Virus record (IMG/VR): IMGVR_UViG_3300030047_000010
Direction: 5' to 3' (one strand)
DNA: 64,000 nt
From: a virus
Lineage: Duplodnaviria; Heunggongvirae; Uroviricota; Caudoviricetes
In this document: piece after piece, positions 1-64,000 of the stretch
Position numbering within the stretch: the first letter of the stretch is position 1
Layout: every line of letters begins with the position of its first letter
The notes under the pieces: model-generated
Seen by the model: the letters and a program-made list of their open reading frames with translations, nothing else
Told to the model about the DNA's origin: nothing
Database searches by the model: none
Position numbers and translations under genes: made by a program

Positions 1-2251
1 GGATGTCTACAAGACCGTTCCCGGTAGATTCCTGCTTAGCCAGTATCTGAATGGCAGAATATGTATTCCTAGACCTATCAGCAAGGCGAGTCAATGAAGA
101 TGCTATCTCGCGAATAGCTTGTGACTTCAAATCATCATTAACAGAAGCAGTAGCCTCGACAACTGTATTCCCACCGTAGCTCAAAGCGTTACTAAATAAA
201 CGACGTATCAGTCCGAGAGCATCCTGTGTCTGCCGAGCATTACCTGTGTTGATCTTTATAGATACATCCCCGACACGCCCAAACTTACCAGGAGACTTCT
301 CAAGCTCAAACTCAGTACCAGAAGCACGAGTAAAGCTCTTAGTCTTATCTGTCACAGCACGCCCAACAATCTTAGATAAACCATCAGGCTTTAGAACAAC
401 ATCCTGGATTACAACAAGAACAGACCCAGCTAGCTCAGAGATAGTAACAGAGGCGGATCTGAGAGCAGGCTTACTGGACTTTAGACGCTCTTCAATCTTA
501 GAGTACAGCCTGTCTGTTGCTGTGCTTGCTACAGCTACAGAAGCTACACTGCTTACAGGTGAACCCTCTTTAGCTTCATGAGCAACTTCAGCAGTTTTAT
601 CATTAACAAAAGACTTGTCTAAAAGCTTTAACTCACGACCATCTTGCAAAAGGATACCGTCTTTAACAGTACGACCTAACGTACCCCTAAAATTAACTTT
701 GGTATCTAGCTTAAGCATATTGATGCATAGACCCAAGCTTCTCTTATTAGAAGCGACACTCTTTAAGATCGTCCCATCTTGGAAGTGAGTAAGAATTTCC
801 CACACTCCAGTACGATTAGCTAATGGACGTATACCAACAACACGGATGGCCCCTGTCCGATGAAGCACGCCACCAAACGGAACATACTCAGAAGCCAACG
901 CAACATTAGACTGAAAGATATCAGACATCAGCGTCTCTAGGTTAATCAGCACACGCTGCAGTCGATCAGCCTCAGGCCCATCAGCCTCTGACAGCTTCTC
1001 ACGGATTGTCTTATCTAAACGTAAGAATGTCTCGTGAGCTTCATTCATATCCAAAGAAACATCAGGTGTCTTCACAATAGATTCAACAGCACCGAGTTCC
1101 GGGCAGCCCAATTTACCTAAGTGCTCTAAACATACTTGATTATAGGAAGGATTGGCTCCGAGCTCAACCTGAGGAAGATCAGTACGAGCAGCTTTAAGCC
1201 CAGACACCAAATCAATTAATTGCTTGACCGGGTGGATATCTTCCTTAGGTTCTGAAATTGCTGCTTGAAAGATCAAGCCTATCTCAGAGGAAACATCTTC
1301 GGCACTGGGTACTCCTGTGCATTCAGGACACGCACAGCCATCACTATGTTCAGCTTCGTCATGAACAAACTCCGGATGCGGTTCATGAGAAAATGGGGCT
1401 GATTCAATATCGCCTAAAATCTTAAAATCAGGATCAGCTTTGTGCATATCTACTTCAGCATCAGTATTCAGTAGATTCAGAGCATGTGCTGCTAAGTCTG
1501 CATCTTCTGTTGCAATAGCGACAGCCAGATCCGAGCCTGCTTGAGTATATCCCAGAGCCAAAGCCTTAACGGCAACACTGGCCAGAGCAGGAACACGCTT
1601 GCATACAGCCTCTATATGAGAATCACTCAAAACACGAGATAGAGCAGATGACATATAGATAGCTTCATACTCAATCTGAGCAGAAGCAACAGATTGAAGA
1701 ATACCCTTATCAGCAGAACGAGTAAACAAGTCAATAGCATTGCCTGTCTGCTCAGAAGTCCAAACATGCCCAGCATGATCAAAACCATACTTAGATATGA
1801 TTCTCTGGGGCATAAAGTTATCATGTCTAATAGTAGCAAAAGCCCCGGCTCTAATACCTAATACAGGCTGAACAAGCAGATACCTAAGCATCTGACCTGC
1901 ACGAGCACCACGGTATTCTGGCTTTACGTACAACCAGCCAACCTCATAAGGAAATTCCTCAGTAGGTAGAGAAACACCCGCGCCCCTCTCAACATACTTG
2001 CGATATGAATCCAACGGTACTTTTAGAGCTGAAACACCCACAAGTTCATTAGAGTCTACTGAATAAGCAAAACCTAGAACTTTAGCCAACTTGATCCGCG
2101 TCTCCATACCCGTAGATGCTACTTGGCCACCCTCAGCAAGCAAAGTAGCAAACTGCTTGATCTCTTCAGCAGAACACTCAGCAGGTGTCTTTGATACGAC
2201 ACGGAATTTACCTAGGTTAGTTACTTGAGATGCAGTTACGTAGTGAAGCAT
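1..2251 (-). CDS. Large protein (over 750 aa in window), C-terminus beyond the left edge. The N-terminal ~170 aa carry a GNAT-like acetyltransferase motif (…VGWLYVKPEYRGARAGQML…); the remainder is a long alpha/beta region.
   Basis: Hand translation from ATG at 2251-2249 stays open to position 1. No competing ORF of 60 aa or more in the other five frames apart from two short shadow ORFs. The R-G-x-R/G-x-G/A pattern after a beta-strand matches GNAT motif A. Confidence 0.45.
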   Translation of the reverse strand, partial: MLHYVTASQVTNLGKFRVVSKTPAECSAEEIKQFATLLAEGGQVASTGMETRIKLAKVLGFAYSVDSNELVGVSALKVPLDSYRKYVERGAGVSLPTEEFPYEVGWLYVKPEYRGARAGQMLRYLLVQPVLGIRAGAFATIRHDNFMPQRIISKYGFDHAGHVWTSEQTGNAIDLFTRSADKGILQSVASAQIEYEAIYMSSALSRVLSDSHIEAVCKRVPALASVAVKALALGYTQAGSDLAVAIATEDADLAAHALNLLNTDAEVDMHKADPDFKILGDIESAPFSHEPHPEFVHDEAEHSDGCACPECTGVPSAEDVSSEIGLIFQAAISEPKEDIHPVKQLIDLVSGLKAARTDLPQVELGANPSYNQVCLEHLGKLGCPELGAVESIVKTPDVSLDMNEAHETFLRLDKTIREKLSEADGPEADRLQRVLINLETLMSDIFQSNVALASEYVPFGGVLHRTGAIRVVGIRPLANRTGVWEILTHFQDGTILKSVASNKRSLGLCINMLKLDTKVNFRGTLGRTVKDGILLQDGRELKLLDKSFVNDKTAEVAHEAKEGSPVSSVASVAVASTATDRLYSKIEERLKSSKPALRSASVTISELAGSVLVVIQDVVLKPDGLSKIVGRAVTDKTKSFTRASGTEFELEKSPGKFGRVGDVSIKINTGNARQTQDALGLIRRLFSNALSYGGNTVVEATASVNDDLKSQAIREIASSLTRLADRSRNTYSAIQILAKQESTGNGLVDI

Positions 2252-2262
2252 TGTCTTTCCAA

Positions 2263-2898
2263 TCACGAATCAGATTTAAGCTGGATGTCATCAAAGTCGA
2301 TCTTCTGATCAGCTTTAACTGTAAAATCAATAGGCTGTTTACCAGCAAAAGCTACAGATATATCAAAATCAGCGTGTACAACTAACTTGCCCCGATCTAA
2401 GTCTAACGAAGAGCGATCTTCAGTGACAGTCATCTCATTGGCGGTAGACAGGGCTGCCGATATTGCTGTCCCTGTAGGCTGAATCTCATCCAAGGAAGCA
2501 GCTAGCGCCTCTAACTTGGCATCATCTGTTTCAGATAGTGCCAACTCATTAATCAAAGAAGCTGTAGCCTCTAAGATCTCCATATCCTGTGCTCCTCTCA
2601 TGCGCTCTGTAATCAACTTGCACAGATCAACAAGCTCTTTAGACGCACGAGCCAAGTAATTCTTAAACAAATTAGGTGAATTAGCCAGAGATCCCTCTTC
2701 TTGAAGCATCTGGATATGCGTAAGCAAATCACCAACATCCTTCAAATTCTGCGCAAGAAATCTCCCAGGAGTAGGACGATCCATCCAACTCGTCTGACGA
2801 GATTCAGCATCACGCAGAGTAGACAAGTGAGATAACCGTTTCTTCCTAGTGCGAAGAAACGGGTTATGCTTGTCTGGGGTGTAATAGGAAGAGGGCAT
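2263..2898 (-). CDS. Hypothetical protein, 211 aa
   Basis: ORF whose ATG overlaps the stop of the upstream gene (TAATG coupling). Confidence 0.5.
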   Translation of the reverse strand: MPSSYYTPDKHNPFLRTRKKRLSHLSTLRDAESRQTSWMDRPTPGRFLAQNLKDVGDLLTHIQMLQEEGSLANSPNLFKNYLARASKELVDLCKLITERMRGAQDMEILEATASLINELALSETDDAKLEALAASLDEIQPTGTAISAALSTANEMTVTEDRSSLDLDRGKLVVHADFDISVAFAGKQPIDFTVKADQKIDFDDIQLKSDS

Positions 2899-4868
2899 TA
2901 ATCGAGATCCAATCCACCAGGAGCTACGGGACGACGGACATTAGCAGAGGGTGTACCGGCATCCAACGTTTGTGCATTCAAATCAGAAAGGATATACTGA
3001 TGACGAGTTGTTGTTGGAGAGTACTTGCCAGGAATTATATACCACTGATCGTTAACACGAGCTCCAATAGGAGTTGCATAGCTATATAGCCAGTAGTCGG
3101 CACCCAAAGTCTGCAGCTTATCTATGACACGCATGCTTTCCTGGTTATTTTCAGCCCACCCAGCACCTTGGAAAGTTGGCGAGCCACTAACGCTGCCCTT
3201 ATTAATTTTGAATGGAAGACCGCGCTCAATCTTCGTCCTAGCGGCTTCAGGGAGATGTGTTGCACCAAAAGCAAGTACTTCAGTAGCTGCTGTTGCTTCA
3301 TTATGGGGAACTTCAACAAACTGCGTTCCCTTGTACCGACCACCTACTGTATGTAGTGCTTGTACAAAACTACGAATAGTCTTAGCTTCAGGATCATAAG
3401 GAGACTGAACATACTTAACAGTAACTTCTTTAGCACCATGCTTGATAGTGATAAAGAAAGGCTCAGTAGCATCTTCAGTAGCTGCTGTTGCTTCAGATGG
3501 TCCCATGTATTTAGTAGACCACGCCTCAATAGCACCCACCAACTGACTCACATTATAATCTGCTGCAAACCGATTAGGTCTAATTGTCAATTGCTTCTTT
3601 ACAGTACCCGAAGTAATCACAACATCAATAGGCGCTGAAGGTTCAAACGCAGTTACAATAGTATGCTTAACACCAGCAGTAGCCAGAGCATGAGATAGAG
3701 CACCTAGGTTGAAGGACGCTTCTGCATCTAGATCCAGCCCACCAGGAGCTACGGGACGACGGACATTTGAGTCCGTAACAGACGCATCAAATGCCTTAGC
3801 ATCGAATTGGCGAGAGAGACCACCCTGATGACGAGTTGTTGTTGGAGAGTATTTACCAGGAATATCATACCACTGATTGTCCAGCCTAGCAAGAATAGGG
3901 GTCTGATAACTATAAATCCAGTAATCCGCCCCAGCGCTCTTGAGCTTCTCAATTACATTAGTAGCTTCTTCACGAGCCCAACCCGAACCGCTAAAGGTAG
4001 GTGAGCCGCTTACGCTTCCCTTGTTAATTTTGAAGGGGAGATCACGCCCAATCTTCGCTACGGTAGAGGCATCTAGGTTCGTATAGCCCGCAGCCGTTAT
4101 TACTGTAGAAGCAGCAGCTTCAGCTTCATTAGAATGCGGATGAACAAGACGAATAGGACATCCGGTAGTATCACCTGTACTTAAGATTCTCTGCTTGTTA
4201 GCACGAATCGCAGCATTATCTGCGTCAGTACCAAGTAAAGCTTCAACTTCTTCCCCTGCCGGACTAGTACCACGAAGGAAAGCACCCTCATCATCATTAG
4301 GGTATACTGTCTCAGATCGCCATTTAATACCCGAAATGGAAGCTTCAGCTTCATTAGAAGAGCCTACCCCTGTAACACCATCATAGATAGCCTGTTTCTC
4401 TTCATCAGTCCATCCGTCATTCAGATGATAGGAGTAAGTAGTCAATTCACCTGTCTGTAGATCACGATCACTATCGTTGCTACTTGTTGAATACCAACCA
4501 CCATGAGTAAAAGAAGAAGCAGAGAATTCAGTAGCGCTTTCCTTTTTCAGGAAGTCAACAGCTTGATCAACAGCGGTTTCATCACCGTCGTCACTGAACT
4601 CTATACCTTCTTCGTTCTCCCACCCCTTATCATCTGTCTCACCAGCACCCAAGGACTCATCATCCCAGGTCTCGTAAGTGATCGAGATGCGCTTTCCCGG
4701 ACCTGCCGCGATAGCTTCATTAGGAGCACCAACAAGCATATGCTTCAAGCCGGCAGAAGCTAGAGCCTGTGAGAGCTCTGCCATAGTTTCAGGTTTCGAC
4801 TTTACATAAGTGTGCTGTACACCAGCAGAAGCTAGGGCAATAGCAAGGTTATCAAGTTCACCGGACAT
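2898..4868 (-). CDS. Protein with internal tandem duplication (about 656 aa from the ATG at 4868). Two copies of a module ending …LPFKINKGSVSGSPTF.G.GWA…GADYW.YSY.TPI.AR…QWY.IPGKYSPTTTRHQ…NVRRPVAPGGLDLD. Possible receptor/cell-wall-binding or hydrolase module.
   Basis: Long ORF. GAGGT RBS 7 nt upstream of the internal ATG at 4868-4866. Nucleotide copies at about 2898-3300 and 3727-4130 are roughly 85% identical. Confidence 0.6.
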   Translation of the reverse strand: MSGELDNLAIALASAGVQHTYVKSKPETMAELSQALASAGLKHMLVGAPNEAIAAGPGKRISITYETWDDESLGAGETDDKGWENEEGIEFSDDGDETAVDQAVDFLKKESATEFSASSFTHGGWYSTSSNDSDRDLQTGELTTYSYHLNDGWTDEEKQAIYDGVTGVGSSNEAEASISGIKWRSETVYPNDDEGAFLRGTSPAGEEVEALLGTDADNAAIRANKQRILSTGDTTGCPIRLVHPHSNEAEAAASTVITAAGYTNLDASTVAKIGRDLPFKINKGSVSGSPTFSGSGWAREEATNVIEKLKSAGADYWIYSYQTPILARLDNQWYDIPGKYSPTTTRHQGGLSRQFDAKAFDASVTDSNVRRPVAPGGLDLDAEASFNLGALSHALATAGVKHTIVTAFEPSAPIDVVITSGTVKKQLTIRPNRFAADYNVSQLVGAIEAWSTKYMGPSEATAATEDATEPFFITIKHGAKEVTVKYVQSPYDPEAKTIRSFVQALHTVGGRYKGTQFVEVPHNEATAATEVLAFGATHLPEAARTKIERGLPFKINKGSVSGSPTFQGAGWAENNQESMRVIDKLQTLGADYWLYSYATPIGARVNDQWYIIPGKYSPTTTRHQYILSDLNAQTLDAGTPSANVRRPVAPGGLDLD

Positions 4869-4878
4869 CGTAATTACC

Positions 4879-6666
4879 TCATTGATGGATTGAAAGCTGA
4901 AGCACTGTATAAAGAAGTTCAATAGCTAAGTCAACATCGGAACCCTTAAAGGAATACACAATGTTTACTGTTGGTGTTCCGCCAACATTCTTGCCATCGA
5001 CAAGAGCCATTTGAATAGAAGAAGGAGTTCTTGATGTAAACGTACCAACAGCAGTTGTTTTGAAGTTCTCAAAGTCATACCCTTTAGGTAGATCTATAGG
5101 GAAATCAACAACAACTTTACGATCAGACAAAGGTTCACTTAATGTTGATACATCCGTAGTAATAAATATATCCTTAACACCAAATATGGTAGATGTATAT
5201 TTAACTCTACGGTTATGTTCTAAACTATCTTTTATAAACTGACTCAGATACTCGTCCCGCTTTGTTGCAGCGGCGAAGGAGGTCAACGGATTAGTTCCCA
5301 AGACAATCACAGGTGACTCACCTTGTAATATGGAATCAACATCCAGTGACTTGAATTTATCAGAGGGTGCGAAGTTATCCAAAGTCTCAGGAGTACCCAT
5401 AGATTTATCTGTTATGTACCCGATGAGACGTGGATGCTCGCCCGCAGGGTCCAGCACCATAATCTCAATCCCCGTATCACTAGCTGAATTTGTCTGCAGC
5501 TTATACTTCAAATCACAGGTATCTAGGTGCGCTACAAGGCTACGAGCGACATGGAAAGGAAGAATAGCAGACTTAGTGTGACTTTTATGAGCAAACAACC
5601 CATGAGATTTAATACTACCAATAAAATTTGATAGCAAGTCATCACGCAGAGTGCCACGAGTCTCAATAACAGGGTGAGGTGACAGGGTACCTGCCTTTTC
5701 ACATTTTACATCAGACACATCAATCTTGCCACCACCTACAGACACAGAGGCAGTATACTTCGACTTATCTGCACAAAACTCAAGTATAACTTTAATATCG
5801 TGATCATCAGCCTTATCCATGTTCATAGATATAGCTAAAGCAACAACAGACTTAATACTTACCTGAGAATCAACAAACACGTCTTTAGCCATCTCGAAGT
5901 CATGTCGGAAGAGAGGCTGATGCTCAATCTTACCGTCACGAAGTATAGATACCAACGCTACAGGTCTATGAGGAAATGTTCTGGATAAAGCATCTAATAC
6001 ATTAACAGAAGCCAACTCGTCAGGATTATCAGAAGAAGCTCCTGTATAAAAACGATTGAATGACCGTGAATCGTATACACCTTTCAAACCGTGTATACGA
6101 ATGTCGGCTAATTTAGAATCAACAGATACAGGAGTAGGCGGATTTAGTTGATGAATACGCTCAAACAGCTTCTTCTTAATCCACCCAAGTAATTGTATAA
6201 GAACAAATCCACCAAAGTAACCACTAAGCATAACTTTAATAGCATTCAGAACTTTATTAGCATCACGTTCTAGATTAAACTGCTGACCGATACCAGCAGT
6301 AGCTATATTAAATATGTTACGCTCTACCATATCCCAAGCAGCAACAGCTAATTCAGGAATAGGTGTATCATAGGAAGCACGCCACATCTTTGGGTCGTGT
6401 ATCAAAGTTGGAAAGATATCAGGACGCTTCAAATCTTTTGGTGAGAGACATACTTCAGATCCTTCTGCCTGTGGATCATCAAGATCAAGAAGCACACGAG
6501 TTTGAACCAAGCCTCGTCTCTCAGGGGTATCTGCGACATCGTCGTCCCCGTAGATCTTGATTGCTTGTACATACTTATGTTTCGGCCTTTCTCCGTCGAT
6601 TATTTGAAACACGGTGTCGTGATAATCTTCAGGAGCAACGCCTGTGGTAGCTTTGATCTTATTCAT
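4879..6666 (-). CDS. Hypothetical virion-type protein, 595 aa
   Basis: Long ORF in the co-directional array. Its ATG overlaps the stop of the 50-aa ORF as ATGA. Confidence 0.55.
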   Translation of the reverse strand: MNKIKATTGVAPEDYHDTVFQIIDGERPKHKYVQAIKIYGDDDVADTPERRGLVQTRVLLDLDDPQAEGSEVCLSPKDLKRPDIFPTLIHDPKMWRASYDTPIPELAVAAWDMVERNIFNIATAGIGQQFNLERDANKVLNAIKVMLSGYFGGFVLIQLLGWIKKKLFERIHQLNPPTPVSVDSKLADIRIHGLKGVYDSRSFNRFYTGASSDNPDELASVNVLDALSRTFPHRPVALVSILRDGKIEHQPLFRHDFEMAKDVFVDSQVSIKSVVALAISMNMDKADDHDIKVILEFCADKSKYTASVSVGGGKIDVSDVKCEKAGTLSPHPVIETRGTLRDDLLSNFIGSIKSHGLFAHKSHTKSAILPFHVARSLVAHLDTCDLKYKLQTNSASDTGIEIMVLDPAGEHPRLIGYITDKSMGTPETLDNFAPSDKFKSLDVDSILQGESPVIVLGTNPLTSFAAATKRDEYLSQFIKDSLEHNRRVKYTSTIFGVKDIFITTDVSTLSEPLSDRKVVVDFPIDLPKGYDFENFKTTAVGTFTSRTPSSIQMALVDGKNVGGTPTVNIVYSFKGSDVDLAIELLYTVLQLSIHQ

Positions 6667-6815
6667 GCAGTCCTTGCCTGTGTCCGAACTAAAAAGATGT
6701 TCTTACATTTCGGACATATTTGGGTGCCAGATCGAGTAGTAGAGTATCTTCCACAGTGGGGACATACAGTAGCTTTTGTAGTCAAGGGCTGCAATTTCCC
6801 ACTACAGCAACTCAT
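6663..6815 (-). CDS. Small zinc-ribbon protein, 50 aa (MSCCSGKLQPLTTKATVCPHCGRYSTTRSGTQICPKCKNIFLVRTQARTA). Below the 60-aa cutoff of the ORF track.
   Basis: Hand translation. The start overlaps the upstream stop as TAATG and the stop overlaps the downstream ATG as ATGA. CPHC…CPKC four-cysteine ribbon. Confidence 0.45.
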   Translation of the reverse strand: MSCCSGKLQPLTTKATVCPHCGRYSTTRSGTQICPKCKNIFLVRTQARTA

Positions 6816-7114
6816 TATTTAGATTCCCATAGAAGCACACGTGTATGTAGAGCATCTACAATATCTAGTAGTACACGTATACTGAAAGCTGAACCACTAG
6901 TTACCATGGCAGAAATAGCTGGGAAATACCAATCAAAAGTAACTAAACCTGTACATAGATGAACAATACCTAGGGCAAAACCAAGATACCAACCTAAGCA
7001 AAGAGGACAAGCAACAGCACGTCCTATTACTTTTGATAGATGAAAAGCTATAGGCGTCTTAACAAAAAGAGCTACCAACCAGCTTAATGCAACAAAATGT
7101 AGATAGATAGTCAT
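6815..7114 (-). CDS. Small integral membrane protein with a CPLCLGWY motif (DUF1360-like)
   Basis: Hydrophobic segments. CPxCxGxW motif as remembered for DUF1360-type membrane proteins. Confidence 0.45.
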   Translation of the reverse strand: MTIYLHFVALSWLVALFVKTPIAFHLSKVIGRAVACPLCLGWYLGFALGIVHLCTGLVTFDWYFPAISAMVTSGSAFSIRVLLDIVDALHTRVLLWESK

Positions 7115-7130
7115 AGGTGTTTAGCTTTTG

Positions 7131-7577
7131 TCACATCAATACAACGGGTGAATTATTATCTAAGCTAACACCCGATAAATCAGAACCAAACACATGCTTA
7201 GCTTCTACAGAATCACAAGTAGCTGCGATAACAATACCCTCAGGTACTTCAAAGTCACCAAGGACACGACAAATTAATATAGTAGCAAACGCAGGAATAT
7301 TAAAACCAAATTCAGCTTCAGTCATTGCGGAATGTAGTTCCAAACATCTGTAGTAGACAGAATTGAGAACATCATACAAATAAGATCCAGGAACAAATAC
7401 ATAATTAGAATTATGTAGAAATTTTACATACACTCTTCCACAGGATTCGGTAAAGCCGAACTCAGATAGATCAACAGTATCATCTTTAGTTATCATACCA
7501 GATAGAAGACAACCACGGGAGTCACCTTCTGCATTTTCTGGAACAGACTTGTAGTAGATATATGTAGATGTTGTCAT
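7131..7577 (-). CDS. Hypothetical protein, 148 aa
   Basis: ORF in array. Confidence 0.45.
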   Translation of the reverse strand: MTTSTYIYYKSVPENAEGDSRGCLLSGMITKDDTVDLSEFGFTESCGRVYVKFLHNSNYVFVPGSYLYDVLNSVYYRCLELHSAMTEAEFGFNIPAFATILICRVLGDFEVPEGIVIAATCDSVEAKHVFGSDLSGVSLDNNSPVVLM

Positions 7578-7625
7578 GAGTAATCTCCTAACAGTTAATA
7601 AGGTAAATAAAACATCAATACGTAG

Positions 7626-8597
7626 TTACAGTGGAAACTTACGGTATATCTCAAACTGCTGTGCAACACGACAGTTCACATCAAAACCCATATAACGACC
7701 TATAGCATACTTAGGAGCTACTTCTGTAATTTTATATACTTTGTCCTGCTCAGGGTAGTATAAGAAATCATCCTGTGTATAAGCCGTTATCCTATTATCA
7801 AACACAATCTGTGTAACGCCAAACTGTTCCTCAAAACCGTATTCTTGTAGATTAACGGTTTCTGTATTAGTTGGTATGTCACCGCGAATCATCAAATCCT
7901 TCTTATTCAACAACCCGTATCTAAAATAGATATTTGAAAAAGCCGGAGAAATCACATCTAAGGATGTGCGTGTCATAGTCACACGAATAGTAAACGCAGT
8001 AGATGTACTAATTATAGATGTTAAATTTGCTTCTGTTAATGGTATCGCGGTACTAACCGAAGACCCAGAGACACGTATCGTGGGTGTAACCGTAGAATAG
8101 CCACTCTTGCTTGAGTAGATAAATCTAATAGAATCAACATAACCCTTATTACGATGAGTCGCAAAGGTAGCCTCAAACCAGCCAGATAGGTTCTGAGGAT
8201 CCAGAACAAGTAAGACAGGACGAGAACCTAGGTCAGGAACAACACCCGACATATTCATCTCAGGTGTCGTATAATCTAAAATATCAGAGTAGGTACCGAA
8301 CTTGTCATAACCACCGGGAATACCAGTACCAAAACATACATTACAAGTACCATCAGGAGAAGTCTGATCAGCTAACAGGCACGAGCAGGTACGCCCCGAG
8401 GACTTACGCTTGTAGTAGTAAAAGTACCGAGTATCTATACTCAGGGCATTAGAATTTAACTGGACTACCTGTTTAATCAGACCTTCAGCTATTTCACGAC
8501 CAGGCCCCACTAAACCGTCAGTACGAGACATGACACTATTACCGTCATCTCTCCATTGCTGCGATGGGGCAGGTTGTCGTACTGATCGTATTCCCAT
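7626..8597 (-). CDS. Hypothetical structural protein, about 323 aa, with a CSC…CNVC cysteine cluster
   Basis: ORF. The likely start ATG at 8597 overlaps the upstream stop (TAATG). Confidence 0.5.
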   Translation of the reverse strand: MGIRSVRQPAPSQQWRDDGNSVMSRTDGLVGPGREIAEGLIKQVVQLNSNALSIDTRYFYYYKRKSSGRTCSCLLADQTSPDGTCNVCFGTGIPGGYDKFGTYSDILDYTTPEMNMSGVVPDLGSRPVLLVLDPQNLSGWFEATFATHRNKGYVDSIRFIYSSKSGYSTVTPTIRVSGSSVSTAIPLTEANLTSIISTSTAFTIRVTMTRTSLDVISPAFSNIYFRYGLLNKKDLMIRGDIPTNTETVNLQEYGFEEQFGVTQIVFDNRITAYTQDDFLYYPEQDKVYKITEVAPKYAIGRYMGFDVNCRVAQQFEIYRKFPL

Positions 8598-9346
8598 TAT
8601 AGGGCCACCGAGGCACAAAGTAAAAACAATAGAATAGCAGCACGAGCAACAGCTATTGTAGCATTACCTTTTGTGCATAAAGATTTCAGTTTAGATAACC
8701 CGTAAGTATGCCCTTTAGGTGGATTCTCCTGAACGGCATCCACGGCTGATTCTGCATCAAGATCTAAGGCTTCAAGAGGGATAGCCGTTGTAGCTGATCC
8801 GGATACATCTTTAGCTCTCTGTATTATATCTTTATTCATGCGTAAACTAACCAGCAGCGCATAATCTAACGTAGGACAAACAACTTCAGAATTACTTAAG
8901 TCAGTTGCTGTTATAGTAGCACAAACATTATTATAATAGTCATCCCGGCATAGCTCAACAACGGCCTTAGGCTCAGATGTTACACGTATCAGAGGAGTAT
9001 GAGTTTTTCTAACATATCGTTTTGTTATCTTAGTATATGTTACATCTTCATTCAACATAATAACAGCAGGTATATATTGTAACTCACCTAGAACAGCATC
9101 AAATAAAGATTTATCAACATAAGCAATAACAGTAGATTCTACATGGCAGGTATTATGCTGCAACGATAACCAGTTAGCAGAAAACTCTCGTCGGTATGCT
9201 TTTGTAAAAGCGGACGCTTGCTCTTTAGAGAACCCAACGCACAGAACAAAAAACGATGCTGCCGTATGCAGTATGTTATCCAATCTGTCTACGTTTTCTA
9301 CTGTAAGATCGTGAAACGGTGTTACCATGATAGATCCTGCACTCAA
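8597..9346 (-). CDS. Hypothetical protein, 249 aa, with hydrophobic C-terminus
   Basis: ORF; ATGA overlap with the upstream gene. Confidence 0.45.
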   Translation of the reverse strand: MSAGSIMVTPFHDLTVENVDRLDNILHTAASFFVLCVGFSKEQASAFTKAYRREFSANWLSLQHNTCHVESTVIAYVDKSLFDAVLGELQYIPAVIMLNEDVTYTKITKRYVRKTHTPLIRVTSEPKAVVELCRDDYYNNVCATITATDLSNSEVVCPTLDYALLVSLRMNKDIIQRAKDVSGSATTAIPLEALDLDAESAVDAVQENPPKGHTYGLSKLKSLCTKGNATIAVARAAILLFLLCASVAL

Positions 9347-9978
9347 CGAGGGAACTTAAACAACAGTTGGGCTAATTCTTTGCCAAAAGAAGCAACGATA
9401 CCCATGATTATTATACCAAGTAAATTGATTAGCCACATTTTACGCTCTAATGTGATTAATCGTTTATCTATATCAGATACCTTTGTAGGAACAGAACGAA
9501 GCTCGCTTCTAGGCATCTCTGCATTCTCTAAATTCTGCTGCTTCATTATTTTATTATCTATCAAGTACTCTATATTCTTAAATGTATCTGCAACTTTTGC
9601 TTGAATGATAGTATCAACACGACCATCAATACCCTCCAAGCGAGCTATAGAATCTTTAAGACTTGAAACTAAGCTACGTAACTCCGCAATACCCTCCGCG
9701 TTAGCATTAGTAATAGTTACTGCGGCAGATAACTTCTCAGCAACGGCTGAATACATATTAGATAAACGCCGTATCTCTTCTTCAAAATGAGTCCGAATCT
9801 GCTGAAGAGCGTACTCGGTACGGTCATTCGCCTCTCTTACAGCTTCATTTATTCTAGAATCAATAGTAGCGATATCATCCTTGATCCTAGATAAATCTTG
9901 AAACATATAAGCACGAATATCAGGATCCACGGGACTGATATTTGCTGCCTCACGATAATCATTGGCATTATGCGACAT
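9343..9978 (-). CDS. Coiled-coil protein with C-terminal transmembrane anchor, 211 aa
   Basis: Heptad-rich sequence with a terminal hydrophobic helix. Confidence 0.5.
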   Translation of the reverse strand: MSHNANDYREAANISPVDPDIRAYMFQDLSRIKDDIATIDSRINEAVREANDRTEYALQQIRTHFEEEIRRLSNMYSAVAEKLSAAVTITNANAEGIAELRSLVSSLKDSIARLEGIDGRVDTIIQAKVADTFKNIEYLIDNKIMKQQNLENAEMPRSELRSVPTKVSDIDKRLITLERKMWLINLLGIIIMGIVASFGKELAQLLFKFPR

Positions 9979-9983
9979 TAGAA

Positions 9984-12128
9984 CTAGCCCAATCCGGAAT
10001 ACATAGTAAGCTTGGAGGTCTCATCCTTGATCTTGGGTCCCTGGCTAGCACTAACCATATTATTGCTCACAGAAGCAAAACCATCAGTTATACGAGCACT
10101 GGGACCCGAAGAAGACGACCCTAAACTCGTCTGTTGAGAAGAACGGTTGTATATATCGGTAAGTTTGATAATCTCAGCACGAACCAATCTAATAAGATCC
10201 TTATTATGACTAGCCTGTGCTACTTTTGATTGTGTCTCATATAGATTCGCAAGACGTTCAACAGTCTCACGAGCAACAGGAACAGTAGCGAAACCAAGTC
10301 TATTCAAAAGAAACTTTGATGTTTCTATCTTTGCTGTAGCCTCAGAAAACCGCTCACCCAGGTACCGAGACAATGCGGCGTTATCCTTTAGGATGCCCAT
10401 GCGACGGTTGTCTTTGGTTACATAGCTGACAACAGAAGCCCACTCAGACGGTGTTAAATCCATGACAGGTTGATCAGCGGACATATTCCCAGAGGCATAA
10501 GCTACAGATCTAATAGCAGGCTGCCAGAAGTATGTAGAAGGCGTAGCAACAGTAGAACTAAATGCTCCACCAAAGTCGCCACCTCCGCTCCCACCGCCTT
10601 CGCCACCCTCACCCTCTTCAGGATGCAGCTTGTCAATTTGCCCACGAAGCTTAGCATCTTCTGGCAACTGCTCCATCAAAGAAGACAGGTCTAAGCCACC
10701 AGCAGATGCCCATGTCTTCAGAGAAATAGGCACCCCATGCTGCTCTATCTTCTCCAAAATATCAATGTAAGAAGTATCCGACTCAGGCGATAGATTTTTG
10801 TTCCAGTGAATCGTAGGCAGCAATAAACTGTTACGTGGAATATCCATAGCATCTTCAAAGGACATGGATGCTGTGGTACGAACATGGTGTGATAGTTCAG
10901 CAGGTGTACGGCGCAGAAACTGATGAGCACGAGCTAATCTATCAAAGATCGTATGCTCCCAGACCTTCTGTGCAATATAGGAGCGCATGACTTTAATGCT
11001 CTCCATGAACACGGACAGTGTAGCTTCCGTTGTTGTATAGCTAGCTTCCCCAGTCAAGAAGGTGTCAGATAAGCCCATAGCGGCAAGCTTTGCAGCACGC
11101 AGAGAATCTTGTTCCTCCGACAACTTCCAAAAGTCACCACCATTACGGTATTCGGATACCGTTATACCATTACGAGTAACAACAACAGCACCAGTGGGAT
11201 CCTCTTCTGTCTGAACAAAAATACGTTGGACTTCATCCAACTCGTCCATCGTGGGTTCCCACACGTTATCAATACCTACAGAGGCGTGCAGAATAGAACG
11301 AATACGACGGCGGGCCATTGTAATAGTACCTGCCTGTAAATGCTTTTCAATAGCATAATACGGTAAGATACGAAAATATATAGATGTACCTTTATGATCA
11401 TAGGTATTAACACGACGAGGTACATACAAGGTTGTTGCTGGATCTAAAGCAGCCTTACCTGTAAGAAGAGCCCTGCGTAGGTTATCTGGCAAGCTGCCTT
11501 TAGCGGCTTTATCACGGTCATCCTTGGACTCAAGGAACTTTCGCATATCAGGAGCACAAACCCAATCAATCTTAGGATCCCAGCCACGAATAGGAATAGG
11601 AGTGATCTCTAAGAACTGCGGATCATGTGCGAACATATCAAAGAATGTTCCATTATCCTCATCAAATAGCAAAGTAGATGAGTGGCGTCCAAACTTAAGA
11701 AACTCGCGTGTTATCTCAGGCATCAACTGAACAGGATCCAACTGCTCTACGGTTTCTTCATAGATGCGCATGATTGCTGGATCATCAATACCGGACAAGG
11801 TCATATCTGACCAGGGAAGGGTAGCAATCATATCCGTGCCCTGACCCGCTACAGAATCATCACGATAGATTCTGTTGAATAGCTGTGCTTGGGCATAATC
11901 AGTTTTAGGTGTAATATCATCTAAAAGACTTTCACGCTCCAAGGACTCTACGTTTGGTGCGTATCTATCTGTATTGAACATGACATCAGCTTGAGCTGTG
12001 CCTGTATACCCAAGATTTGATGCAGAGCGCTTGCCAGACTTAGCAACAGCCATAGGGGCTGTTGACATCATATTGGTGCCAAAGTAATTCTGACTAGGAG
12101 CGTCTCCAACTTTTACAAATGAAGGCAT
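9984..12128 (-). CDS. Large virion protein, 714 aa. Possibly the portal protein: the size fits, it has a Gly-rich acidic linker (GGEGGGSGGGDFGG), and it sits immediately downstream of a strong terminator.
   Basis: Long ORF. The portal call rests on size and composition only. Confidence 0.35.
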   Translation of the reverse strand: MPSFVKVGDAPSQNYFGTNMMSTAPMAVAKSGKRSASNLGYTGTAQADVMFNTDRYAPNVESLERESLLDDITPKTDYAQAQLFNRIYRDDSVAGQGTDMIATLPWSDMTLSGIDDPAIMRIYEETVEQLDPVQLMPEITREFLKFGRHSSTLLFDEDNGTFFDMFAHDPQFLEITPIPIRGWDPKIDWVCAPDMRKFLESKDDRDKAAKGSLPDNLRRALLTGKAALDPATTLYVPRRVNTYDHKGTSIYFRILPYYAIEKHLQAGTITMARRRIRSILHASVGIDNVWEPTMDELDEVQRIFVQTEEDPTGAVVVTRNGITVSEYRNGGDFWKLSEEQDSLRAAKLAAMGLSDTFLTGEASYTTTEATLSVFMESIKVMRSYIAQKVWEHTIFDRLARAHQFLRRTPAELSHHVRTTASMSFEDAMDIPRNSLLLPTIHWNKNLSPESDTSYIDILEKIEQHGVPISLKTWASAGGLDLSSLMEQLPEDAKLRGQIDKLHPEEGEGGEGGGSGGGDFGGAFSSTVATPSTYFWQPAIRSVAYASGNMSADQPVMDLTPSEWASVVSYVTKDNRRMGILKDNAALSRYLGERFSEATAKIETSKFLLNRLGFATVPVARETVERLANLYETQSKVAQASHNKDLIRLVRAEIIKLTDIYNRSSQQTSLGSSSSGPSARITDGFASVSNNMVSASQGPKIKDETSKLTMYSGLG

Positions 12129-12140
12129 GCACTATCCTTA

Positions 12141-12188
12141 AAATAAAAACACCTGTGTCTCTTTAAGAAGTACAGGTGTTTTTATTCA
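12141..12188 (-). terminator. Intrinsic terminator with bidirectional appearance. A 9-bp stem (aacacctgt/acaggtgtt) is flanked by an A-run and TTTTTATTTT.
   Basis: Seen directly in the sequence between the 205-aa gene and the 714-aa gene. Confidence 0.7.
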
Positions 12189-12205
12189 AAAGGTGTGAGT
12201 AAGAA

Positions 12206-12823
12206 CTAGATACGCTTTACACGCTTAATCAAAGAATCTTGCTGTTCTGTGTATGGAGCATTCTCAGCAACAGCAGTAAACAGCTTATTAAAGAATGCGG
12301 AACTACCAATGTCCTCGGCATTGTTGCTAGAAACAAAAATACCAGTAAAAACAACAGAAGTCATCTGACGAGAACGTTCAGCTTCTTCATCTACCCATTT
12401 AAGCACCTTGCCAGATTCATCGTACACTTTATGATCTGCATTGTGCTCAACTACAACACGATGCTCAAAAGGGCTGTTTCCGGATGGACGAAGACTAATT
12501 TGAAAATGTTCTCCATTATCCATGCTACAAATCACGACACCGGCTAAGCCCTTATGATCCGCCCCCTTGTAGTCAAATGTCAGATTAAACCTAGCATAGC
12601 TTTTCTGCACATGAAAAACTTTTACAGCTTCCTGCTCAGCATTAACCTTTGCGCGATCACAGAAGCCAGAAAAATCGAAAGTAGGAGTAGCGCCATCAAC
12701 AAACACACAGGATCGTGGCTTTTGTGATTCCGAAGCAACTGCAATATGAGCCACATGTGCGCTACCCAATAGGCTAGAGACAAAATTAGTGTTAGTGTTA
12801 GTGTTAGTGTTAGTGTTAGACAT
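12206..12823 (-). CDS. Hypothetical protein, 205 aa, starting MS(NT)6NF…. It has its own promoter and terminator.
   Basis: ORF. AAGGGG RBS. N-terminus encoded by an (AACACT)6 repeat. Confidence 0.6.
   Translation of the reverse strand: MSNTNTNTNTNTNFVSSLLGSAHVAHIAVASESQKPRSCVFVDGATPTFDFSGFCDRAKVNAEQEAVKVFHVQKSYARFNLTFDYKGADHKGLAGVVICSMDNGEHFQISLRPSGNSPFEHRVVVEHNADHKVYDESGKVLKWVDEEAERSRQMTSVVFTGIFVSSNNAEDIGSSAFFNKLFTAVAENAPYTEQQDSLIKRVKRI
12786..12821 (-). repeat. Hexanucleotide tandem repeat. (TAGTGT)5 plus flanking partial units on the plus strand equals (AACACT)6 in the coding strand, giving (Asn-Thr)6.
   Basis: Seen directly. In-frame, at codons 3-14 of the 205-aa gene. Confidence 0.9.
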
Positions 12824-12843
12824 TTGCAGTACCCCTTAGCTCA

Positions 12844-12880
12844 AATATACATTAATTATATATATATATATATATGTCAA
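12844..12880 (-). promoter_or_regulatory. Sigma70-like promoter TTGACA…TATATT whose spacer is 25 nt because it contains a (TA)9 tract at 12857-12874
   Basis: The -35 is the reverse complement of 12875-12880 and the -10 the reverse complement of 12844-12849. The spacer 12850-12874 ends with aattaatg, as in the other conserved promoter copies. Confidence 0.55.
12857..12874. repeat. (TA)9 dinucleotide microsatellite in a promoter spacer
   Basis: Seen directly. Confidence 0.95.
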
Positions 12881-13206
12881 GATATTATATTAAGCACACC
12901 AGATACTTTATTTATCAAAGATTCTGGAAGCTCGGTAATAGTGTCCAGCTCAACAGAGCCAACTTCTAAGCCGCTATGCCAAACAGCCGCGTGTATAATG
13001 GGACCTTGCATCTTAACAGAGATTATAGTATGTCCGACAGACGTAATTCCGGTATAAACCCAGTAGGAGGTACCATCACCTGTAAGATGCTTATCCTTCA
13101 AAGTAAACTGCAGTATATGCCTAGGTAGTGCTACACCTAATGAGGATACCACAATATATGGTATATTAAATGATTTTAGCACCTGTGATGCGTATACAAC
13201 ATACAT
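12877..13206 (-). CDS. Hypothetical protein, 109 aa
   Basis: ORF in array. Confidence 0.4.
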   Translation of the reverse strand: MYVVYASQVLKSFNIPYIVVSSLGVALPRHILQFTLKDKHLTGDGTSYWVYTGITSVGHTIISVKMQGPIIHAAVWHSGLEVGSVELDTITELPESLINKVSGVLNIIS

Positions 13207-13208
13207 TA

Positions 13209-13655
13209 CTAAATACCAGACAGCAAACCAGAAAGAGCATCTGATATGTTAGAGTACTTAGGATAGGGCCAGGTACTCGTGCTCTCTGGGATATTGTGCT
13301 TTGAAGCTGCGTCAAAAAGCTTAACAATCAGAGGATACTCAGGGGAGTGAACTTCCTCGTACTTAAATTCAGGATCCCCTAAGGAACCGCCAATGAATGA
13401 AACAGTCAGAGCATACTCATCAGGAACTTCCCCAAAACCAACAGCTACCACAGAGCACTGAACATCTTTGTTATACGTAGTGAATATGTCACCTCTACCT
13501 GTAGCCACCCAGCGTATCTGACCACGTTCCGTCAAATCTAGCAAGCGCTTAATACGAATAGTAACTTTGGCATCTATTCGGGTGTCTTCGGCAATGACCA
13601 AATGGGGCACTCCGGTAGTGGCTAATGTAGCAGATATCATGTCAGTAGCACTCAT
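13209..13655 (-). CDS. Hypothetical protein, 148 aa
   Basis: ORF; ATGA overlap with the upstream gene. Confidence 0.45.
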   Translation of the reverse strand: MSATDMISATLATTGVPHLVIAEDTRIDAKVTIRIKRLLDLTERGQIRWVATGRGDIFTTYNKDVQCSVVAVGFGEVPDEYALTVSFIGGSLGDPEFKYEEVHSPEYPLIVKLFDAASKHNIPESTSTWPYPKYSNISDALSGLLSGI

Positions 13656-14065
13656 GCCTTGTCTTCCCCCTCTACTTTGGATAGATCTGGAATAGGATAA
13701 ACAACCTTAGAGTGTTCATTCATAAGTGCCTCACGATCACCTAGGAGATACACCTTCTTCAAACGCTCCCCCGTGAACGGATCCTTAGCCTCTTCCAAGG
13801 CTGAATCATTAGTTCCAAAAGGACGCTTTGCGGGACGATTAGCTTCAAATTCTTCCTTATGCTTCTTTTCCGTATCAGCATCACGCTTGAGCCGCTTAGC
13901 TAAAGACTGCAAAGCACGATCAGCCATCGACTGATACAAGTCACTTGCAGATACTTCACCAGCAATAGATGCAGTTGCTAAGTTACCTAGGATATACTGA
14001 ACATTAGTTTTGTTCATTCCTAGCTGAGAAGCACGAGATTCTACATATTCACGAACGCTTGGCAT
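13652..14065 (-). CDS. Hypothetical protein, 137 aa
   Basis: ORF. GGAGG RBS lies inside a hairpin arm. Confidence 0.5.
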   Translation of the reverse strand: MPSVREYVESRASQLGMNKTNVQYILGNLATASIAGEVSASDLYQSMADRALQSLAKRLKRDADTEKKHKEEFEANRPAKRPFGTNDSALEEAKDPFTGERLKKVYLLGDREALMNEHSKVVYPIPDLSKVEGEDKA

Positions 14066-14101
14066 TGAAAAGTACCTCCAAATTACATAAAGAGGTACTT
14101 A
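14066..14101 (-). promoter_or_regulatory. A 9-bp hairpin (aagtacctc/gaggtactt) whose 3' arm contains the GGAGG Shine-Dalgarno of the next gene. The hairpin is followed by UUUUCA then AUG.
   Basis: Seen directly. Weak terminator and/or RBS-sequestering element. Confidence 0.45.
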
Positions 14102-14120
14102 CGTTCAATGTATATAAATC

Positions 14121-14516
14121 TTAAGGCTGACTTGTTGAGTCCGTAGAATCAGTAGGTGTGTCGAGAGGATCAGGCATAGACGTGCAAGCGGCACAAGCTC
14201 TAGCAATAACACGGATATCACCTTGTTTACACCAAGAAACAACACCGGATTGATTATATGCCTTAATATAAAAAGCATCAAACTGGCACCGAGCATCACA
14301 GCTAGACGAGCCGTAGTCATAGTATTCTGTGCTCTTACTGGGACTGTCCTGGCTTAGAACACGAACATGAGCAGGCTCTGAAGAGGATGCTGCCACATAC
14401 TGAACAGTGCTGTATGTAATGTTGGCCATATGGACATCATTCTCAATCGGAGCTGGCTTACAGCTACACAGAGCAAAAAGACAGCAGAAAAAAGCAAATA
14501 GACGCGCCTTAGGCAT
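14121..14516 (-). CDS. Putative secreted lipoprotein (MPKARLFAFFCCLFALCSC…) with 8 Cys in the mature part. Probable start is the ATG at 14516.
   Basis: Signal peptide with a lipobox-like LCSC. A longer upstream extension would overlap the neighbouring gene. Confidence 0.45.
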   Translation of the reverse strand: MPKARLFAFFCCLFALCSCKPAPIENDVHMANITYSTVQYVAASSSEPAHVRVLSQDSPSKSTEYYDYGSSSCDARCQFDAFYIKAYNQSGVVSWCKQGDIRVIARACAACTSMPDPLDTPTDSTDSTSQP

Positions 14517-14913
14517 GATCAGTACTTTCGTTAGATGACTCCGGACTTGCCTGTTTGAACGCATAGTCAAAGGCAGCGTCAACACAGGTAAAAGGCTCCT
14601 TGATTCCAATATCAGGAGATACAGTAATGGGGCGCAAAGACCAAAGCAAAGCATACAAAGAATCAACACCTACAGTATCCATTGCTGTATACTTACACAC
14701 GGTATACCCGACAAGTTGCTTTCCCAGAGAATCTGCTTGGGAAATAGTCGTCACAAAATGCACAGTCAAGTAAGGGGTGTCCAAAGGACCAAGAGCAACG
14801 TAAAAGCACACCGCGCCCAAATCAAGAGTAAACACAGACTCATCAAACTTCCAATTATAGCGACCGAACAATGTGTAGTCATGTAGTTGCTTGATATAAT
14901 CTTCAATAGGCAT
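14509..14913 (-). CDS. Hypothetical protein, 134 aa
   Basis: ORF coupled to the radical-SAM gene. Confidence 0.45.
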   Translation of the reverse strand: MPIEDYIKQLHDYTLFGRYNWKFDESVFTLDLGAVCFYVALGPLDTPYLTVHFVTTISQADSLGKQLVGYTVCKYTAMDTVGVDSLYALLWSLRPITVSPDIGIKEPFTCVDAAFDYAFKQASPESSNESTDHA

Positions 14914-15749
14914 CAGATGACTTCTTTCTGTACGCGGTTCTTCAGATAGCCCTCTACGACAAAATATTCATCAGAGCAAGTACCATCGGTAAAATAGTTC
15001 AAACTGTTAATGTTTGTCTCCACCGTGCGCCAAAAGAAACAGTGCATACCGTGAATGATATGATCCTGAGACAAGTAAAACTCACCAACCTTAGGATACT
15101 GAGTAGCAATGTTGTTATACAAACCCTCATAGACCTCAACATCTTCCTTAAGAAGATCAAACCGCAGATCCGTCGAGATACGACGAACTTGGACGTAGCG
15201 AACATTCTTAAACTGAGAGATATACTTAATGACATCAAGTACCTCGTCAGCATTATACCTATTAACCACAATAGACACTCGAACATTGTCGCCACTAGCA
15301 GGAATAATCTTCTCCCAGTCCAGGTGAATGGGAGCACCAATAAGTTTGTTCACCTCCGGACGCAGAGAATGAATGGAATAAGCAATCTCATCCTGCATCT
15401 TATTGATGATAGACATCTTCTGTAGAGCAAGAAGACCGTTAGACCGCAAGCCCACCGTGAAGTCACGAGACTGGAGATAATCCACAAGTTCCCCAAGGTA
15501 CTTGTATTGCAGACCATCAGCCGTCTGCCCAGTCATGTACAGCTTATGCACACCCAATTCAGTGCAGCGGGTTAGAAATGTCTCAAAGTTTGCCCACTCA
15601 GAGAATGGCACAGACATCTGATCCAACCCAGCCAGTTGGTCTGCAATGTCTTTTCCAAGGCAGAAAAAACAATTAGCATTACAGCGACCCAACAGATTGA
15701 TGTTGGCAAACGTGTAAGGAGCACGATCACGATTCTTATGGATTTCCAT
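14913..15749 (-). CDS. Radical SAM superfamily enzyme, 278 aa
   Basis: The CNANCFFC sequence matches the CxxxCxxC 4Fe-4S radical-SAM motif near the N-terminus. Confidence 0.6.
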   Translation of the reverse strand: MEIHKNRDRAPYTFANINLLGRCNANCFFCLGKDIADQLAGLDQMSVPFSEWANFETFLTRCTELGVHKLYMTGQTADGLQYKYLGELVDYLQSRDFTVGLRSNGLLALQKMSIINKMQDEIAYSIHSLRPEVNKLIGAPIHLDWEKIIPASGDNVRVSIVVNRYNADEVLDVIKYISQFKNVRYVQVRRISTDLRFDLLKEDVEVYEGLYNNIATQYPKVGEFYLSQDHIIHGMHCFFWRTVETNINSLNYFTDGTCSDEYFVVEGYLKNRVQKEVI

Positions 15750-15764
15750 TAGTACACTTTCTGC

Positions 15765-16160
15765 TTAAGATTGAAAACGAGCGAGGGCTGCTGTCAAGGA
15801 ACGGCAGGGAGGCCAGTGCCTAACAGATTCTTGAGCACGTAGAGTTACTATAGCAGCAACTCTTTCTTTTAGCTCGTCATCGGCAGGTACAACAACAGTA
15901 CATTGTGTGGCTTCCGTCGGATACTTCACAACAAGTTGAACGGAGCCAGGAACATGATCTGATTCAGTAGCGCCACAGTAACCGTAATCGGGAAGAAAGG
16001 CACCACAAACAGTACAAACTTCTCTAGCGTCTGTAAGTACAAGCCTAACAGCACCCCTGTTAGCAGTATAGATATTACCTGACTTATACCATTTGATATC
16101 ATACTTATACGTACCAGAAATGATATCAGATAGAGCTAAACGAATATCTTGAGGCATCAT
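15765..16160 (-). CDS. Cys-rich hypothetical protein, 131 aa (CTVCGAFLPDYGYCG…)
   Basis: ORF adjacent to the radical-SAM gene. Confidence 0.45.
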   Translation of the reverse strand: MMPQDIRLALSDIISGTYKYDIKWYKSGNIYTANRGAVRLVLTDAREVCTVCGAFLPDYGYCGATESDHVPGSVQLVVKYPTEATQCTVVVPADDELKERVAAIVTLRAQESVRHWPPCRSLTAALARFQS

Positions 16161-16163
16161 GGG

Positions 16164-16538
16164 TTAGTCTGACAAAGAGCTTAGAGCGTCGATAACACTG
16201 GTAAACACATTAGCTGGCGCTGAAGCCAACACGGGTAGATACACCATAATGACATTCAGCAGCTCAATAATTTTTGGATATTCAATACTACTATAAATGA
16301 TAGTCCTACTAAAACTGCCTGTAGAACTTTGTTCACGATACCTAACTGCCAGAATGACACGATTTGTCGTAAACGCACGGAGATCCCCTAAGCGCAAAGA
16401 GATGTCCTTAAAATCCAACCTATAGGTATTGTTACTTGTAGCAGACTGCTGCCAGCTAAGACGATGAGCCTTCGTAGCATCAATGATTCGTGCGAGCTGT
16501 TCGTTAAGCAAAGCGTTAAAAATTTCAGTATCAGGCAT
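16164..16538 (-). CDS. Hypothetical protein, about 124 aa (MPDTEIFNALL…), probably translated from a leaderless mRNA
   Basis: The ATG lies 6 nt downstream of the -10 TATATT. Confidence 0.45.
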   Translation of the reverse strand: MPDTEIFNALLNEQLARIIDATKAHRLSWQQSATSNNTYRLDFKDISLRLGDLRAFTTNRVILAVRYREQSSTGSFSRTIIYSSIEYPKIIELLNVIMVYLPVLASAPANVFTSVIDALSSLSD

Positions 16539-16544
16539 ACTTAA

Positions 16545-16573
16545 AATATACACTACTTGTGTATATTTGTCAA
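16545..16573 (-). promoter_or_regulatory. Sigma70-like promoter TTGACA-N17-TATATT, 6 nt upstream of an ATG (leaderless arrangement)
   Basis: -35 is the reverse complement of 16568-16573; -10 is the reverse complement of 16545-16550. Confidence 0.6.
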
Positions 16574-16683
16574 GGTACTTTCAAGAAGTCTCAAAGATTA
16601 GTGGGTTGAAAATCTACTTCCTATATCTTAAGATGCCGTCCAAGACTCCCTTGATGGACCTAGTGTGTCATCTAACATAAACT

Positions 16684-17061
16684 TCAGCATTGTTGGTTTA
16701 GTAACTTAAAACCTTTTGAATTAATCCTAGCTAATAAGATATTCCTATCATTCAAAGATTCTTCATAGTCGTTCATTAATTCGTCAGATATTCCATCAAA
16801 TGAATCATTATAGCATGTGACATTTAATGATCTGCTAATGCATTCAAGATATATTTCAGTATACCTTTTCTTAAGGTACCCTAACTTGTTATAGAAGAAT
16901 TTCACATGGCCCGTCCCTAAAGTGAACTTAGTAGGGATATTTTGCATATTAGTCCTACCAGATCTAACCATATTAGGAATTCTTTTTATTTCCCTATGTT
17001 CCGCCAATAGTAATTTATTGGGCAATTCCTTCGGCTTAATTCCTACATTAATCCTAGTCAT
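16684..17061 (-). CDS. denV: Pyrimidine-dimer DNA glycosylase / AP lyase (T4 endonuclease V, DenV family)
   Basis: MTRIN…LLAEHREIKR…GTGHVKFFYNKLGYLKKRY…ECI aligns with T4 endoV MTRINL…LMAEYRELPR…GAGHVTFFYDKLEFLRKRQ…EC. The catalytic Thr2 and Glu23 equivalents are conserved. Confidence 0.85.
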   Translation of the reverse strand: MTRINVGIKPKELPNKLLLAEHREIKRIPNMVRSGRTNMQNIPTKFTLGTGHVKFFYNKLGYLKKRYTEIYLECISRSLNVTCYNDSFDGISDELMNDYEESLNDRNILLARINSKGFKLLNQQC

Positions 17062-17124
17062 TAATTAAGCATATTAGAAGTGTACATACATACTTTCATT
17101 CATAGTTCTCCCGTATTAATGAAA

Positions 17125-17331
17125 TCACTGCAAGCCTTTCTGTACTTGGCAGTCTTTTACAGCGTACTCACGCTCCTCACCGCTAGAGAAGCGAACACGG
17201 CTCATAGCAGGGCCACTTGGAACAACCATAGGAGGTAGACCATAAGGACGCTTCTCTTCACGTGTAGGTAAATATGTTTCAAGCAATGTTGCCATACCAT
17301 CAGGCGTTTTAATCTTCATTTTGAACCTCAA
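17125..17331 (-). CDS. Hypothetical small protein, 68 aa
   Basis: ORF only. Confidence 0.3.
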   Translation of the reverse strand: MRFKMKIKTPDGMATLLETYLPTREEKRPYGLPPMVVPSGPAMSRVRFSSGEEREYAVKDCQVQKGLQ

Positions 17332-18142
17332 TCTTCCAACCAGCTAAAGTTTTATACCACTGCTTCCGAAGCTCTCCTGCAGGACCACGGGATACCATAG
17401 CCGATACTTGATAAATAGCAGATCGCAGCATCTCAGGAGTCAAATCATTTGGGGTATGCCTATGCTGACCACCAGAACACAAGCCAGTACACCAAACATG
17501 GTGAAGGGCATCAAGCTCCAGATTCTTTATCCGGGAACTCTCCTGCAGATTAGTTAGCTCATGTTTTAGCCGCGAGATCTGCCGCAGCAAACTGGTACGA
17601 AGCACATTATTAGTACCGGATGTACGAAATACCCAGCACCTAATAGCTTTTGTTGCATCTAAATAAATACATGACGTATCCTCAAGTAGTTGATACTCAC
17701 CACCAACCCACCCAACACCTGGTGCATTATGGGCAACAACATAGTATTTTGAATGAAGCGTAGGCAACGTAGCAGTACGATCTAAATACTGATTCTTAGT
17801 ATCCTTAAAAGATAAAAGATGATCCCGAGCAGGATCAACCATGCGACAGTTGACAGTAACATAATTCTCGTCAAGTTCCCGAATAAATGCAGTATCACCG
17901 GGGAACTCAAGAAGAGCTATAGTATTCTCACCGAAATGCTGTGCGGCAGATCCAGGGAAGCCCTCGTCCCAGTTCTTAGAAGAAACTATATCCCGGACCA
18001 AGTCATCAGATGCAGAAAAGATATTCTTCTCTTCAAGCAGCTCAACATGTTGCTTAATGGTATCAAGATCTGATGCGAGATTCTCATCACCTAAAGCACG
18101 AGAAAGACGCTTAAAACAACCTTCAATGGACTTATCTGGCAT
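17309..18142 (-). CDS. Hypothetical protein, 277 aa
   Basis: ORF in array. Confidence 0.5.
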   Translation of the reverse strand: MPDKSIEGCFKRLSRALGDENLASDLDTIKQHVELLEEKNIFSASDDLVRDIVSSKNWDEGFPGSAAQHFGENTIALLEFPGDTAFIRELDENYVTVNCRMVDPARDHLLSFKDTKNQYLDRTATLPTLHSKYYVVAHNAPGVGWVGGEYQLLEDTSCIYLDATKAIRCWVFRTSGTNNVLRTSLLRQISRLKHELTNLQESSRIKNLELDALHHVWCTGLCSGGQHRHTPNDLTPEMLRSAIYQVSAMVSRGPAGELRKQWYKTLAGWKIEVQNED

Positions 18143-18464
18143 TTGGAACGTCCCTCGACGTAACGGGTATCACGCTAACAATAGTATCATCTGGTTGAAA
18201 TATAGAAGCAAGCCTTCTATTCGCGGAAGTAACAGTACAAGGACCAGCTTTGATAAGCTCAAGATCTTTTGCTGAAATGACAGAACGATTCAAGGGACCA
18301 CAGAAGTCTATGGTAATAAAATCATCCCCTAACAAAGGACTATAGTAGTTTACACGATAGACCTCCTGAAAAGATACCTGGCCTGAAACCTTAAATCCGT
18401 AACCGAAACAGCCACCAAGACTTAAGAGCAGACAAAACGCAAAGAAAGAAAACAACTTAGACAT
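18132..18464 (-). CDS. Putative lipoprotein, 110 aa (MSKLFSFFAFCLLLSLGGC…)
   Basis: Signal peptide with LGGC lipobox; GGAGG RBS. Confidence 0.5.
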   Translation of the reverse strand: MSKLFSFFAFCLLLSLGGCFGYGFKVSGQVSFQEVYRVNYYSPLLGDDFITIDFCGPLNRSVISAKDLELIKAGPCTVTSANRRLASIFQPDDTIVSVIPVTSRDVPNAR

Positions 18465-18657
18465 ACGAGTATTTCCTCCAAGTAAAAATTAACATACTTT
18501 CTACCTTAGCCCTGCTGGTGTATTATAGGTAATACATCAGTAGGAACGTTAGAACTACGCAACCCAACAATCTCCCGCTGCAGATCAGCAATAACAGATT
18601 TGAGTGCGGCTATAGTTGAATTAGCGATCTCTAACTGTATTTCAATTGATGACATAG

Positions 18658-18960
18658 CTAAATTGCCGTGTTTATGTGAAAACCATGTTCAAAAGACCAG
18701 GACACAACCTGATACAATAACTCGTGAGTACATTTACCAGAAATGCTATTGCACCAAGGATCCAAACGGCACGCAATACCAAGATGAGGTTCCGAAGATT
18801 TCGTGCCTGTTAAAACTAGCAGATCATTCAGATCAGCTAAAGCTTTGGGCCACAAAGCCCTATCTTCAGGCGACAGATACAATACAAAAGTAAAAGTATC
18901 TAGAGGCTCTTGGGTAAAGCGTACATTACAGAGAGCAGCCAATAGCTTTTTGAAAAACAT
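18658..18960 (-). CDS. Hypothetical protein, 100 aa
   Basis: Minus-strand ORF preferred over the overlapping plus-strand ORF 18600-18893, which needs a TTG start. Confidence 0.3.
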   Translation of the reverse strand: MFFKKLLAALCNVRFTQEPLDTFTFVLYLSPEDRALWPKALADLNDLLVLTGTKSSEPHLGIACRLDPWCNSISGKCTHELLYQVVSWSFEHGFHINTAI

Positions 18961-19112
18961 TAAGTTACCTATTCTAGAAAATAGCCCCTAAGCACCAATC
19001 ACACTTCCATGACAACAGATGCTTAGGAGCGTCACAAGAGCATATCAAAAAGGAGGTGGCCAACCTAAGGTAGTCCCAGAAATCTACTATGCCAAGTAGT
19101 GGGCACCTAAAG

Positions 19113-19610
19113 TCAAGCAGCGCCCAAAGATAGCATAAACTTATCCGGAGGACCTTCAATTAAATCGCCATCACTGTTGAAGTAGAAAGAAACGTTCTCC
19201 AGATCATTCTCTTCCTCGGAGACACCCAAGAGCTGTTCCTCCGTAAAAGCATTGGAATTAAATTCCTTGGGCCGCTTTGCCAAGTCAGCGTTCGTAGTAA
19301 TGTGGTACCAATACCCGTGCTCAGACTGACGAAGAGAATCAAACCTCGGAAATGTTTTTGCCATCTGGGATGCAGCAAGAGGATTTTTCAATTGCTCAGT
19401 GAACAACTTCAATGTTGACTGCAAAAGCTTTGAGAGAACCTCTGTGCGATTTTCACCACCAGAGGACTCCTGCAAATTTTTGACCTCACCGGCACTAAAT
19501 GGAAAATAGACCAGCTTAATACCATCTACAACGTAGTCATCTGCGTCATAGGACTGCTCTTTTGTACGATAGGTCTCAGCGCAAAGCACAAAAGTATGAT
19601 TAGATTTCAT
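19113..19610 (-). CDS. Hypothetical protein, 165 aa, coupled to the ARH gene
   Basis: ORF; 11-nt overlap with the upstream gene. Confidence 0.45.
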   Translation of the reverse strand: MKSNHTFVLCAETYRTKEQSYDADDYVVDGIKLVYFPFSAGEVKNLQESSGGENRTEVLSKLLQSTLKLFTEQLKNPLAASQMAKTFPRFDSLRQSEHGYWYHITTNADLAKRPKEFNSNAFTEEQLLGVSEEENDLENVSFYFNSDGDLIEGPPDKFMLSLGAA

Positions 19611-20496
19611 GCTGAAAAATCCTCAAGGATAACAGTTTGATGTCCAAGGTATTGAGAAACTCTAAACCGAAATTTAGATTATCTGCTTTAGCTTCCAACC
19701 CAGTCAGCAAAAATGTAGGATAGAAGCTCTCAACTTCATCAGTCAGAGATGCCAGCCCCAAGGCAACAGCAGCAACGGAATCAGTATCACCCCCGAAAGA
19801 AATAGCCTGCTTCAACATGTCTACAGCCGTATGATTTCCAGAGAGTGCTGTCCAAACTGCTTGGATGGTCTGCTCAGCATCACAGGCTACACGACCGGCA
19901 TCCGCACTGCGCAGTACCAGAGCATAGTGAAGATCGTTCCAAACAATCTTTGGTAGACTCTCAATCTTCTCACCCTGAAGCAGAGCGTGAGACATCAAAC
20001 CAACAACCTGAGATGATAGCCGCCCTATGAACGTATCATGTGTAACTGATGCCTGGATATCGGCAACTCGCAAAACAGTAGCAGCATCATGAAGCAACCC
20101 AAGAGGCACAGAACGCATTAACGCACCATTACGAATGCTGTTAGGTTGGATCCTAGACAGCAGATCTGCACCGTTTTCACAGGTCACCAATAAATCATAG
20201 AAGCGTTCAGCATACCCGCGTCGGGGATCACGCCTAAATGTAGTTACAAAAGCATCAGCAAAAGCTTCTCGCGTGTACGGACCACCAGTGAGCAAAAGCT
20301 CTGCAACAGCGATAGACATTTGGGTATCATCAGTGTAGCAGCCCAAAGGAAGAGCATGGTCACCGCCGAGATGGTGCCTACGGTATTCAGTTACTGTATT
20401 AAGCTGATTGACTTCATCTTGGGGAGCAAACTCAAACCCTGCTCCGTATGCGTCGCCAATAGCAATGTCAAGCAGCATTAGTATCTCCCGCATCAT
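19600..20496 (-). CDS. ADP-ribosyl-glycohydrolase (ARH/DraG family)
   Basis: The motifs GDAYGAGFEF, YTDDTQMS and GGDTDSVAAVALGLA match the three signature regions of the ADP_ribosyl_GH family. Confidence 0.8.
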   Translation of the reverse strand: MMREILMLLDIAIGDAYGAGFEFAPQDEVNQLNTVTEYRRHHLGGDHALPLGCYTDDTQMSIAVAELLLTGGPYTREAFADAFVTTFRRDPRRGYAERFYDLLVTCENGADLLSRIQPNSIRNGALMRSVPLGLLHDAATVLRVADIQASVTHDTFIGRLSSQVVGLMSHALLQGEKIESLPKIVWNDLHYALVLRSADAGRVACDAEQTIQAVWTALSGNHTAVDMLKQAISFGGDTDSVAAVALGLASLTDEVESFYPTFLLTGLEAKADNLNFGLEFLNTLDIKLLSLRIFQHEI

Positions 20497-20947
20497 CCAA
20501 CCATATGGATGTGACTATATGAGGTTTTGCGAATCCAGTAGTAGAGCAAACAGCATTGAATATAACACCACCCGTAGACGGTTCGCTAGACTTAAGCGTC
20601 ACAGAGCAGACAGCATTGAATACAAGACCATGAGCACTTAATTCTGTCAAAGTATTCTTAAACCACTCACCAAGAATCTCCTGAGAGCAGTCGCGCAACT
20701 GCCCCCAAACAGTGATCACACCAATGTAAAATTTAGCGTTATACGGCTCTAAAACGATATCCCATTGAAGGGGTCCGTTAGAACCGCAGGGAACCTTAAT
20801 CATAGCTAGGAGGTATGGATCATGCGTATCCTTAGGAACACACATAGGTCCCATGATGCTCTCCAGCAGCCTATCCATATCAGGATCAGCTACATCACCA
20901 CCAACATGAAAGGACGCCAGAACATCTACAGATGTTATTTTTTTCAT
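20468..20947 (-). CDS. Hypothetical protein, 159 aa, with an internal 12-aa direct repeat (VFNAVCSVT / IFNAVCSTT)
   Basis: ORF. A 24-bp near-identical direct repeat at about 20556-20640. Confidence 0.45.
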   Translation of the reverse strand: MKKITSVDVLASFHVGGDVADPDMDRLLESIMGPMCVPKDTHDPYLLAMIKVPCGSNGPLQWDIVLEPYNAKFYIGVITVWGQLRDCSQEILGEWFKNTLTELSAHGLVFNAVCSVTLKSSEPSTGGVIFNAVCSTTGFAKPHIVTSIWLDDAGDTNAA

Positions 20948-20974
20948 ATAGCTACTCCCCAGTTGCAGTAGACA

Positions 20975-21412
20975 TCAGACAAGTTCCTCTATATCACTTC
21001 GAGTACGTAGAAAAGAAAACAGAATCTGATCCAAAGAAGAGTGCCAGTCTGAGATCAAAGTTAATGTTGACTCTTCTGGACTGTTCACATTCTCAACATT
21101 GAGAAACATCCCAGGGTTGTCCAAAGAGGATACAACCACAAGAGAAATGGTAAACGTACCCAAAGATGTCTTCGGAAGAAAATTCAAGAGGAACAGATTT
21201 CTTTCTACTAGCTGGATACTCCATGCGTCAGCCGATACAGTACCCGCAGTAGCCTGTTCAATCAGAGCTGCCAGCCAGATGGCCTGTCCATGCACAGGGA
21301 CACCCCTAAAGATAACCTTACTGAGAGTAATCATTGTCTGGAGCAGTTTATAGAAAGGAACGTGATCCTTCTGCATAGAAAGAAGCAAGTCCGGAAGATT
21401 ATTTTTAACCAT
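20975..21412 (-). CDS. Hypothetical protein, 145 aa
   Basis: ORF. Confidence 0.45.
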   Translation of the reverse strand: MVKNNLPDLLLSMQKDHVPFYKLLQTMITLSKVIFRGVPVHGQAIWLAALIEQATAGTVSADAWSIQLVERNLFLLNFLPKTSLGTFTISLVVVSSLDNPGMFLNVENVNSPEESTLTLISDWHSSLDQILFSFLRTRSDIEELV

Positions 21413-21680
21413 TAGTTGTGATCTCCTTTGTATTTAATAACCTACCAAGTGTTTCATGATAGCGTTCCTTAATAGCGTTCCTTAATAAAAGGGACACGCC
21501 GAAAAGCATTTCCTGAAACTTTTTCCAAGACATACGAGATCTCTTCGGAACACGCCAACGTGTACCTAAAGAAACCATGCTCTTATGACAAGTGGGGCAC
21601 ACAGCACCGCTACCCTGGCAGCGCCTGCGAGCTACGGTCATGCAGTCAAAACAGACCCAAGTCGTACAGGAGTAAACCAT
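21405..21680 (-). CDS. Cys-rich zinc-finger-like small protein, 91 aa (CFDC…CQGSGAVCPTCH). Possible regulator; leaderless start.
   Basis: ORF. The ATG is 6 nt after the -10. A palindrome sits in the promoter spacer. Confidence 0.45.
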   Translation of the reverse strand: MVYSCTTWVCFDCMTVARRRCQGSGAVCPTCHKSMVSLGTRWRVPKRSRMSWKKFQEMLFGVSLLLRNAIKERYHETLGRLLNTKEITTNG

Positions 21681-21686
21681 GAGTCA

Positions 21687-21715
21687 AATTTACATTATTT
21701 ATGTAAATTTGTCAA
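21687..21715 (-). promoter_or_regulatory. Promoter TTGACA-N17-TAAATT. The spacer and -10 form a 9-bp inverted repeat AATTTACAT…ATGTAAATT, a putative operator.
   Basis: Seen directly. The ATG at 21680 lies 6 nt downstream. Confidence 0.55.
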
Positions 21716-21721
21716 CTAGTT

Positions 21722-23866
21722 TTAATAACCGGGACCATTATCATCAGCAAACAAGCTCAACTTCCTAGGTGTTGAGTAGCCTGCGGATGTAATTCTAGAC
21801 TTAGCTGTGTTAGGATTTCCTCTATCTAGATACCGTTGGTACGCTTCTATAGGGTTAGTGCTTGCACCAGAGAAACACCCAAGCACAGCAACACCAGCGC
21901 CACCGAGTCTTCCTGAGCCCAGACCAGCGTTGCGTAACTTTTGCAAAACACGGGGGTCTTGATAAAAGTGAACAGCCAAGCAGAAGGCACGGAATAGGTC
22001 ATCATCACCATACTTTGGTTTTAGTAACTTGCCAGAAATATCACGCACTGTCATGATCTGCAGGATTAATGCGAAATTATTCTTCAAAAACGACTGTTCT
22101 ACAAGATCATCTTCTGTTGATCTGTTCACAAATACGTCCAAACTCACCTCTGATGGAGGTAAGCTTACTTTCATGTTCATGATATCTTGTTTGATTTGAA
22201 TAAAGTCTAAGGGCTTCAATGAGTACTTATGCGCCTCGATATTAGCATCGCGTAATTCTTGCACGTCACCAATAGAATTCCATTGGTCAAAGGCCACTAA
22301 AGCAGTCGTTGTCTGTGTAGCTAAAGGCAAAATGAAATCTCTAAACATCTTACCTAAATTAATCTGCTGATCCTTCTCAGGTTTCAGATACATACAATGG
22401 TCTATCTTTAACTCCCCTGCAGGTGTAGCCGATGCAAGAATACAACCAAAACCGTTATTGTTAAGACCGTAGTCAAAAGACATGATTCTAGGAGTATACG
22501 GATCAAACGCTTTGTTTAATGAATACCAAACAGATGTTTGACCAAAGTTATCAGTGGATATTTCTTTCTTCACAGAAATAACAGGCTTGTCGGATTTCGT
22601 TCGAACACAAGCAATAATGGGTTTTGGGTCGGGCATCCAGGGTGAATCGGCTACTGGTGGTATAGCACCGTAATCACGCAGGGCATTGTCATAGTTCTTT
22701 GCAAACTCTAGTCTAATAAACTCGGAGTCTCTACTGTAGTTGGGATTGAACTCCCATGTAGCCCAGTGACCTGTGAAAATACGTGGTTCATTACGAGATT
22801 TACGAATAGTACGACACATGACATCATTAATGTCAGAAGGACTACTGATATCAAATGCAATACCCATAGGGGTATCATACTCACCACCCTCAAATAACTT
22901 TGTAGCAGCATTACGAATAGTAGCTAAACTATTATTCAAAGACTGCCAAACTTCTTCGGCATCACCCAGTTTCTTAGCCTGAGTTACATCAATTTTAGAG
23001 TCAAACCAGCCAATCTCATCGACTGATGTAAAATACCGTGTGCGCCCACGTAACTTACGACAATCAGGAACAGCACAAGAGATACCTAAGTTTTTATGGT
23101 GGTATGTTGTATACGTAGCATTAGACGTAAACAACTCAATACCCATACGCTTACCAGCATCTCGTAGAAAATCATGATATTCACGATACCATGGAGATTC
23201 ATTACGGTTCGCAATGAACTGCTCCCAGATATTCTGCGTAGCCTGTTCCAAAGTGATAGCTGTAAAACTCATACGAAGGAATGTCGGAGTTAAACCAAAA
23301 AACTTGGATGGAGATACACGATAACCATTACGCTCTAGTGTTAAGTAACGATGATTTTGATAATGTGCAGCAAATACAAGAGCTACGTTTTTGCCTGAAC
23401 GCTGACCGCACAGTAGAGCAGCAGCTTGTGGAAATTTCCAGTCATTAGACTTATAGAAGTCTAATCTAGTTTTCCCGCACTTAGGGCATCTACCGTGATC
23501 CAAAAATTGAATCCTATCTTGAATCTCTCCAAGATCCTGATCATACATATCATACAACAGATCTTGATCACTACAGTCATAACAGGCATCACCAAATAAA
23601 TGAGTAAGTATCTGAATCTGACGAGGGAATGGTGTCGAATTCATAAACTGACGACCCGTACAAAACTCAAATACATTTCGTGCTCTTGGTATCTCTCGCT
23701 CATCCAAAGCTTCAAATACAGATGAGTCTAGATCAGCACTGATTGCTTGGGTAACCAAATCATCCGGATCAAAATCACTTCCGACAGCTTCTGCTTGCGA
23801 ATAAGCCCGTAGATTTTCAAACTCAGAACTTACTATTCTGGTAGCTGATTTCTTTCGTGCAGCCAT
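21722..23866 (-). CDS. terL: Terminase large subunit (putative), 714 aa
   Basis: Walker-A-like GQRSGKN. Walker-B-like FTSVDEIGW. C-terminal RNaseH-like nuclease motifs IMSFDYGLNNNG and LVAFDQWNS. N-terminal Cys4 (CYDC…CPKC). GGAG RBS. Confidence 0.55.
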   Translation of the reverse strand: MAARKKSATRIVSSEFENLRAYSQAEAVGSDFDPDDLVTQAISADLDSSVFEALDEREIPRARNVFEFCTGRQFMNSTPFPRQIQILTHLFGDACYDCSDQDLLYDMYDQDLGEIQDRIQFLDHGRCPKCGKTRLDFYKSNDWKFPQAAALLCGQRSGKNVALVFAAHYQNHRYLTLERNGYRVSPSKFFGLTPTFLRMSFTAITLEQATQNIWEQFIANRNESPWYREYHDFLRDAGKRMGIELFTSNATYTTYHHKNLGISCAVPDCRKLRGRTRYFTSVDEIGWFDSKIDVTQAKKLGDAEEVWQSLNNSLATIRNAATKLFEGGEYDTPMGIAFDISSPSDINDVMCRTIRKSRNEPRIFTGHWATWEFNPNYSRDSEFIRLEFAKNYDNALRDYGAIPPVADSPWMPDPKPIIACVRTKSDKPVISVKKEISTDNFGQTSVWYSLNKAFDPYTPRIMSFDYGLNNNGFGCILASATPAGELKIDHCMYLKPEKDQQINLGKMFRDFILPLATQTTTALVAFDQWNSIGDVQELRDANIEAHKYSLKPLDFIQIKQDIMNMKVSLPPSEVSLDVFVNRSTEDDLVEQSFLKNNFALILQIMTVRDISGKLLKPKYGDDDLFRAFCLAVHFYQDPRVLQKLRNAGLGSGRLGGAGVAVLGCFSGASTNPIEAYQRYLDRGNPNTAKSRITSAGYSTPRKLSLFADDNGPGY

Positions 23867-23916
23867 AAGGCAACTCCAATTAAATTGGTAATTTAATTAA
23901 CATCCCCTATAGATGT

Positions 23917-23944
23917 TATATAACAATTCATACTCAAATGTTAA
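23917..23944 (-). promoter_or_regulatory. Possible promoter TTAACA-N16-TATATA upstream of the terminase gene
   Basis: Weak match to the sigma70 consensus. Confidence 0.3.
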
Positions 23945-23960
23945 AAATTTGCATATCATA

Positions 23961-23995
23961 CAAAATAAAAGCACGCAAATACGTGCTTTTATTCA
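23961..23995 (-). terminator. Intrinsic terminator. Stem aaagcacg/cgtgcttt, loop caaata, then UUUUAUUUUG on the minus transcript.
   Basis: Seen directly, just downstream of the acidic 386-aa gene. Confidence 0.7.
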
Positions 23996-24015
23996 TTTAT
24001 CTGCCTAATTTCACA

Positions 24016-25176
24016 TTATATACGATAGGACTCAACCAGATTTGACTCTTGGATAAGCCGAGCTAGCGACTTAACAGCCGCTGTGGCACCTCGCTGTTCT
24101 TTAATCTGAGCTAACATTGAAGCTACAGTTTCGGTGTCACCATCCATATAGGAAGCAGCCGCCTTATAAAAAGCTGTTGTACCATCAGCAGCCGTTGCTA
24201 CCAGAAGCGGAATTTTCTTAATAGCAGACAAGCCATCAAAAGATGTTAAAGCTACGCTAGACTGTGCTTGTTGTGCAGCAGGTGCTGCCTTCTTTGCAGG
24301 AGGAAACTCCTGATTGAACAAGTCATTGAGTTGATCATCAGATGGAGCTCCACCCTCGTCAGCAACAGGAGTACCACCACTACCAACATTTCCGGTATCA
24401 TCATTAGAGGTACCATCAAAAGGAGAACCGCCAGCATTACCATCCTCAGGTACAGACGCAAATGGATCACTACCGTCCTCACCTTCAGCAGGTTGTTCTT
24501 CAGACTGCTCTGCGGGAGCTTCTTTTTCTTTAGTAGCGTCTTCCACAGCTTGATCTAGAGATTTCGTTTCATCTAAATCATCAGCAAGACCACCACTACC
24601 GGGGGTTGATGTCTCCATATCATCGGTATCCACATCATCAGCAAAGCCACCCTGATTCTGCTGCAAAGCATCTGTTGCAGCATCTTCCGCAGGAACAGCC
24701 GGTGCTTGACTATTAAGAGCCAACGACTGAAACAACTCATCGGACTTCTGTATCGCAGGATCTACACTTAAATCTTGTGCTGCTGGATTGGGCTGCTCTT
24801 CAATATCAGCACTATCCCGGATGCCATCCTGATTAACATCGTCCTCGCCGGTAAACGACAGATCGGCTGTGATCTTAGTGATGGTTCCTTGTAGCTTTTG
24901 CATGAGTTTTGTATCCTGGCCAAGAGCAGCCATGGACTGGATAGTCAACCCAAAACTTGTTGTCACACTACGCAAGTCATTAAATAACTTTTGCTTATTC
25001 TCAAGAAGAGTTCGATACGCTTCTTCTCTGAGATTCTGACGCATGGCATCAAAAGCGTTTAGTACGTCATCAGCATTAGACGCAGTAGCAAGCTGATGCC
25101 CAGATTTCTCCAAATAGCTAGTTAGCACAGCTAATGCACGGTTAACATTATCATGAGGCATATCAAAATCTCCCAT
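24016..25176 (-). CDS. Highly acidic, low-complexity protein, 386 aa (scaffold-like or internal virion protein)
   Basis: Long D/E/G/S/A/P-rich central region. Followed by a strong terminator, which suggests high expression. Confidence 0.5.
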   Translation of the reverse strand: MGDFDMPHDNVNRALAVLTSYLEKSGHQLATASNADDVLNAFDAMRQNLREEAYRTLLENKQKLFNDLRSVTTSFGLTIQSMAALGQDTKLMQKLQGTITKITADLSFTGEDDVNQDGIRDSADIEEQPNPAAQDLSVDPAIQKSDELFQSLALNSQAPAVPAEDAATDALQQNQGGFADDVDTDDMETSTPGSGGLADDLDETKSLDQAVEDATKEKEAPAEQSEEQPAEGEDGSDPFASVPEDGNAGGSPFDGTSNDDTGNVGSGGTPVADEGGAPSDDQLNDLFNQEFPPAKKAAPAAQQAQSSVALTSFDGLSAIKKIPLLVATAADGTTAFYKAAASYMDGDTETVASMLAQIKEQRGATAAVKSLARLIQESNLVESYRI

Positions 25177-25694
25177 TAACTTATCAAGCTTGAAGTATCT
25201 ATCTGAGTTTCTTCTGGTTGGTTACCTGAAGTATCTTGCTGAATATCATAGCGAAGCACTTCTTTGGTACCAGCAGTATCTGAATATGAACTTACAGTAA
25301 TTTCAGTATCTGTTGTTCTTGAAATCGTTTTCTTATATGGTGCTACAGCATAACCGATACGAGCTACAGCATTTTGAGCAGAGGACCCAACAAATAACAC
25401 CATAGCATCTATTAAGGAACCTGTGCTATCCCGTGTTAAAATAAGGAACTGCTGAGCAGTTGCAGCAGTTGCTATTACAGAGGCATCAAACACATAAAAA
25501 TATATAGATGTATCTGTAGATGACACAACCATAGGATTCAAAGACGATTGGGCTACCCAAGCAGCGGATACGTTGCTATAGTACTTAAGTTCTGTTGTTG
25601 TACCAACAGTAATATCTTGAATACTTACTGTGCAAGATGCTCCCGCAGCCACTAAACGAAACTTGTCGTTCTTTGCTATTTCAACATTATACAT
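25176..25694 (-). CDS. Hypothetical beta-rich protein, 172 aa
   Basis: ORF. Confidence 0.45.
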   Translation of the reverse strand: MYNVEIAKNDKFRLVAAGASCTVSIQDITVGTTTELKYYSNVSAAWVAQSSLNPMVVSSTDTSIYFYVFDASVIATAATAQQFLILTRDSTGSLIDAMVLFVGSSAQNAVARIGYAVAPYKKTISRTTDTEITVSSYSDTAGTKEVLRYDIQQDTSGNQPEETQIDTSSLIS

Positions 25695-26007
25695 ATTGAA
25701 GAGTCTCCGGATCCAAACGTGTCATAATTATCTCGCAGAATGACTCTATGCTCTCACGAGGTACGATGTCCGAAGCAGATACTTCACCACTACCATAAAT
25801 GGATACAAATTTCTCAGCCACATTCTTCTCAATAAACTGCTTAACCAAGGATTCTTTTTTATCCATACTGTACTTAGTAAGAGCACGTCGAAAATGTGCC
25901 CAATCATCTGCTACTGTTTGAAATTCATGCATGTAATTATCAAGCAATGTCACCCAAAGTGATACATAACGAGCATTTGGTGATATAGGATTAAATATGG
26001 AACTCAT
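25687..26007 (-). CDS. Hypothetical protein, 106 aa
   Basis: ORF. Confidence 0.4.
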   Translation of the reverse strand: MSSIFNPISPNARYVSLWVTLLDNYMHEFQTVADDWAHFRRALTKYSMDKKESLVKQFIEKNVAEKFVSIYGSGEVSASDIVPRESIESFCEIIMTRLDPETLQYV

Positions 26008-26390
26008 TAGTTATCCTTAGCAAATGCAATCAAAGCTGCTGTTGTTACTACAGTACCGTCTTTCTTAACAAGGATAAGTCCCGTATCCACATAATGAGCA
26101 AGCAAACGAGCTAAATAGCTATTTGCCGTCCAACCAGTCTCTACAATAGAATCTATCAATTGTATTGGCTGCAATCCGATGTAAAGAACACGACGCTCAC
26201 GTACTATAGGTGAATCAGCAGGTCCGAGTGGTACAGGCTTAGGACTCCACTCATAGTTACAAGGATTTCCATCCATAGTATCTAAAGGAACACGCACTCT
26301 ATTCCGAGCTTCAACGGGAGCATTGAGAAATGCAGGAAATGGAGACGATGCCGAATCAAATACGGCAGGATTTAGCTGAACTGTATACAT
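26007..26390 (-). CDS. Hypothetical protein, 127 aa
   Basis: ORF. Confidence 0.4.
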   Translation of the reverse strand: MYTVQLNPAVFDSASSPFPAFLNAPVEARNRVRVPLDTMDGNPCNYEWSPKPVPLGPADSPIVRERRVLYIGLQPIQLIDSIVETGWTANSYLARLLAHYVDTGLILVKKDGTVVTTAALIAFAKDN

Positions 26391-26397
26391 TGTACCC

Positions 26398-26871
26398 TCA
26401 ACTCAAGTGATGATAAACTAGACCAAGATGTCGTTCATTACCCTTTAAGAAGGGCTCTACTACAAGAGATGGATGAATTACAATCTCAGTATTGATTTTA
26501 TGTAACCAAGCAGGTGTATCTGCATGTCCCCACGTACTAGCCAGCCCGAGATCTCTTATCACCTTCATGTTCTTTAGCCGAACAACGGGGAGATCTGTAT
26601 ATTGAGAAATTGCGGATTTAAGCCTACTCTCAATAGTAGTAAACTCTTCTTTTGTTGCTATAACGGAAGGTTTACGCTTAATAGCATGAGGGTGCTTATC
26701 TATATCTACAGCTATAAGGGTATCCACCAGTGTATCAGGAGATACAACTACGTACTCTTCCGCCATATTAGTACTACGAATAATAGCACCAACCGGAATA
26801 TCCACATCCTTAATAGGCTTTGTTACCGTCTTACAGGTAATAGGATGTACAATTAAAAAGTCCTTACTCAT
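26398..26871 (-). CDS. Hypothetical protein, 157 aa
   Basis: ORF. Confidence 0.45.
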   Translation of the reverse strand: MSKDFLIVHPITCKTVTKPIKDVDIPVGAIIRSTNMAEEYVVVSPDTLVDTLIAVDIDKHPHAIKRKPSVIATKEEFTTIESRLKSAISQYTDLPVVRLKNMKVIRDLGLASTWGHADTPAWLHKINTEIVIHPSLVVEPFLKGNERHLGLVYHHLS

Positions 26872-26877
26872 GCCACC

Positions 26878-27882
26878 TCAAACGTGATAGTTAGCGTCTG
26901 ATAAGAGGTGTTCACGAGTATAGTCTCGGAGCTTCTTTAACAGATCATCTTTGTTCAAAGCATTAGGACGAAGCCCAAGAGCACCTTCTAAAAATGATCG
27001 AGAGAAAGCCAAAATTGTTATAAACTGCAGATGCAACGGATTTTCAGATAAAGATACTAGCATATAACCTGTACCTGATAAGCGGTACACCAAGGTGTTC
27101 TGCATTCTCGGGTAGGGAGCAAAACCCTCACGAGATACCAGATAACGCTTAATAGAAGCCAAAGGATCCTCGACAGACCTGTTGATAGGAACAGATTTCG
27201 AGATAGCAATGTTATACTTGTTGTTTGCATACACAACATCACGAATAAACCAGTCGGATGATGCGCTACTTACGAAATTATATGTTTTTAGATTTTTATG
27301 TAACTGTTGAACAAAGGACCTAATTAGGTATCCTTCTTGTATACCCTTCTGAGTTAAGGGCTGCTCACTTTGATGTTGAGGTAAGCGAGAAACACGAGTA
27401 TCTTCTGAAAACGGAACAATATTAGCATGAGATGCTTTATTAAAATAAAGCTGCACCGCAATTGCCCAGGCAGCACGATCTTGCTGGCCTGCTAAGTTAT
27501 CGGCAACCCTAGGCATAGCCATAAGACGATCCCAAAGCATCTTACCTTGAGGGTTTATATTTTTAGGATACACACCAGCACCAGGACGTGTCTGTGGTGC
27601 TGCAGATGCGTGGAAGTCAGAAGCCTGTACTGTCAATTTAACCGTACCATGAAATGTTGTTGTAGCAGCAGCTACAATAGTGTTTCGAGTTGGCTGTTTA
27701 GTGGAACCCACAAATTGAACAAAAGAGCGCAAAACATCAGGTGCCCCTGAATAAACAAGCCAATCCTGAGCATCTTCAACACGTGCAAGAGCCACAGCAT
27801 CACTCGGGCTTCGCAGCATTTCACGATATACTGATGCCCTACCAGTAGAATCGTAGAAAAAAAGTAGATGTACTGTTGACAT
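26878..27882 (-). CDS. Hypothetical protein, 334 aa
   Basis: ORF; AAGGG RBS. Confidence 0.5.
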   Translation of the reverse strand: MSTVHLLFFYDSTGRASVYREMLRSPSDAVALARVEDAQDWLVYSGAPDVLRSFVQFVGSTKQPTRNTIVAAATTTFHGTVKLTVQASDFHASAAPQTRPGAGVYPKNINPQGKMLWDRLMAMPRVADNLAGQQDRAAWAIAVQLYFNKASHANIVPFSEDTRVSRLPQHQSEQPLTQKGIQEGYLIRSFVQQLHKNLKTYNFVSSASSDWFIRDVVYANNKYNIAISKSVPINRSVEDPLASIKRYLVSREGFAPYPRMQNTLVYRLSGTGYMLVSLSENPLHLQFITILAFSRSFLEGALGLRPNALNKDDLLKKLRDYTREHLLSDANYHV

Positions 27883-27913
27883 ACGCCCTTAAAGAGGTTG
27901 TTAACAATCCTAC

Positions 27914-27942
27914 TTGACAAAAATACAAATAGAAACTATATT
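27914..27942 (+). promoter_or_regulatory. Sigma70 promoter TTGACA-N17-TATATT driving the plus-strand alarmone-hydrolase gene
   Basis: Exact -35 and -10 hexamers with a 17-nt spacer. AAGGAG RBS and GTG start downstream. Confidence 0.7.
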
Positions 27943-27976
27943 GTAATTGTGAACTAGAACAACAAAGGAGCACACA

Positions 27977-28516
27977 GTGGACACTGTAATCAACTGCACG
28001 CACAGGTACCAAAAAGCTCTCAACTTTGCTATCCGCGCACATAAGGATCAGAAGTATGGGAATCTCCCGTATGCTCAGCATATTCTGAGTGCGTCTACTG
28101 TACTCACCCGCTTCGGTATCTGTCTTGCTGACCCCACCGACGGCATCTATCAACACATGGGAGCTCTTCTACACGACACAGTTGAAGATGCCGGTGTGAA
28201 GTATCGCGAGATTGCCACCGAATTTGGTGAGCGCGTTGCTGAAATCGTCTACTGCGTCACAGATGAAATTGGCCGTAATCGCCATGAGCGACATGAAAAG
28301 ACTTATCCCAAGATCCGTCAGAACAAAGATGCTATCATTGTGAAGCTGGCTGATCGCATCACGAATGCTGAATTCTCGGCTAGCGAACGATCCCGCCAGA
28401 TGGATATGTACAGAACAGAATACAACGATTTTCGTACAGCCCTGTATAATGGCGAGCACGATGATATGTGGAATCATCTGGAGGCTGTCCTCTTCCCTAC
28501 GGGCGAGAAGGTATGA
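27977..28516 (+). CDS. Small alarmone hydrolase: RelA/SpoT-type HD domain protein, a (p)ppGpp pyrophosphohydrolase-like enzyme
   Basis: HD-domain signature …AHKDQKY…H…LLHDTVEDAG…; about 180 aa as in Mesh1/SAH proteins. Confidence 0.75.
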   Translation: MDTVINCTHRYQKALNFAIRAHKDQKYGNLPYAQHILSASTVLTRFGICLADPTDGIYQHMGALLHDTVEDAGVKYREIATEFGERVAEIVYCVTDEIGRNRHERHEKTYPKIRQNKDAIIVKLADRITNAEFSASERSRQMDMYRTEYNDFRTALYNGEHDDMWNHLEAVLFPTGEKV

Positions 28517-28524
28517 GATACGTA

Positions 28525-28553
28525 TTGACAAATATGCAAAATTAATGTATATT
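28525..28553 (+). promoter_or_regulatory. Sigma70 promoter TTGACA-N17-TATATT. Its spacer aatatgcaaaattaatg matches the conserved promoter family.
   Basis: Seen directly. Confidence 0.65.
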
Positions 28554-28585
28554 GTCTGTACTAACTTCCTGAAAGAGGTACAACC

Positions 28586-28864
28586 ATGGAATTCATCGAC
28601 AGTACTCTTTTTGCACTCGCTGTATTTTTTGCAGGTCTCATGGGGATACTTATTGTGTGCCTATGTATCCGAACTTTCTACCGATGGATGCGTAGCTTTG
28701 ATGGCATTGACAGGATGCGCATGGCGCAAGAAGAAGAGGATGGCCCGTGGTTTGAGCACCTAAACAATTTAGATAATGAGGGTTACCAGAAATTTCTAGA
28801 CGATGTCGCAATTCAACGACACGGTGTTTTGACACCAGGATCATTTGCAAGTCATCGTCGATAA
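28586..28864 (+). CDS. Small membrane protein, 92 aa (one TM helix, acidic C-terminal tail)
   Basis: ORF with GAGG RBS, its own promoter and a downstream terminator. Confidence 0.5.
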   Translation: MEFIDSTLFALAVFFAGLMGILIVCLCIRTFYRWMRSFDGIDRMRMAQEEEDGPWFEHLNNLDNEGYQKFLDDVAIQRHGVLTPGSFASHRR

Positions 28865-28869
28865 CCTAG

Positions 28870-29256
28870 CTATAGAAAATCACAAATACTGGGCATTGAG
28901 GGCTGCACGATTCTAACAAAAATGTGCAGCCCTTTTTGTTTAGCATAATTAATCATGTGGCGCGTTCCATGAGATTTGCCATCCCAAAGAGCTAATAAGG
29001 CGTCTGCATGGTCTCCCATAACGCAATTACGCCTAATTCCAGCACGACGATCTAAAGAGCCATCAGATGAACGCCACTCAGCAGGATACTCTTCCACAGG
29101 AATACTTTGTGCTACGGCCCATAATCGACCTAAGGTATCTACACCTTTAGCCATGCCACATAGAACTGTAGACGGTATCCAGCCACAAGAACGAAGAGCG
29201 ATCTCTAGCTCTGACATATCTGTTATGTCACGACTTCCAGCTATGATCGTTCTCAT
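28870..29256 (-). CDS. SLOG/DprA-like Rossmann protein (DUF2493-like), 128 aa
   Basis: IIAGSRD…GMAKGVD…AEW…GIRRN…ADALLALWDG.S.GT pattern typical of the phage DUF2493/SLOG family. Confidence 0.55.
   Translation of the reverse strand: MRTIIAGSRDITDMSELEIALRSCGWIPSTVLCGMAKGVDTLGRLWAVAQSIPVEEYPAEWRSSDGSLDRRAGIRRNCVMGDHADALLALWDGKSHGTRHMINYAKQKGLHIFVRIVQPSMPSICDFL
28898..28941 (+). terminator. Intrinsic terminator. Stem gggctgcac/gtgcagccc followed by TTTTTGTTT.
   Basis: Seen directly. Closes the two-gene plus-strand cassette. Confidence 0.7.
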
Positions 29257-30527
29257 ACAGGAGTCTGATCTTTATCTTTCTCAAGCTGCAATAACGCCAA
29301 CTGCAGCTTTCCCGGCTCCATCCAAACAGTACGACCAAGATCCATAACCGTGTCAAAATCAGCACCAAACTTAGCACCGAGCTCTACAGCACTCTCTGCT
29401 GTAAAATAGTCTAAATACAAGCGCAGATCAATACGACCGGGACGAAGAAGCGCAGGATCTAGAACCTCTGTTCTGTTAGATGATATAATAAAAACAACCC
29501 CCTCAGGCGAGGCGATACCATCTAAAATGCCCAGAAGAGGACCAAGGATGGCAGTTTTCATCAATTTACCAATCTCACCATCAGATGACGCAGGAGGTAA
29601 AACACTAGATTTAGGCATCTCCTCCTCGTCACCCAAGTCTTCTGCTTCCTCCCCATCCTCATCTCCACGGTGCGGCTGAGACTTCTTAGCTTTACCTAGG
29701 CCCTCACGATCAATATCTTCAATAAGAACAACAGAGTTCTTCTGAATGCAGCTACGAACCCTATCTATCTTACCAGACGCTAATGTTGTAGCCGACATAG
29801 AGATCAAAGGGAAATCCAAGTAGGAAGCAATGGCTTGTGCCAAACTTGTCTTGCCTGTTCCGGGAGGACCTTCTAAGAGAATACCTGTTTTGTAGATGAT
29901 ACCGTGTTTAGCATACAAAGGTTTAGCGTTTTTCCACCAATCCAAGTGATGTACAAGCTTCTCGCGCACCTCTGGATCAAGTACAACAGAGTCCAGAGGA
30001 CGCTTCTCTCGAAGAATAATTTGATCACTATGGTCGTCTTCAATTCGTAAGCGCTCTGTATCAAACTCATCAGCAAATAGAGATGCCACTTTTTTTGATA
30101 AAACCTTATGAACATCATGAAAAGCTGTAACCTGTATAACGGGTTCGGAAGTCTGATTACGATCAGAATTCTTCTCGGCATCAGTCAACTCAATCTTGAG
30201 GTGTACACCCCTATATTTAGCATAGTACGTCCCAGCAGGCGGCAATCTTCTAGTTACCTCAAACCCCGAACGATGCCCCTCCCAGAAGGAGGATAGAGTT
30301 GAATGCCTTGTTACATCAAGTATGTGATCATCAACAAGCCACTTAGCCACTAAAGAGTAAGCCAGAGCCGACTCAGACCGTTTAGCAGTGAAGGATGTTG
30401 TCAGTTTACGGAAAAGCTGCTGACGCAATTCAGTCAAAATATAAGTGGTTGCACCAGCAGCTAGAGTAAAAGCGAGAGACTTAACTAGCGTCTTCCCTAG
30501 AGTGTCTTTCGAAGTCAAAATCTGCAT
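29253..30527 (-). CDS. BCS1-like AAA+ ATPase with N-terminal hydrophobic segment
   Basis: Walker A GILLEGPPGTGKTS. Walker B VVLIEDIDR. GILDGI…SNRTEVLDPALLRPGRID as in the BCS1 family. AGGAGA RBS at the internal ATG at 30527. Confidence 0.75.
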   Translation of the reverse strand: MQILTSKDTLGKTLVKSLAFTLAAGATTYILTELRQQLFRKLTTSFTAKRSESALAYSLVAKWLVDDHILDVTRHSTLSSFWEGHRSGFEVTRRLPPAGTYYAKYRGVHLKIELTDAEKNSDRNQTSEPVIQVTAFHDVHKVLSKKVASLFADEFDTERLRIEDDHSDQIILREKRPLDSVVLDPEVREKLVHHLDWWKNAKPLYAKHGIIYKTGILLEGPPGTGKTSLAQAIASYLDFPLISMSATTLASGKIDRVRSCIQKNSVVLIEDIDREGLGKAKKSQPHRGDEDGEEAEDLGDEEEMPKSSVLPPASSDGEIGKLMKTAILGPLLGILDGIASPEGVVFIISSNRTEVLDPALLRPGRIDLRLYLDYFTAESAVELGAKFGADFDTVMDLGRTVWMEPGKLQLALLQLEKDKDQTPV

Positions 30528-31011
30528 CGGATCTCCTGAGCGTAGTTCTGACACGAGATAGACGGTTATGCATTACAGAGGCATCACGGTCTACCTTGCG
30601 ACGTTTGGCCTTCAAGTCGGCCACCTGATTCCCTAACAATTTACGCGCAATATCAGAATCAGAATCAGAAATTTCTAGCTCTAGATCTTGGATATCTGAA
30701 TCATAAGACTGCAAACGTTCGGTCAATCGTTCATAAGCAGCCGACAGTTTTGCACCAACTTTAGTTTTTATAGAACCAGCCAAGCGTGCCTCTAAAACAA
30801 CGACTTCAGGGACGCCAAGCTCTGGACAGTTATGTAGAAGCCAAGTAACTTGTGCTTTTGCGGGTCCCGCAGTTAAGTACACTTGAGCATTATGTATATC
30901 AGTTACCCAGTTCTTATCCACCAAGCTACCACGAGATTTGAAGTATCTACCATCAGCAGCCTTAACAATAAAAAACTCAAGAACAGGTTCTTGAGGTCGC
31001 TTCTTTGACAT
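30481..31011 (-). CDS. Hypothetical protein, 176 aa (N-terminal globular part plus acidic coiled-coil tail)
   Basis: ORF in operon. Confidence 0.45.
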   Translation of the reverse strand: MSKKRPQEPVLEFFIVKAADGRYFKSRGSLVDKNWVTDIHNAQVYLTAGPAKAQVTWLLHNCPELGVPEVVVLEARLAGSIKTKVGAKLSAAYERLTERLQSYDSDIQDLELEISDSDSDIARKLLGNQVADLKAKRRKVDRDASVMHNRLSRVRTTLRRSDADFDFERHSREDAS

Positions 31012-31028
31012 AAGAGCACCTCGATTAT

Positions 31029-31391
31029 TTAATCAAGCATTAACTCAGCAGCAAATCTCTGAACGATAGCTGCTACCTTACTAAGGGAAAAAGGTTTGCG
31101 TAAGATATGCTGAATATAAAGACTCCTCTCAAGTGAAGAGATATCCGAAGCACCTGTCATCACAATTACAGGCACGGCTGGAAACAGTGTAGAAGCAGCC
31201 TCAGCTAACTGCAACCCAGAGTAACCAGGCATTTCATAATCTGTAATCAGGAGATCAATAAGATGCTGTTGTTGCATGTAATCAAAAGCCTCACTAGAAT
31301 CACCAAAAGCAGTAACTGTATGAACCAGGGACAAGTATTCTGTAATGCCAGAAAGGATGTCTAGGCTGTCATCTACAATTAAGAGCTTCAT
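31029..31391 (-). CDS. Stand-alone CheY-like response-regulator receiver (REC) domain protein, about 120 aa
   Basis: DD acidic pocket (LLIVDDS), phospho-acceptor Asp (LLITDYEMPG), conserved Thr (IVMTG) and Lys-Pro (RKPF). AGGAGA RBS. Confidence 0.7.
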   Translation of the reverse strand: MKLLIVDDSLDILSGITEYLSLVHTVTAFGDSSEAFDYMQQQHLIDLLITDYEMPGYSGLQLAEAASTLFPAVPVIVMTGASDISSLERSLYIQHILRKPFSLSKVAAIVQRFAAELMLD

Positions 31392-31420
31392 CAGTATCTC
31401 CTGATCACCCCAAGAAGTAT

Positions 31421-31456
31421 AAACCAAAAAGGATCTACCAACATTGGTAGATCCTT
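31421..31456 (-). terminator. Intrinsic terminator. A 12-bp stem (aaggatctacca/tggtagatcctt) with a 4-nt loop, followed by UUUUUGGUUU.
   Basis: Seen directly, between the SPFH gene and the REC gene. Confidence 0.75.
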
Positions 31457-31485
31457 AGTATAGCATTACATAGATGCACTGTCAA
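31457..31485 (-). promoter_or_regulatory. Promoter TTGACA-N17-TATACT. Its -10 abuts the terminator hairpin, so the predicted TSS falls inside the 5' arm.
   Basis: Seen directly. Confidence 0.5.
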
Positions 31486-31499
31486 TCACTTTGGTAGAA

Positions 31500-32402
31500 C
31501 TACTTGTGATGCTTACCTGAAGCTGCAGCAGCGCTAGTTGGCAACTGCACAATCACACCGCCGCCAGCCCCAGATACAACCTGAGGATTGGCACCATTCC
31601 AGGCATTGGCCTTGATGTAGTCAATGAGCTCAGGTGTGATGGACGAAGCGATGCGTCGATTGGATTCTGCCTCACCTGCGGCTGCAATAACCTTGCTACT
31701 GGAATCCATACGAGCCGTCTGGATCTTAGCCTGTGAAGCAGCAGCCTTCTGTGCCTCAATAGCCTTGCTAGAGATAGACTCAGCATACTTAGCATCCGTA
31801 GGTGCCAAGTCGCCAAGAACAAAAACCTCAACCTGAACCACACCAAGACCAGCAACCTGACGAGTAAGCGATGCCTGGATACTGTCAAACAGAGTAGAGA
31901 CACCAGCACCAATCAGAGTAGTAGCCGAATCCTTACCCCCGTAATAGATCAGATCCTTACGAAGGATATTGCGGAATACCCGCTGATTGATCTCGTTCAA
32001 ACCACCACGATACAACTGGAACAGATGAGGCACATAGCGAGGATCCAAGTTATACGAAACACCAACATCAGCACGGAACTGAATACCATCGGCAGACTTG
32101 AAGACAAAAGACTCATCAGTCTTACTGTCCTCATCCGGAGACTTCACGAAGTTCTTCGTCTGTCGGAACGTCGGATACAGATACACATGCTGATTGAAAG
32201 TCGGCCAGATCGTGCCAGGGTACACCACGTTCTTTTCCACACCAGCATTCGAGCCGTACTTGTCTACGACGATGCCAACATTGCCTGGCGGGATATTCTT
32301 CGGAGTTCGAATGATACCTCCGTACAGCAAACCCAAGAGGACCACAAGAGCGGCAATACCCGCAATACCCGCAATGAGGTCTGCCTTCAACGACCTATTC
32401 AT
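31500..32402 (-). CDS. SPFH/band-7 (stomatin/prohibitin/HflK-C-like) membrane protein, about 300 aa
   Basis: N-terminal TM helix, SPFH core, and a C-terminal Ala/Gln-rich coiled coil. Confidence 0.7.
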   Translation of the reverse strand: MNRSLKADLIAGIAGIAALVVLLGLLYGGIIRTPKNIPPGNVGIVVDKYGSNAGVEKNVVYPGTIWPTFNQHVYLYPTFRQTKNFVKSPDEDSKTDESFVFKSADGIQFRADVGVSYNLDPRYVPHLFQLYRGGLNEINQRVFRNILRKDLIYYGGKDSATTLIGAGVSTLFDSIQASLTRQVAGLGVVQVEVFVLGDLAPTDAKYAESISSKAIEAQKAAASQAKIQTARMDSSSKVIAAAGEAESNRRIASSITPELIDYIKANAWNGANPQVVSGAGGGVIVQLPTSAAAASGKHHK

Positions 32403-32643
32403 GATTACTATCCTTTCTTTCTGTGTTGGTGGAAACCCAGTGAATTGCATAGATTGCTCCAGCAAGCACACCGAGGATGGTAGCGACCGGCCAAGCGATC
32501 ACCAAAGTATCATTACGTGACGACATGCAGTAAGGGCCAACAACCCCCAACCACAAGATGATCACAAGAGCTGCTACAGCAGCCAAAGTAAGACGAAGAA
32601 TCAAATTAGGAGACTTATCATCTCTAGAACTAGCTGTTGGCAT
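32395..32643 (-). CDS. Small two-TM membrane protein, about 82 aa, translationally coupled upstream of the SPFH gene (NfeD/YqiJ-like partner position)
   Basis: AAGGAA RBS; 8-nt overlap with the SPFH start. Confidence 0.45.
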   Translation of the reverse strand: MPTASSRDDKSPNLILRLTLAAVAALVIILWLGVVGPYCMSSRNDTLVIAWPVATILGVLAGAIYAIHWVSTNTERKDSNHE

Positions 32644-32673
32644 TGATTTCCTTATGCTGTTGAGTGTTAGTAA

Positions 32674-32702
32674 AAGATACACTTAACTTGCATACTTGTC
32701 AA
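32674..32702 (-). promoter_or_regulatory. Promoter TTGACA-N17-TATCTT for the membrane-protein/SPFH operon
   Basis: Seen directly. Confidence 0.5.
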
Positions 32703-32710
32703 GCCCTACG

Positions 32711-33232
32711 TCAAATTATCTTAGATAAAGACAAGTAGTTCTTATGCAAGAAGAAACATGCCATATCTAGCGCAAGACAGGATTCCCATGGATCCTCCTG
32801 CTCAGCAAAAAGGTCGTGAGATAGAGCACGATACTCCACCAGCAAAGCGGAACAGTGACTCCACAAAAAATACAAACAGCAAGACCAACCAGAACTATTG
32901 ATTATAATCCCGAGTATCTGGAGCAGAGCACTTCCAGTAGGAAACAACATATAACCAGTGCAGGCAACCGCAAACATGCCAACAACGCTTGCAACGAAAG
33001 TACAGGCAAGTCGCAGTAGAATCCTATTCAAGCACTTCTGAAGCAATGTTGAGTACACAGACTTATCCAAAGTAGCCCCTAAAGAAACTAAAATACCGTC
33101 GCCTGTAAGCCAAAAGAACAGAACTACGAGCCCGATACACAGAAGCTCGCCATGCAGGCCAACTGTTCTCAGAACGTTCCTGGAGAAGGAACAAACCCTG
33201 CCTTTGTTGAAACTTTGCAGCACTTCGAGCAA
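32711..33232 (-). CDS. Hydrophobic Cys-rich membrane protein. Frame and start uncertain: it overlaps the next ORF in another frame.
   Basis: ORF only. Confidence 0.3.
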   Translation of the reverse strand: MLEVLQSFNKGRVCSFSRNVLRTVGLHGELLCIGLVVLFFWLTGDGILVSLGATLDKSVYSTLLQKCLNRILLRLACTFVASVVGMFAVACTGYMLFPTGSALLQILGIIINSSGWSCCLYFLWSHCSALLVEYRALSHDLFAEQEDPWESCLALDMACFFLHKNYLSLSKII

Positions 33233-33458
33233 AGGGTAAACACACTAAGGGACACGCGCAGGATAGAAGCATAAAGCACAGATATGAAATAAGTGCCACA
33301 TGATACAGGCAGAGAAGGAAGAAGAAGACGCTACAAGGCAAGACAACAGATAAAATAGCCAACTCGTAGCAACGGGAGATAGCCGAGTCTGAGCAATCAC
33401 GCAGTAGTGCTAAATAGTAGTTTCTACTTTCTACCAGATCGGGATCATATAAGGACAT
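33063..33458 (-). CDS. Hydrophobic Cys-rich membrane protein, 131 aa
   Basis: ORF with an upstream promoter. Confidence 0.35.
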   Translation of the reverse strand: MSLYDPDLVESRNYYLALLRDCSDSAISRCYELAILSVVLPCSVFFFLLCLYHVALISYLCFMLLSCACPLVCLPFARSAAKFQQRQGLFLLQERSENSWPAWRASVYRARSSVLLAYRRRYFSFFRGYFG

Positions 33459-33517
33459 CGAATGGATTATCCTGAAACCCGAGTTGCGTTAGTAAGACTA
33501 AAACATGGCACAGAGCA

Positions 33518-33546
33518 AAGTTACACTAAGTATGTACCTCTGTCAA
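33518..33546 (-). promoter_or_regulatory. Promoter TTGACA-N17-TAACTT
   Basis: Seen directly. Confidence 0.45.
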
Positions 33547-33549
33547 GTG

Positions 33550-36471
33550 CTAAATACAGTTCTTAAGAGCAGCCAACTTCTGCTCAAACTGAGAAATCAA
33601 GTCCCCTACACCTATGCCCGCGACCTTGGCCTTAAGTGAGTCTGTCGTGTCAGCATGCGTATGTATGGTAATCGTGCTTAAGTGTAACGATCCTATCAAA
33701 GCATTGATCTGATTTTGCACCTGACCAAGCAAAGTTATCAATGTTGTATCTGGCGTATAACCTAGGCTAATAGTACAGTGTAATTGAGTACTGACCGTAA
33801 GAGACACCCCAAGTACAGAGTAGGCACCTGCTGCTGTCGTAGAGTATGAGAGTGTTGCAGAGAAAAACGAGAACAGTGTCTGTATAGTACAGTTAAGTGC
33901 TGTAAAGAACTTATCCACGATTTTCGCTAATTTCATAAGCATATTGTTAATATATTCAAGAATTTTATTCAAAACGTTAACTAATTTCTGAAAAGCAGCG
34001 GACAATGCAACACTACCGCTACCAGACGCATAGCAACTAACATATTTTGTATTGATCTCAAAATTAGCATACATATTTGATGTGAAATTAATACCGGCGT
34101 TTAGTATTTTAAGTATGTTCTTATATACTTGCTGCTGACGCTGTACAAAAGCAGTAGCTGTTTTCAGCACACGAGTAATAGTCTTGAGCCCATTCAGTAA
34201 TCGTTTATAATTACGAAGAGCTTCAGCTATGTCATCGTCAAGACCTAAAGTGCCGAGAAGAGATGACATCTTGTCATCCATCCAGTCTGTAATATCATTC
34301 TCAATACCCGTAAGATATTTATCTACCTTAGCTTCCTGTTTATTAAGCCAAGCCTGTGGTATTGTAATTACACTAGCGGCAGCAATAGCATCTAGAATGC
34401 TATTTCCCCAATTAGGATCTTGCATGCGTAAGGCTAAGTCAAAATCACCAACATTTGTAGAACTTGATGAGGAATCACCAACAGAGGTAGTAGATGATGT
34501 TGTATACGTAACACCTGCAGCTAATCCAAGATCTGTAGCCAATTCTGAAATAAAATCATCTGTATCAAGATCAGATGCACGCGACTCCAACCAATCAATC
34601 TCATTATAGAGTTTCCAAACAGGTGATATATTCTCATGAAAGGCCGTAATATAGCTAACTTGTGTTTGTACTGTACTAACGCCGCCAGATGAAGATGATT
34701 TCTCAACTACTTGACCTAAGTAAGAAAAACCAACAGATACAGGTATGTTAAATGATAAATCATATACATTAATCCGCTCAGCTAATAAAGAAACAACTCC
34801 AGTAGTCTCAAATTCCGCTATAAACAAATCTAAGAGTCTGACATCTATCTCAGGCATTTCCATAAAAAATGTATCCTGCCCTAATAAAGCAATAGCATCT
34901 TTTGTATCATTTATATATTTAGTTTTATTTATCGTAGTTGTAACAGCAGCTAGATCTGAAGCTACTGCAGTAAATGCAACCTTAGAACGTGATGAGTATG
35001 AATTCAAAGAAGTCCAATAATATGCACCATTAATCAACGCTTTCTTTTGTTCATCTGTAAAACCATAACGGCTGCAATCTGAGTAAAGTGTCCCAGATAG
35101 TGCAGTATCTGCCAGATTAGATGCCCCACCACCAACAACAAGAGACTTAAGAGTTCTTAAAGACGAGGCCGAAGATTTAGTTTTAGCTATAGTTTGTAAT
35201 TGATAGATAGACCCGTCTATCCCTAAAACAGATGAGGCACTGTATGTTGTATCAAAAAACTGAATAAACGCAGATGAGCCTTTTACTTTTGCTGTAAAAA
35301 CAATTTCATTGCCAAAAACACGTACACTTAATATATCCCCAAGCTGCGCTGTAATACAAGATGCTACAGACTGGGCTGTATATGTACCAATTGTGCCTGT
35401 ACCCCGATCACCTGTTACATCAACTACAATAGCATACCCAGATATAGAGATGCCTAAAGAATAACTGGTAGAACTTAATTTAGATACATCTAGACCTGCG
35501 GTAATAAATAAAGGAGCTGAGCTAATAACATTATTTAAGCAAAATTTGAATACGCGACAAAACAACGATGGGTCGTATGCTAACTCTACACCGTGCTTAC
35601 TCTTATAGGTAGCCTTAACAGCAGTAACAGCAGAATCTTTTGATATGTTTATACCTACAAAAGTTTCCTGAGAAACAATAGCTATTTTTTTAGAAGCATA
35701 AAATGTTATTTGGTCATCATATAAAGGATAGTCATGTCTTTCACGAATTTTATCATAATCACCGGTATCCGCATCATCAACACTGACCTCCTCTTGAGAG
35801 ACAACAGACCAAACTACAGCATAACCTTTACTCTTACCAGCAGCAAAAATTAACCGCATACTATCAATATCACCACCAGCAGCACGCAAAGCCTCACGCA
35901 TAATAGAAACATTACCATCAGTCTGATACTCAGTTCCTGTTGTAGATGAAGATGTTTTTGTATTTGCCTTATAAGCTGTCTGATTATAGGAACCAGACTT
36001 TTGTACTAGACTCTTATTATAATCCGAGGATGATTTAACACCTAAATAATCTAAATCAATATCTGTAACCCCTTTACCTAATCCAGCAATAGAGTATGTG
36101 GATGACGGTGCATGTTGTGTTACTGAGTTAGCATCATACTGATTAACAAGGTATAAATTACTATCAACAAACATAAAACCTTTAGCTTCTGTTACTTTTT
36201 GATAGTCCCGATCTGTGGCAGTAAAACCAAGGGCACCAATATCGTTTAATAGATCATCAACAGTAGATACGTCAGGAGACGTGAGCACACTATTATGTGA
36301 TGTCACACCATCTTGAAACGAAGCTAAAACAGCAGTTAACTTAGGATCAGCAAGAACCTTATCTATAGCTGTTTGAGCTTCAGTGGATGCCGCATCTAAT
36401 GAATCAGCTAAAGCAGCAAACTGTGCAGATGAGTCACCAGGTACGTAACAGGTTTCAAGACTATAAGGCAT
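33550..36471 (-). CDS. Large tail/fibre-like structural protein, 973 aa
   Basis: Long S/T/G-rich beta-type sequence, immediately downstream of the tape-measure-like gene. Confidence 0.5.
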   Translation of the reverse strand: MPYSLETCYVPGDSSAQFAALADSLDAASTEAQTAIDKVLADPKLTAVLASFQDGVTSHNSVLTSPDVSTVDDLLNDIGALGFTATDRDYQKVTEAKGFMFVDSNLYLVNQYDANSVTQHAPSSTYSIAGLGKGVTDIDLDYLGVKSSSDYNKSLVQKSGSYNQTAYKANTKTSSSTTGTEYQTDGNVSIMREALRAAGGDIDSMRLIFAAGKSKGYAVVWSVVSQEEVSVDDADTGDYDKIRERHDYPLYDDQITFYASKKIAIVSQETFVGINISKDSAVTAVKATYKSKHGVELAYDPSLFCRVFKFCLNNVISSAPLFITAGLDVSKLSSTSYSLGISISGYAIVVDVTGDRGTGTIGTYTAQSVASCITAQLGDILSVRVFGNEIVFTAKVKGSSAFIQFFDTTYSASSVLGIDGSIYQLQTIAKTKSSASSLRTLKSLVVGGGASNLADTALSGTLYSDCSRYGFTDEQKKALINGAYYWTSLNSYSSRSKVAFTAVASDLAAVTTTINKTKYINDTKDAIALLGQDTFFMEMPEIDVRLLDLFIAEFETTGVVSLLAERINVYDLSFNIPVSVGFSYLGQVVEKSSSSGGVSTVQTQVSYITAFHENISPVWKLYNEIDWLESRASDLDTDDFISELATDLGLAAGVTYTTSSTTSVGDSSSSSTNVGDFDLALRMQDPNWGNSILDAIAAASVITIPQAWLNKQEAKVDKYLTGIENDITDWMDDKMSSLLGTLGLDDDIAEALRNYKRLLNGLKTITRVLKTATAFVQRQQQVYKNILKILNAGINFTSNMYANFEINTKYVSCYASGSGSVALSAAFQKLVNVLNKILEYINNMLMKLAKIVDKFFTALNCTIQTLFSFFSATLSYSTTAAGAYSVLGVSLTVSTQLHCTISLGYTPDTTLITLLGQVQNQINALIGSLHLSTITIHTHADTTDSLKAKVAGIGVGDLISQFEQKLAALKNCI

Positions 36472-36883
36472 ATTTCACCAGGATAACAATAATAGCTACT
36501 GCCTCAGCAGCAACAACACTACCCGATCCCCAACGGAACCCCTGCCAAAAAGATTGCTTAATAGCCGCCTTAGTACTATCACGAGCAATATCCTTCTGTG
36601 CTTGTACTAACGACAACCTAGTAGAGTCCGAAGAAATAACTATGTCCTTCTGAGCTACAATAGAGCTACATGTAGCTATCTGTGACTGATAACTCTTTAT
36701 CAGCGTATTTTGTGCTTCTACAATACCAACATAGGATGATCTATCCGTTAACCCTACAACAGAGTACTGAAAATCAGACCTATCCATACATATAGTTGGT
36801 ACGGTCATTGTAATAGTTGACCCAGAATCGTAAGCTACAGGTGCTGCTGATATCAACAAAGAAACTAAAAGGGATAGAAGCAT
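36461..36883 (-). CDS. Secreted or membrane-anchored protein, 140 aa (N-terminal signal peptide, C-terminal TM)
   Basis: ORF. Confidence 0.45.
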   Translation of the reverse strand: MLLSLLVSLLISAAPVAYDSGSTITMTVPTICMDRSDFQYSVVGLTDRSSYVGIVEAQNTLIKSYQSQIATCSSIVAQKDIVISSDSTRLSLVQAQKDIARDSTKAAIKQSFWQGFRWGSGSVVAAEAVAIIVILVKYAL

Positions 36884-36894
36884 TTAGTGCATCC

Positions 36895-37143
36895 TTAACA
36901 AGTTGGTGTGAGTACCGTTACAAGTTTATTATCTACAAGAGATTTAATGTTACTTGTATGTATGATTTTAGATGCTGTCTCTTTATTATCTGCTAAGATA
37001 CGAGGAGCATTATTAGATAAGAAAATAGGTGGATTAGTTGATATAACAACTTCACCTGTTGTAGAACGAACAACAGCTAAAAAGCCAATCTGTTCAGATA
37101 TTTCAAGAATATGCATGTATTTAAGTTCCTGGAACGGCACCAC
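36895..37143 (-). CDS. Hypothetical protein, 82 aa
   Basis: ORF. Confidence 0.35.
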   Translation of the reverse strand: MVPFQELKYMHILEISEQIGFLAVVRSTTGEVVISTNPPIFLSNNAPRILADNKETASKIIHTSNIKSLVDNKLVTVLTPTC

Positions 37144-40100
37144 CGATTACTGAGGGCTCCCATGCAGTGCGAGCCATCCCAGAATCAGAGTGTTGAGTAT
37201 TATAGTCATCACGTAAAACAGTACGGACAGCGTGGTGCATATTTGCAACTTTAACTTTCAACGTCAATTCAGCAGTACCATCCCTTCCGACATTAGTAAA
37301 GGATCCAGTACCTACACCAGAAGGAGTTCCTGTGGTAGATACAGGCTTGCCATTAGAACCAATAGTACCTGATGAGGCTCCAGTACCAGCAGTAGACTGC
37401 CCTACAGCACCAGCAACAGTATTAGCATCAAAATCCGTAGGTGATTTTGCTAATGATGGCATATGAGCATTACCTTTTATTAGTGTCTTATCCGCAAGCC
37501 ACGTATCATAGATCCCTGTACCTAGATGCTCACCACCTATCATGCCAGCAGTACCCAAGACAGCAGATAGTAAGCCACCACCCCCTATCAATCCCGCTGT
37601 TCCACCAAGAGCAGCGCCTGTAGCAGCAGCCATCTTGCGGCCATCAGGACCTTCTGTTGTTAAATAAGTTGCTATTGGTCCTAGCGCCTCAAGAAACGGT
37701 GTCAACTTGGATACAGTCTTAGCGCCTGCAGATGCAGCTTTAGCCCCCTCGCCTACAGCTTCGGCTGTTTTAGCACCCGTGGCTGCTTCTGCAGCTTTGG
37801 CTGCTATAGCAGCGTCATCAGCACCGCTAGAGAGTAAACCCTTTATACCAAAATAGGCAGCTAAACCACCAGCAACCCCAGTAGCACCAGCGGCGACAGT
37901 GCCCACAGTGCCCATTAGGCCACCACCGGAACCCGCACCGCCCTTACCCAAATTGTCACTTATCTTGTCAAGTTTCTCATTTGTTTTCTTCTGCTCGTCA
38001 ACCTGATCACCGGTATTGCCAAGTAAATTCTGGGCGTCTAACTCCGCCTGCTGCTCTTTTGACTGATCCTGAGGTGACTTGTTCGAATAATGATCCCAGA
38101 GCTTAGTTAAACCCCATATACCACCAGCAGCAAGAGCTGCCCCAGCAAGAAGCTTACCGGGAGTTCCAAACTTACTCGCAACCTTAGCGACTTTACCTAA
38201 GCTACTAGACTTTTTCAGTACACCGGACTCTACCTCACCAGCAACACCTCCAGGTATTTTTGCAGGTCCTAGAATACCACGGATACCCGGAATTTTTCTA
38301 CCAATAGAACCTAAAACGCCAGCAGCCTTACCACCAGTATTCCCCAATAGTGCAATAGTATTCACACCGAGTGCCATAGTGTTTAGCACAACAGCACCGG
38401 TAAGAACGGCAGCAAACTTACCAAGTTGGCCTAATGGCGATTTATCCCAAAAATCTTTGAAATGATTCCACAAATTAGTGGGATCCAAAAAGGTAGCTGC
38501 CTTATCCGGAGCTTGTTTCTCACCATTCTTATCATTAGTAGCTTTTAACTCAGCACCAAGCTGGGTATAAGACTTTGATCCACGATTCTTTAGCATATCC
38601 TGCATCATCTGATACTCACGCATAGCATCTGGGCCACCCTGCTCACCCATAATAGCCTTGAATGCAGGACCAGACCCCAGACCCTGCTGCTGCATGGTAT
38701 CCAGTTGTTGAAGTTTAGCAGCAATCATAGGAGTAGACCCTTCAAGCATATCAGCAGCTTGAATGGCAGCCGGGCCGTACATAGTATTTGTTACAGCATT
38801 AGATAAGTCTTGAATATCGCTAGTCTTAAATCCCGACGCCTTACCCTTCCCGGTTCCCAGAACTTTTTCAATATATTTTCCACGTTCATCAGGCTTCATA
38901 TCCTGCAAAGATTTCAGCCCCTGCTCACCACCAAATAACTCCTCTGCTTGAGACAGTACTATCTGCCCTGTATGATATGACATATAGCTACTATTCTTTT
39001 TAGTCAGAAGACCTGTAAACTTCTTAGCTATATCAAAACTTTGTTGATACGTATATCCCAATTTAGCAGCTACTTGAACCTGATCTTTGAACAACGATGT
39101 CACACCAGAAATATCAAGCTTAAAACCGCTGTAACCATCAATTACAGATTCAATTGACTTTTGAAAGTCATCATTGAACGTAGCAAAGTCACCAAAAGCA
39201 TTGGATGTAGCGGACTGTGTTTCTTTCTGTGCAGCTATGATAGAATGCATAGAACGAATAGCTTCACTATTAGTCTTACCAAATTGCATGCGCAGCTTAG
39301 CATGTATCCCAATAGTCTCATCTAAGGAGGCACCCGTTTGGCGACTATAACTAAGTAGTTCCCTACCCATCATTTCATATTTGCGATTATCTAGCTTACC
39401 AAACTTATCCATCATAGTATAAGTATTAAACAGCTTACCATTCAATTGATCAAACTCTTCAGTGGATATACCGGCAGTGGCAGCAAATAACCTAAGCTTA
39501 GCATTAGATACCTCAAGAGAAACTGTATTCTTTGCCAATGTAGCAAATGACAGATTATTCAAATCCATCACACCGTTCATCTTGTAAGCTTGATCTGTGA
39601 ATAATGCGTAATCTTTGTACAGGACACGGAAAGCTTCACCCAAATGATGAAGCGCGTTAGCAAATGTGAGTGTATGATTAGCAGCCTCCATGGAATTAAC
39701 TTTCCACTCACTCATACGCTGTTCCATAGATTTGAAGTGCTTCTCAGCATAATCGAGTTCTATGTCAGCAGCTCGCATAGCCTGCTCTACATCAGTAATA
39801 CCTTTAGCTAAAAACATATTAACCATGTTTAGCTTCTTCATCTCACGCTCAAGATCACGTATTTCACCAGTTAAGCGTTCATACGCACGATAGTCTTCAG
39901 GTGATAATGTTTCACCACGAGACATCTTTGTTTCATAAACAGTCTTAGCACGCGAAGCTTCTTGCAACTCTATATTCTTACGCTTATATGTTGTTGCATG
40001 ATTCAGACGATTTGACTCATTTTTCGCCTTGTAAGAAGCTAATTGATATGTATACAGATCACCCTGCTTAACAGCAGCACGAAGAGCATCATCAGCCTTC

Positions 40101-40525
40101 TTTTGTCTCTGCATGGACAGACTTATCATCTTGTCCATAGAGCTCTCAAGATTCTTAGATACTTCAGACATCTCTCTCTTAATAGAGATCGCCATACCAC
40201 GAATAGTCCGATTAAACTCAGCAGAGGTACGAGCCCAGAATGCCTTGGAATCCGTAGAGATACCCGATATGTTCTGGTTCATGCCTTTCTGCGATTTAAT
40301 CATTGTCGCATATAGAGCCTTCTCAGCTTTTATGCGACGTTGCCAATCGGCATCATACAGCTTTCTATCTCGTTCCATCTCACGAGTCATGAAAGCGTAA
40401 TCATTGGCCGACTTGCCCGAGATCAAAGGACTTGTCGGCCCCGATGGCTGTGAGGAGGAACTAACACCAACATGTGGACCATGAGCTCCAGGTACAACGG
40501 ATCCTGTAGACATAGATTCAGGCAT
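37121..40525 (-). CDS. Tape-measure-like protein, 1134 aa. It has a long N-terminal coiled-coil region, central Gly/Ala-rich hydrophobic segments, and a Gly/Ser/Thr-rich C-terminus.
   Basis: Composition and architecture. TAATG coupling to the upstream 148-aa gene (chaperone position). Confidence 0.5.
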   Translation of the reverse strand: MPESMSTGSVVPGAHGPHVGVSSSSQPSGPTSPLISGKSANDYAFMTREMERDRKLYDADWQRRIKAEKALYATMIKSQKGMNQNISGISTDSKAFWARTSAEFNRTIRGMAISIKREMSEVSKNLESSMDKMISLSMQRQKKADDALRAAVKQGDLYTYQLASYKAKNESNRLNHATTYKRKNIELQEASRAKTVYETKMSRGETLSPEDYRAYERLTGEIRDLEREMKKLNMVNMFLAKGITDVEQAMRAADIELDYAEKHFKSMEQRMSEWKVNSMEAANHTLTFANALHHLGEAFRVLYKDYALFTDQAYKMNGVMDLNNLSFATLAKNTVSLEVSNAKLRLFAATAGISTEEFDQLNGKLFNTYTMMDKFGKLDNRKYEMMGRELLSYSRQTGASLDETIGIHAKLRMQFGKTNSEAIRSMHSIIAAQKETQSATSNAFGDFATFNDDFQKSIESVIDGYSGFKLDISGVTSLFKDQVQVAAKLGYTYQQSFDIAKKFTGLLTKKNSSYMSYHTGQIVLSQAEELFGGEQGLKSLQDMKPDERGKYIEKVLGTGKGKASGFKTSDIQDLSNAVTNTMYGPAAIQAADMLEGSTPMIAAKLQQLDTMQQQGLGSGPAFKAIMGEQGGPDAMREYQMMQDMLKNRGSKSYTQLGAELKATNDKNGEKQAPDKAATFLDPTNLWNHFKDFWDKSPLGQLGKFAAVLTGAVVLNTMALGVNTIALLGNTGGKAAGVLGSIGRKIPGIRGILGPAKIPGGVAGEVESGVLKKSSSLGKVAKVASKFGTPGKLLAGAALAAGGIWGLTKLWDHYSNKSPQDQSKEQQAELDAQNLLGNTGDQVDEQKKTNEKLDKISDNLGKGGAGSGGGLMGTVGTVAAGATGVAGGLAAYFGIKGLLSSGADDAAIAAKAAEAATGAKTAEAVGEGAKAASAGAKTVSKLTPFLEALGPIATYLTTEGPDGRKMAAATGAALGGTAGLIGGGGLLSAVLGTAGMIGGEHLGTGIYDTWLADKTLIKGNAHMPSLAKSPTDFDANTVAGAVGQSTAGTGASSGTIGSNGKPVSTTGTPSGVGTGSFTNVGRDGTAELTLKVKVANMHHAVRTVLRDDYNTQHSDSGMARTAWEPSVIGGAVPGT

Positions 40526-40971
40526 TATGTCTTCGTAGGAATAGGTTTATCATGGTCAGCCTCAGTATTCAGTGCTGCAACAGCATCTTTAATCGTTTTC
40601 TGAAGAGATCTCTCCATCAGTTCCTGGTACGCATCCTTATCCATCCCAGATAGATCACCATCACCCCTAGCTCGAAGCTTCATCCCCTTAGCAGCATTCT
40701 TTAGAATCTCAATAGATTGCGGGTTCACAAGTAGAGCTAGCGGTACGAATAAATCCTTAGGTAGATCTGGTTTTCCATCTTTACCCTTACGTACCTTCCG
40801 TTTAGGGTTAGCAAGAGCACGAACAAGTTCTTGTAGGTCAAGAGCCGAATACTTCACTCCTAGAAGTTTCGCCAAACGATCAAACATCATGTCCATTTGA
40901 ACACGCTTATAGTGATCAGCAAATAAAAGCTGCTCTTCTGTAGCTAAGAGCAGTGTAGAATCATTGGGCAA
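40525..40971 (-). CDS. Hypothetical protein, 148 aa (tail-assembly-chaperone position)
   Basis: ORF coupled to the tape-measure-like gene. Confidence 0.45.
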   Translation of the reverse strand: MPNDSTLLLATEEQLLFADHYKRVQMDMMFDRLAKLLGVKYSALDLQELVRALANPKRKVRKGKDGKPDLPKDLFVPLALLVNPQSIEILKNAAKGMKLRARGDGDLSGMDKDAYQELMERSLQKTIKDAVAALNTEADHDKPIPTKT

Positions 40972-41033
40972 GAGGTTGTAGGCAGCCCCTACATGCCCAC
41001 GGAGAGCTAGAGCAGGTACGCCCTCCGTGAGCT

Positions 41034-42191
41034 TTATGCCAAAGGGACATTCTCCAGCTCTGCTACCTGCCCCATGATAGACAACTCGTTACCGTGCTCT
41101 GGGCAGAAGTGCTTTCTAGGCAAACCCTGGCCATCAAATTCAGGCACAGCATCTACAGAATAAGTGCATCCAGTGACAGGACACTTGAACCGCCAAACTT
41201 CATCAGGAGAAGCTGCTGTATCTTTAATGGCTGAAGCAGGAAACAGTGAGTCATAAATAGACCACAAATCAATAATCACGCCAGGAGCAAACTGCTCTAA
41301 GAACAACTTACGCACATGTTCAACCAGCAGCATAGATAGCTTACTTGGAAGATTAAACGGATCCGTCATAACAAACCCAGCATCTCGTGGATTATAATCT
41401 AGGATCTCATAGATCGGTTGGTCATCAACAGCAACAAGAGACACAGCTACTAAATTTTGGCGTATCCTCTCGTTATACTCAAGCGCTGATGTGGACAGGG
41501 TATCAGCCAAAGAAATACAGAAAGTATTTTGTTCCGCATTGTACTGTCGAAAGGTAAACTTATGCCCCTTATAGACTTCAAACTTCAATTCCTGTGATAG
41601 ACCAAAATCCCGAAGAAGCGAATCAAACACAGGGTGTCGCTTAATCTGAGGCTTAGTAGGAACTGCTTGGCGTGTAGCTACAGGGGGACGAGCACCAGAA
41701 GCCATAACTGGAGGACGTGGTGGCTCAGCAGGTCGATATTGTTGCACAGGAGGTACTGGTGTGGTAGGAAGTTGCTGCGGAATCACAGGAGCATCAGTTA
41801 CTTCCGGTGGCTGTACTTGTGCAAAAGAAGAATGCCTACGAACAGGTGAATCAACGGCTTGTTCCTTCTCAATTTCGCGAAGAACCTCATCCAGTCCTTC
41901 AGTCTGTAACGGAGATTCCTCAATAGCGGACTTGAGGTCGGGGTGTACATACTCCTCCATTCCCTCAGGAAGAGCAGTCAGATCTAACTCACGAGGAAGC
42001 CACTTTGGAATTGTCCTCTTCACAGCAGGTTCCTTTACAGGCAAAGGAAGAGCTGTAGCCTCTTCCTCGGGAGTCAGTCGGCGCATTCCTTCAGTTCCGG
42101 GTATTCCTGGAAGAGCTTCTGCGAGCAACTGTGAATCAGGATCACCCTGGGGCTGTGCGAAATCAGGACGCTTGGACTTAGGCTTTGGCAT
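41034..42191 (-). CDS. Pro-rich protein with C-terminal Cys/His zinc-binding motif (CPVTGC…CPEHG), 385 aa
   Basis: ORF. Confidence 0.5.
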   Translation of the reverse strand: MPKPKSKRPDFAQPQGDPDSQLLAEALPGIPGTEGMRRLTPEEEATALPLPVKEPAVKRTIPKWLPRELDLTALPEGMEEYVHPDLKSAIEESPLQTEGLDEVLREIEKEQAVDSPVRRHSSFAQVQPPEVTDAPVIPQQLPTTPVPPVQQYRPAEPPRPPVMASGARPPVATRQAVPTKPQIKRHPVFDSLLRDFGLSQELKFEVYKGHKFTFRQYNAEQNTFCISLADTLSTSALEYNERIRQNLVAVSLVAVDDQPIYEILDYNPRDAGFVMTDPFNLPSKLSMLLVEHVRKLFLEQFAPGVIIDLWSIYDSLFPASAIKDTAASPDEVWRFKCPVTGCTYSVDAVPEFDGQGLPRKHFCPEHGNELSIMGQVAELENVPLA

Positions 42192-42200
42192 GATACACCT

Positions 42201-42524
42201 TTATTTTGTTGAATGTGGTATTATAGAAACATCGTCCTGAGACGCTGGTTGAATTGACTCAACCTGTAGGGAAGTCCTAGAACTTGAATCAAGAGTTTGT
42301 GCTGTAGTTAAATATCTATCATGCACGGTAAAATAAACTTGCCTAAAAGAAGTGGCTTCAACTGTGTATTTAACAGATAGAGTATAAATAACTACAAGAA
42401 CCAAAGAACAGGATATAACTAAACGAAATATCCACCTTGGTAGAATATAAAGGAGCATGTTAGTATCTGTGCCATCATCTAATAACAGCAAAGCTATATA
42501 AGCTAAAATAGCGATAAGTATCAT
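42201..42524 (-). CDS. Membrane protein, 107 aa
   Basis: ORF, hydrophobic. Confidence 0.4.
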   Translation of the reverse strand: MILIAILAYIALLLLDDGTDTNMLLYILPRWIFRLVISCSLVLVVIYTLSVKYTVEATSFRQVYFTVHDRYLTTAQTLDSSSRTSLQVESIQPASQDDVSIIPHSTK

Positions 42525-42654
42525 ATGCTGATAGACACAATAACTGTATAAACAAGCAAAATCAATACAGCAAAAGATGGACCGAGTAAAGACTTAGTCA
42601 TTTCAATCTCCTCAGATAGGTCAAAACAATCATACAGACTTATTAGATTATCTT

Positions 42655-43398
42655 TCATACGACAGACCATTTCCTTATTGATGTTCCTGGATGCTGAAGC
42701 AGAGCTTCCGGTAGATACAAAATACCATAGGTAGACCCCTCAATCCGTTGAGCATGCCCTATTGGCTTAAATCCATCGGGCACATCAGAACATCTAAAGT
42801 AATCTCTGATATCGGATGTTAGGATAGGTGCTCGTGTCAGCAGAATATACCTACGTAGAATTAGCTGCATACCTAAGTCTGTAGCATACTGAGCAATAGC
42901 ATCATCAGCTATGTATGAATTACTAAGAATAATAGGTTGATATCTCAGAGTAGAATCTTGTACGCGCACAGCATCTATAGTTCTAATCATGCGCAGAGCG
43001 TAAACATCGTCATAAGCCAGAGCGTGTATGTATCTAAGATTCTTAAGTAGATCCTCTTTTTGAAGAATCCTCAAAGCATCAAAAGAGTTACCAATACATA
43101 TGCGCCGAGCACGTTTACTAGGGAGCACAACATCGTCAGGGACGCGAACAGAAGGAAGTAATTCTTGAGCAAAAGCATAAGCCTGTCCAATAAGATCCAT
43201 AAACTGACTTTTAGGCAGATTATTCTGCTTCCCTAACCGGATATCCTTACACGCCTGTAGAAATACCTGACCCTCTTTAAGAGACTCCGGAATATATAAA
43301 GATAACTCAGCAACAAGCAACGAGGCTCGTTTAGCCTTACCCAAACGAAGCATAGCTACAATGCTAAGAAGTAACTTTAGTAATTCCTCACGGCTCAT
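42655..43398 (-). CDS. Hypothetical protein, 247 aa
   Basis: ORF. Confidence 0.45.
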   Translation of the reverse strand: MSREELLKLLLSIVAMLRLGKAKRASLLVAELSLYIPESLKEGQVFLQACKDIRLGKQNNLPKSQFMDLIGQAYAFAQELLPSVRVPDDVVLPSKRARRICIGNSFDALRILQKEDLLKNLRYIHALAYDDVYALRMIRTIDAVRVQDSTLRYQPIILSNSYIADDAIAQYATDLGMQLILRRYILLTRAPILTSDIRDYFRCSDVPDGFKPIGHAQRIEGSTYGILYLPEALLQHPGTSIRKWSVV

Positions 43399-43418
43399 GA
43401 ACTATATTTACAGTGATT

Positions 43419-45218
43419 TCAAGGCAACTGTAAACATTTTGTCCACGACTTATCCACATTGTAGCTTTTTAGCGCTGTGATCAATCCAAAAATATAAGGA
43501 CGCTCAAAAGCAACGCCTATATCGAACAAATGAAAGAAGATAGGAAGATCTTCTGTTGTATACTGCTGGAGAATACTGACTAGAGTAGGTAGATACGAAA
43601 CAGCATAGGACGGGTCAAAGTCAGAGGGGCACTGCTCTAAAAGCATACGAGCTAAAGAACTTGAGCTATCCACAGGAAACAGATCTGAGTTCATAAGCAA
43701 CACAGGATTCAGTGATGTTAGAATCTGCAGAATAACACCAAGATCACGATATTTATGTGCAACAAGATCCAAATAAGAGAACGACTCTAGTGCAGAGTCA
43801 AAAACAGTAGGAACATACTTAGCGTAGTCGGGCAAATCTAAAATATCAACACCAGTGTCTACTAGGGCACCTAAGAACTCAGAAGGATCCATATGCGTTG
43901 GTACCATATGCAGGGCAGTATACACAGATATTACATCAGCTAGATTACATTTCGCTAACGCTCTGCGCAGAGCTATTGCAGTTGAAGCATCATGCGATAA
44001 TGCTAAAACACGACCCACAGCCTTAGATGTAACATCGGAAGCCAGTACATAAAATACAGAGGGACATGCTGTAAGCAGATACAACAAAGCCTTATTAGAA
44101 GAAACTAAATCCAACAGCGAGAATACTATCCAAAAGACATTACGATCAGCTTTAGGCGAGATAGTAAACTTAAAGTTACCACCCACACCTGTCGTTAGCA
44201 ACGCATACAAAGAGTCGCGGTAAATACCGGATAAATCATCTGTAGAGCATGCCGTGATCGCATAGCTGCCGGCATTAGACTTAGTGGCTGAGAGCGTTAA
44301 ATGATCACGCAGCGCTGTTCTTGCATAAGCATCGGAAGGGGGAGGAACGTCAATATGGCATTGATTTCCATCCAACTTCAAACGAACATGGGTAGACACA
44401 GAGCTAATAGGACTCAAACTAGCTATCCTCAGTAGCTTATTCACATAGTCACTTTTCAGGGCTTCTGGATCGCATGCAACAGATACCGCCCAAGCCAGTC
44501 TCCGAGCAACTACCAAAACATCCTTAGCTTTTTTATGGTAGTCAGCACCACCAATTAATCTAAATTCAATATAGTTTTTAGATTTTATCTTTGTAAAATT
44601 AAAGCTAAAATACTTATCCCACGGAATAACATGCTCCGTACTGCTAGATACAGGATACAAAGGTCTTTTTACTAGCTCTTTTATCTGATCTGTAACGTCA
44701 TGAAAAGAACTCAAATAATCAGATACAAAAGGCTCTAGACGCTGAGCATAGTCATTGTCAAAGCGAGCAAACATCTGAGCTATATGAGCTTCGCCAATAA
44801 ACACAACCAGTTTTAAGACATCAAGAGTCTCAGACAGATCTACACCATCCAAGCTAACACCAATATGAAAACCGCAGCTTTCATTAGTTCCACCAAAGGC
44901 ATCTATAAAATCAAAAACATGTTCAACAGAAGAACTGAACTGCGGGTACGATAATATAGGAGATACAACCTCAACGCCCTGGGCAGACGTATTGGGTATT
45001 TGTATGGTACTGTCATCTGTTAAATTCCAGTAAGAGTAATTAGGATGTTGAAGTTTACCCTCACCGAGCTGATCATTGATACGACTATGATGTCCTACGA
45101 ATTTAGATAAGGCTGTACCTACATCCAAATGAACAGACTGCAATTTGCGCGTATCTAAGAAACACTCAGCTTCAAACCCCATACGTGTATGACCTAGTTT
45201 AACAGGCTTTGTATTCAT
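43419..45218 (-). CDS. Amidoligase-domain protein, paralog 1 (599 aa). The N-terminal ~300 aa have GS/GCS2-like carboxylate-amine ligase motifs: GFEAE, EVVSPIL, CGFHIGVS and YIEFRLIGGADY.
   Basis: Shares the motif set with the three upstream giant paralogs. Confidence 0.6.
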   Translation of the reverse strand: MNTKPVKLGHTRMGFEAECFLDTRKLQSVHLDVGTALSKFVGHHSRINDQLGEGKLQHPNYSYWNLTDDSTIQIPNTSAQGVEVVSPILSYPQFSSSVEHVFDFIDAFGGTNESCGFHIGVSLDGVDLSETLDVLKLVVFIGEAHIAQMFARFDNDYAQRLEPFVSDYLSSFHDVTDQIKELVKRPLYPVSSSTEHVIPWDKYFSFNFTKIKSKNYIEFRLIGGADYHKKAKDVLVVARRLAWAVSVACDPEALKSDYVNKLLRIASLSPISSVSTHVRLKLDGNQCHIDVPPPSDAYARTALRDHLTLSATKSNAGSYAITACSTDDLSGIYRDSLYALLTTGVGGNFKFTISPKADRNVFWIVFSLLDLVSSNKALLYLLTACPSVFYVLASDVTSKAVGRVLALSHDASTAIALRRALAKCNLADVISVYTALHMVPTHMDPSEFLGALVDTGVDILDLPDYAKYVPTVFDSALESFSYLDLVAHKYRDLGVILQILTSLNPVLLMNSDLFPVDSSSSLARMLLEQCPSDFDPSYAVSYLPTLVSILQQYTTEDLPIFFHLFDIGVAFERPYIFGLITALKSYNVDKSWTKCLQLP

Positions 45219-45235
45219 AGGATAATTATTCCTAG

Positions 45236-48200
45236 CTACTTACAAAAGTTTTCAAAGAAATTATGCAGGTATGCGGTTGTTGACAGATTCTTAGCCACAT
45301 AGCGAAGCAACGGATAAGGCATATTGGGATCTAAAACACGCACGTGATTAACAGGATCAAACTCAACAAGACCTCGGGCAAATTTATGCAACAGAAGCTT
45401 AATAGAAGACTCTGTCCTAGGATCAGCATACCTTCCTGGTATCTCATTTACTAATGTTTTATAAAATCCCAAAGATCTCTCAGATAACAGGATAGATGGA
45501 TTAACAAAAGCTGCAAAATAACCAAGCATCACTAAGTAATCTTTAGTATCAAAGGTCACAGGACCTAGCTTAGTATCAGGAGATAACAGCAAATAGAAAA
45601 AATCACTCCAAGTATAACCGTACACTCTATGTGTCGTACTAGAACTGTGTGTCTCTGCTTTAGCGTCTGACACCAGAGCAAGCACTAAGTTGGTAGTAAA
45701 ATCTGGGTATTTAAGACCCTCTAATAGTACCTCAGGTTTAATCAAGCGATTCCCCTGATCATCCATCGGGTATATAGACGCAGATGTCAACAGACCAAAA
45801 CCCATAGCTTTAACAACGGGTGCTCCCGACTGTATCTTCACAAAAAGATCAGGCATATCTTCAGCAGGCATAGCTTCAACAGCACCAAAGAAGTCAGATT
45901 TATGAAACGGAGGGTTTGCAATATAAGAAATTGTATCTTCTACAGATCTACGCTCACCACGAGATGGTTGAAAGGGTGCAGAGAACTCATGAACATAGGG
46001 TGCTGTCTCATGCTGTAACTCTTTAGTAGCTATTGGTGCCACATCACGCACATCAAAACCCGCACGTCTAAGAGACTCAATGCGATTAGTCAAAAAGCCA
46101 TTCTCATTAGTAGGGTCAACAGACTTACTCTTATAGGTTGAGAACACTTTATCCAGCAATAAACAGTGTGGCGCTATCTCGGTTATGTAGGAAGATGCTA
46201 CAAAGGCGTCTACTGTCATTGCCAACGCCTTAAACGTAGGCTCAAAAATAAAGCCTTTCTCAAAAAACGCAGTTAGTATTTTAACACCTGCCTCATTCAA
46301 CAAAGGTACATAGATACTTGGAGGAGCATCCATTGCACCATTAGTGATACCACCACTACTGGCAGAACTCACATAAGTTAAGTAGGCACGCATAAATGCT
46401 GGCAACTCTTTAGACGCAGCACTACTAGATAAAATCTTATGGAATAACTCGTTAGCATAACTACTATGTAATACTGTGGTATAAATAGTATCTACGTCAC
46501 CCCAGCTAAGAACAGATAACAAGTGTTTGTCAAATTCATGCAGCGCGGATGTAAACCAAAATGCGATACCCGCATTATGCAGTATCTCATTCTCAACAAG
46601 GGAACCGTGAACGTTTTCATAATTAGCAAGCCAACCAGATACTAATTTTATGCAGAAATCATCATCATCAATAAAATCTTCTGTTTTAATATAACTCAAT
46701 ACGTCGGGACCATTAAAAAAAGCAGAAATGCTGTCTCTAGGATAGTTCTGATTCTTAAGTCCAACGAGTATCTCATTTATCGTGTGCATATCAGGATGCA
46801 GATTAATACCAGGTATATTTGTTATACCTATCTCGTTCAGTTCTGCGTTAGATAAATCTAACGTTAAGGCATTACGAGGAAACGTCTCGGATGCACGCCA
46901 ACCGCCGTGATCTTTGATTATCTGAATTAAAGCAGGACGCACCTCAGAAGCAAAACCCAGTTTATTTATTACACCATAAATAAAACCAAGGTTCATTTCT
47001 GCCACATCTCTTCTCATGAATAATGCATCAACTTTAGCTGTATCAGACAGTACTTCTTGTACAAAAGCATGGCTAGCCTGTGACGCATTTACTAAATAAC
47101 CCTTCGTAGCTAAAGAACTTAGCAGCATCTTAGCATCTACTGAGTCACTCGCCACAAAAGCGGCTTCAGCTATCTTACCAACAAAACTAGAGGTAATACC
47201 AGACGGTATCATACCATACTGCAAGATACCACGAAGAGCACTCAAATAAGAATCAGAGATACCGTCTTTAGGTTCTACACCAAAACCAGCAAGGAAGTAA
47301 TCTAAATAAACAGGATGATCAAGAAAGTAATCTTTATTATAGATTACATAAGGATCTGAATCACCACCATGTTGAGATAAGAAGAAACCTAAGTTAGCAT
47401 ATGAACAACCAGCAGCACCCCGAGGTCCTACAGCCATAGTAGAAATAATGGAAAACAGTATATCTGTACAATTTGAATTTTCTGCAAGAGCCTGCATAGT
47501 AAACTGAGAAAGCTGCACGCTCGTAGTTAACCCAAATAGATGTAACAATGTTTCAGTATACTTACCGTAAGCCAATCTCTGCGAAGATCCATGGTCCAGC
47601 GTTAGCAAGACTTCCGGCTTTAAGCTGAACTCGTGACTCCCGAGAGAAATGCTTCGACCACCATACTTCTCAGCCAACGCCTCTATCTGACTCTCTATCT
47701 CAGATGAGAATCCAGCAGCAGGATTATCCGCCTCTATGTGCGTAAGGCTACTTCCAGTATAAATGAAACTAAATAACCGAACACGACTCTGATCCATATT
47801 TGCAGGAAAATCTACTAAAGAGAATCCATGGGTATTTGCTATAGCTTTAACACGATGGTCATCCTCATGAGTAGCTTCTTTATACTTATCTAGGAACTTG
47901 TACAATTTAAGTGCAAAAACATCATCATAAGCATCACAGGTTGATGCGTACAAAGCATAAGCAAACCTACGAGCTACACGTGCTAATAATGAAAACTTGT
48001 GCTCATAACCAGCACCACCAGGCAACCTAAACTCGATACGCTGCTTATCGGGGAAGTCTTTCTGGCTAACTATATTGGAAATATTAATAGTACCATAGCG
48101 ACCAATGTCATCACTGCGCATCTCTTGATAGAACTTATCAAGATCAAACTGTTGCATGCTCTTCATGCCAGAAGAACGAGACAATTCAGCTACCATAGCG

Positions 48201-48763
48201 AGCAAAGCAGGCTTTACAGATTTTGCATAGCTTGTATCATTACGCCCAAAAACCAATCTCCAGTAATCCTCACCCAGCAACAGGTACAGCTTAGCAACAT
48301 TGACCTTAGTTAGGTTAGTATCCTCTAGACTGAATGTTATATGCAATCCAGTAGAGTTATTTGAAATAGCTAGAGCCTTACCACTCTGCTTAGTTGCCAT
48401 CAACGAGCAGACCTTCTCCAAAGACCCCAGCATAGCATCTATTCCAAGTATCGGGGAGACTACTTCAATCTGACACTGGTGCTCCGGATCAACCTGAATT
48501 GATGTGTCTGACTCTACCGACCAATAGCGGTAATCCCCATCATGAGATGCGCCGTAACGCTCACTTACAACTATGCTACTCCTATTGATGCCTAGAGCCA
48601 ATTGTAACTTATCTGCAAAATCAGACCACCATAAAGCAGAAGCCATTTCAGCTTCAAAGCCGCAGCGAACAGCAGGACCCTTATACTTAGACCAGTCAGA
48701 ACTAATACTATGAAGATCTCTATCGAACTGAGATGCCGTTACAACAGTATAATCAGTCGCCAT
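45236..48763 (-). CDS. Giant amidoligase-domain protein, paralog 2 (about 1176 aa from MATDYTVV…). Motifs: RCGFEAE, YGASHDG, WSVESDTSI, EVVSPIL, TGLHITFS, RIEFRLPGGAGY and RFAYALYAS.
   Basis: Motifs conserved across four tandem genes; divergent helical C-terminal ~850 aa. Confidence 0.65.
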   Translation of the reverse strand: MATDYTVVTASQFDRDLHSISSDWSKYKGPAVRCGFEAEMASALWWSDFADKLQLALGINRSSIVVSERYGASHDGDYRYWSVESDTSIQVDPEHQCQIEVVSPILGIDAMLGSLEKVCSLMATKQSGKALAISNNSTGLHITFSLEDTNLTKVNVAKLYLLLGEDYWRLVFGRNDTSYAKSVKPALLAMVAELSRSSGMKSMQQFDLDKFYQEMRSDDIGRYGTINISNIVSQKDFPDKQRIEFRLPGGAGYEHKFSLLARVARRFAYALYASTCDAYDDVFALKLYKFLDKYKEATHEDDHRVKAIANTHGFSLVDFPANMDQSRVRLFSFIYTGSSLTHIEADNPAAGFSSEIESQIEALAEKYGGRSISLGSHEFSLKPEVLLTLDHGSSQRLAYGKYTETLLHLFGLTTSVQLSQFTMQALAENSNCTDILFSIISTMAVGPRGAAGCSYANLGFFLSQHGGDSDPYVIYNKDYFLDHPVYLDYFLAGFGVEPKDGISDSYLSALRGILQYGMIPSGITSSFVGKIAEAAFVASDSVDAKMLLSSLATKGYLVNASQASHAFVQEVLSDTAKVDALFMRRDVAEMNLGFIYGVINKLGFASEVRPALIQIIKDHGGWRASETFPRNALTLDLSNAELNEIGITNIPGINLHPDMHTINEILVGLKNQNYPRDSISAFFNGPDVLSYIKTEDFIDDDDFCIKLVSGWLANYENVHGSLVENEILHNAGIAFWFTSALHEFDKHLLSVLSWGDVDTIYTTVLHSSYANELFHKILSSSAASKELPAFMRAYLTYVSSASSGGITNGAMDAPPSIYVPLLNEAGVKILTAFFEKGFIFEPTFKALAMTVDAFVASSYITEIAPHCLLLDKVFSTYKSKSVDPTNENGFLTNRIESLRRAGFDVRDVAPIATKELQHETAPYVHEFSAPFQPSRGERRSVEDTISYIANPPFHKSDFFGAVEAMPAEDMPDLFVKIQSGAPVVKAMGFGLLTSASIYPMDDQGNRLIKPEVLLEGLKYPDFTTNLVLALVSDAKAETHSSSTTHRVYGYTWSDFFYLLLSPDTKLGPVTFDTKDYLVMLGYFAAFVNPSILLSERSLGFYKTLVNEIPGRYADPRTESSIKLLLHKFARGLVEFDPVNHVRVLDPNMPYPLLRYVAKNLSTTAYLHNFFENFCK

Positions 48764-51700
48764 AATAAGGGTACCCATACATAGGAAATAGTGATGTTAC
48801 TTTATGGGATTTCTTATGCTCATGTATCAAAGCATCAATCAAAGCAACATGCGTATGCAATTTAAGGCCCGTATATACCTCAAATAATGCATCAGGTAAA
48901 GAATCAGAGCTAATCTTATTAACAATACCAACATGAACACAGAATTTATACAGAGCAACAAATTCCTTAGAGCAGAAAGCTTCTGGAGATACTGCATGAT
49001 CACCTATAAAGGCGTCCAATAAATCAACAAATGAAACATGTTGCCTACCCACATGGGTAATAGAAGCATAAATAGAATAGAAAGGTAGCAACGAGGAGAA
49101 CAGAACAGACCCCAATTCAGGATTACTCGTACCACCAGTAAACATATTAAATCTACGAAAATCATCGTCAGGTATTAAAATAGATTCTATATACTGAAAC
49201 AAGAATGTTCCCATACCCGGTGATGTAGATGTCATATAAGCACGTGCTATGTTTGATGTCAGCAAGGAAGCAGGACAAGGTCCAGACTTAGTAGCAGCAA
49301 ATATAGTCCTTGCCAAAGAATCACCGAATGATTGTGCCTCCGCACTAGGTGCCGGGCAAGAGTACAGCTCATCAAGCTGCTTAACTGTGTAAGCATTCAG
49401 ATTAGTAATCAGTAGATGTGATGCTTTGAACGGCAGGGGTGCCAGAGAAGCACGATCCACCTCTTCACCACTAGGAGAGCCAAAGAAAGAAGCTAATTGC
49501 TTAGGTGTCAATCTATACTGAGCAGAGAAATCAGCAGGATACGGTACCACAGGCGCATCCTGCAACTCAATGTGCATTTTAGGATATGTAACAATTAAAT
49601 CTTTTTGAGTTGTTATTTTAGTAGATGCCACTTGATAATCTGAAAATATACCCCTAAGACTGTCCGCCGCAGGATCCCCGGTAGTAGGGTATGTAGAGAT
49701 CAGCTTACTTATAGCATCAAACAAAGAACACGCGGGCAGAGGGCGAGATAAATTACACAACGCATTCATGTGGTGTAAAAAATCATCTGTTACAGAACTC
49801 GTCCATGCACCACGATAATGTTTTACAGCAGCATTAAAACAAGTAGCCGATCCTGCACCTAAAGCTTGAGCACCATAAGTACCGTACCCGATAGCTATCA
49901 AGGCGGCTAATGTCAAGGCACCTTTTTCTTTTAAGCTATCTTCTGTCTCTTTCTCTTTACTCATGTCGTGTAAGTAAGCACGATACAATTCAGATTTAAG
50001 CTTAGGTGCAATGTCTAAAATCCGGGTTCCTTGATCTACAAAAACATTAAGTTTCACATAGAGTTCATCATTGCCCTCCATAGCAGCATTTTTCATGTTT
50101 AAGACACAATGAACAGCGGCCTGTGAGACTACAGTAGAGTCTAGCTGCTTGGGTATCGTATCTATGATACCCTTAGCATAAGCTAAAACAAAAGCAGTGG
50201 CTATCTCAGAAACGTCAGTACCGGTATAAGCACCGGCTGACTCTAACTGTTTTGCTGTATTTGAGAGAAATATTTTTATAGTTAATGGAGGAAGCTTATT
50301 TGAAAAATCAGTACCATCATAATTTAATAACATATCATCTGTGAGAGAATCAACCAGCGCATGTGCATGCATGGTCTCCATGTACTTAACAAAATTAGGC
50401 AACTTAGGGAAAATTATACCCAATACAGGACTTATGGCCTGGGCAGCCATACCCTGCATATTTAGAATTATTCTAGTAGAAACCGTACTAAGCACAGTAG
50501 GGAGTTCTACCTCTGTAGTATCTTTGGCACCTGTATCAGCAATATCCGATACATGCTCTAATAGAACATTAAGCTCTTTTACAAAAATATCATCTGAAAG
50601 AGCATCAGCATTAAGTGTGCCAGCTAGCTGCCTACCTATATAGGCACTAACGGGAACAATTAAAGATTCTTTCTTCTCTTCGGGTAATAAACGCAAGACA
50701 TCTAAATAGAAAGAAACCTCGTCAGGGTCAATCGCGTCAGCGTAGCTCTTAACTGTCCCAGGGAAACACTCAGCAAATAACCAATAGTGAGTTTTCAAAC
50801 GAGCTACAAAAGACTCATCTAGTTGAGATAACGAACTAAGTATTATAAATGGTATCGGCCTATTACCATTAAACCGTTCTCCCCACGCTGTTTGTACCTC
50901 ACGTTGATAGTCTGAGGAGTTTAGGTAATTAGCTATGTCAGCAGCAGGAGCTTCAACCGTGTGCATAAGATCAAACTTATTCTTAGCTAACGGATCACCA
51001 GCTAACTGGTCTAAATGAACACCGCGAAAATCACCATAAATCAATGTATTTAATTGATCATTATACTGAGCATGTAACTTAATGATGTCTGATGCCTTAG
51101 AATTCCGTATAGCAGCTACTATTCGGCTCAAATATAACGAACCACCAGGGGCCAGCCACTCACTACTCGCATCTTTTTCTTTTTGAACAGCCTCTTTTAT
51201 GGACTCAGGCCAATTCACGTCAATTGTAGTAGTAGCAAACTTTGAAACAGATAATTCATCTACAGACGTATGGGGCAGATAGATATAATGCTGCACCGAG
51301 CGTGTATCTGGTACGCTGCGTGGTAAGAGAAATGACCTTAATAGGGAGGATACAACAGTATCACTTAATTTGAACTTAGTATTAATCAAAGCATAACTAA
51401 CATATCCCAAGATTGAGTTAGTCTTAACCAAATTAATAGTACCCGTGATAGATCTAAAACTCTGCTGCTCTGGGACATCTTGCTCAATACTGTAGGCACC
51501 CTCGCCAAGAGATTTAAGAGCAAAAGCCATAGCAGGTGCGGACAAGGGTTTATCATCAGGCATCAAACATAAATAAGAACTACCACCAGTAGAACGAACA
51601 CGCATAAAAACTTTAGATTCATCGTATATCTGTGTAGCGCTACGCTGCTGTGCTTCAGGTGTAGCCATAAACTTCAAAGCAATACGTACAAGTTTCTGTT

Positions 51701-52601
51701 TGTAGTAATCAGCATAAGCGGTAGGGTCCGCCGAGGCATAAAAAGCATAAGCGAAACGTTCCGCAACGATAGCTAGCTTATCATCTTTATACTGATAATC
51801 CTTACCACCAGGTAATCGGAACTCTAAAACACCTTGACGAGTTTTACTCATGTTAATAGAGCGATACTTCTCCATCCTGTTATCCAACCACTTAAATAAT
51901 TCCGAATCCTGGACATCTAATGCAGATCTATTGCATAGATCTGACACAGCGGCGGCTAAATCTCTGGGATCCTTAATCTCTTTTGTCGTAACCCAATTCT
52001 TGAAATGATCTAACGCCTCTTCAGCCCAACCATTATTATGGCGACCGAATACATCACCCCAATGATCCTCCCCGAGCAGGACCGCTAGCTTAAGTACGTC
52101 AACTTTAGATAAGTCTATATCTTTAATAGAGAACGTAAGATGACAACCTGTTTCTTTATCTGTCTCACCTAAAGATACAACGTCTTGATCTACATACTCT
52201 GAAGGTAATTCAACATTACTACGGAGCATAGCCATTACAGCCTTGAGCCCGTGAATCATATCAGGGAGAGTCAAAATAGGACTAACAAGCTCAATGCGAT
52301 AGGAATGATGATTATCAACATGAATAGTACTATCAGTTTCTACAGACCAAGATTTGTAGGAACCACCATGAGACGCACCATAGCTATTGTTTACTTCAAT
52401 ACCAGGGCGAGGGCCAAGACGCTCTGGTATGCCTTCAATATCCGTCTTCCCCGGATTCTGCAGAAACGCTTCAAGTATTGTAGGGATACGATCATGAGGC
52501 AAGGCAGAAGCAAACTCAGCCTCAAAGCCGCAACGAACAGGAAGACTAGACAGATTTTTACTCAGATCTCTATCAAATTGAGCAGCAGTTACAATGTCCA
52601 T
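48753..52601 (-). CDS. Giant amidoligase-domain protein, paralog 3 (1282 aa). Motifs: RCGFEAE, YGASHGG, WSVETDSTI, ELVSPIL, TGCHLTFS, VLEFRLPGGKDY and RFAYAFYAS.
   Basis: As above. Confidence 0.65.
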   Translation of the reverse strand: MDIVTAAQFDRDLSKNLSSLPVRCGFEAEFASALPHDRIPTILEAFLQNPGKTDIEGIPERLGPRPGIEVNNSYGASHGGSYKSWSVETDSTIHVDNHHSYRIELVSPILTLPDMIHGLKAVMAMLRSNVELPSEYVDQDVVSLGETDKETGCHLTFSIKDIDLSKVDVLKLAVLLGEDHWGDVFGRHNNGWAEEALDHFKNWVTTKEIKDPRDLAAAVSDLCNRSALDVQDSELFKWLDNRMEKYRSINMSKTRQGVLEFRLPGGKDYQYKDDKLAIVAERFAYAFYASADPTAYADYYKQKLVRIALKFMATPEAQQRSATQIYDESKVFMRVRSTGGSSYLCLMPDDKPLSAPAMAFALKSLGEGAYSIEQDVPEQQSFRSITGTINLVKTNSILGYVSYALINTKFKLSDTVVSSLLRSFLLPRSVPDTRSVQHYIYLPHTSVDELSVSKFATTTIDVNWPESIKEAVQKEKDASSEWLAPGGSLYLSRIVAAIRNSKASDIIKLHAQYNDQLNTLIYGDFRGVHLDQLAGDPLAKNKFDLMHTVEAPAADIANYLNSSDYQREVQTAWGERFNGNRPIPFIILSSLSQLDESFVARLKTHYWLFAECFPGTVKSYADAIDPDEVSFYLDVLRLLPEEKKESLIVPVSAYIGRQLAGTLNADALSDDIFVKELNVLLEHVSDIADTGAKDTTEVELPTVLSTVSTRIILNMQGMAAQAISPVLGIIFPKLPNFVKYMETMHAHALVDSLTDDMLLNYDGTDFSNKLPPLTIKIFLSNTAKQLESAGAYTGTDVSEIATAFVLAYAKGIIDTIPKQLDSTVVSQAAVHCVLNMKNAAMEGNDELYVKLNVFVDQGTRILDIAPKLKSELYRAYLHDMSKEKETEDSLKEKGALTLAALIAIGYGTYGAQALGAGSATCFNAAVKHYRGAWTSSVTDDFLHHMNALCNLSRPLPACSLFDAISKLISTYPTTGDPAADSLRGIFSDYQVASTKITTQKDLIVTYPKMHIELQDAPVVPYPADFSAQYRLTPKQLASFFGSPSGEEVDRASLAPLPFKASHLLITNLNAYTVKQLDELYSCPAPSAEAQSFGDSLARTIFAATKSGPCPASLLTSNIARAYMTSTSPGMGTFLFQYIESILIPDDDFRRFNMFTGGTSNPELGSVLFSSLLPFYSIYASITHVGRQHVSFVDLLDAFIGDHAVSPEAFCSKEFVALYKFCVHVGIVNKISSDSLPDALFEVYTGLKLHTHVALIDALIHEHKKSHKVTSLFPMYGYPYYGD

Positions 52602-52614
52602 ATCAAGAAGTGGT

Positions 52615-55600
52615 CTACGCGAAGGCCGAACGCCAAGGATAGACAGGCTCTGGTTTTGTGCTATCTAGCTGATGCTCCTGATGAAGTTTATACACTTCAG
52701 AAGCTACTTTACTACGACCTACTAACTGAAGTAAATAATCACCCAAAGGTGTTCTATCCTCCGTGTATAATATCGGAGTAATGCTAGCCGACACTACATG
52801 CTTGCTGTTGTACGTGTCAATCGCAGCATCCGGTAATGTACGCAGACGTGTATTAACATGTTTACGTACATTTTGCTTAATAGCCTTAATAGCAAGATTA
52901 CTAGTTAGCATCCTATAAATATCCGGGTTGCTATCTTTAAGAGCAAGGGCAAACGTGTATGTACTAAGTAATGAATATGGTATATAAGCAACGTTACTGC
53001 CGTCTGCTACCATAGTTAAGGTATCATATAAAACTTGTGAATATGACGCACCATATAAAGTAGAAGGCACTGTTTCATCAGCATCTGTACGATGAGCAGC
53101 AAATACATACATCAGCCAATCAGCAATGGCAATCACTCCACGATTTACTGAAGAATAGCCTAAAACAAACTCATGAATAGCCTGCCATACTGCTGGGTTT
53201 GTACTTACTCTAGCTGTATCACGAATACTATTAAATTCGACAAAGTCTCTATAGATAAGAGCAGGATCCGCAAAAATAGACGTAAAGAATTTAAGCAAAT
53301 CATCTTTTGAGGCATTATCAATAAATGACCTTACATCTTCTCTTGTCAGATCGTAATTATCTGTAATGCTATACTTCCGGACCTTGTATAAAACCTCCGG
53401 AGGTACAGATTTATCTTCTGAAACTACACCTGTGTCAGATACAGGTTTTTCTACAGGATAATCAAACGGTTCCTTTTCACTCAACTTTTCGGCAAAGGAT
53501 GAGCGCCATGTCTGAACATCCGTGCGAGATACCTTAAGATTAAAATAAGGACCGGGCTCTGTCCCTTCGTAAGCATCACCAACACGGAAGTCTAGTGGTA
53601 TAAAATTCAGGCTAGCTAATCGTATTGTTGTCCTGCGGTGCTTGGTCTCTTGACCTGCAAGATAATCCAAAACAGGAAGTAGAGTACCTGTATACTCTCG
53701 TGTCTCATAAGAAGGAAACTCGTAAAAAACAGATTTATTATCCCAAGGATATTTCATGAGACCTAAAGCTAGAGACTTGAGCAGAAAATTCAAAGCATCC
53801 TTACCAAACGCCAAGTGCTTATCTACGACAGGTACATGCTGCAATAAAGAACAGAAATCTATGTGACTTGCAGCAGACATAGTCCGCTTAATGTACGGAA
53901 AAAGAGTATCAGCCTTAGTGAAAAGATCTCGAAGAAAAGCTGTAGGCTTAATACCAAAAAGCCACGTGTAGTCATGATTATACATGTTTGAGTTTGGTAT
54001 AAGTGCTACAGCAGCAAGAGCACCGAACCAAACAGGATTTTTTAAGTATATCACAGCAAGAGCTTTATTTACTGGAAGTTTTAATCCAGATCTATTCAAA
54101 AGCCAAGCTGCTCTTGCTAGCTTAAAAGCAACAACGGAGCTACTTCTGAAAGTTTCAAGATCACTTTCTGTAGCGCTATCTAGAATATGCAACGTATCAG
54201 GTATAGACAATGTATCCCGAGACTCAGCTTCCAACAGAATATCATAAACACTAATTTTTTCACTACCTTTACGCAACTCAGAGTTTACAGTAGTTGCTAT
54301 AGCTTTTTCTATATCTAATTTGGCTGAATCTGGGATATCTGAAGATGTTATAGGGCTTAGTATATCTTCCAGTATGTAAGAACTGTCGCCATCGGCAGCA
54401 GCGCTACCATCAAAAGTAGCGAGCTGTCTTGTACACTTAAAAAGCAGCTCTGTAAATGTAGTCAGACCATAAGTTTTGTACACTATGTACAAAACAGATT
54501 GACACTCAGAAACTGCAGGCTTTGACTGTATGCAATCCTTTAATAATACAATTAAACCAGCACAATCTAAAGGATTGGACACAGCCTTTAAGGAAATTAT
54601 ACCCTTAATGATAAACGACACATTAGTTGTCGAAGGGAAGACATTAAGAATATCCTTAGATAGAGAATTACTTAGTTTACGATAACGAGCTAAACTGAGC
54701 ACAGTACCAAAACTCATATAGCCCATAGATGTACGTTTTAGCACTGCAGTACTACCAATGTGGGCCAGCATAAACCCAGAAGTGAGATCATCAAGAGCAT
54801 TATCGGCAGAATAATCATAGTTTGAATCTAGCTTCGCCCATACCCAAAACTTAAAGTAAACAAGACTCTCAGGAGATAGTGCAGACTTAGCCCATATAAC
54901 AAGCTGTCCAATAGATTTGAACTCAGTATCCGACGTAGGAAAGCTACCAATGTTATGAGCAAACTGTAAGCAACCCATAACAACATAATTAAGAGCAAAA
55001 GCAGACGCCCACACACGAGACTTCCCAGATAACTGACCGATCTTTTCTACGATACGAGGTACAATAGACCAGTCTTGTGGATCATTAGATCTAATATCAG
55101 GAAAATCTAACGTTGGTCTTGCTTGAATAGCTAAAACAAGAGTATTCAACTCAGGACGATCTAAACCATCACACACAGCTTCCTGCCCTTCAATGCAGTG
55201 AACTGCACCGGCAATAGACCACAACTGCGCTTCAGAAAATTTCCTCACACAGTCAAAAAAAGCTTCATTTGCATCACCATTGATAGCACGATGCACGCCG
55301 ATGTGCTTAACATCACTCCCCGAAAATACAAAAGAAGCAACAGCCGTAGCTGTAGGCTTTTGCATACGTGTCTTTTCAAACCGCATTAACTGATGTACAG
55401 TATTACGACCCTCTTGTGTAGTTTGAATACGAAATGTTCTATTTGTATCAGTCTGATTAAGAGTAGCCTTATCAGAGCGTGCCTCTTCTTGTGCCGCCAG
55501 CACTAAACGAGTCAGTTTCTTAATATAATAATCATTATATTGAGTCATCCCAGCACGAGATACCCATAGAGCATTAGCCAGAACACGCATTAGCCTAGAG

Positions 55601-56424
55601 CACTGCTCAAACTTATTCTCATACCCAGCCCCACCAGGAAGCCGAAACTCAATACGAGAAGCGTCTTTAGTTAGATGCTGAGTATTAACTGATTGGTACC
55701 GATCAGATAAATTAGCACTAGCTTCTTTATATGCAGCGAATAGTGTGTAAAGACCTTTATTATCTTCACCTACAGCTTTGATATTCTCAGAAAACCCAGC
55801 AAAAGGCTGACTTGCATGTATTCGTACAAACTCAGCACAATCAGAAGGCGTTATAGTTACTTTGTCAACCTGATACAAATAAGCAAGAAGTTTTTGCTTG
55901 AATACTGTTAAAAACTCCAGAGCATAGCCATAAGCAACACGTCCAAAAAACTTAGCGTAATAGCTCTCACCAACAAGAAACAAAAACTTCAAATGGTCAA
56001 ATTTATCCTCATATAAATTAACATCTTTAATGCTAAATGTCATGTGAAGACCCGTAGCCTGCGCTGTCTTGCCATGACTCTTAATCAGTTCAAAAACAAC
56101 ACCAAGGTCATCTATAGTCTTTTCTACATCTTGAATCGGAGATACAATTTCAACCTGGTTAGGATACTGTATTGCTGTTGGGATAGAGCTATCAGATTCT
56201 ACAGACCAATCCTCATAAGAACTATTATGAGACGCCCCATAACTCTTAGCTATAATAACAGCACCTGTTCTATCTTGTAGGTTTTCTTCTAAGTATTCAC
56301 CACAAGTATCGTAAGATACTTCAGATGCGAACTCAGCTTCAAAACCACAGCGAATATTGCTCACAATGGATTCATCTAAATGATTAGAATCTTTTTCAAA
56401 CTGAGCACCCAGGGCAAACAGCAT
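52615..56424 (-). CDS. Giant amidoligase-domain protein, paralog 4 (1269 aa). Motifs: RCGFEAE, YGASHNS, WSVESDSSI, EIVSPI, TGLHMTFS and RIEFRLPGGAGY.
   Basis: As above. Start coupled (TAATG) to a 45-aa acidic ORF. Confidence 0.65.
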   Translation of the reverse strand: MLFALGAQFEKDSNHLDESIVSNIRCGFEAEFASEVSYDTCGEYLEENLQDRTGAVIIAKSYGASHNSSYEDWSVESDSSIPTAIQYPNQVEIVSPIQDVEKTIDDLGVVFELIKSHGKTAQATGLHMTFSIKDVNLYEDKFDHLKFLFLVGESYYAKFFGRVAYGYALEFLTVFKQKLLAYLYQVDKVTITPSDCAEFVRIHASQPFAGFSENIKAVGEDNKGLYTLFAAYKEASANLSDRYQSVNTQHLTKDASRIEFRLPGGAGYENKFEQCSRLMRVLANALWVSRAGMTQYNDYYIKKLTRLVLAAQEEARSDKATLNQTDTNRTFRIQTTQEGRNTVHQLMRFEKTRMQKPTATAVASFVFSGSDVKHIGVHRAINGDANEAFFDCVRKFSEAQLWSIAGAVHCIEGQEAVCDGLDRPELNTLVLAIQARPTLDFPDIRSNDPQDWSIVPRIVEKIGQLSGKSRVWASAFALNYVVMGCLQFAHNIGSFPTSDTEFKSIGQLVIWAKSALSPESLVYFKFWVWAKLDSNYDYSADNALDDLTSGFMLAHIGSTAVLKRTSMGYMSFGTVLSLARYRKLSNSLSKDILNVFPSTTNVSFIIKGIISLKAVSNPLDCAGLIVLLKDCIQSKPAVSECQSVLYIVYKTYGLTTFTELLFKCTRQLATFDGSAAADGDSSYILEDILSPITSSDIPDSAKLDIEKAIATTVNSELRKGSEKISVYDILLEAESRDTLSIPDTLHILDSATESDLETFRSSSVVAFKLARAAWLLNRSGLKLPVNKALAVIYLKNPVWFGALAAVALIPNSNMYNHDYTWLFGIKPTAFLRDLFTKADTLFPYIKRTMSAASHIDFCSLLQHVPVVDKHLAFGKDALNFLLKSLALGLMKYPWDNKSVFYEFPSYETREYTGTLLPVLDYLAGQETKHRRTTIRLASLNFIPLDFRVGDAYEGTEPGPYFNLKVSRTDVQTWRSSFAEKLSEKEPFDYPVEKPVSDTGVVSEDKSVPPEVLYKVRKYSITDNYDLTREDVRSFIDNASKDDLLKFFTSIFADPALIYRDFVEFNSIRDTARVSTNPAVWQAIHEFVLGYSSVNRGVIAIADWLMYVFAAHRTDADETVPSTLYGASYSQVLYDTLTMVADGSNVAYIPYSLLSTYTFALALKDSNPDIYRMLTSNLAIKAIKQNVRKHVNTRLRTLPDAAIDTYNSKHVVSASITPILYTEDRTPLGDYLLQLVGRSKVASEVYKLHQEHQLDSTKPEPVYPWRSAFA

Positions 56425-56561
56425 TAGTTAAGCTCCCTCTCAGAGGCAGCCGACGCTTCTTGAGGAATATAATCGTCCAAGTTATCTAAAACAGCAGCAG
56501 ATACTTCTCGTATCTTGCCGTCAAAGTCAACATAGCGTAAGGGCTGCTCAGCATCAGGCAT
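56424..56561 (-). CDS. Small acidic protein, 45 aa (MPDAEQPLRYVDFDGKIREVSAAVLDNLDDYIPQEASAASERELN). Below the ORF-track cutoff.
   Basis: Hand translation. GAGG RBS. Its stop overlaps the ATG of paralog 4 (TAATG). Confidence 0.4.
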   Translation of the reverse strand: MPDAEQPLRYVDFDGKIREVSAAVLDNLDDYIPQEASAASERELN

Positions 56562-56596
56562 AGAAAAACCTCTAGAGATATCTTTACTAGAGGTTA
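56562..56596 (-). terminator. A 9-bp hairpin (aacctctag/ctagaggtt) followed by UUUUCU and then immediately an AUG. The 3' arm contains the GAGG Shine-Dalgarno.
   Basis: Seen directly. Confidence 0.45.
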
Positions 56597-56621
56597 ATTC
56601 GCATACATACTTTTATGCAGT

Positions 56622-56846
56622 TTAAGCGTAAGCACAGTTCCACCAGAACTCACAAGTACCGTCTGTGAGTTCAACCAGCGCATCTACTTCACAAAAGCCC
56701 CCAGCATACCTATTCTTTAATCGAGCAACGCAGCCTCTACGACCGGCAACAGGACCTGTCGGTGTGCTGTGTATAATAACTACATGCCTACCGACAGCAG
56801 GCGGCGCTGTTAGCCTATTATAGCGTTCCACAGAAAGGCTCAGCAT
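56622..56846 (-). CDS. Hypothetical protein, 74 aa
   Basis: ORF only. Confidence 0.3.
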   Translation of the reverse strand: MLSLSVERYNRLTAPPAVGRHVVIIHSTPTGPVAGRRGCVARLKNRYAGGFCEVDALVELTDGTCEFWWNCAYA

Positions 56847-57075
56847 AGCAATTAACGCACTTCAAGGCAAGTGAAGGTGGCACTGATCCGAGCAGAACCG
56901 GGATTGGCACGAACTGCAGTTTTAACTGCTTTCGGTCCCTGCGACAGGCAATTCTGCTCAGAAGAGAAACCACGAATCTCAAGTGACGATGCAGCCGGAT
57001 CCGACGCCCCATAAGGCGTCATGACATGTACAAAAACAAGTAGTGTCCACATAGAAACTCCTATTGATACTTTGT

Positions 57076-57489
57076 TTACTTCTCAGGTGTGAGCATGCGA
57101 TCAGCGAACAGAACAAACTGATTGTTCAGACCGAGCCGCTGCTCAGCGATGCCCTGCATATAAGCAAGCTCCACCTTATCCCAGTAGGAAGAGGCGCAAC
57201 GCCAACGCCAACGCTTACCGTCATGAAGAGCAGAAGTATACTTGTACTCCCCCTTGCGACCAGCAATGATATCTTCCACGACAACAACACGGTTTACAGC
57301 ATCCTCAAAGATGACACCAAAATCTGCATAAGGAAGATGCTCAAGATCCTTCGTAATACTACGAAAATGTTCCTGCTGCTCAGTCATCTGCTCCAACTGA
57401 ATAGACATTACAGCCACAGTGACATCAGGTGCAGCTTCCACGGCAGCGCGAAACTTATCAGCGGCTTCAGTAACAGTAGGGTGACTCAT
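57076..57489 (-). CDS. Hypothetical protein, about 138 aa (MSHPTVTEAADKF…)
   Basis: GGAG RBS; a conserved promoter copy upstream. Confidence 0.5.
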   Translation of the reverse strand: MSHPTVTEAADKFRAAVEAAPDVTVAVMSIQLEQMTEQQEHFRSITKDLEHLPYADFGVIFEDAVNRVVVVEDIIAGRKGEYKYTSALHDGKRWRWRCASSYWDKVELAYMQGIAEQRLGLNNQFVLFADRMLTPEK

Positions 57490-57519
57490 GTTGAACTCCG
57501 TGTTGAGGTGACAAGAACA

Positions 57520-57548
57520 AATATACATTCAATTTGTATGCTTGTCAA
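57520..57548 (-). promoter_or_regulatory. Conserved promoter element, copy A: TTGACAagcatacaaattgaatgTATATTtgttcttgtcacctcaa
   Basis: Exact sigma70 hexamers with a 17-nt spacer. About 45 nt shared with copy C. Confidence 0.7.
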
Positions 57549-57553
57549 CTAAA

Positions 57554-57823
57554 TTATTTACGATATCGCTCAAGCCAAGAATTAAATCGGGAAACTCTAC
57601 ACTTTATCAAGATCAACAACGAAATACCCAAAGCTAAGAAGCTTTGAAAAATGTGTAGTCCGAATAAACCACCAGCTAAGAATGCACAGGCAACAGCAAA
57701 GCAAAATACCAGATCCTTATTCTTAGTTGACACTGATGGCTTAACAAGGAACCACAAAGTACAGATGAGCAGCACACCACCAAAACAGAAAATAAACATA
57801 GTTACATCCCCAAACATAAACAC
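57554..57823 (-). CDS. Small three-TM membrane protein, 89 aa (holin-like topology)
   Basis: ORF, hydrophobic. Confidence 0.4.
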   Translation of the reverse strand: MFMFGDVTMFIFCFGGVLLICTLWFLVKPSVSTKNKDLVFCFAVACAFLAGGLFGLHIFQSFLALGISLLILIKCRVSRFNSWLERYRK

Positions 57824-57942
57824 AGCCTCCTAAGTTAAAGATCTTTATAGTCAGAAAGAATATCAATGCTGCGCCTTTATTTGAAACTATAGCAACGGCA
57901 GCATCAATATTAGCTTTTTGCTGATTACTAACACCAGAGCAG

Positions 57943-58266
57943 CTACGAACCCTTTGGAACGTTTGCTTGCGCTTCCTTAGCTGCAACTTTTTCAGCATAC
58001 TGATCGAACAGGACATTCAACTCAGCCATAGCCACGATCAGGGTATGCTTTGGATTCTGTGAAGCAACAATTCTAAGGTAGGCGACTACAGAACGCCATG
58101 CCAGAGACTCTGTAAGGACGAAAGGCAGCTTCGTAACACGAACCTTTGACACACCACAGGCACATACTTGATGCGTATGCACCTCCGGGTACCAGTACTT
58201 ATCTACATGCTGAGTAACAGTAGCACCAGTCACAGAGGATGCGCTGAAAGAATGAATGTGAAACAT
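57943..58266 (-). CDS. Hypothetical protein, 107 aa
   Basis: ORF. Confidence 0.4.
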   Translation of the reverse strand: MFHIHSFSASSVTGATVTQHVDKYWYPEVHTHQVCACGVSKVRVTKLPFVLTESLAWRSVVAYLRIVASQNPKHTLIVAMAELNVLFDQYAEKVAAKEAQANVPKGS

Positions 58267-58288
58267 AAACGTGTACTCCTTTTAGGAT

Positions 58289-58606
58289 TCAGTTGTTACG
58301 CAAAGCCAGCTCACAACGCAACTCTCTCTCCAAGTCAGGAAGTTGACTCTTCTGTGACATAGAACGAGCATACGTATGTGAATTCTTAAACTCAACAGGA
58401 CGCTTCAGATCCGCAATCATCTGCGTAAGGTGATCTACAAGATCCCAGTGTACTGTGATTGTTACGCCGGAAAGAGTCAAACTCCCTTCCTCGTAGCGTG
58501 CTTTCTGCCAGCAACGAAGCTGCCCATTCCACTGCCACCCCGTCGCCAATAGAATCTGACGGTGGGGATAAGTATTTCCAGTTGCAGAAGCAGGTCCGAT
58601 TTTCAT
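58289..58606 (-). CDS. Hypothetical protein, about 105 aa (MKIGPASATG…), leaderless
   Basis: ATG 6 nt after the -10 of promoter copy B. Confidence 0.45.
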   Translation of the reverse strand: MKIGPASATGNTYPHRQILLATGWQWNGQLRCWQKARYEEGSLTLSGVTITVHWDLVDHLTQMIADLKRPVEFKNSHTYARSMSQKSQLPDLERELRCELALRNN

Positions 58607-58612
58607 AAACAC

Positions 58613-58641
58613 AATATACATTAATTTTGTATGAATGTCAA
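58613..58641 (-). promoter_or_regulatory. Conserved promoter element, copy B: TTGACAttcatacaaaattaatgTATATT
   Basis: Seen directly. Confidence 0.65.
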
Positions 58642-58648
58642 TAGTATC

Positions 58649-58834
58649 TCACAGATATTTAAGAATATCTGCAGGAACATCAAAAGTATACTTTGCCATT
58701 ACTTCCGGGCAATGTTTAGCCATCCAATAAGGGCGATTTTCAGCTATCCAAGCAGGACGATTCTTAGCCATCCAATCAGGATTATGCTGAGCAATCTTCT
58801 TGCATTGAGCGTCTGTTAGTTCAGTGATCTTCAT
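58649..58834 (-). CDS. Small protein, 61 aa, with four tandem 8-residue repeats (NPDWMAKN/RPAWIAEN/RPYWMAKH/CPEVMAKY)
   Basis: ORF with AGGA RBS and promoter copy C upstream. Confidence 0.45.
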   Translation of the reverse strand: MKITELTDAQCKKIAQHNPDWMAKNRPAWIAENRPYWMAKHCPEVMAKYTFDVPADILKYL

Positions 58835-58866
58835 TTGTAATCCTTGCTATTGAGGTGACAAGAACA

Positions 58867-58895
58867 AATATACATTAATTTTGTATGCTTGTCAA
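58867..58895 (-). promoter_or_regulatory. Conserved promoter element, copy C: TTGACAagcatacaaaattaatgTATATTtgttcttgtcacctcaa
   Basis: Seen directly. Confidence 0.7.
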
Positions 58896-58959
58896 CAGGA
58901 AGAGCACAAAAAAGGCTAACCGAAATTAGCCTTAGAGTAATACAGCGATTAATTCTAAC

Positions 58960-59739
58960 TTACTTCATCTCTTTAACAAACTCACGAGCGTGCTCGGGAC
59001 CATAAACCTGCTTAAAGTAGTCAAACACAACCTTACGCTGCTCTTCAGCACTCTTTGGGCTTAGTTCAACAACCTTGATAACAGATTCAGCATCAACAAT
59101 CAGGGACTGATCATCAGACGAAATAGTAACCTTGCTGTCAGTCTTAGACTTGACAACACCTACACGCAGAATACCGTTACCGATAAATTCAACAGTATCA
59201 CCTACATTGAACTCAACAGAACCCGTAGCTACACTAGCAAAACTGCAAGAAGCAGATACAACATGCTTTCCACGGGCGGCTTTAAGTATAGAACCAATAT
59301 CTTCATCACGTACACACTCAAGATAATCATGACCGTTATCGGCCTTGATTTCCCAAGTCTCTCCTAGAGTAGTATCCAAGAACATAGTAGAGGATAAAGC
59401 CTCCATCTGCTTGCTCTCTTCAGCGGGCAAACGCTTGCTCATCAAGACACCAGCAACAGTAACTGCATGCTGAAAACCCTTCTCGTGGTACTGAACTGAA
59501 GCCAACTTGGGATCCACTTCACCGTCAAACTTAGCCAGCACAAAACTGCTAACCTGATTCAGAGATGGGCGACCTAAGCTACGATCATAACCAATCATAA
59601 CCTTAGCCTCCGAACGATTCAGAGGAAGAGCATCAGCGAAGTACATATCTCCACGATAGCCCAGCTTCTGCTTCTGATCATTTGCGAGCGACTTGCCGAT
59701 AGCCAGCCCGATGTTATTATTGAACATTGACATTCCCAT
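58960..59739 (-). CDS. Hypothetical virion-type protein, 259 aa
   Basis: ORF. Confidence 0.5.
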   Translation of the reverse strand: MGMSMFNNNIGLAIGKSLANDQKQKLGYRGDMYFADALPLNRSEAKVMIGYDRSLGRPSLNQVSSFVLAKFDGEVDPKLASVQYHEKGFQHAVTVAGVLMSKRLPAEESKQMEALSSTMFLDTTLGETWEIKADNGHDYLECVRDEDIGSILKAARGKHVVSASCSFASVATGSVEFNVGDTVEFIGNGILRVGVVKSKTDSKVTISSDDQSLIVDAESVIKVVELSPKSAEEQRKVVFDYFKQVYGPEHAREFVKEMK

Positions 59740-59778
59740 TGTAATTTCCTTTGTTTAGTGTATCTAGGTGGTTAGGGG

Positions 59779-60414
59779 TTAGCCGACAGCCGTTAAGGGG
59801 TTACTACCAGCAGAGAAGATTGTATCTACGCCAGGTAGCAGAAGCTTAGGCATATGAGCAAAGTCTGCGTTAACAGATACAATACCATCACCGTCTGCTG
59901 ATATATCCTGTCGTGAATATGACTGGCACCAAGCATTTGGATATACCCAGCAACGATACAGCTTATTACCTTTATACAGGAATTCATAGAAATCCACAGG
60001 GAACTGCTGATCCATCAGATCACGCCAAGGCTCCGAGTAACCAAGAACAATTTCCAGCTCATTATTCCAAACTTCAATCCTAGACATGCTGATCGTATAG
60101 CCGTCAGCCTTGCCGGGAATGATATCCACAGGACGACCCCAGTCTGTCTTGGATATCTCACTTTTGTGTGTAACCTGACGTGTCATACCTTGTGGATTCC
60201 ACGACTGCACACGTCCAATTTCCGTTGTAGTGCCACCTGGAGGCGTTACTGCAATAGACATACCATGATAAACCATGGTTGTTGGCTGATAGGGGGCGTG
60301 TGTAGAGTCCCACGAAAAATGACCATTATCACTATTAATTATAGAATTATCGGTCTGGATACCTGTATTTCCGTACCCAAGACCTCCTGTAAGATTACTG
60401 TAGCTACCGCTCAT
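59779..60414 (-). CDS. Hypothetical virion-type protein, 211 aa (possible tail tube or sheath partner)
   Basis: ORF downstream of the sheath-like gene. Confidence 0.45.
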   Translation of the reverse strand: MSGSYSNLTGGLGYGNTGIQTDNSIINSDNGHFSWDSTHAPYQPTTMVYHGMSIAVTPPGGTTTEIGRVQSWNPQGMTRQVTHKSEISKTDWGRPVDIIPGKADGYTISMSRIEVWNNELEIVLGYSEPWRDLMDQQFPVDFYEFLYKGNKLYRCWVYPNAWCQSYSRQDISADGDGIVSVNADFAHMPKLLLPGVDTIFSAGSNPLTAVG

Positions 60415-60437
60415 AGAGTTTACCTCAGTTCTGATGT

Positions 60438-60926
60438 TTAATTGTGATTAGATGAATCACTGAGCTTGTCTTGTACGTCAGCACGCGGCTTACGGACATA
60501 AGCTCCAATCAATGAAGATTCCGAAACAACCTGATCCAAACCCAAAGAGCGGTAATCACCCAAAGAGATCTTATAGGACCAAATTGGATGATTACCAGGA
60601 AGAACTACCCGGAGAAAATTCCCAGCAGCCTCATCAAGACTCGGAAGCAATGCATACTTCGGGGATTTCTGCAAATTCTCAATAAAAGAGATAAGCAAAT
60701 CTTTCTGCTCTTGCTCAGTTAAGCCCGCTTGCTTTGGATACAAATAAGCAGACTTAACTTTCTCACGAACATACTTGGGTTTAACAAGTTTGTTCAAACG
60801 AGAAGTAAGCAAATCATCAACGTCAACACCTGCTTTAGCAGCCAGATCTGTTGCCATATCCATATAACCGGACTTGGCAAGAGCTGCTGTAATTTCAAAC
60901 AGAGTTGGTCGTCTAATTACTTTCAC
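60438..60926 (-). CDS. Hypothetical protein, 162 aa (GTG start)
   Basis: ORF; AGGA RBS. Confidence 0.45.
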   Translation of the reverse strand: MKVIRRPTLFEITAALAKSGYMDMATDLAAKAGVDVDDLLTSRLNKLVKPKYVREKVKSAYLYPKQAGLTEQEQKDLLISFIENLQKSPKYALLPSLDEAAGNFLRVVLPGNHPIWSYKISLGDYRSLGLDQVVSESSLIGAYVRKPRADVQDKLSDSSNHN

Positions 60927-60979
60927 GGAGTCCTACTTTGAGTATAAATCGGTGTGATCTGTGAATTTCAAAACTTCAC

Positions 60980-63900
60980 TTACGACGCAGAGGAGGTAAA
61001 GAGATTTTTGTTTACGGAATACATACCGTACAGTCTCTTGATCACAGTGCGCGAGTAGATGACGTAGAAGAAATTGTAAAGAGTTGGATCCGACGAATCC
61101 ACATAGACTAAAATATCAGCAGACGAGATAGCACGAGGTGATCCATCCGATGTCTGGTAGGGAGCAATGAGTCCCTGGGACACTAAACCGGAAAGGATAG
61201 TTACCAACTTAGTCCGAACCAGAGCTACACCAGATTCCGGTGTATCGGCAACAACACCAACAAGACCAGCATCCATCTCTCTACGAACAACACGCTCAGC
61301 ATCCAACTTAGTACCAGTAGCAAGCAAGCTCTGGAAAGTAGCATCGGAATTATCAATAGTGATATCTTCCATGAACTGATAAACACCCGCCCCATTAGGC
61401 TTCAACCAGATGATGCTTGCGGCACCAAGAGTGTTGTTATCGGTATCCGAATAGGTATCAATGGTATCAAAGCCAAGAAGATTTTTCTTCAATAGCGTTG
61501 TAGAGTTATTCGGACGAGCAGCCCAAAGAGCACAAGCAGCACCATTGATGAATGAACCATCCAACGTTACCGAAGTATCTGTTCCATCGTACAGAGTTAT
61601 CGTCATGGTAGCCTTAGTGTGACCTATCATTACACGACGACCGTGTGTTAGCGCGGACCCGTAGCTCTTCAACGTGTTCTGGGCATAATACACAAGGGTA
61701 CCTACTGTATTGGAATCTCCAACAGCAGTTCCAATAGGGAATCCGTACCAGGTGATATGCTCACGCTTCTCAAATGGATCCTGACCCTTCTCATCAAAAG
61801 CCATAATCTTACTTAAGAAGGATGACAAACCGATAGGGGTAACCTCAGTAATGCCTGATACAGATGCGGCTGCTTCCAAAGCGTTGGTCACGTCATCTGT
61901 ACTGATCACACCATCATCATCCGAATCTTGAATCTGAATGAAGCCTACCTTAACCGGCGTATAGGACTGAGACCAAGCCAGCTCATTCATGATTGCCAAG
62001 TTATTACTGGCAGTCATGGGGGCCAGAGCATCACGAGCATCTTCATAAGTAGAATACGTAAGAAGCGTATTATACTTACTAGCAGGTCTCTTGTAGTTGC
62101 CAGAGATGTAGTAAGTTGATCCTAGAGAAGGCTCTGAACCGACAGATACATAATTGAAAACTAGGGTACCACTGATTGACGCAGTAGACGTTGCTGTCAA
62201 CAGAATCTGATTTCCAGACAATGTATAATCGGCAAAAGTTACTCCACTCATAGTAGCTTTGACACCATACTTTGTTACTGGTGTGGACTCCAAAGCAATA
62301 TATAGAGCACCAATAGATCCTGTCACGGCACCACTACGATCAACTAAAATGTCATCAGCAGTAAAAGACTCAGATACTTTAGTATCCAAATCCCAATAGA
62401 TGACCTCATTGTTCACAAACTTAGTTGTGAACTTATCACCTACTGCGAATCGGTTAGCACCAGACACCGTCGGGATTGTATTACGTGCAGCATAGGTAAG
62501 CTGGCCAGGTAGAGAGAAGTAACCGTAGCTGGATGTAGCCGCAGTAACACTCCCAAAGCCACCCTCGGGAGTAGACGACGAATAGGTAAACGCTACATAA
62601 CCGTTATCCGTTGTAACACCACTACCAGTAAGTCCAACCTGAGACACAGTAAATTCTACAGTTCGGCTATCATAAGCAGTAGGAAACTTACGAGGAGCCT
62701 TAACCGTGAATGTGTATACATCACCAACAGCGTAGTTCTCCTTACCACCAGCAAATCCTGTTGTGGCTAGATGTGTACTTGTTGTAGTGATCGCTGTATT
62801 GTAAGCATTAGACGAGCCTGTGCCTGTCTTATCGTTTACCAATGTAACGGTACTTCCGGACAGCGAAGCAGTTATTGCTAGAGCTGTAGTAGCAGCATTC
62901 ACAGTAGCTACTAGATTAGCAGCGGTTGTTGCAATAGAACTACCAATCAGAACAGCCGTATGACCAGAAGTAACTGTTCCTGTCGTGCTGAACTCAAAAA
63001 CATGAGCTGACTCACCCAAGCCATCGGTAACAGTCAGAAGATCTGCAACAGCAGGTTGGGAATGAAAAACGACAGATCCGGCAGCATGAGAAGCAATGGC
63101 CTGACTCAGCTTCACCTTGATACCACGAACAAGAGTAAACTCCTTAGTTGCTTTATCTGTTTCAGCAACCGTGAATGTACCACCTGCAAAGATATCACCA
63201 CCAACACCCCAAGCAAATGTCAGGTGATCGGGTGCATCAGCAGCAACAACACCGCCAGACATTCCAGCCAAAGTAACATTAGAAAGAGTGCTGACTGCTG
63301 TGATTGCCACATTCCCGACAGAACTAGCCGAAGCATTATCAACAACGCTAGAAAGAATTGTTACAACAGAAGAAGTCTTACTCAGAGTAAGAGATCTACC
63401 ATAAGCATGAGCAACAGTTACGGTTACATCTGTATGGGCCACTAAGTAAGACACCTCAGCACTTAGCTTTGCTGCCAAATTAGCAACAGTAGCTGCTACG
63501 GTAGTACCGATAGCTACATCTGTAGCTCCTGTAGCATCCGCAAGAGCACGGAAGGTAAACACGTTGGTTGTGGATCCCAAAGCAACAGTTACCGTGTCAG
63601 CAGCCGTTGGAAGAGCGGTCAACGTAAACTGAGCACCATAGGTAAGATGCACTAAACCTACAGTAGAATCATCTGAAGTAGCGACCATGCCCAAAGCGGT
63701 GCTTGCACTATTAAGCGCAGAGATCAACGCTGTGGTAGTTGCACTAAGATTAACCGAGGCATCTGTTCCGTTTGTGGGCTGCGTAAGAATAACAGCAGCC
63801 GATCCTGTATAGGAATTAGCAGCGTTACCAATTGTTCCAGCAACTTTATTAGTAAGTGTGATCTTACCATAAGTAGAGGACACATCATTAGCAGCCGTTA

Positions 63901-64000
63901 GGCGCACAGCCGAGCTATTGATAGCAGATGCTAAATTAGCAGCCGTTAGCAGAGATGTTGTATCAATTACAACACGAATAGCACTACGGTTTGTCAAGTT
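60980..64000 (-). CDS. Giant T/S/A/G/V-rich structural protein, 1005 aa or more; the N-terminus probably lies beyond the right edge. The C-terminal ~330 aa resemble a contractile tail-sheath C-domain; the rest looks like Ig-like or fibre-like insertions.
   Basis: ORF open to the window edge, with only a TTG at 63997. GAACALWAARP… resembles the sheath xSGxxAGxYARxD region. Assignment is tentative. Confidence 0.45.
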   Translation of the reverse strand, partial: NLTNRSAIRVVIDTTSLLTAANLASAINSSAVRLTAANDVSSTYGKITLTNKVAGTIGNAANSYTGSAAVILTQPTNGTDASVNLSATTTALISALNSASTALGMVATSDDSTVGLVHLTYGAQFTLTALPTAADTVTVALGSTTNVFTFRALADATGATDVAIGTTVAATVANLAAKLSAEVSYLVAHTDVTVTVAHAYGRSLTLSKTSSVVTILSSVVDNASASSVGNVAITAVSTLSNVTLAGMSGGVVAADAPDHLTFAWGVGGDIFAGGTFTVAETDKATKEFTLVRGIKVKLSQAIASHAAGSVVFHSQPAVADLLTVTDGLGESAHVFEFSTTGTVTSGHTAVLIGSSIATTAANLVATVNAATTALAITASLSGSTVTLVNDKTGTGSSNAYNTAITTTSTHLATTGFAGGKENYAVGDVYTFTVKAPRKFPTAYDSRTVEFTVSQVGLTGSGVTTDNGYVAFTYSSSTPEGGFGSVTAATSSYGYFSLPGQLTYAARNTIPTVSGANRFAVGDKFTTKFVNNEVIYWDLDTKVSESFTADDILVDRSGAVTGSIGALYIALESTPVTKYGVKATMSGVTFADYTLSGNQILLTATSTASISGTLVFNYVSVGSEPSLGSTYYISGNYKRPASKYNTLLTYSTYEDARDALAPMTASNNLAIMNELAWSQSYTPVKVGFIQIQDSDDDGVISTDDVTNALEAAASVSGITEVTPIGLSSFLSKIMAFDEKGQDPFEKREHITWYGFPIGTAVGDSNTVGTLVYYAQNTLKSYGSALTHGRRVMIGHTKATMTITLYDGTDTSVTLDGSFINGAACALWAARPNNSTTLLKKNLLGFDTIDTYSDTDNNTLGAASIIWLKPNGAGVYQFMEDITIDNSDATFQSLLATGTKLDAERVVRREMDAGLVGVVADTPESGVALVRTKLVTILSGLVSQGLIAPYQTSDGSPRAISSADILVYVDSSDPTLYNFFYVIYSRTVIKRLYGMYSVNKNLFTSSAS

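What the first reader, a model, noticed from the sequence alone, without database searches (positions are those of the whole stretch)
12786..12880. Microsatellite-controlled gene: (TA)9 tract inside a promoter spacer plus in-frame hexanucleotide repeat encoding (Asn-Thr)6
The promoter of the 205-aa gene has exact TTGACA and TATATT hexamers, and the spacer ends with the same aattaatg seen in other promoter copies. The spacer is 25 nt because it contains (TA)9; five TA units would give the optimal 17 nt. Dinucleotide tracts between -35 and -10 are classic slipped-strand phase-variation switches, as in Haemophilus fimbriae and Neisseria adhesins. The coding 5' end also carries (AACACT)6, and its unit number can change without frameshifting. 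The gene has its own strong terminator. This is a candidate phase- or length-variable locus in a phage or prophage, and could be an exclusion, surface or anti-defence factor.
Basis: partly seen in the sequence, partly recalled or inferred. Interest (0 to 1): 0.7.

Follow-up and report, generated by a model that had tools for sequence, protein, structure and literature searches.

The report
Microsatellite-stretched promoter of a dispensable phage gene
In a roughly 375-kb phage, a conserved strong promoter has been stretched from 17 to 25 spacer bases by a (TA)9 microsatellite, and its gene has gained a hexamer repeat; relatives show the promoter was ancestrally normal and the gene is dispensable, but nothing yet shows the tract works as a reversible switch.

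Summary
**Observation: confirmed.** On the minus strand the sequence reads TTGACA (12880-12875), (TA)9 + ATTAATG (a 25-nt spacer), TATATT (12849-12844), a ribosome-binding site, then ATG at 12823. (AACACT)5.67 follows, which encodes (Asn-Thr)5-Asn, not 6 units. Both tracts exceed every Markov simulation. They are the only sizeable microsatellites in the 64 kb.

**Promoter.**
- It belongs to a real family: 6 exact TTGACA-N17-TATATT copies against 0.06 expected.
- The orthologous promoter in two related lineages, and the promoter before remote homologues in two more, all have 17-nt spacers.
- The window therefore carries derived +8 nt (TA) and +24 nt (hexamer) expansions.
It lies 14 nt from TTGACA at n=9, 16 nt at n=10 and 18 nt at n=11.
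- The present allele is therefore predicted to be OFF or weak, one slippage step from ON.

**Gene.** It is a fast-evolving orphan with dN/dS 0.12. Relatives carry two-domain, one-domain and 41-aa remnant forms. A phage whose flanks are 99.2-99.6% identical to the window's has lost it entirely.

**Variation.** The contigs I could read all show (TA)9. All 9 large contigs carry the identical protein.

**Verdict.** A real, derived promoter-spacer microsatellite at a hyperplastic accessory locus. Reversible phase variation is plausible but undemonstrated.

The parts
12875..12880 (-). -35 hexamer TTGACA. It contains the TGA stop codon of the upstream 109-aa ORF.
   Evidence: It is conserved at the same place in L001, L006, L021 and L023.
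12857..12874 (-). (TA)9 microsatellite inside the promoter spacer. It is 8 nt longer than the homologous TATCTATA / ATATATA of relatives.
   Evidence: Tandem Repeats Finder; MAFFT alignment with an 8-nt gap in all relatives; Markov simulations reach at most 14 nt against 19 observed.
12850..12856 (-). Conserved 3' part of the family spacer (ATTAATG).
12844..12849 (-). Ancestral -10 hexamer TATATT. It now lies 25 nt from the -35 hexamer.
12855..12860 (-). Second, consensus -10 hexamer TATAAT, created by the tract end plus AT. The spacer is 14 nt at n=9, 16 nt at n=10 and 18 nt at n=11.
12832..12837 (-). Shine-Dalgarno sequence AAGGGG, 8 nt before the ATG.
12786..12819 (-). (AACACT)5.67 coding repeat giving (Asn-Thr)5-Asn. 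It is 24 nt (8 aa) longer than in relatives.
   Evidence: Markov simulations reach at most 16 nt against 34 observed.
12206..12823 (-). 205-aa orphan gene. It has an N-terminal leader motif (SS.L......H.VV), one beta-rich domain and a C-terminal HAPYTEQxDSLxKR helix. It lacks the first domain of the 336/337-aa orthologues.
12141..12186 (-). Intrinsic terminator: a 15-bp stem followed by a U-tract. It is kept even where the gene is deleted.
   Evidence: compensatory stem changes in L006 and retention in L014 and L015.
12877..13206 (-). Upstream 109-aa ORF whose stop codon lies in the -35 hexamer.
9984..12128 (-). Portal gene immediately downstream of the cassette.
   Evidence: phrog_16240, E 1.7e-112; tblastn to jumbo-phage portals.

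Best explanation
The locus is a self-contained cassette of promoter, orphan gene and terminator. It sits just upstream of the portal gene of a roughly 375-kb phage.

**Shown**
- In this lineage two slipped-strand expansions occurred.
- The first adds +4 TA units in the spacer of a conserved sigma-70-type promoter that ancestrally had a 17-nt spacer.
- The second adds +4 AACACT units at codons 3-12.

**Inferred from the established 17 +/- 2 nt spacing rule**
- At n=9 both available -10 hexamers are out of register: TATATT at 25 nt and TATAAT at 14 nt.
- The cassette's own promoter is therefore off or weak in the sequenced genotype.
- The still-intact, still-constrained gene would then be expressed only by read-through or weak residual initiation, or in rare length variants.
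- n=10 or 11 restores TTGACA-16/18-TATAAT. n=4 to 6 restores the ancestral register.

**Interpretation**
- I read (TA)9 as one of several independent ways in which this phage clade lowers or abolishes expression of a dispensable, fast-evolving accessory gene.
- The others are a GTG/ATG start polymorphism, promoter decay with ORF collapse, domain loss and whole-cassette deletion.
- The tract is long enough to be hypermutable, so reversion to ON is mechanistically available. Whether it is used is not shown.
For: **Promoter family and ancestral spacing**
- 6 exact TTGACA-N17-TATATT copies against 0.06 expected.
- All 10 clear family copies in the window have 17-nt spacers, and their spacer sequence is conserved.
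- Orthologous promoters have 17 nt: L001-L005 and L011-L012 read TTGACA-TATCTATAAAATTAATG-TATATT.
- L006, L007 and L016-L018 read TTGACA-AATATATAAAGTTAATG-TATATT.
- The same family, with a 17-nt spacer, precedes remote homologues (35-39% aa identity) in L021 and L023.

**Expansions and register**
- MAFFT places an 8-nt and a 24-nt insertion only in the window.
- Register table: in-range -10 hexamers exist only at n=4 to 6 and n=10 to 11.

**State of the gene**
- The ORF is intact with a ribosome-binding site.
- Domain-B dN/dS against L001 is 0.12, compared with 0.009 for the portal.

**Dispensability and plasticity**
- L014 is 99.2-99.6% identical in both flanks but lacks window positions ~12209-12898.
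- L015 keeps a 41-aa remnant behind a decayed promoter, CTGACA...TAGTAA.
- The window lacks ~135 aa of domain A.
- The start codon is GTG or ATG among otherwise identical contigs.

**Stability of the allele**
- (TA)9 is present in both distinct contigs read.
- The 205-aa protein is identical on 9 contigs.
Against: - No transcription data exist, so promoter strength at 14 or 25 nt is inferred from the general sigma-70 spacing rule. The host and its RNA polymerase are unknown.
- The conserved spacer sequence of the family suggests an extra factor whose spacing tolerance is unknown.
- Read-through from upstream is not demonstrated. A hairpin with a T-run at ~14071-14103 could limit it.
- Both tracts are perfect, both hexamers are perfect and the ORF is constrained. 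This fits a maintained switch as well as a recent down-tuning allele.
- Consensus assemblies hide minority length variants.
Confidence: 0.55

Rival explanations
1. It is a true contingency locus used for bet-hedging. The (TA)n tract is maintained by selection as a reversible ON/OFF switch of the cassette promoter. The phage population would then always contain expressers (n=10/11, or n<=6) and non-expressers (n=7 to 9). This mirrors the H. influenzae hifA/hifB (TA)9-11 switch. The in-frame hexamer would add length variation to the product's N-terminus.
For: - The tract lies exactly between the -35 and -10 hexamers of a conserved promoter.
- n=9 is out of range but one unit from TTGACA-16-TATAAT.
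- The same repeat numbers, 9 to 11, operate the hif switch (PMC2651432, citing van Ham 1993).
- The only two large microsatellites in 64 kb lie 37 bp apart at the 5' end of one gene.
- The gene is a fast-evolving, dispensable accessory gene.
- (TA)n tracts next to TTGACA differ in unit number among orthologous viral contigs elsewhere, from 7 to 19 units.
- Phage contingency loci are now documented for homopolymer tracts (bioRxiv 10.1101/2025.10.21.683753).
Against: - No unit-number variation was seen in the window's lineage: both distinct contigs read, one shared by 3 samples, show (TA)9, and the protein is identical on 9 contigs.
- No relative carries a tract at all, so there is no sign of long-term maintenance.
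- Sister lineages lose the gene irreversibly, which argues for dispensability rather than a need to toggle.
- Hexanucleotide coding repeats do not switch expression (PMC2651432).
Confidence: 0.27
2. It is neutral decay on the way to gene loss. Selection on the cassette is relaxed in this lineage, and the expansions and domain deletion are early, inconsequential steps of pseudogenisation.
For: - Complete loss in L014 and a 41-aa remnant with a decayed promoter in L015.
- Domain A is missing in the window.
- The promoter is mis-spaced.
Against: - The ORF is uninterrupted with a good ribosome-binding site.
- The domain deletion and the hexamer expansion are both in frame.
- dN/dS is 0.12 over 172 codons.
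- Both promoter hexamers and the spacer tail are unmutated.
- The identical allele recurs on 9 large contigs.
Confidence: 0.13
3. There is no regulatory consequence. The hexamers are not the operative promoter here, or the polymerase or factor that reads this family tolerates the longer spacer. The tract would then be just an AT-rich insertion.
For: - The family's unusually conserved spacer, with the inverted repeat ATACA-N7-TGTAT, hints at recognition beyond plain sigma-70 hexamers.
- The host is unknown.
Against: - All 10 clear family copies in the window have exactly 17 nt.
- So do the four promoters before the orthologous or homologous gene in other lineages.
- This shows strong constraint on spacing.
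Confidence: 0.05

Closest known systems
Haemophilus influenzae hifA/hifB fimbrial promoter (TA)9-11 switch (van Ham et al. 1993, as summarised in PMC2651432)
   Same: A TA dinucleotide tract lies between the -35 and -10 hexamers. Unit number sets the spacing. With the TATAAT register here, n=9/10/11 gives 14/16/18 nt, the same repeat numbers that operate the hif switch.
   Different: - This is a virus, not a bacterial surface-structure operon.
- The promoter is unidirectional, not a divergent overlapping pair.
- Two alternative -10 registers exist, in range at n=4 to 6 and at n=10 to 11.
- No repeat-number polymorphism or switching has been observed here.
Phage contingency loci: homopolymer frameshift tracts in T2/T4 (bioRxiv 10.1101/2025.10.21.683753) and polyG tracts in Campylobacter phages (Sorensen et al. 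2021, cited in PMC11868660)
   Same: Simple-sequence repeats in phage genomes that can generate population heterogeneity by polymerase slippage.
   Different: - Those are coding mononucleotide tracts acting by frameshift.
- That preprint contains no occurrence of 'promoter' or 'dinucleotide'.
- Here the tract is a dinucleotide in a promoter spacer, and the coding repeat stays in frame.
Hyperplastic accessory-gene regions of large phages and moron-type cassettes of promoter, gene and terminator (own knowledge)
   Same: - An autonomous transcription unit for a non-essential orphan gene.
- It is present, truncated or absent among close relatives.
- It evolves much faster than the flanking structural genes.
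   Different: - It lies in the head module of a jumbo phage rather than in a temperate phage late operon.
- The terminator also serves the upstream genes and is kept after the deletion.
Neisseria promoter-spacer homopolymer switches (porA, opc) and the nadA upstream tetranucleotide tract (PMC2791445 for nadA)
   Same: Repeat-length-dependent promoter geometry.
   Different: The repeat types are different and the setting is bacterial. For nadA the repeats lie upstream of the -35 hexamer and act through regulator spacing.

Membership tests
SSR-mediated promoter-spacer phase variation (hif-type contingency locus) | The simple-sequence repeat lies between the -35 and -10 hexamers of a functional promoter. 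| tested here: met
   Sequence. Promoter status is supported by the family and by orthologous 17-nt copies.
SSR-mediated promoter-spacer phase variation (hif-type contingency locus) | Repeat number is polymorphic among strains or within populations of the same lineage. | tested here: not met
   - The two distinct contigs read, one shared by 3 samples, both show (TA)9.
- The 205-aa protein is identical on 9 contigs.
- Relatives have no tract rather than a different number.
- Only consensus assemblies were available, so minority variants are not excluded.
SSR-mediated promoter-spacer phase variation (hif-type contingency locus) | Changes in repeat number move the promoter between in-range and out-of-range spacing. 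| tested here: met
   In silico only: in range at n=4 to 6 (TATATT) and at n=10 to 11 (TATAAT), out of range at n=7 to 9 and n>=12.
SSR-mediated promoter-spacer phase variation (hif-type contingency locus) | High-frequency, reversible switching of expression is demonstrated. | not testable with these tools
   This needs read-level data, reporter fusions or fluctuation assays.
Sigma-70-type promoter family of this phage (TTGACA-N17-TATATT with conserved spacer) | Both hexamers and the conserved spacer tail are present. | tested here: met
   TTGACA, ATTAATG and TATATT are all exact.
Sigma-70-type promoter family of this phage (TTGACA-N17-TATATT with conserved spacer) | The spacer is 17 nt. | tested here: not met
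   It is 25 nt here. All other copies, and the promoters before the orthologous or homologous gene, have 17 nt.
Intrinsic (Rho-independent) terminator | A GC-containing hairpin is followed by a U-tract, and the stem is kept by covariation. | tested here: met
   - dG -26.4 kcal/mol, z -4.2.
- The L006 stem GCACTCAT/ATGAGTGC replaces ACACCTGT/ACAGGTGT.
- The simple scanner missed it because the loop is 15 nt.
In-frame coding hexanucleotide repeat (length-variable peptide tract) | Unit number differs between relatives without a frameshift. | tested here: met
   5.67 units in the window against 1.33 in L001-type contigs and none in the L006 type. Remote homologues have N-terminal extensions of variable length rich in N, S and T.
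Any described protein family for the 205-aa product | A significant match to Pfam, PHROGs or solved or predicted structures. | tested here: not met
   - No Pfam or PHROG hit.
- AlphaFold2 pLDDT is 45-51.
- Foldseek finds nothing at E<=0.001.
- Only 4 real homologue clusters turned up among 1.8 billion representatives and 5 in the 5.8-billion-protein collection.

The most novel reading that the evidence does not exclude
A jumbo phage uses a hif-like (TA)n tract in a promoter spacer as a reversible transcriptional switch. Two alternative -10 registers give ON windows at n=4 to 6 and at n=10 to 11. The switch would bet-hedge expression of a dispensable head-module accessory protein, for example one that is beneficial in some hosts but triggers or is targeted by defence in others. 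To my knowledge this would be the first promoter-level, dinucleotide contingency locus described in a virus.
Probability: 0.22. Interest if true: 0.75.

Novelty: new variant of a known kind. Interest (0 to 1): 0.5.

Why it matters
**If the tract switches.** Phage contingency loci would extend from coding homopolymer frameshifts to transcriptional control by promoter geometry. That would show that phages can hold accessory genes in a poised OFF state.

**If it does not switch.** The locus is still a clean natural experiment. Within one clade the same cassette is seen in several states:
- with a normal promoter;
- with a mis-spaced promoter;
- with a decayed promoter;
- with one or two domains;
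- as a remnant;
- deleted.

This marks the orphan gene as a target of recurrent selection on expression. It is a good candidate for a host-interaction factor worth testing.

Tried and rejected
**Searches for relatives that found nothing**
- DNA (blastn) and protein (tblastn) searches of INPHARED phages with the locus and the 205-aa protein gave no match.
- Only the portal finds distant jumbo-phage relatives, at about 33% identity.
- IMG/VR viral contigs, JGI metagenome contigs and GTDB genomes were searched with portal patterns. IMG/VR and JGI were also searched with a degenerate DNA pattern spanning the promoter. All came back empty.
- All relatives therefore came from exact-protein look-ups in ENA, Logan and JGI assemblies.
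- Those look-ups collapse near-identical places, so 8 further large contigs could not be read for their TA number.

**Function of the protein**
- Pfam and PHROGs gave nothing.
- A profile search of 1.8 billion representatives gave only 3 real remote homologues plus one spurious repeat protein, P0012.
- Two AlphaFold2 runs gave pLDDT 51 and 45.
- Foldseek against BFVD and the PDB gave no hit at E<=0.001.
- I considered a T4 internal-protein-like capsid-targeting leader because of the conserved N-terminal motif and the position before the portal. No conserved protease-type cleavage motif is visible across homologues, so this stays speculation.

**Other ideas set aside**
- Rfam: no RNA family anywhere in the window.
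- Contig breaks inside the hexamer tract (L009, L020) are not evidence of heterogeneity. The 34-nt tract exceeds the 31-mer I take (own knowledge) to be used for Logan assemblies, so the breaks are an assembly artefact.
- The hexamer expansion lowers predicted 5' mRNA structure from -9.2 to -1.8 kcal/mol. Ribosome-binding-site accessibility changes only from 0.63 to 0.69, which is too weak to build on.

Full report
**1. What is in the sequence**

The gene lies on the minus strand. Reading 5' to 3', the elements are:
- cTTGACA (12880-12875);
- (TA)9 (12874-12857);
- ATTAATG (12856-12850);
- TATATT (12849-12844);
- 6 nt, then the ribosome-binding site AAGGGG (12837-12832);
- 8 nt, then ATG (12823);
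- TCT, (AACACT)5, AAT TTT and the rest of the ORF.

The ORF is 205 aa and ends at 12206.

Tandem Repeats Finder reports the two tracts as perfect: 9.5 x TA and 5.7 x TTAGTG on the plus strand.
- In 100 first-order Markov simulations of the window, the longest period-2 tract reached 14 nt against 19 observed.
- The longest period-6 tract reached 16 nt against 34 observed.
- These are the only sizeable microsatellites in the 64 kb. They lie 37 bp apart at the 5' end of one gene.

Small corrections to the finding:
- The peptide is MS(NT)5N, so five full hexamers, not six.
- The -35 hexamer contains the TGA stop codon of the upstream 109-aa ORF.

A hairpin with a U-tract follows the gene at 12186-12141: dG -26.4 kcal/mol, z -4.2. 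The simple scanner missed it because of its 15-nt loop.

**2. The promoter is real and was ancestrally 17 nt**

- TTGACA-N17-TATATT occurs exactly 6 times in the window against 0.06 expected from shuffles.
- With near-variants of the -10 hexamer there are about ten copies, all with a 17-nt spacer.
- They share an unusually conserved spacer, consensus AATATACAAAATTAATG.

The window copy has both hexamers and the ATTAATG tail intact. Its 5' spacer half is replaced by (TA)9.

I recovered related phages by exact-protein look-ups in public assemblies. The window itself is 100% identical to a 375,610-bp ENA contig. Its portal is 99% and 93% identical to those of two sister lineages.

| Lineage | Loci | Promoter before the gene | Spacer |
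|---|---|---|---|
| Sister 1 (orthologue) | L001-L005, L011-L012 | TTGACA-TATCTATAAAATTAATG-TATATT | 17 nt |
| Sister 2 (orthologue) | L006, L007, L016-L018 | TTGACA-AATATATAAAGTTAATG-TATATT | 17 nt |
| Remote homologue, 39% aa identity | L021 | same promoter family | 17 nt |
| Remote homologue, 35% aa identity | L023 | same promoter family | 17 nt |

Sources are for the orthologues and for the remote homologues.

A multiple alignment places an 8-nt insertion in the TA tract and a 24-nt insertion in the hexamer tract in the window only. The relatives read ATG/GTG-TCT-AAC-ACT-AAA, which is 1.33 hexamer units.

Both tracts are therefore derived, lineage-specific slippage expansions. They started from proto-repeats: ATATATA in the spacer and AACACTAA in the coding sequence.

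**3. Predicted consequence**

It lies 14 nt from TTGACA.

I enumerated unit numbers.

| TA units (n) | In-range -10 hexamer | Spacer | Predicted state |
|---|---|---|---|
| 4, 5, 6 | TATATT | 15, 17, 19 nt | ON |
| 7, 8, 9 | none | out of range | OFF |
| 10, 11 | TATAAT | 16, 18 nt | ON |
| 12 or more | none | out of range | OFF |

By the established 17 +/- 2 nt spacing rule for sigma-70 promoters, the sequenced n=9 allele is predicted to be off or weak. A single unit gain would make a near-consensus promoter. These are the same repeat numbers as in the H. influenzae hifA/hifB (TA)9-11 switch (PMC2651432, citing van Ham et al. 1993).

This is inference. There are no expression data, the host is unknown, and the conserved spacer hints at an additional factor.

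**4. The gene and its locus**

*The product.*
- It has no Pfam or PHROG match.
- Five homologue clusters appear in a 5.8-billion-protein collection.
- Four real ones appear among 1.8 billion representatives.
- Homologues share an N-terminal motif (SS.L......H.VV), preceded by a polar extension of variable length rich in N, S and T.
- They also share a beta-rich domain and a C-terminal HAPY(T/S)EQxDSLxKR helix.
- AlphaFold2 models were poor, with pLDDT 45-51. Foldseek found nothing.
- The function is unknown.

*Comparison across the clade.*
- The sister lineages encode 336/337-aa proteins with two weakly related tandem domains.
- The window lacks about 135 aa, the first domain, in frame.
- L015 keeps only a 41-aa fusion of the leader and the C-terminal VKRI. 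Its promoter has decayed to CTGACA...TAGTAA.
- L014 is 99.2-99.6% identical to the window in both flanks but lacks window positions ~12209-12898. That removes the promoter and the whole ORF and leaves the terminator directly after the upstream gene.
- Among otherwise identical L001-type contigs, the start codon is GTG in some and ATG in others.

*Selection.*
- The window gene is not a dead pseudogene. It is uninterrupted.
- Its remaining domain has dN/dS 0.12 against L001 (dS 0.38).
- The portal has dN/dS 0.009, and other neighbours range from 0.01 to 0.10.
- The gene is thus a fast-evolving, dispensable accessory gene at a hot spot of structural change in the head module.
- The large terminase is at 21722-23866 and the portal at 9984-12128.

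**5. Is the tract variable now?**

Within the window's own lineage I found no variation.
- The ENA MEGAHIT contig and a Logan contig shared by three samples both show (TA)9.
- The exact 205-aa protein, and so the same hexamer number, is on all 9 large contigs found.
- Logan contigs break inside the hexamer tract. The tract is 34 nt, longer than the 31-mer I take Logan assemblies to use, so I treat this as an assembly artefact.
- Consensus assemblies cannot reveal minority alleles.
- The look-up tool collapsed eight further contigs that I could not read.

Such tracts do change in viruses. An IMG/VR scan for TTGACA(TA)>=7 gave 83 loci, mostly in AT-rich giant-virus MAGs. Several orthologous groups differ in unit number, from 7 to 19, and at 11 against 12 and 9 against 10.

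**6. Interpretation**

*Firm (about 0.85-0.9).* This is a genuine, derived microsatellite expansion inside the spacer of a conserved, spacing-constrained promoter of a dispensable phage accessory gene. A second, in-frame expansion sits in the same gene.

*Best mechanistic reading (0.55).* The (TA)9 allele is a down-tuning or silencing allele. It is one of several independent routes by which this clade reduces or loses expression of the gene. The capacity to revert to ON would be a by-product of tract mutability.

*Rivals.*
- A selected, reversible contingency switch (0.27). The n=9 to n=10 geometry and the clustering of two repeats support it. Against it are the absence of polymorphism, the absence of the tract in relatives, and irreversible losses in sister lineages.
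- Neutral decay (0.13). Against it are the intact, constrained ORF and the perfect hexamers.
- No regulatory effect (0.05). Against it is the strict 17-nt spacing elsewhere.

**7. Relation to known systems and novelty**

- Promoter-spacer repeats are classic in bacteria, as in hif (TA)n (PMC2651432).
- Phage contingency loci have recently been reported. Those are coding homopolymer tracts acting by frameshift (bioRxiv 10.1101/2025.10.21.683753).
- That preprint contains no occurrence of 'promoter' or 'dinucleotide'.
- Campylobacter phage polyG tracts are another case (cited in PMC11868660).
- My literature searches turned up no promoter-spacer dinucleotide switch in a phage. The library is incomplete.
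- I classify this as a new variant of a known kind.
- Membership of the phase-variable class is not established. The defining feature of repeat-number polymorphism was tested at consensus level and not met. Switching itself could not be tested.

**8. Verdict**

Interest is moderate (0.5). The locus is well documented, unusual for a phage and directly testable, but it rests on predicted promoter behaviour and shows no evidence yet of ongoing variation.

Noticed in passing
window 16545-16573(-), 21687-21715(-), 27914-27942(+), 28525-28553(+), 32674-32702(-), 33518-33546(-), 57520-57548(-), 58613-58641(-), 58867-58895(-): A phage promoter family TTGACA-N17-TATATT: 6 exact copies against 0.06 expected. 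Its spacer is unusually conserved (AATATACAAAATTAATG) and contains an inverted repeat ATACA-N7-TGTAT. The copy at 21687 has TTACA...TGTAA, with both arms changed. This suggests a regulator site or a constraint beyond the sigma-70 hexamers.
   Followed up: partly
L014 600-640 (JGI 3300047478), corresponding to window ~12209-12898: A phage 99.2-99.6% identical to the window in both flanks lacks the promoter and the whole 205-aa gene. The terminator now follows the upstream gene directly. The last codons of that gene resemble the L015 lineage, suggesting recombination.
   Followed up: yes
L015 930-1103 (Logan SRR24210337): The cassette is reduced to a 41-aa ORF that fuses the conserved N-terminal leader to the C-terminal VKRI. 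Its promoter has decayed to CTGACA-N16-TAGTAA.
   Followed up: yes
L001/L003/L004/L011/L012/L013 compared with L002/L005, first codon of the 336-aa gene: The start codon is GTG in some contigs and ATG in others, with otherwise identical upstream sequence. This is a possible polymorphism in translation level at the same gene.
   Followed up: no
window ~14071-14103 (-): A hairpin AAGTACCTC...GAGGTACTT followed by TTTT lies in the 55-nt gap before the 137-aa gene. It includes that gene's GGAGG ribosome-binding site. It could be a weak terminator or a translational control element, and it bears on read-through into the cassette.
   Followed up: no
window 12141-12186 (-) compared with L006 5540-5610: The terminator stem shows compensatory substitutions between lineages: ACACCTGT/ACAGGTGT against GCACTCAT/ATGAGTGC.
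   Followed up: partly
L009 3' end and L020 5' end (Logan SRR8555677): The assemblies break exactly inside the (AACACT)n tract. The tract is 34 nt, longer than the 31-mer I take these assemblies to use. I treat this as an assembly artefact rather than heterogeneity.
   Followed up: yes
L025-L104 (IMG/VR hits to TTGACA(TA)>=7): 83 viral loci, mostly AT-rich giant-virus MAGs. Several orthologous groups differ in TA number: 7/7/7/8/10/10/10/19, 11 against 12, and 9 against 10. L057 reads TTGACA(TA)8TGTTATAAT followed by a ribosome-binding site and ATG, which looks like another phage promoter with a TA tract in its spacer.
   Followed up: partly
window 58707-58780: A 24-nt tandem repeat (3.1 copies, 78% match) lies between two copies of the promoter family.
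   Followed up: no
window 45236-48778 (-) and 52615-56424 (-): Two proteins of about 1200 aa both match phrog_33777 (unknown function) and so may be paralogues. They lie in a run of four ORFs of 1134-1282 aa. The window has no tRNA genes and no Rfam hit.
   Followed up: no
window 14913-15749 (-); L001 2340-3218 and 5823-6194: The phage carries a radical SAM protein. Its relatives carry an ADP-ribosylglycohydrolase and a pyrimidine-dimer excision (T4 endonuclease V-like) gene in the same block.
   Followed up: no

Follow-up and report, generated by a model that had tools for sequence, protein, structure and literature searches.

A clade-conserved gene block of an uncultivated jumbo phage places a CheY-type receiver and a Bcs1-like AAA+ ATPase in one predicted operon

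The window analysed here, 64,000 nucleotides in its entirety, comes from a ~376-kb jumbo phage; phage and host are both uncultivated. Within it lies a gene block that, judged from its sequence, is a clade-conserved set of five short transcription units (Table 1). The invariant unit of this block is REC-X-AAA, in which genes for a stand-alone receiver (REC), a protein of a new family (X) and a Bcs1-like AAA+ ATPase (AAA) follow one another. The components are already known in large phages, and their receiver-linked combination is not previously known. We speculate that REC, X and AAA may form a phosphorylation-gated, membrane-associated Bcs1-type machine, encoded beside an independent alarmone hydrolase, a reading that we favour tentatively and hold to be possible rather than probable.

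All eight open reading frames listed in a preliminary description of this DNA are present where they had been placed, each with a plausible ribosome-binding site. The domain calls made there, namely RSH-type HD, SLOG, Bcs1-like AAA+, REC, SPFH/Band-7 and transmembrane (TM) proteins, were borne out. The likeliest start codons make four of the frames shorter than the longest ORF, leaving 424 aa for AAA, 120 aa for REC, 300 aa for SPFH and 82 aa for its partner, and these starts agree with the gene calls of the source contig. Domain identities, catalytic motifs, gene order, conservation and promoter motifs were all read directly.

The block is collinear and identically placed in every relative recovered, comprising five further metagenomic lineages (L089, L001, L003, L005 and L007); TerL identity among the six lineages of this jumbo-phage clade is 78–96%. 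Large genes conserved within the clade flank the block. TerL is encoded 4 kb away and the portal about 16 kb away, on the same strand. An ADP-ribosylglycohydrolase gene is found 8 kb from the block. Identity of the HD protein across the clade (66-89%) is comparable to that of the flanking p334 (64-91%) and p973 (57-83%). The genes had been regarded as variable accessory cargo, a view that fails because they are conserved in place across the clade. Variation is confined to the SPFH pair and the membrane ORFs at the block edge, one of which, o131, has a weak Cpta_toxin-like match (E 0.0019, under the cut-off). Rearrangements within the block consist of inversion of SLOG, gain and loss of genes, and loss of the SPFH pair.

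Table 1. Genes and predicted regulatory elements of the block (window positions).
Feature	Coordinates	Strand	Basis and remarks
Sigma70-like promoter upstream of HD	27914..27942	+	TTGACA-17-TATATT; same position in L001 and L014
HD: stand-alone RSH-type HD hydrolase (small alarmone hydrolase-like), 179 aa	27977..28516	+	HD_4, spoT_relA, PDB, phrog_990
Sigma70-like promoter upstream of small TM gene	28525..28553	+	Consensus match; palindromic spacer
Small protein, 92 aa	28586..28864	+	One N-terminal TM helix (KD 2.85), acidic tail
SLOG: YAcAr (DUF2493) SLOG-fold protein, 128 aa	28870..29256	-	PF10686, phrog_289
AAA: Bcs1-like AAA+ ATPase, 424 aa	29253..30527	-	Pfam AAA, yeast Bcs1 alignment, phrog_7485; ORF reaches 30554 with GTG start
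X, 176 aa	30481..31011	-	Alpha/beta N-domain (residues 10-80), then long antiparallel helical hairpin; new family
REC: stand-alone CheY-type receiver, 120 aa	31029..31391	-	Response_reg 5.2e-16; ORF reaches 31427 with TTG start
Terminator-like stem-loop (12 bp, then T-run) between SPFH and REC	31429..31456	-	Kept in six lineages
Sigma70-like promoter abutting the hairpin	31457..31485	-	Consensus match; TTGACA-17-TATACT, TG-extended
SPFH/Band-7 protein, 300 aa	31500..32402	-	N-terminal TM helix (KD 2.6); phrog_200 6e-48
Two-TM partner, 82 aa	32395..32643	-	Two hydrophobic segments; overlaps SPFH start by 8 nt
Sigma70-like promoter upstream of 2-TM/SPFH pair	32674..32702	-	Consensus match
Variable block edge	32711..33458	-	Two overlapping hydrophobic ORFs: o131 (33063-33458), orf173 (32711-33232)
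Promoter-family member just downstream of 973-aa gene	33521..33546	-	2 mismatches; left border of block

The promoter family has eight exact matches in the window against 0.9 expected, a count reached in none of 100 shuffles. Five or six of the eight fall within the 5.6-kb block, and the large flanking genes lack them. These promoters were called purely as consensus matches, and their density suggests early-type expression by the host RNA polymerase. The block is thus an island in the sense of a cluster of short units with their own sigma70-like promoters between large promoter-less genes, and not in the sense of accessory cargo. Further, the hairpin directly upstream of REC is conserved and carries compensatory pairs, changed on both sides, at six of eight positions, so REC-X-AAA constitutes its own transcription unit. 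The predicted transcription start of the abutting promoter falls inside the 5′ arm of this hairpin.

The order REC-X-AAA, with a 17-nt gap followed by a 47-nt overlap of X with the start of AAA, is kept in all six lineages (AAA identities 43-88%). The operon had been thought to extend to SLOG, the gene of which overlaps the AAA stop by 4 nt. That longer arrangement is not fixed: SLOG lies behind AAA in three lineages, and in the other three (L003, L005 and L007) it is on the opposite strand, within the HD-side operon.

REC has an acidic pair (DD), a phospho-acceptor Asp and a Lys-Pro that line up with those of CheY and do not vary in five lineages; its beta4 Thr is also there, although the automatic alignment shifts it by one column. 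A comparison of the window with L089 gives identities of 68% for REC, 97% for X and 87% for AAA, REC diverging fastest while its phospho-acceptor pocket stays intact and invariant. Neither a histidine kinase nor an Hpt protein was found in the 64 kb screened of the ~376-kb genome. X returned no match in Pfam or PHROG searches, and no fold match was found for its N-domain; by these searches its family, with at least 193 clusters, is a previously undescribed phage family. Linkage of the family to AAA is limited to this clade. In an AF2 model, the turn that joins the two long helices carries a clade-specific conserved motif, I-S-x-S-D-S-D-V-V-R-K.

The ATPase combines a weakly hydrophobic N-terminal helix, a Bcs1 middle domain and one AAA module, with an acidic insert at about residues 276-316. 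It matches Pfam AAA (7.7e-19) and phrog_7485 (5.6e-47), and is collinear with residues 77-400 of yeast Bcs1 (3.4e-26), including the Bcs1-specific middle domain; most of its more distant homologues in the database have PF08740 BCS1_N. Walker A and B, sensor-1 and the Arg fingers are invariant across the clade, and the Walker A–Walker B stretch aligned to Bcs1 contains no aromatic pore loop. The protein had been described as membrane-anchored and BCS1-like. The likeness to Bcs1 holds, but the anchor is only marginal here, the N-terminal helix scoring KD 1.3, under a usual TM threshold, whereas in several clade relatives it is clearly hydrophobic (KD up to 2.2).

Operon membership is the sole link between REC, X and AAA. 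Their physical coupling is inferred, as are the phosphodonor, substrate, membrane location and timing of expression proposed here. The phosphoryl group on REC would come from a host histidine kinase, from an Hpt protein or from acetyl-phosphate; no kinase gene lies nearby. Phosphorylated REC may then act in trans on the Bcs1-like ATPase, through or together with X and its alpha/beta head and helical hairpin. Because AAA lacks the aromatic pore loop, as does mitochondrial Bcs1, it probably moves or remodels folded proteins at the inner membrane rather than unfolding them by threading. A membrane scaffold for this machine may be provided by the upstream, co-oriented SPFH/2-TM pair. A precomputed Band_7 match exists for the identical 300-aa SPFH product, prohibitin-2 matches only at E=0.0036, and hmmscan of the longer 323-aa ORF found nothing. 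SPFH is absent in L007, and the pair is dispensable because this lineage has lost it.

The HD protein matches Pfam HD_4 (3.9e-11), the spoT_relA N-terminal hydrolase region TIGR00691 (2.9e-14) and phrog_990 (7e-33). In the PDB it matches Mesh1 and small alarmone hydrolases best (SAHs; 1.2e-10), with the HDxxED motif, here LLHDTVED, aligned. The 1-TM small protein is encoded directly downstream in every lineage (homologues 32-77% identical). We propose that HD is an independent SAH, the substrate of which would most likely be (p)ppGpp/(p)ppApp or tRNA 3'-pyrophosphate from toxSAS-type defences, such that hydrolysis would sustain the metabolism of the infected cell. Neutralisation of toxSAS toxins by phage SAHs is known, as with PaSpo of phage SSU5 (PMC9712102). 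SLOG matches PF10686 YAcAr at 1.7e-9, exceeding the gathering score, and phrog_289 at 5.8e-26; a sequence search for a solved homologue found none. It may be a nucleotide-ligand-binding or nucleotide-processing partner with an operon affiliation that switches between lineages. Reports of HD-alarmone phosphodiesterases, of BCS1 orthologues and of YAcAr domains in jumbo phages already exist (PMC7824862).

All these parts could instead form an integrated, signal-erasing toolkit against signalling-based defence, in which HD would break down alarmone-type immune signals, nucleotide-derived signals would be sequestered or cleaved by SLOG, REC would intercept a host phosphorelay, and AAA and SPFH would counter membrane-targeting effectors. 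HD does appear to be a bona fide SAH-type hydrolase, of the kind that neutralises toxSAS toxins; YAcAr SLOG proteins and HD-alarmone phosphodiesterases are among the predicted counter-nucleotide functions of jumbo phages (PMC7824862); the genes remain neighbours in six lineages; and the ADP-ribosylglycohydrolase gene is close by. Nevertheless, we consider such integration unlikely; its specific support goes no further than the known action of phage SAHs against toxSAS. Apart from generic domains, the components match no known family of defence or anti-defence proteins, and REC and AAA have no tie to nucleotide signals. SLOG changes operon and one lineage has lost the SPFH pair, so the set is not one co-regulated unit, and anti-defence cargo, which turns over fast, would not typically be so highly conserved within a clade. 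The earlier impression that no named system fits was upheld in PADLOC, which gave only local AAA matches to IetA/TRIP13, and in NCBIfam, where IteA scored 43.7 bits against a cut-off of 510.

The block might also be a parking lot of unrelated early genes that form no functional system and are adjacent only through shared ancestry in a young clade. The six lineages are one clade, so their synteny could be purely historical, and the genes do not co-occur outside it. AAA homologues (23-34% identical) occur in 123 phage records, including Erwinia, Pseudomonas, Brevundimonas and Caulobacter jumbo phages, and no REC, X, HD or SLOG was found near them at the cultured-phage or 63 IMG/VR loci examined. 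X-family genes elsewhere sit among miscellaneous small genes. REC and X are likewise missing beside the distant homologues in L009 (40% identity) and L011 (29%), and the ATPase can therefore work without them, which speaks against the machine favoured here. Against mere adjacency, REC-X-AAA has stayed contiguous despite the rearrangements and even where protein identities fall to 36-45%, its frames overlap or nearly abut, and the terminator upstream of it is conserved; we judge this explanation improbable.

Least probable is that the ATPase serves as a virion-assembly chaperone or translocase, at the membrane, for folded proteins on their way to the capsid, with REC and X as lineage-specific regulators and the block belonging functionally with the adjacent packaging and morphogenesis genes: a membrane-proximal assembly role has been proposed for the BCS1 orthologues found across jumbo-phage groups (Iyer et al. 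2021, PMC7824862), and the block keeps its fixed position near TerL and portal, yet it has its own promoters and terminator, unlike the large flanking genes, which lack recognised structural annotation, and in cultured jumbo phages the neighbours of the AAA homologue are small hypothetical genes or genes of DNA metabolism (ligase, thymidylate synthase), and none within 5 kb is annotated as structural.

The phosphorylation-gated machine and independent hydrolase that we favour have partial counterparts in known systems. Like Mesh1, bacterial SAHs and PaSpo of SSU5, HD is a stand-alone RSH hydrolase domain of ~180 aa with HDxxED; it differs from known SAHs in being always paired with the 1-TM small protein, and is about 30-36% identical to cultured-phage homologues. 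SLOG belongs to a YAcAr family known from jumbo phages, but is a solo domain, without the Macro, NADAR or Nudix fusions described in other jumbo phages. CpdR-ClpXP and RssB-ClpXP, in which the phosphorylation state of a single-domain or receiver-led protein controls an AAA+ machine, offer an analogy only: REC matches the NCBIfam CpdR (6e-11) and RssB (7.7e-9) models weakly, among many other families and far under the family cut-offs, and its putative partner, suggested by the operon, is Bcs1-like rather than ClpX.

As in HflK/C-FtsH, where an SPFH cage surrounds a membrane-anchored AAA+, a TM-anchored SPFH gene lies upstream of and co-oriented with a putatively membrane-anchored AAA+. In contrast to that system, the SPFH pair here comes with a promoter and a terminator of its own and is lacking in L007, its partner is a bare 2-TM peptide and not NfeD/HflC, and the AAA has no protease domain. 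With mitochondrial Bcs1, a heptameric translocase of the folded Rieske protein (PDB 6sh3, 6uko), the ATPase shares the collinear alignment, a hydrophobic N-terminal helix at the TM-anchor position and the absent pore loop, although identity is ~25-30%, Pfam BCS1_N is under the cut-off (E 0.0074) and the TM helix is marginal. Closest are the BCS1-orthologue AAA+ proteins of jumbo phages (Iyer, Anantharaman, Krishnan, Burroughs & Aravind 2021, PMC7824862; phrog_7485), members of the same family with a Bcs1 middle domain and a single AAA module, from which the ATPase described here is set apart by an acidic insert after Walker B and by sharing its operon with a canonical receiver and X.

The constant unit of the block is an operon of three genes, encoding a stand-alone receiver (REC), a 176-aa protein (X) and a Bcs1-like AAA+ ATPase (AAA), whose order is collinear in six of six lineages. 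A gap of 17 nt lies between REC and X, whereas the stop of X runs past the start of AAA, the overlap being 47 nt in the window and 20-35 nt in three relatives. Homologues of AAA at 88, 71, 47, 44 and 43% identity led to the other lineages, represented by the metagenomic loci L089, L001/L002, L005, L003 and L007. In all five relatives the block lies between p973, a flanking 973-aa gene, and a run of genes for 334, 157, 127, 106 and 172 aa toward the terminase, with the sequence of L007 ending after the 334-aa gene (p334). The gene for an HD-domain protein (HD) is conserved to the same degree as these flanks (see table), and it adjoins a gene with one hydrophobic segment (1-TM) in every lineage. 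The block had been described as an accessory island, a view that its fixed position and the conservation of HD contradict, at least as far as variable cargo is meant. Its variable parts are a pair of SPFH and two-segment (2-TM) membrane-protein genes, missing in L007, and hydrophobic ORFs at its left edge. Searches of phages with p334 and p973 by tblastn were negative and thus yielded no outgroup without the block.

The preliminary description had placed a fourth gene, for a SLOG-domain protein, in the same operon. REC-X-AAA stands, but only in the window, L089 and L001 does SLOG come directly after AAA, the two genes overlapping by 4 nt. In L003, L005 and L007, it lies on the other strand, as the last gene of a leftward operon (HD, small-TM, a 131-146-aa gene, SLOG) that converges on REC-X-AAA and an 83-89-aa gene. 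The four-gene order is thus a lineage-specific arrangement. Neither the 83-89-aa gene after AAA nor the 131-146-aa gene that separates small-TM from SLOG has a counterpart in the window.

The window is part of the genome of an uncultivated jumbo phage, and a protein identical to X is encoded on a metagenomic contig of 375.6 kb whose genes stand in the same order. Its terminase shares only ~30% identity with the terminases of PaBG-like and Erwinia jumbo phages, and block DNA matched none of 50,697 deposited phage records, whether the search was set for near or for distant similarity. Nearly all window genes lie on the minus strand. All eight ORFs first proposed for the block exist, each with a Shine-Dalgarno-like sequence; no Rfam family was found in 27.5-33.7 kb, and no tRNA in the window. 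Elsewhere in the window, an unusual tandem array of paralogues encodes four large proteins in succession (599, 1180, 1282 and 1269 aa), all with an Amidoligase_2 domain (PF12224 / phrog_2443) at the N terminus. Downstream of the terminase gene, ~1.2 kb away, is a gene for an ADP-ribosylglycohydrolase, kept in L001, which might counteract defences that act by ADP-ribosylation. A batch Pfam scan of 50 window ORFs outside the block added single matches to Pyr_excise (8e-13), Radical_SAM (2e-7) and Rubrerythrin (2e-4).

Features of the window and of related loci, with protein identity of window genes to L001, L003, L005 and L007 (range) and to L089
Feature	Position	Strand	Identity to L001, L003, L005, L007 (%)	Identity to L089 (%)	Remark
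Portal	9984-12128				phrog_16240, 2e-112
Sigma70-like promoter	16548-16573	-			before small gene(s)
ADP-ribosylglycohydrolase	19600-20496	-			PF03747, 1e-35
Sigma70-like promoter	21690-21715	-			just after terminase gene
Large terminase (TerL)	21722-23866		78-92		phrog_17415, 4e-116
p334 (flank)			64-85
Sigma70-like promoter	27914-27942	+			upstream of HD
HD	27977-28516	+	66-86	89	179 aa
Sigma70-like promoter	28525-28553	+			upstream of 1-TM gene
1-TM gene	28586-28864	+			92 aa
SLOG	28870-29256	-	51-64		128 aa
AAA	29253-30527	-	43-71	87	424 aa
X	30481-31011	-	45-74	97	176 aa
REC	31029-31391	-	36-53	68	120 aa; L089 10001-10360
Terminator-like hairpin	31429-31456	-
Sigma70-like promoter	31457-31485	-			upstream of REC
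SPFH	31500-32402	-	42-84	95	300 aa
2-TM partner	32395-32643	-			82 aa
Sigma70-like promoter	32674-32702	-			upstream of 2-TM/SPFH pair
orf173	32711-33232	-		44	hydrophobic
o131	33063-33458	-		73	hydrophobic
Sigma70-like promoter	33521-33546	-			upstream of edge ORF
p973 (flank)			57-76
Amidoligase_2 array	43419-56424	-			four genes
Sigma70-like promoters	57523-57548, 58616-58641, 58870-58895	-			before small genes
Terminator-like hairpin in relatives	L089 ~9940-9975, L001 ~6795-6825, L003 ~9047-9075, L005 ~3685-3720, L007 ~9080-9105
Regions with both extra genes	L003 11363-12464, L005 5963-6979, L007 11252-12418

Characterisation of AAA as a membrane-anchored BCS1-like ATPase was right as to family. 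The protein aligns collinearly with yeast Bcs1 to residues 77-400 (3.4e-26), the Bcs1-specific domain included; in phmmer, residues 36-275 align with 77-324 of the yeast protein, covering the Bcs1-specific domain and then a single AAA module. Pfam BCS1_N falls below its cut-off on AAA itself (E 0.0074), and this domain (PF08740) is present in the majority of its remoter database homologues. Walker A (GPPGTGKT), Walker B (VVLIEDID), the sensor-1 residue N351 and the Arg fingers R362/R365 are invariant in 15 clade sequences and, like Bcs1, AAA lacks an aromatic pore loop. The anchor has only marginal support here, the best 19-aa Kyte-Doolittle window of the N-terminal helix scoring 1.3 vs a clearly hydrophobic 1.6-2.2 in the relatives P0005-P0007, P0010 and P0015. 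Between Walker B and the sensor-1 region lies an acidic insert (residues ~276-316) that varies from ~10 to 65 aa across the clade and is absent from yeast Bcs1.

Bcs1-like ATPases are widespread in jumbo phages, where BCS1 orthologues, HD-alarmone phosphodiesterases and YAcAr SLOG proteins have already been catalogued (PMC7824862). Distant homologues of AAA occur without REC, X or SLOG, in the available sequence, at the metagenomic loci L009 (40%) and L011 (29%), in Erwinia phage pEa_SNUABM_54 and Pseudomonas phage Noxifer, and at 63 IMG/VR loci. The check that had been suggested, for co-occurrence of REC, BCS1-like AAA and DUF2493 in other phages, was negative at the two cultured phages and the 63 IMG/VR loci. 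No clade member came up in IMG/VR when AAA itself, its clade alignment or the alignment of p334 served as query; the matches were generic AAA relatives, with 22-45% identity over the best segment. This scatter outside the clade is what historical adjacency alone would predict; with the three-gene order unbroken inside it, we regard that explanation as unlikely.

X defines a sizeable, uncharacterised family of phage proteins: among 1.84 billion representative proteins, at least 193 clusters (50% identity) matched its profile at E<=1e-3. Members are mostly 75-250 aa long and share an N-terminal domain, with the consensus YVVRN.DGK.FR.KG..G.G..WVD.I..AKIY.K.GPA...VT.W..NYP.YG.P, which matched Pfam or PHROGs in none of 40 members tested. 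Outside the clade, X genes lie among small hypothetical phage genes with no AAA+ or REC neighbour, and so the linkage of X to REC and AAA is clade-specific. A metagenome scan with the clade alignment of X likewise found four distant X-family loci, with REC or AAA near none. A motif at the turn between X's two long helices, ISxSDSDVVRK, is conserved in the clade and missing in the wider family. Two genes, of 181 and 176 aa, that precede AAA in L009 and phage Noxifer were considered as members and ruled out (hmmsearch E>1).

REC was correctly recognised as a stand-alone CheY-like receiver (Pfam Response_reg 5.2e-16, 59.2 bits vs a cut-off of 30.2). Its acidic pair (DD), phospho-acceptor Asp and Lys-Pro fall on their CheY counterparts and do not vary among five lineages; REC also has the beta4 Thr (MTG), which the automatic alignment shifts by one column. 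Canonical stand-alone, phosphorylatable receivers are very rare in deposited phages, where 10 of 50,697 records had receiver matches, at least half of them resembling bacterial NtrC. No HisKA, HATPase_c or Hpt domain was found in the 50 other window ORFs (64 kb of a ~376-kb genome) or in the called genes of related loci. Between the window and L089, its closest relative, divergence within the block is greatest for REC. Fast divergence around invariant phospho-acceptor residues fits a receiver whose chemistry is kept while its surface may be adapting to different partners.

The HD protein is, by domain and catalytic motif, a predicted RSH-type small alarmone hydrolase (SAH), as had been proposed. 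Pfam HD_4 (3.9e-11, 43.4 bits vs a cut-off of 27.2) covers residues 14-145 of 179; this RSH-type HD is its sole domain, the synthetase domain being absent, and TIGR00691 spoT_relA matches through its N-terminal hydrolase part only. Among proteins of solved structure, Mesh1 and bacterial small alarmone hydrolases match best, and the catalytic HDxxED motif is present, LLHDTVED aligning with LLHDVVED of Drosophila Mesh1 (PDB 3nqw). Among distant AAA loci, only L009 has an SAH-type HD gene, 3 kb from AAA. A linkage of AAA to HD beyond the clade had also been considered at L011, where an HD gene adjoins AAA, and was dropped when that HD proved not to be SAH-type by HMM. The SLOG/DUF2493-like assignment was likewise upheld, by PF10686 YAcAr (37.8 bits vs a cut-off of 28.2, residues 1-62) and phrog_289 (5.8e-26, residues 1-122).

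An integrated anti-defence toolkit, as the preliminary description implied, could draw on such hydrolase and SLOG domains. We think it improbable: among known systems in PADLOC, AAA gave only local core matches, to IetA (54.7 bits, residues 123-253) and TRIP13, and no known defence or anti-defence system fits, just as the operon had been said to match no named system. NCBIfam IteA reached 43.7 bits vs a cut-off of 510, and no IetS or HORMA partner is present. That the block genes are clade-core, not shuffled cargo, changes their priority in anti-defence screens.

SPFH matches phrog_200 (6e-48) and, weakly, prohibitin-2 (E 0.0036), with a TM segment of Kyte-Doolittle value 2.6. Its band-7 label draws on a precomputed match (E<=1e-5) for the identical 300-aa product and homologues; hmmscan of the longer 323-aa ORF gave no Band_7 match. 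The small partner consists solely of the two hydrophobic segments ascribed to it, with no match to Pfam NfeD, the C-terminal OB-fold domain of the SPFH partner in prokaryotic operons. At the block's edge, o131 and orf173 overlap by ~170 nt in different frames, and o131 has a weak Cpta_toxin-like match (E 0.0019). Gene calling on the source contig placed nothing in 32643-33063 and may thus have overlooked a small membrane-protein gene.

The block is also set apart by its promoters. The pattern TTGACA-N16-18-TATNNT occurs eight times in the window vs 0.9 expected (0 of 100 shuffles reach eight), and with a palindromic spacer motif (ATRCA-N7-TGYAT) there are nine matches vs 0.23 expected. The extended consensus, TTGACA-N3-ATRCA-N7-TGYAT-ATT, is near-consensus sigma70-like, and its palindromic spacer could be an operator. 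Five or six matches are intergenic within 27.9-33.55 kb, making the block a cluster of five short, separately promoted units among large genes without such promoters; equivalent sites are present in relatives. The family marks out short transcription units as a distinct and probably early class, and we infer early-type expression of the block by host RNAP. Directly upstream of REC, a GC-rich stem-loop followed by a T-run occurs in six of six lineages, with pairs changed on both sides at six of eight positions. It is terminator-like, and as such would set the REC operon apart from the SPFH unit. In three lineages (the window, L089 and L001) the promoter abuts the hairpin and the predicted transcription start falls inside its 5' arm, so that transcripts from that promoter would not form the terminator. 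A role in virion assembly as a chaperone, which has been put forward for BCS1 orthologues of phages (PMC7824862), seems to us very doubtful for an ATPase gene that lies among promoters of apparently early type.

With moderate-to-low confidence, we propose that the core of the block is a phosphorylation-gated Bcs1-type machine. A host donor would pass a phosphoryl group to REC; REC, with or through X, would act on the Bcs1-like ATPase, which, at the inner membrane, may in turn remodel folded proteins or translocate them. A more specific version, which we hold to be quite a long shot, is that the phage wiretaps a host two-component phosphorelay: a receiver with fast-evolving surfaces matched to host kinases, and X as a hairpin adaptor, would switch on an inner-membrane folded-protein translocase or remodeller early in infection. 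If so, the operon would represent a new class of viral AAA+ machine, gated by phosphorylation, with X founding a new family of adaptors. With its receiver hard-wired to an AAA+ machine, a virus would be reading host kinase signalling directly to time a membrane process. Three things are new here: the conserved operon of receiver, X and Bcs1-like ATPase, the family of X, and the arrangement of promoters and terminator; they come from uncultivated phages, and the mechanism is our inference. The regulator-adaptor-ATPase operon offers a concrete, testable handle on Bcs1-like ATPases, consisting of three small soluble or semi-soluble proteins.

Several known systems offer partial parallels. The SPFH/2-TM pair, co-oriented and upstream, recalls HflK/C and FtsH, but here the pair is dispensable. 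CpdR and RssB gate ClpXP, and the proposed action of REC on an AAA+ ATPase resembles theirs, although its NCBIfam matches to both families are weak. HD would most simply be an independent hydrolase of alarmones or toxSAS products, and in this it is likened to PaSpo of phage SSU5 (PMC9712102).

Follow-up and report, generated by a model that had tools for sequence, protein, structure and literature searches.

Four giant paralogs with an amidoligase domain form a conserved tandem array in a clade of uncultured jumbo phages

We describe four large genes that stand side by side, all co-directional on the minus strand, in the genome of a 375-kb uncultured jumbo phage. Their products, called A to D here, are ancient paralogs, each with a carboxylate-amine ligase domain of the glutamine synthetase (GS) fold that keeps all the conserved acidic, histidine and arginine residues of its family. 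Together with a coupled leader ORF the four genes form a module that is kept across a clade of uncultured jumbo phages, distant kin of PaBG, phiRSL1 and the Erwinia and Dickeya jumbo phages. A-D are a new architecture and gene array within a known, biochemically uncharacterised enzyme family.

Results

The array was analysed within a window of 64,000 nucleotides, by which we mean the whole stretch of DNA under study, and all features given below lie on the minus strand. Paralog A (1269 aa, 52615-56424) and paralog B (1282 aa, 48753-52601) each begin with an Amidoligase_2 domain at about residues 1-330 (55435-56424 and 51612-52601, respectively), which is followed by a C-terminal region of about 940 aa in A and about 950 aa in B. 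Paralog C (1176 aa, 45236-48766) is modelled as a ligase domain (residues 1-300, 47867-48766), a small beta domain (residues 305-381, 47624-47854) and an all-alpha solenoid (residues 384-1176, 45239-47617). The ORF of this third gene covers 45236-48778 and would encode 1180 aa from its first ATG; we use the ATG at 48766 because it agrees with the start of the orthologue P0012. Paralog D (599 aa, 43419-45218) has its ligase domain at about residues 1-275 (44394-45218), then a leucine-rich C-terminal region of about 325 aa, and is without the N-terminal TAAQFDRDL helix present in A-C. Spacing is tight, the stop of the leader ORF overlapping the start of paralog A and the remaining gaps or overlaps measuring 13-26 nt. 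These ORF coordinates bear out the four co-directional giant genes of 599, 1176, 1282 and 1269 aa that the original prediction had read from the DNA.

The N-terminal ligase domain of about 300 aa is common to A-D, with 28-38% identity over the first ~250-390 residues (BLASTP, E 2e-14 to 7e-46), and the same comparison of the C-terminal regions gave no significant similarity. The resemblance among A-D far exceeds chance, and the array is also present in related contigs. A locally built HMM of the domain found exactly four copies within the window and none elsewhere in it. All four proteins pass the gathering threshold of PF12224 Amidoligase_2 (22 bits), with scores of 48.0, 31.5, 43.7 and 32.3 bits for A, B, C and D and E-values of 2e-12, 2.1e-7 and 1.2e-7 for A, B and D, which upholds the predicted assignment of the N termini to the amidoligases; paralog D also matches PHROG 2443, 'amidoligase enzyme' (E=3e-9). 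Amidoligase_2 was the sole significant Pfam match of A-D, the Gln-synt_C and GCS2 families giving none, and profile searches of PDB sequences with the ligase domain returned no solved GS or GCL chain, or any other structure, at E<=10.

Nine residues (E38, E40, D87, E101, H142, S146, R175, E245 and R247) are invariant in 17 family members, the D group included, and the identical ligase residues are also invariant in 31 distant giant homologues, so the glutamate, histidine and arginine residues listed in the original prediction are indeed conserved. The shared motifs that it named are present overall, but the 599-aa protein carries degenerate forms of GASH and WSVESD (GKLQH and WNLTDD), and RFAYA(L/F)YAS occurs in the 1282- and 1176-aa proteins and not in the 599- and 1269-aa proteins. 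In the model, G-F-E38-A-E40, W82/D87, E101, H142/S146, R175 and E245-x-R247 map to beta strands. The residue order is ExE, D/E, E, H, R and ExR, which we take to be the order of the GS active site, and from this order and the strand positions we infer that the residues of A-D correspond to that site. The modelled fold of the domain resembles structures of GS, GCL, YbdK-like proteins and PafA/Dop, in line with the similarity to GS and GCS2 folds that had been foreseen. Judged by these conserved residues, the ligase domains are apparently working enzymes.

In the full-length model of paralog C (pLDDT 79.2) the C-terminal ~800 aa form a confidently modelled alpha-solenoid, whose Foldseek matches are solely alpha-solenoids, and the expected alpha-helical character is thereby supported in the 1176-aa protein. 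Profiles of the four groups, compared with one another over their C-terminal regions, gave nothing significant; the best match, between B and C, is colinear but weak (E=5e-4, probability 30%), and common ancestry over the whole length is possible. Within each protein, conservation is highest in the ligase domain (76-87% identity to the closest relative, compared to 61-77% for the C-terminal regions). It had been suggested that the C-terminal regions may be under diversifying selection, an idea that found no support: they evolve faster than the ligase domain, yet form stable, length-conserved orthologous groups across related phages, down to ~25-30% identity, and this argues against hypervariability. 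At the ~68% protein identity between relatives, substitutions at synonymous sites have already reached saturation.

The module of the array is also found in at least four related metagenomic phages and is syntenic in the relatives L001, L002, L026 and L027. Paralog A has the orthologues P0013 (67% identity), P0018 and P0022, paralog B has nine (28-70% identity; P0001-P0008) and paralog C has P0012. Paralog D is the most conserved of the four, with 81%, 73% and 60% identity in relatives, and is 100% identical to P0014, which is encoded on a 375.6-kb contig. BLAST searches of 50,697 phage records with the nucleotide sequence of the region and with the protein sequence of paralog A gave no match, and the ligase-domain profile matches 3,856 cluster representatives.

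Directly before paralog A lies the leader ORF, which encodes a 45-aa acidic protein; the predicted coupled ORF was confirmed at 56424-56561. It occupies the same position in five lineages and occurs in 8 database clusters, with a length of 40-56 aa, and it is restricted to the clade with the array, while the ligase family is very widespread. Its core, LRYVDFDGxIQxVSxxVLDNLDxF[IM]P, looks like a small folded or binding motif, and its C-terminal tail varies in length and in final residue (N, N, N, D, D, G, I and T). The leader was rejected as a candidate Pup-like modifier because its C-terminus is not conserved. Directly upstream of the leader is a hairpin (56567-56595), a possible terminator or translational control element, with a 9-bp stem and an 11-nt loop, followed by a U-run; its RNA fold is -17.3 kcal/mol (z=-3.5), it is also kept in L001, and a GAGG Shine-Dalgarno sequence lies within its 3' arm. 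The nearest upstream copy of a sigma-70-like promoter element with a conserved spacer, TTGACA-N17-TATATT, is at 57520-57548, and the window holds 9 copies of this element where 0.63 would be expected. The nearest promoters recognised upstream of the array are of this type and stand before small genes, an arrangement commoner among early genes, which speaks against the array encoding virion proteins.

A large upstream ORF (60980-63997) that extends past the window edge was judged by eye to be tail-sheath-like in its C-terminal part. It is 1475 aa long in L001, and had no Pfam, PHROG or PDB match and a sole BLAST match, to an unannotated hypothetical protein of Virus Rctr197k. Downstream, an ORF of 1134 aa (37121-40525), also present downstream of the array in L001, L025 and L027, is by eye tape-measure-like, its N-terminal part resembling a coiled coil and its C-terminal segments being hydrophobic and rich in Gly/Ala; it had no match in Pfam, PHROG, BLAST or PDB searches. 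At least ten neighbouring ORFs searched against PHROG, Pfam, tblastn and PDB yielded nothing usable, and the window contains no tRNA genes. The array had been placed inside a structural block, and by eye its flanks do look sheath- and tape-measure-like, but no HMM, BLAST or PDB match identifies them as such, and the wider 64-kb window is of mixed functions, including many non-structural genes, with no clean structural block.

The closest cultured-phage homologues are gp196 of Agrobacterium phage Atu_ph07 (AUZ94978.1, 'amidoligase enzyme', 500 aa) and ORF26 of Ralstonia phage RsoM2USA (523 aa; 27.5% identity in the ligase domain), both phages being jumbo myophages. Atu_ph07 gp196, whose gene adjoins the portal gene, shares 35% identity with the ligase domain of D (E=3e-18) and is also a Foldseek match, and mass spectrometry of a PEG-purified virion preparation detected it through 14 peptides that cover 30.2% of the protein (PMC6102473 supplement). 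Virion proteomics of RsoM2USA comprises ten bands and is silent on ORF26. Unlike A-D, gp196 and ORF26 are single copies with no alpha-solenoid tail and no leader ORF, and a ~200-aa insertion splits their first ligase strand from the remaining domain; the other architecture of gp196 (500 aa) and the PEG purification of those virions count against a virion location for A-D. Among more distant relatives the ligase domain is fused to SLT and LysM modules (P0037), to GH19 and to Peptidase_M48, is fused to or adjoins gamma-glutamyl cyclotransferase (GGACT; distant relatives only), and in L013 belongs to a giant that adjoins a ParB-like+SOD protein and a virion structural protein. P0030 combines a cytidylyltransferase-like domain (CTP_transf), three ligase domains and a 5'-nucleotidase domain (NT5C), polypeptides with two or three ligase domains occur in several relatives, a BFVD entry joins the ligase domain to a cytidine/deoxycytidylate (dCMP) deaminase-type protein, and the gene of P0037 is flanked by NT5C and CTP_transf_like genes. 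The NT5C, cytidylyltransferase-like and dCMP-deaminase-type fusions point to nucleotides rather than the cell wall. The idea that A-D are ejected cargo gains indirect support from the virion homologue and the fusions to lysin modules; the flanking genes, on which it also drew, are assigned by eye only. From these homologies, A-D are probably carried in the virus particle.

Discussion

The reading that we favour, with a probability of about 0.5, is that A-D are ATP-dependent amide ligases, targeted by their solenoids, that travel in the virion and do their work at genome delivery or shortly after it. Each ligase domain would spend ATP on turning a carboxylate into an activated acyl-phosphate and would then join it to an amine, with an amide or isopeptide bond as the product, as happens in GS, GCL and PafA. 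Through its non-homologous solenoid tail each paralog would have a separate partner or target, and this would account for the persistence of the four copies as distinct orthologous groups. A-D would be made together with the tail and virion genes, be carried in the particle and act as the genome is delivered or just afterwards. The likeliest substrates would be carboxylates of glutamyl- or diaminopimelyl-type cell-wall peptides, or a host protein or peptide. A link to the cell wall is suggested by the relatives in which the ligase domain is joined to GGACT or lies beside it, and by the hypothesis of Iyer et al. 2009 for phage amidoligase cassettes, as cited in PMC5498523 and PMC10580990. Substrate and timing are the weakest steps of this explanation. 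A bolder version, which we regard as unlikely, would make A-D a new class of virion-delivered effectors that, upon entry, place covalent amide or isopeptide marks on distinct host targets such as cell-wall peptides or proteins, driven by host ATP and guided by the solenoids, with the leader as cofactor, inhibitor or co-substrate. As injected effectors they would be the ligase counterpart of the ADP-ribosyltransferases and acetyltransferases known to be injected by phages.

It is possible, if somewhat doubtful, that A-D instead work inside the cell and are absent from the virion, as enzymes that make or modify a nucleotide, a DNA base hypermodification or some other small molecule. The four ligases would then add amide-linked groups one after another, in the manner of the four Mur ligases, and the solenoids would assemble them into a complex. 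The fusions in P0030 and the BFVD protein, the NT5C and CTP_transf_like genes beside P0037 and the nucleotidyltransferase gp195, neighbour of gp196 in Atu_ph07, all fit such a role, as do the sigma-70-like promoters upstream of the array, the relatives with two or three ligase domains, which suit multi-step synthesis, and the co-occurrence of amidoligase genes with thymidine-hypermodification clusters in viral metagenomes (PMC8989533). Given the nucleotide-metabolism fusions elsewhere, a role in nucleotide or DNA modification is possible. However, the scanned ORFs of the window include neither genes of nucleotide metabolism nor hypermodification genes (5-hmdU kinase, aGPT-Pplase or dUMP hydroxymethylase), gp196 is present in virions, a cytoplasmic pathway does not readily account for the SLT, LysM and GH19 fusions or for the tail-like neighbourhood, and 800-aa alpha-solenoids are unusual among small-molecule enzymes.

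That the proteins are large and, in the model, dominated by alpha-solenoid, and that they are encoded in a tail-like neighbourhood, would also suit mainly structural or assembly parts of tail or head (internal, ejection-channel or scaffold proteins) in which the ligase fold is kept for binding and not for catalysis, and tandem paralog arrays of virion proteins are found in phiKZ-like jumbo phages. We consider this improbable, as the catalytic-type residues are invariant in the four groups and in 31 distant relatives and no part of each protein is better conserved than its ligase domain, the opposite of a degenerate enzyme fold. Still more improbable is a pupylation-like system in which host or phage proteins would be tagged by the ligases with the acidic leader as a modifier. 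Pup ends in an invariant GGQ/GGE, whereas the end of the leader is variable with no conserved final residue, its core resembles a small folded or binding motif, and it is confined to this clade of phages, while the ligase family is very wide.

Amidoligase_2 is a very large enzyme family of phages and mobile elements, and in the literature searched we found no member with a known substrate. With four intact, separately conserved copies, and a well-modelled candidate targeting scaffold in C, in an apparently tail-associated module, this locus is a good entry to the targets of these ligases. Should A-D be injected, phages would possess, in ATP-dependent amide ligation, a chemistry of takeover or counter-defence that had so far gone unrecognised; should they act on nucleotides or DNA, the phage hypermodification repertoire would be extended. 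In either case, thousands of giant phage proteins now called 'hypothetical' would gain an annotation.

A-D share family, motifs and GS-like fold with the 'putative amidoligase' proteins of phages and ICEs from Iyer et al. 2009 (among them those of phiEco32, LUZ24, RIO-1 and PSA-HP1). The known phage amidoligases are standalone proteins of ~250-400 aa, encoded in a cassette with a class-II glutamine amidotransferase, a gamma-glutamyl cyclotransferase and an ATP-grasp enzyme (PMC5498523). In contrast to the phiEco32/LUZ24/RIO-1 cassette, A-D are fused to tails of 325-950 aa and stand four in tandem, and none of the 56 other ORFs of the 64-kb window matched the Pfam families of those three partner enzymes. 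Structure-based sequence identity to GS, GCL/YbdK (GCS2), PafA and Dop is only 10-17%; A-D are without the N-terminal domain of GS and give no sign of its ring oligomer, and, unlike PafA/Dop with Pup, are accompanied by no Pup-like modifier with a conserved C-terminus. Polyvalent proteins (PMC5512222), T4 Alt and the N4 virion RNA polymerase are large enzyme-bearing phage proteins whose genes lie near those of the virion and which enter the cell along with the DNA. A-D resemble these packaged effectors in size and in having an enzyme domain, and may do so in gene position. Amidoligase is absent from the domain catalogue of polyvalent proteins (Iyer et al. 2017, PMC5512222). Polyvalent proteins have at least two effector domains; A-D have one recognisable catalytic domain each, and only the distant relatives P0030 and P0037 combine two or more.

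Organization and source of the array

According to the ORF listing and translation, the minus strand is the transcribed strand for the whole array region, and a leader encoding an acidic protein of 45 aa (56424-56561) is followed on it, in transcription order, by the four paralogs A (52615-56424, 1269 aa), B (48753-52601, 1282 aa), C (45236-48778, 1180 aa from the first ATG) and D (43419-45218, 599 aa). The start of C was taken at ATG 48766 (1176 aa), in agreement with the start of its orthologue, and ORF translation bears out the protein lengths of the original prediction. The genes are tightly spaced, abutting or overlapping (13-26 nt), and the stop codon of the leader overlaps the start of A. 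An HMM of the shared N-terminal domain (the ligase domain) finds exactly four copies within the window, and pairwise BLASTP among A-D gives 28-38% identity limited to the first ~250-390 residues (best E = 7e-46), with no significant similarity past them.

A database protein from a 375.6-kb metagenomic contig matches D with 100% identity and is present on eleven contigs. The large terminase and portal of the window are ~30-35% identical to those of PaBG, phiRSL1, BcepSauron, and Erwinia and Dickeya jumbo phages, and searches of 50,697 deposited phage genomes with the array, at the nucleotide and the protein level, gave no match. Taken together, these observations indicate that the source is an uncultured jumbo phage with only distant cultured relatives.

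The ligase domain

Pfam PF12224 (Amidoligase_2) matches A-D, all over the gathering score (E 2e-12 to 2e-7), and PHROG 2443 'amidoligase enzyme' also matches D and B. Invariant across the four paralog groups are G-F-E38-A-E40, Y79, W82, D87, E101, P105, G140, H142, S146, K159, G165, R175, E245-x-R247-L-x-G and Y254, nearly all of which fall on modelled beta strands, and in 31 distant giant homologues little or no variation is seen at the corresponding E, D, E, H, S, K, R and E-x-R positions. The amidoligase domain of the original prediction, with its E/H/R residues, is thus confirmed, as are most of its motifs; two are degenerate in D, and RFAYA(L/F)YAS does not hold outside B and C. The modelled fold resembles glutamine synthetases (GS) of types I, II and III, gamma-glutamylmethylamide synthetase, the YbdK-like protein 1TT4, glutamate-cysteine ligases (GCL), the Pup ligase PafA and the depupylase Dop, so that the anticipated structural kinship appears in the model, but not in sequence-profile searches with the ligase domain, which reached no solved structure.

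The order of the residues appears to be that of the GS active site (an E-x-E strand, two acidic strands, a His strand, an Arg and an E-x-R strand), an equivalence based on motif order and strand position. Judged by these residues, all four copies, D included, look catalytically competent, and we consider both the domain identity and the predicted competence well supported. If it works as GS, GCL and PafA do, each domain would most likely form an acyl-phosphate on a carboxylate and then transfer it to an amine.

The A, B and C groups keep an N-terminal helix motif, [TG]A[AS]QF[DE][RK]D, across all relatives, which is absent from D. This helix (residues 1-20; A 56365-56424, B 52542-52601, C 48707-48766, all minus strand) precedes the first ligase strand, is low-confidence in the model, and could be a targeting or packaging signal.

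Tails and conservation of the array

The full-length model of C (mean pLDDT 79.2) has three parts: the ligase domain (residues 1-300), a small beta domain (305-381) and an uninterrupted all-alpha region (384-1176, pLDDT mostly 80-95). Searched with Foldseek against the PDB, it matched only generic alpha-solenoids (karyopherins, SF3B1, FANCI/FANCD2, VPS35L) at TM-score <=0.2 (best E = 3.6e-4), which indicates that the C-terminal tail of C is a HEAT/ARM-like scaffold without a specific relative. Against viral models the ligase domain alone matched, the hits including 254-1071-aa 'amidoligase enzyme' proteins of uncultured phages and of Agrobacterium phage Atu_ph07. Profile-profile comparison finds no significant similarity among the four tails; a weak colinear signal joins those of B and C (E=5e-4, probability 30%).

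Related metagenomic contigs carry corresponding arrays of a leader and ligase proteins: 45 aa + 1266 + 1288 + 1170 + 599 (L001), 52 aa + 948 + 1292 + 1230 + 628 (L027), 40 aa + 1284 + 921 + (110) + 888 + 1183 + 584 (L002) and 44 aa + 1263 + at least 646 (L026). In L002 a 110-aa ORF (9700-10032) that the window lacks separates the genes of the 921-aa and the 888-aa ligase proteins. Genes downstream of the array (about 247, 385 and 1134 aa) are likewise syntenic, and array copy number and membership differ among lineages. Every window paralog has its own orthologues, down to ~21-30% identity; in closer relatives the alignments span the whole protein, in more distant ones the ligase domain and C-terminal part. 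This alignability, together with identities to the closest relative of 76-87% for the ligase domains and 61-77% for the tails, indicates that the tails evolve faster than the ligase domain, yet are not hypervariable, contrary to the diversifying tails first proposed. The pattern is more in keeping with four non-redundant functions than with a cassette that diversifies rapidly, and the conservation of four paralogs whose solenoid tails are unrelated suggests as many targets or partners.

The wider family

Searched against 1.84 billion proteins, the domain profile picked up 3,856 cluster representatives, with E<1e-30 for 541. Typical matches are either proteins of 450-800 aa, with the domain at about residues 200-450, or giants of 1,100-2,900 aa, of which there are many; in the aligned giants an insertion of roughly at least 200 aa separates the upstream G-F-E-x-E strand from the rest of the domain. 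A distant branch (22-31% identity) on marine IMG/VR contigs (L005-L024) has the domain at about residues 400-650 of 1,400-2,470-aa proteins (for example L006:8141-15559 and L013:8765-14773). Elsewhere the domain has multiplied through internal duplication and not gene arrays, since two or three ligase domains stand in tandem in single metagenomic polypeptides (P0023, P0026, P0028, P0029, P0030, P0031).

Fusion partners comprise SLT and LysM (P0037, 2288 aa), Glyco_hydro_19, Peptidase_M48, gamma-glutamyl cyclotransferase (GGACT), cytidylyltransferase-like and 5'-nucleotidase domains (P0030, 2938 aa), a C-terminal Cu/Zn superoxide dismutase (SOD; L006) and a deaminase-type domain. Neighbours on the contig of P0037 are a GGACT+ligase protein, an NT5C gene and a CTP_transf_like gene, and on L013 the gene after that of a 2002-aa ligase giant encodes a ParB-like+SOD protein, with a virion structural protein next. 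These fusions and neighbours point two ways, to virion-borne lysin/polyvalent-type proteins and to gamma-glutamyl and nucleotide chemistry.

Virion association and alternative roles

Virion association with action at or after entry is, on indirect evidence, the best single reading, at a probability of about one half. The closest cultured-phage homologue is Atu_ph07 AUZ94978.1 (35% identity, E=3e-18), which we equated with gp196 by comparing the lengths of the genes that surround the portal gp198; 14 peptides of gp196, covering 30.2% of it, were detected in virions (57.94 kDa; supplement of PMC6102473). The SLT, LysM and GH19 fusions also count for virion association, as do the neighbouring genes. 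Downstream, the 1134-aa ORF reads by eye as tape-measure-like, with a long coiled-coil-like N-terminal part and hydrophobic Gly/Ala-rich C-terminal segments, both typical of tape-measure proteins; upstream, the C-terminal part of an ORF of over 1005 aa, followed by a 162-aa ORF, reads as sheath-like. The original prediction had the same impression of both neighbours, for which HMM, BLAST and PDB searches gave no support.

Counted against virion association are the upstream sigma-70-like repeats, the hairpin before the leader, and the non-structural domains elsewhere in the window. ORFs of the latter between portal and array were placed by eye from N-terminal sequences and the pooled Pfam list, all on the minus strand: radical-SAM (14913-15749), DenV-type pyrimidine-dimer glycosylase (16684-17061), ADP-ribosylglycohydrolase (19600-20496), YAcAr SLOG (28870-29256), AAA ATPase (29253-30554) and receiver-domain (31029-31427) proteins; HD and rubrerythrin domains are in the pooled list without ORF placement. 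An intracellular role in modifying nucleotides, DNA or metabolites ranks next, as a tentative alternative. That the proteins are purely structural is unlikely, since no feature is conserved more strongly than the catalytic residues.

The phage amidoligase family is already known from Iyer et al. 2009, as cited in PMC5498523 and PMC10580990. Three features are new here, none of which was found in the literature searched: the solenoid-scaffold fusion, the occurrence in a jumbo phage of a four-gene array with a coupled leader, and the connection to a homologue detected in virions.

The leader and upstream signals

The leader is a real gene, found in this clade only, and five lineages and eight database clusters share its conserved core, LRYVDFDGxIQxVSxxVLDNLDxF[IM]P. 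Its C-terminal tail varies in length and in the last residue. This variation speaks against a modifier of the Pup kind and is compatible with a small binding partner (for example a chaperone, an inhibitor or an adaptor).

Directly before the leader, a 9-bp hairpin with a U-run (56567-56595, minus strand, z=-3.5), conserved in the closest relative, contains and would sequester the leader's Shine-Dalgarno GAGG; it might serve to terminate the upstream unit or to switch translation. A promoter-like repeat, TTGACA-N17-TATATT with a conserved spacer (..ATACAAA..AATGTATATT), occurs in 9 copies in the window against 0.63 expected, on the minus strand at 16545-16573, 21687-21715, 31457-31485, 32674-32702, 57520-57548, 58613-58641 and 58867-58895 and on the plus strand at 27914-27942 and 28525-28553. 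The copies mostly precede small ORFs, as do three that lie 1-2.3 kb upstream of the array, and sometimes sit just past a terminator-like hairpin; they probably represent a phage early or middle promoter class read by host sigma-70 polymerase. The motif AAAGTATGTW (three copies, 0.43 expected) lies each time 35-52 nt upstream of a minus-strand start codon, at 17087-17096 (DenV-like gene), 18491-18500 (lipoprotein-like gene) and 56604-56613 (leader), and may mark a second promoter class. Separately, a (Thr-Asn)x5 repeat (MSNTNTNTNTNTN) forms the beginning of the ORF that starts at 12823, and an (AT)9-type tract lies in the region upstream of that ORF; positions 12770-12880 may be prone to slippage.
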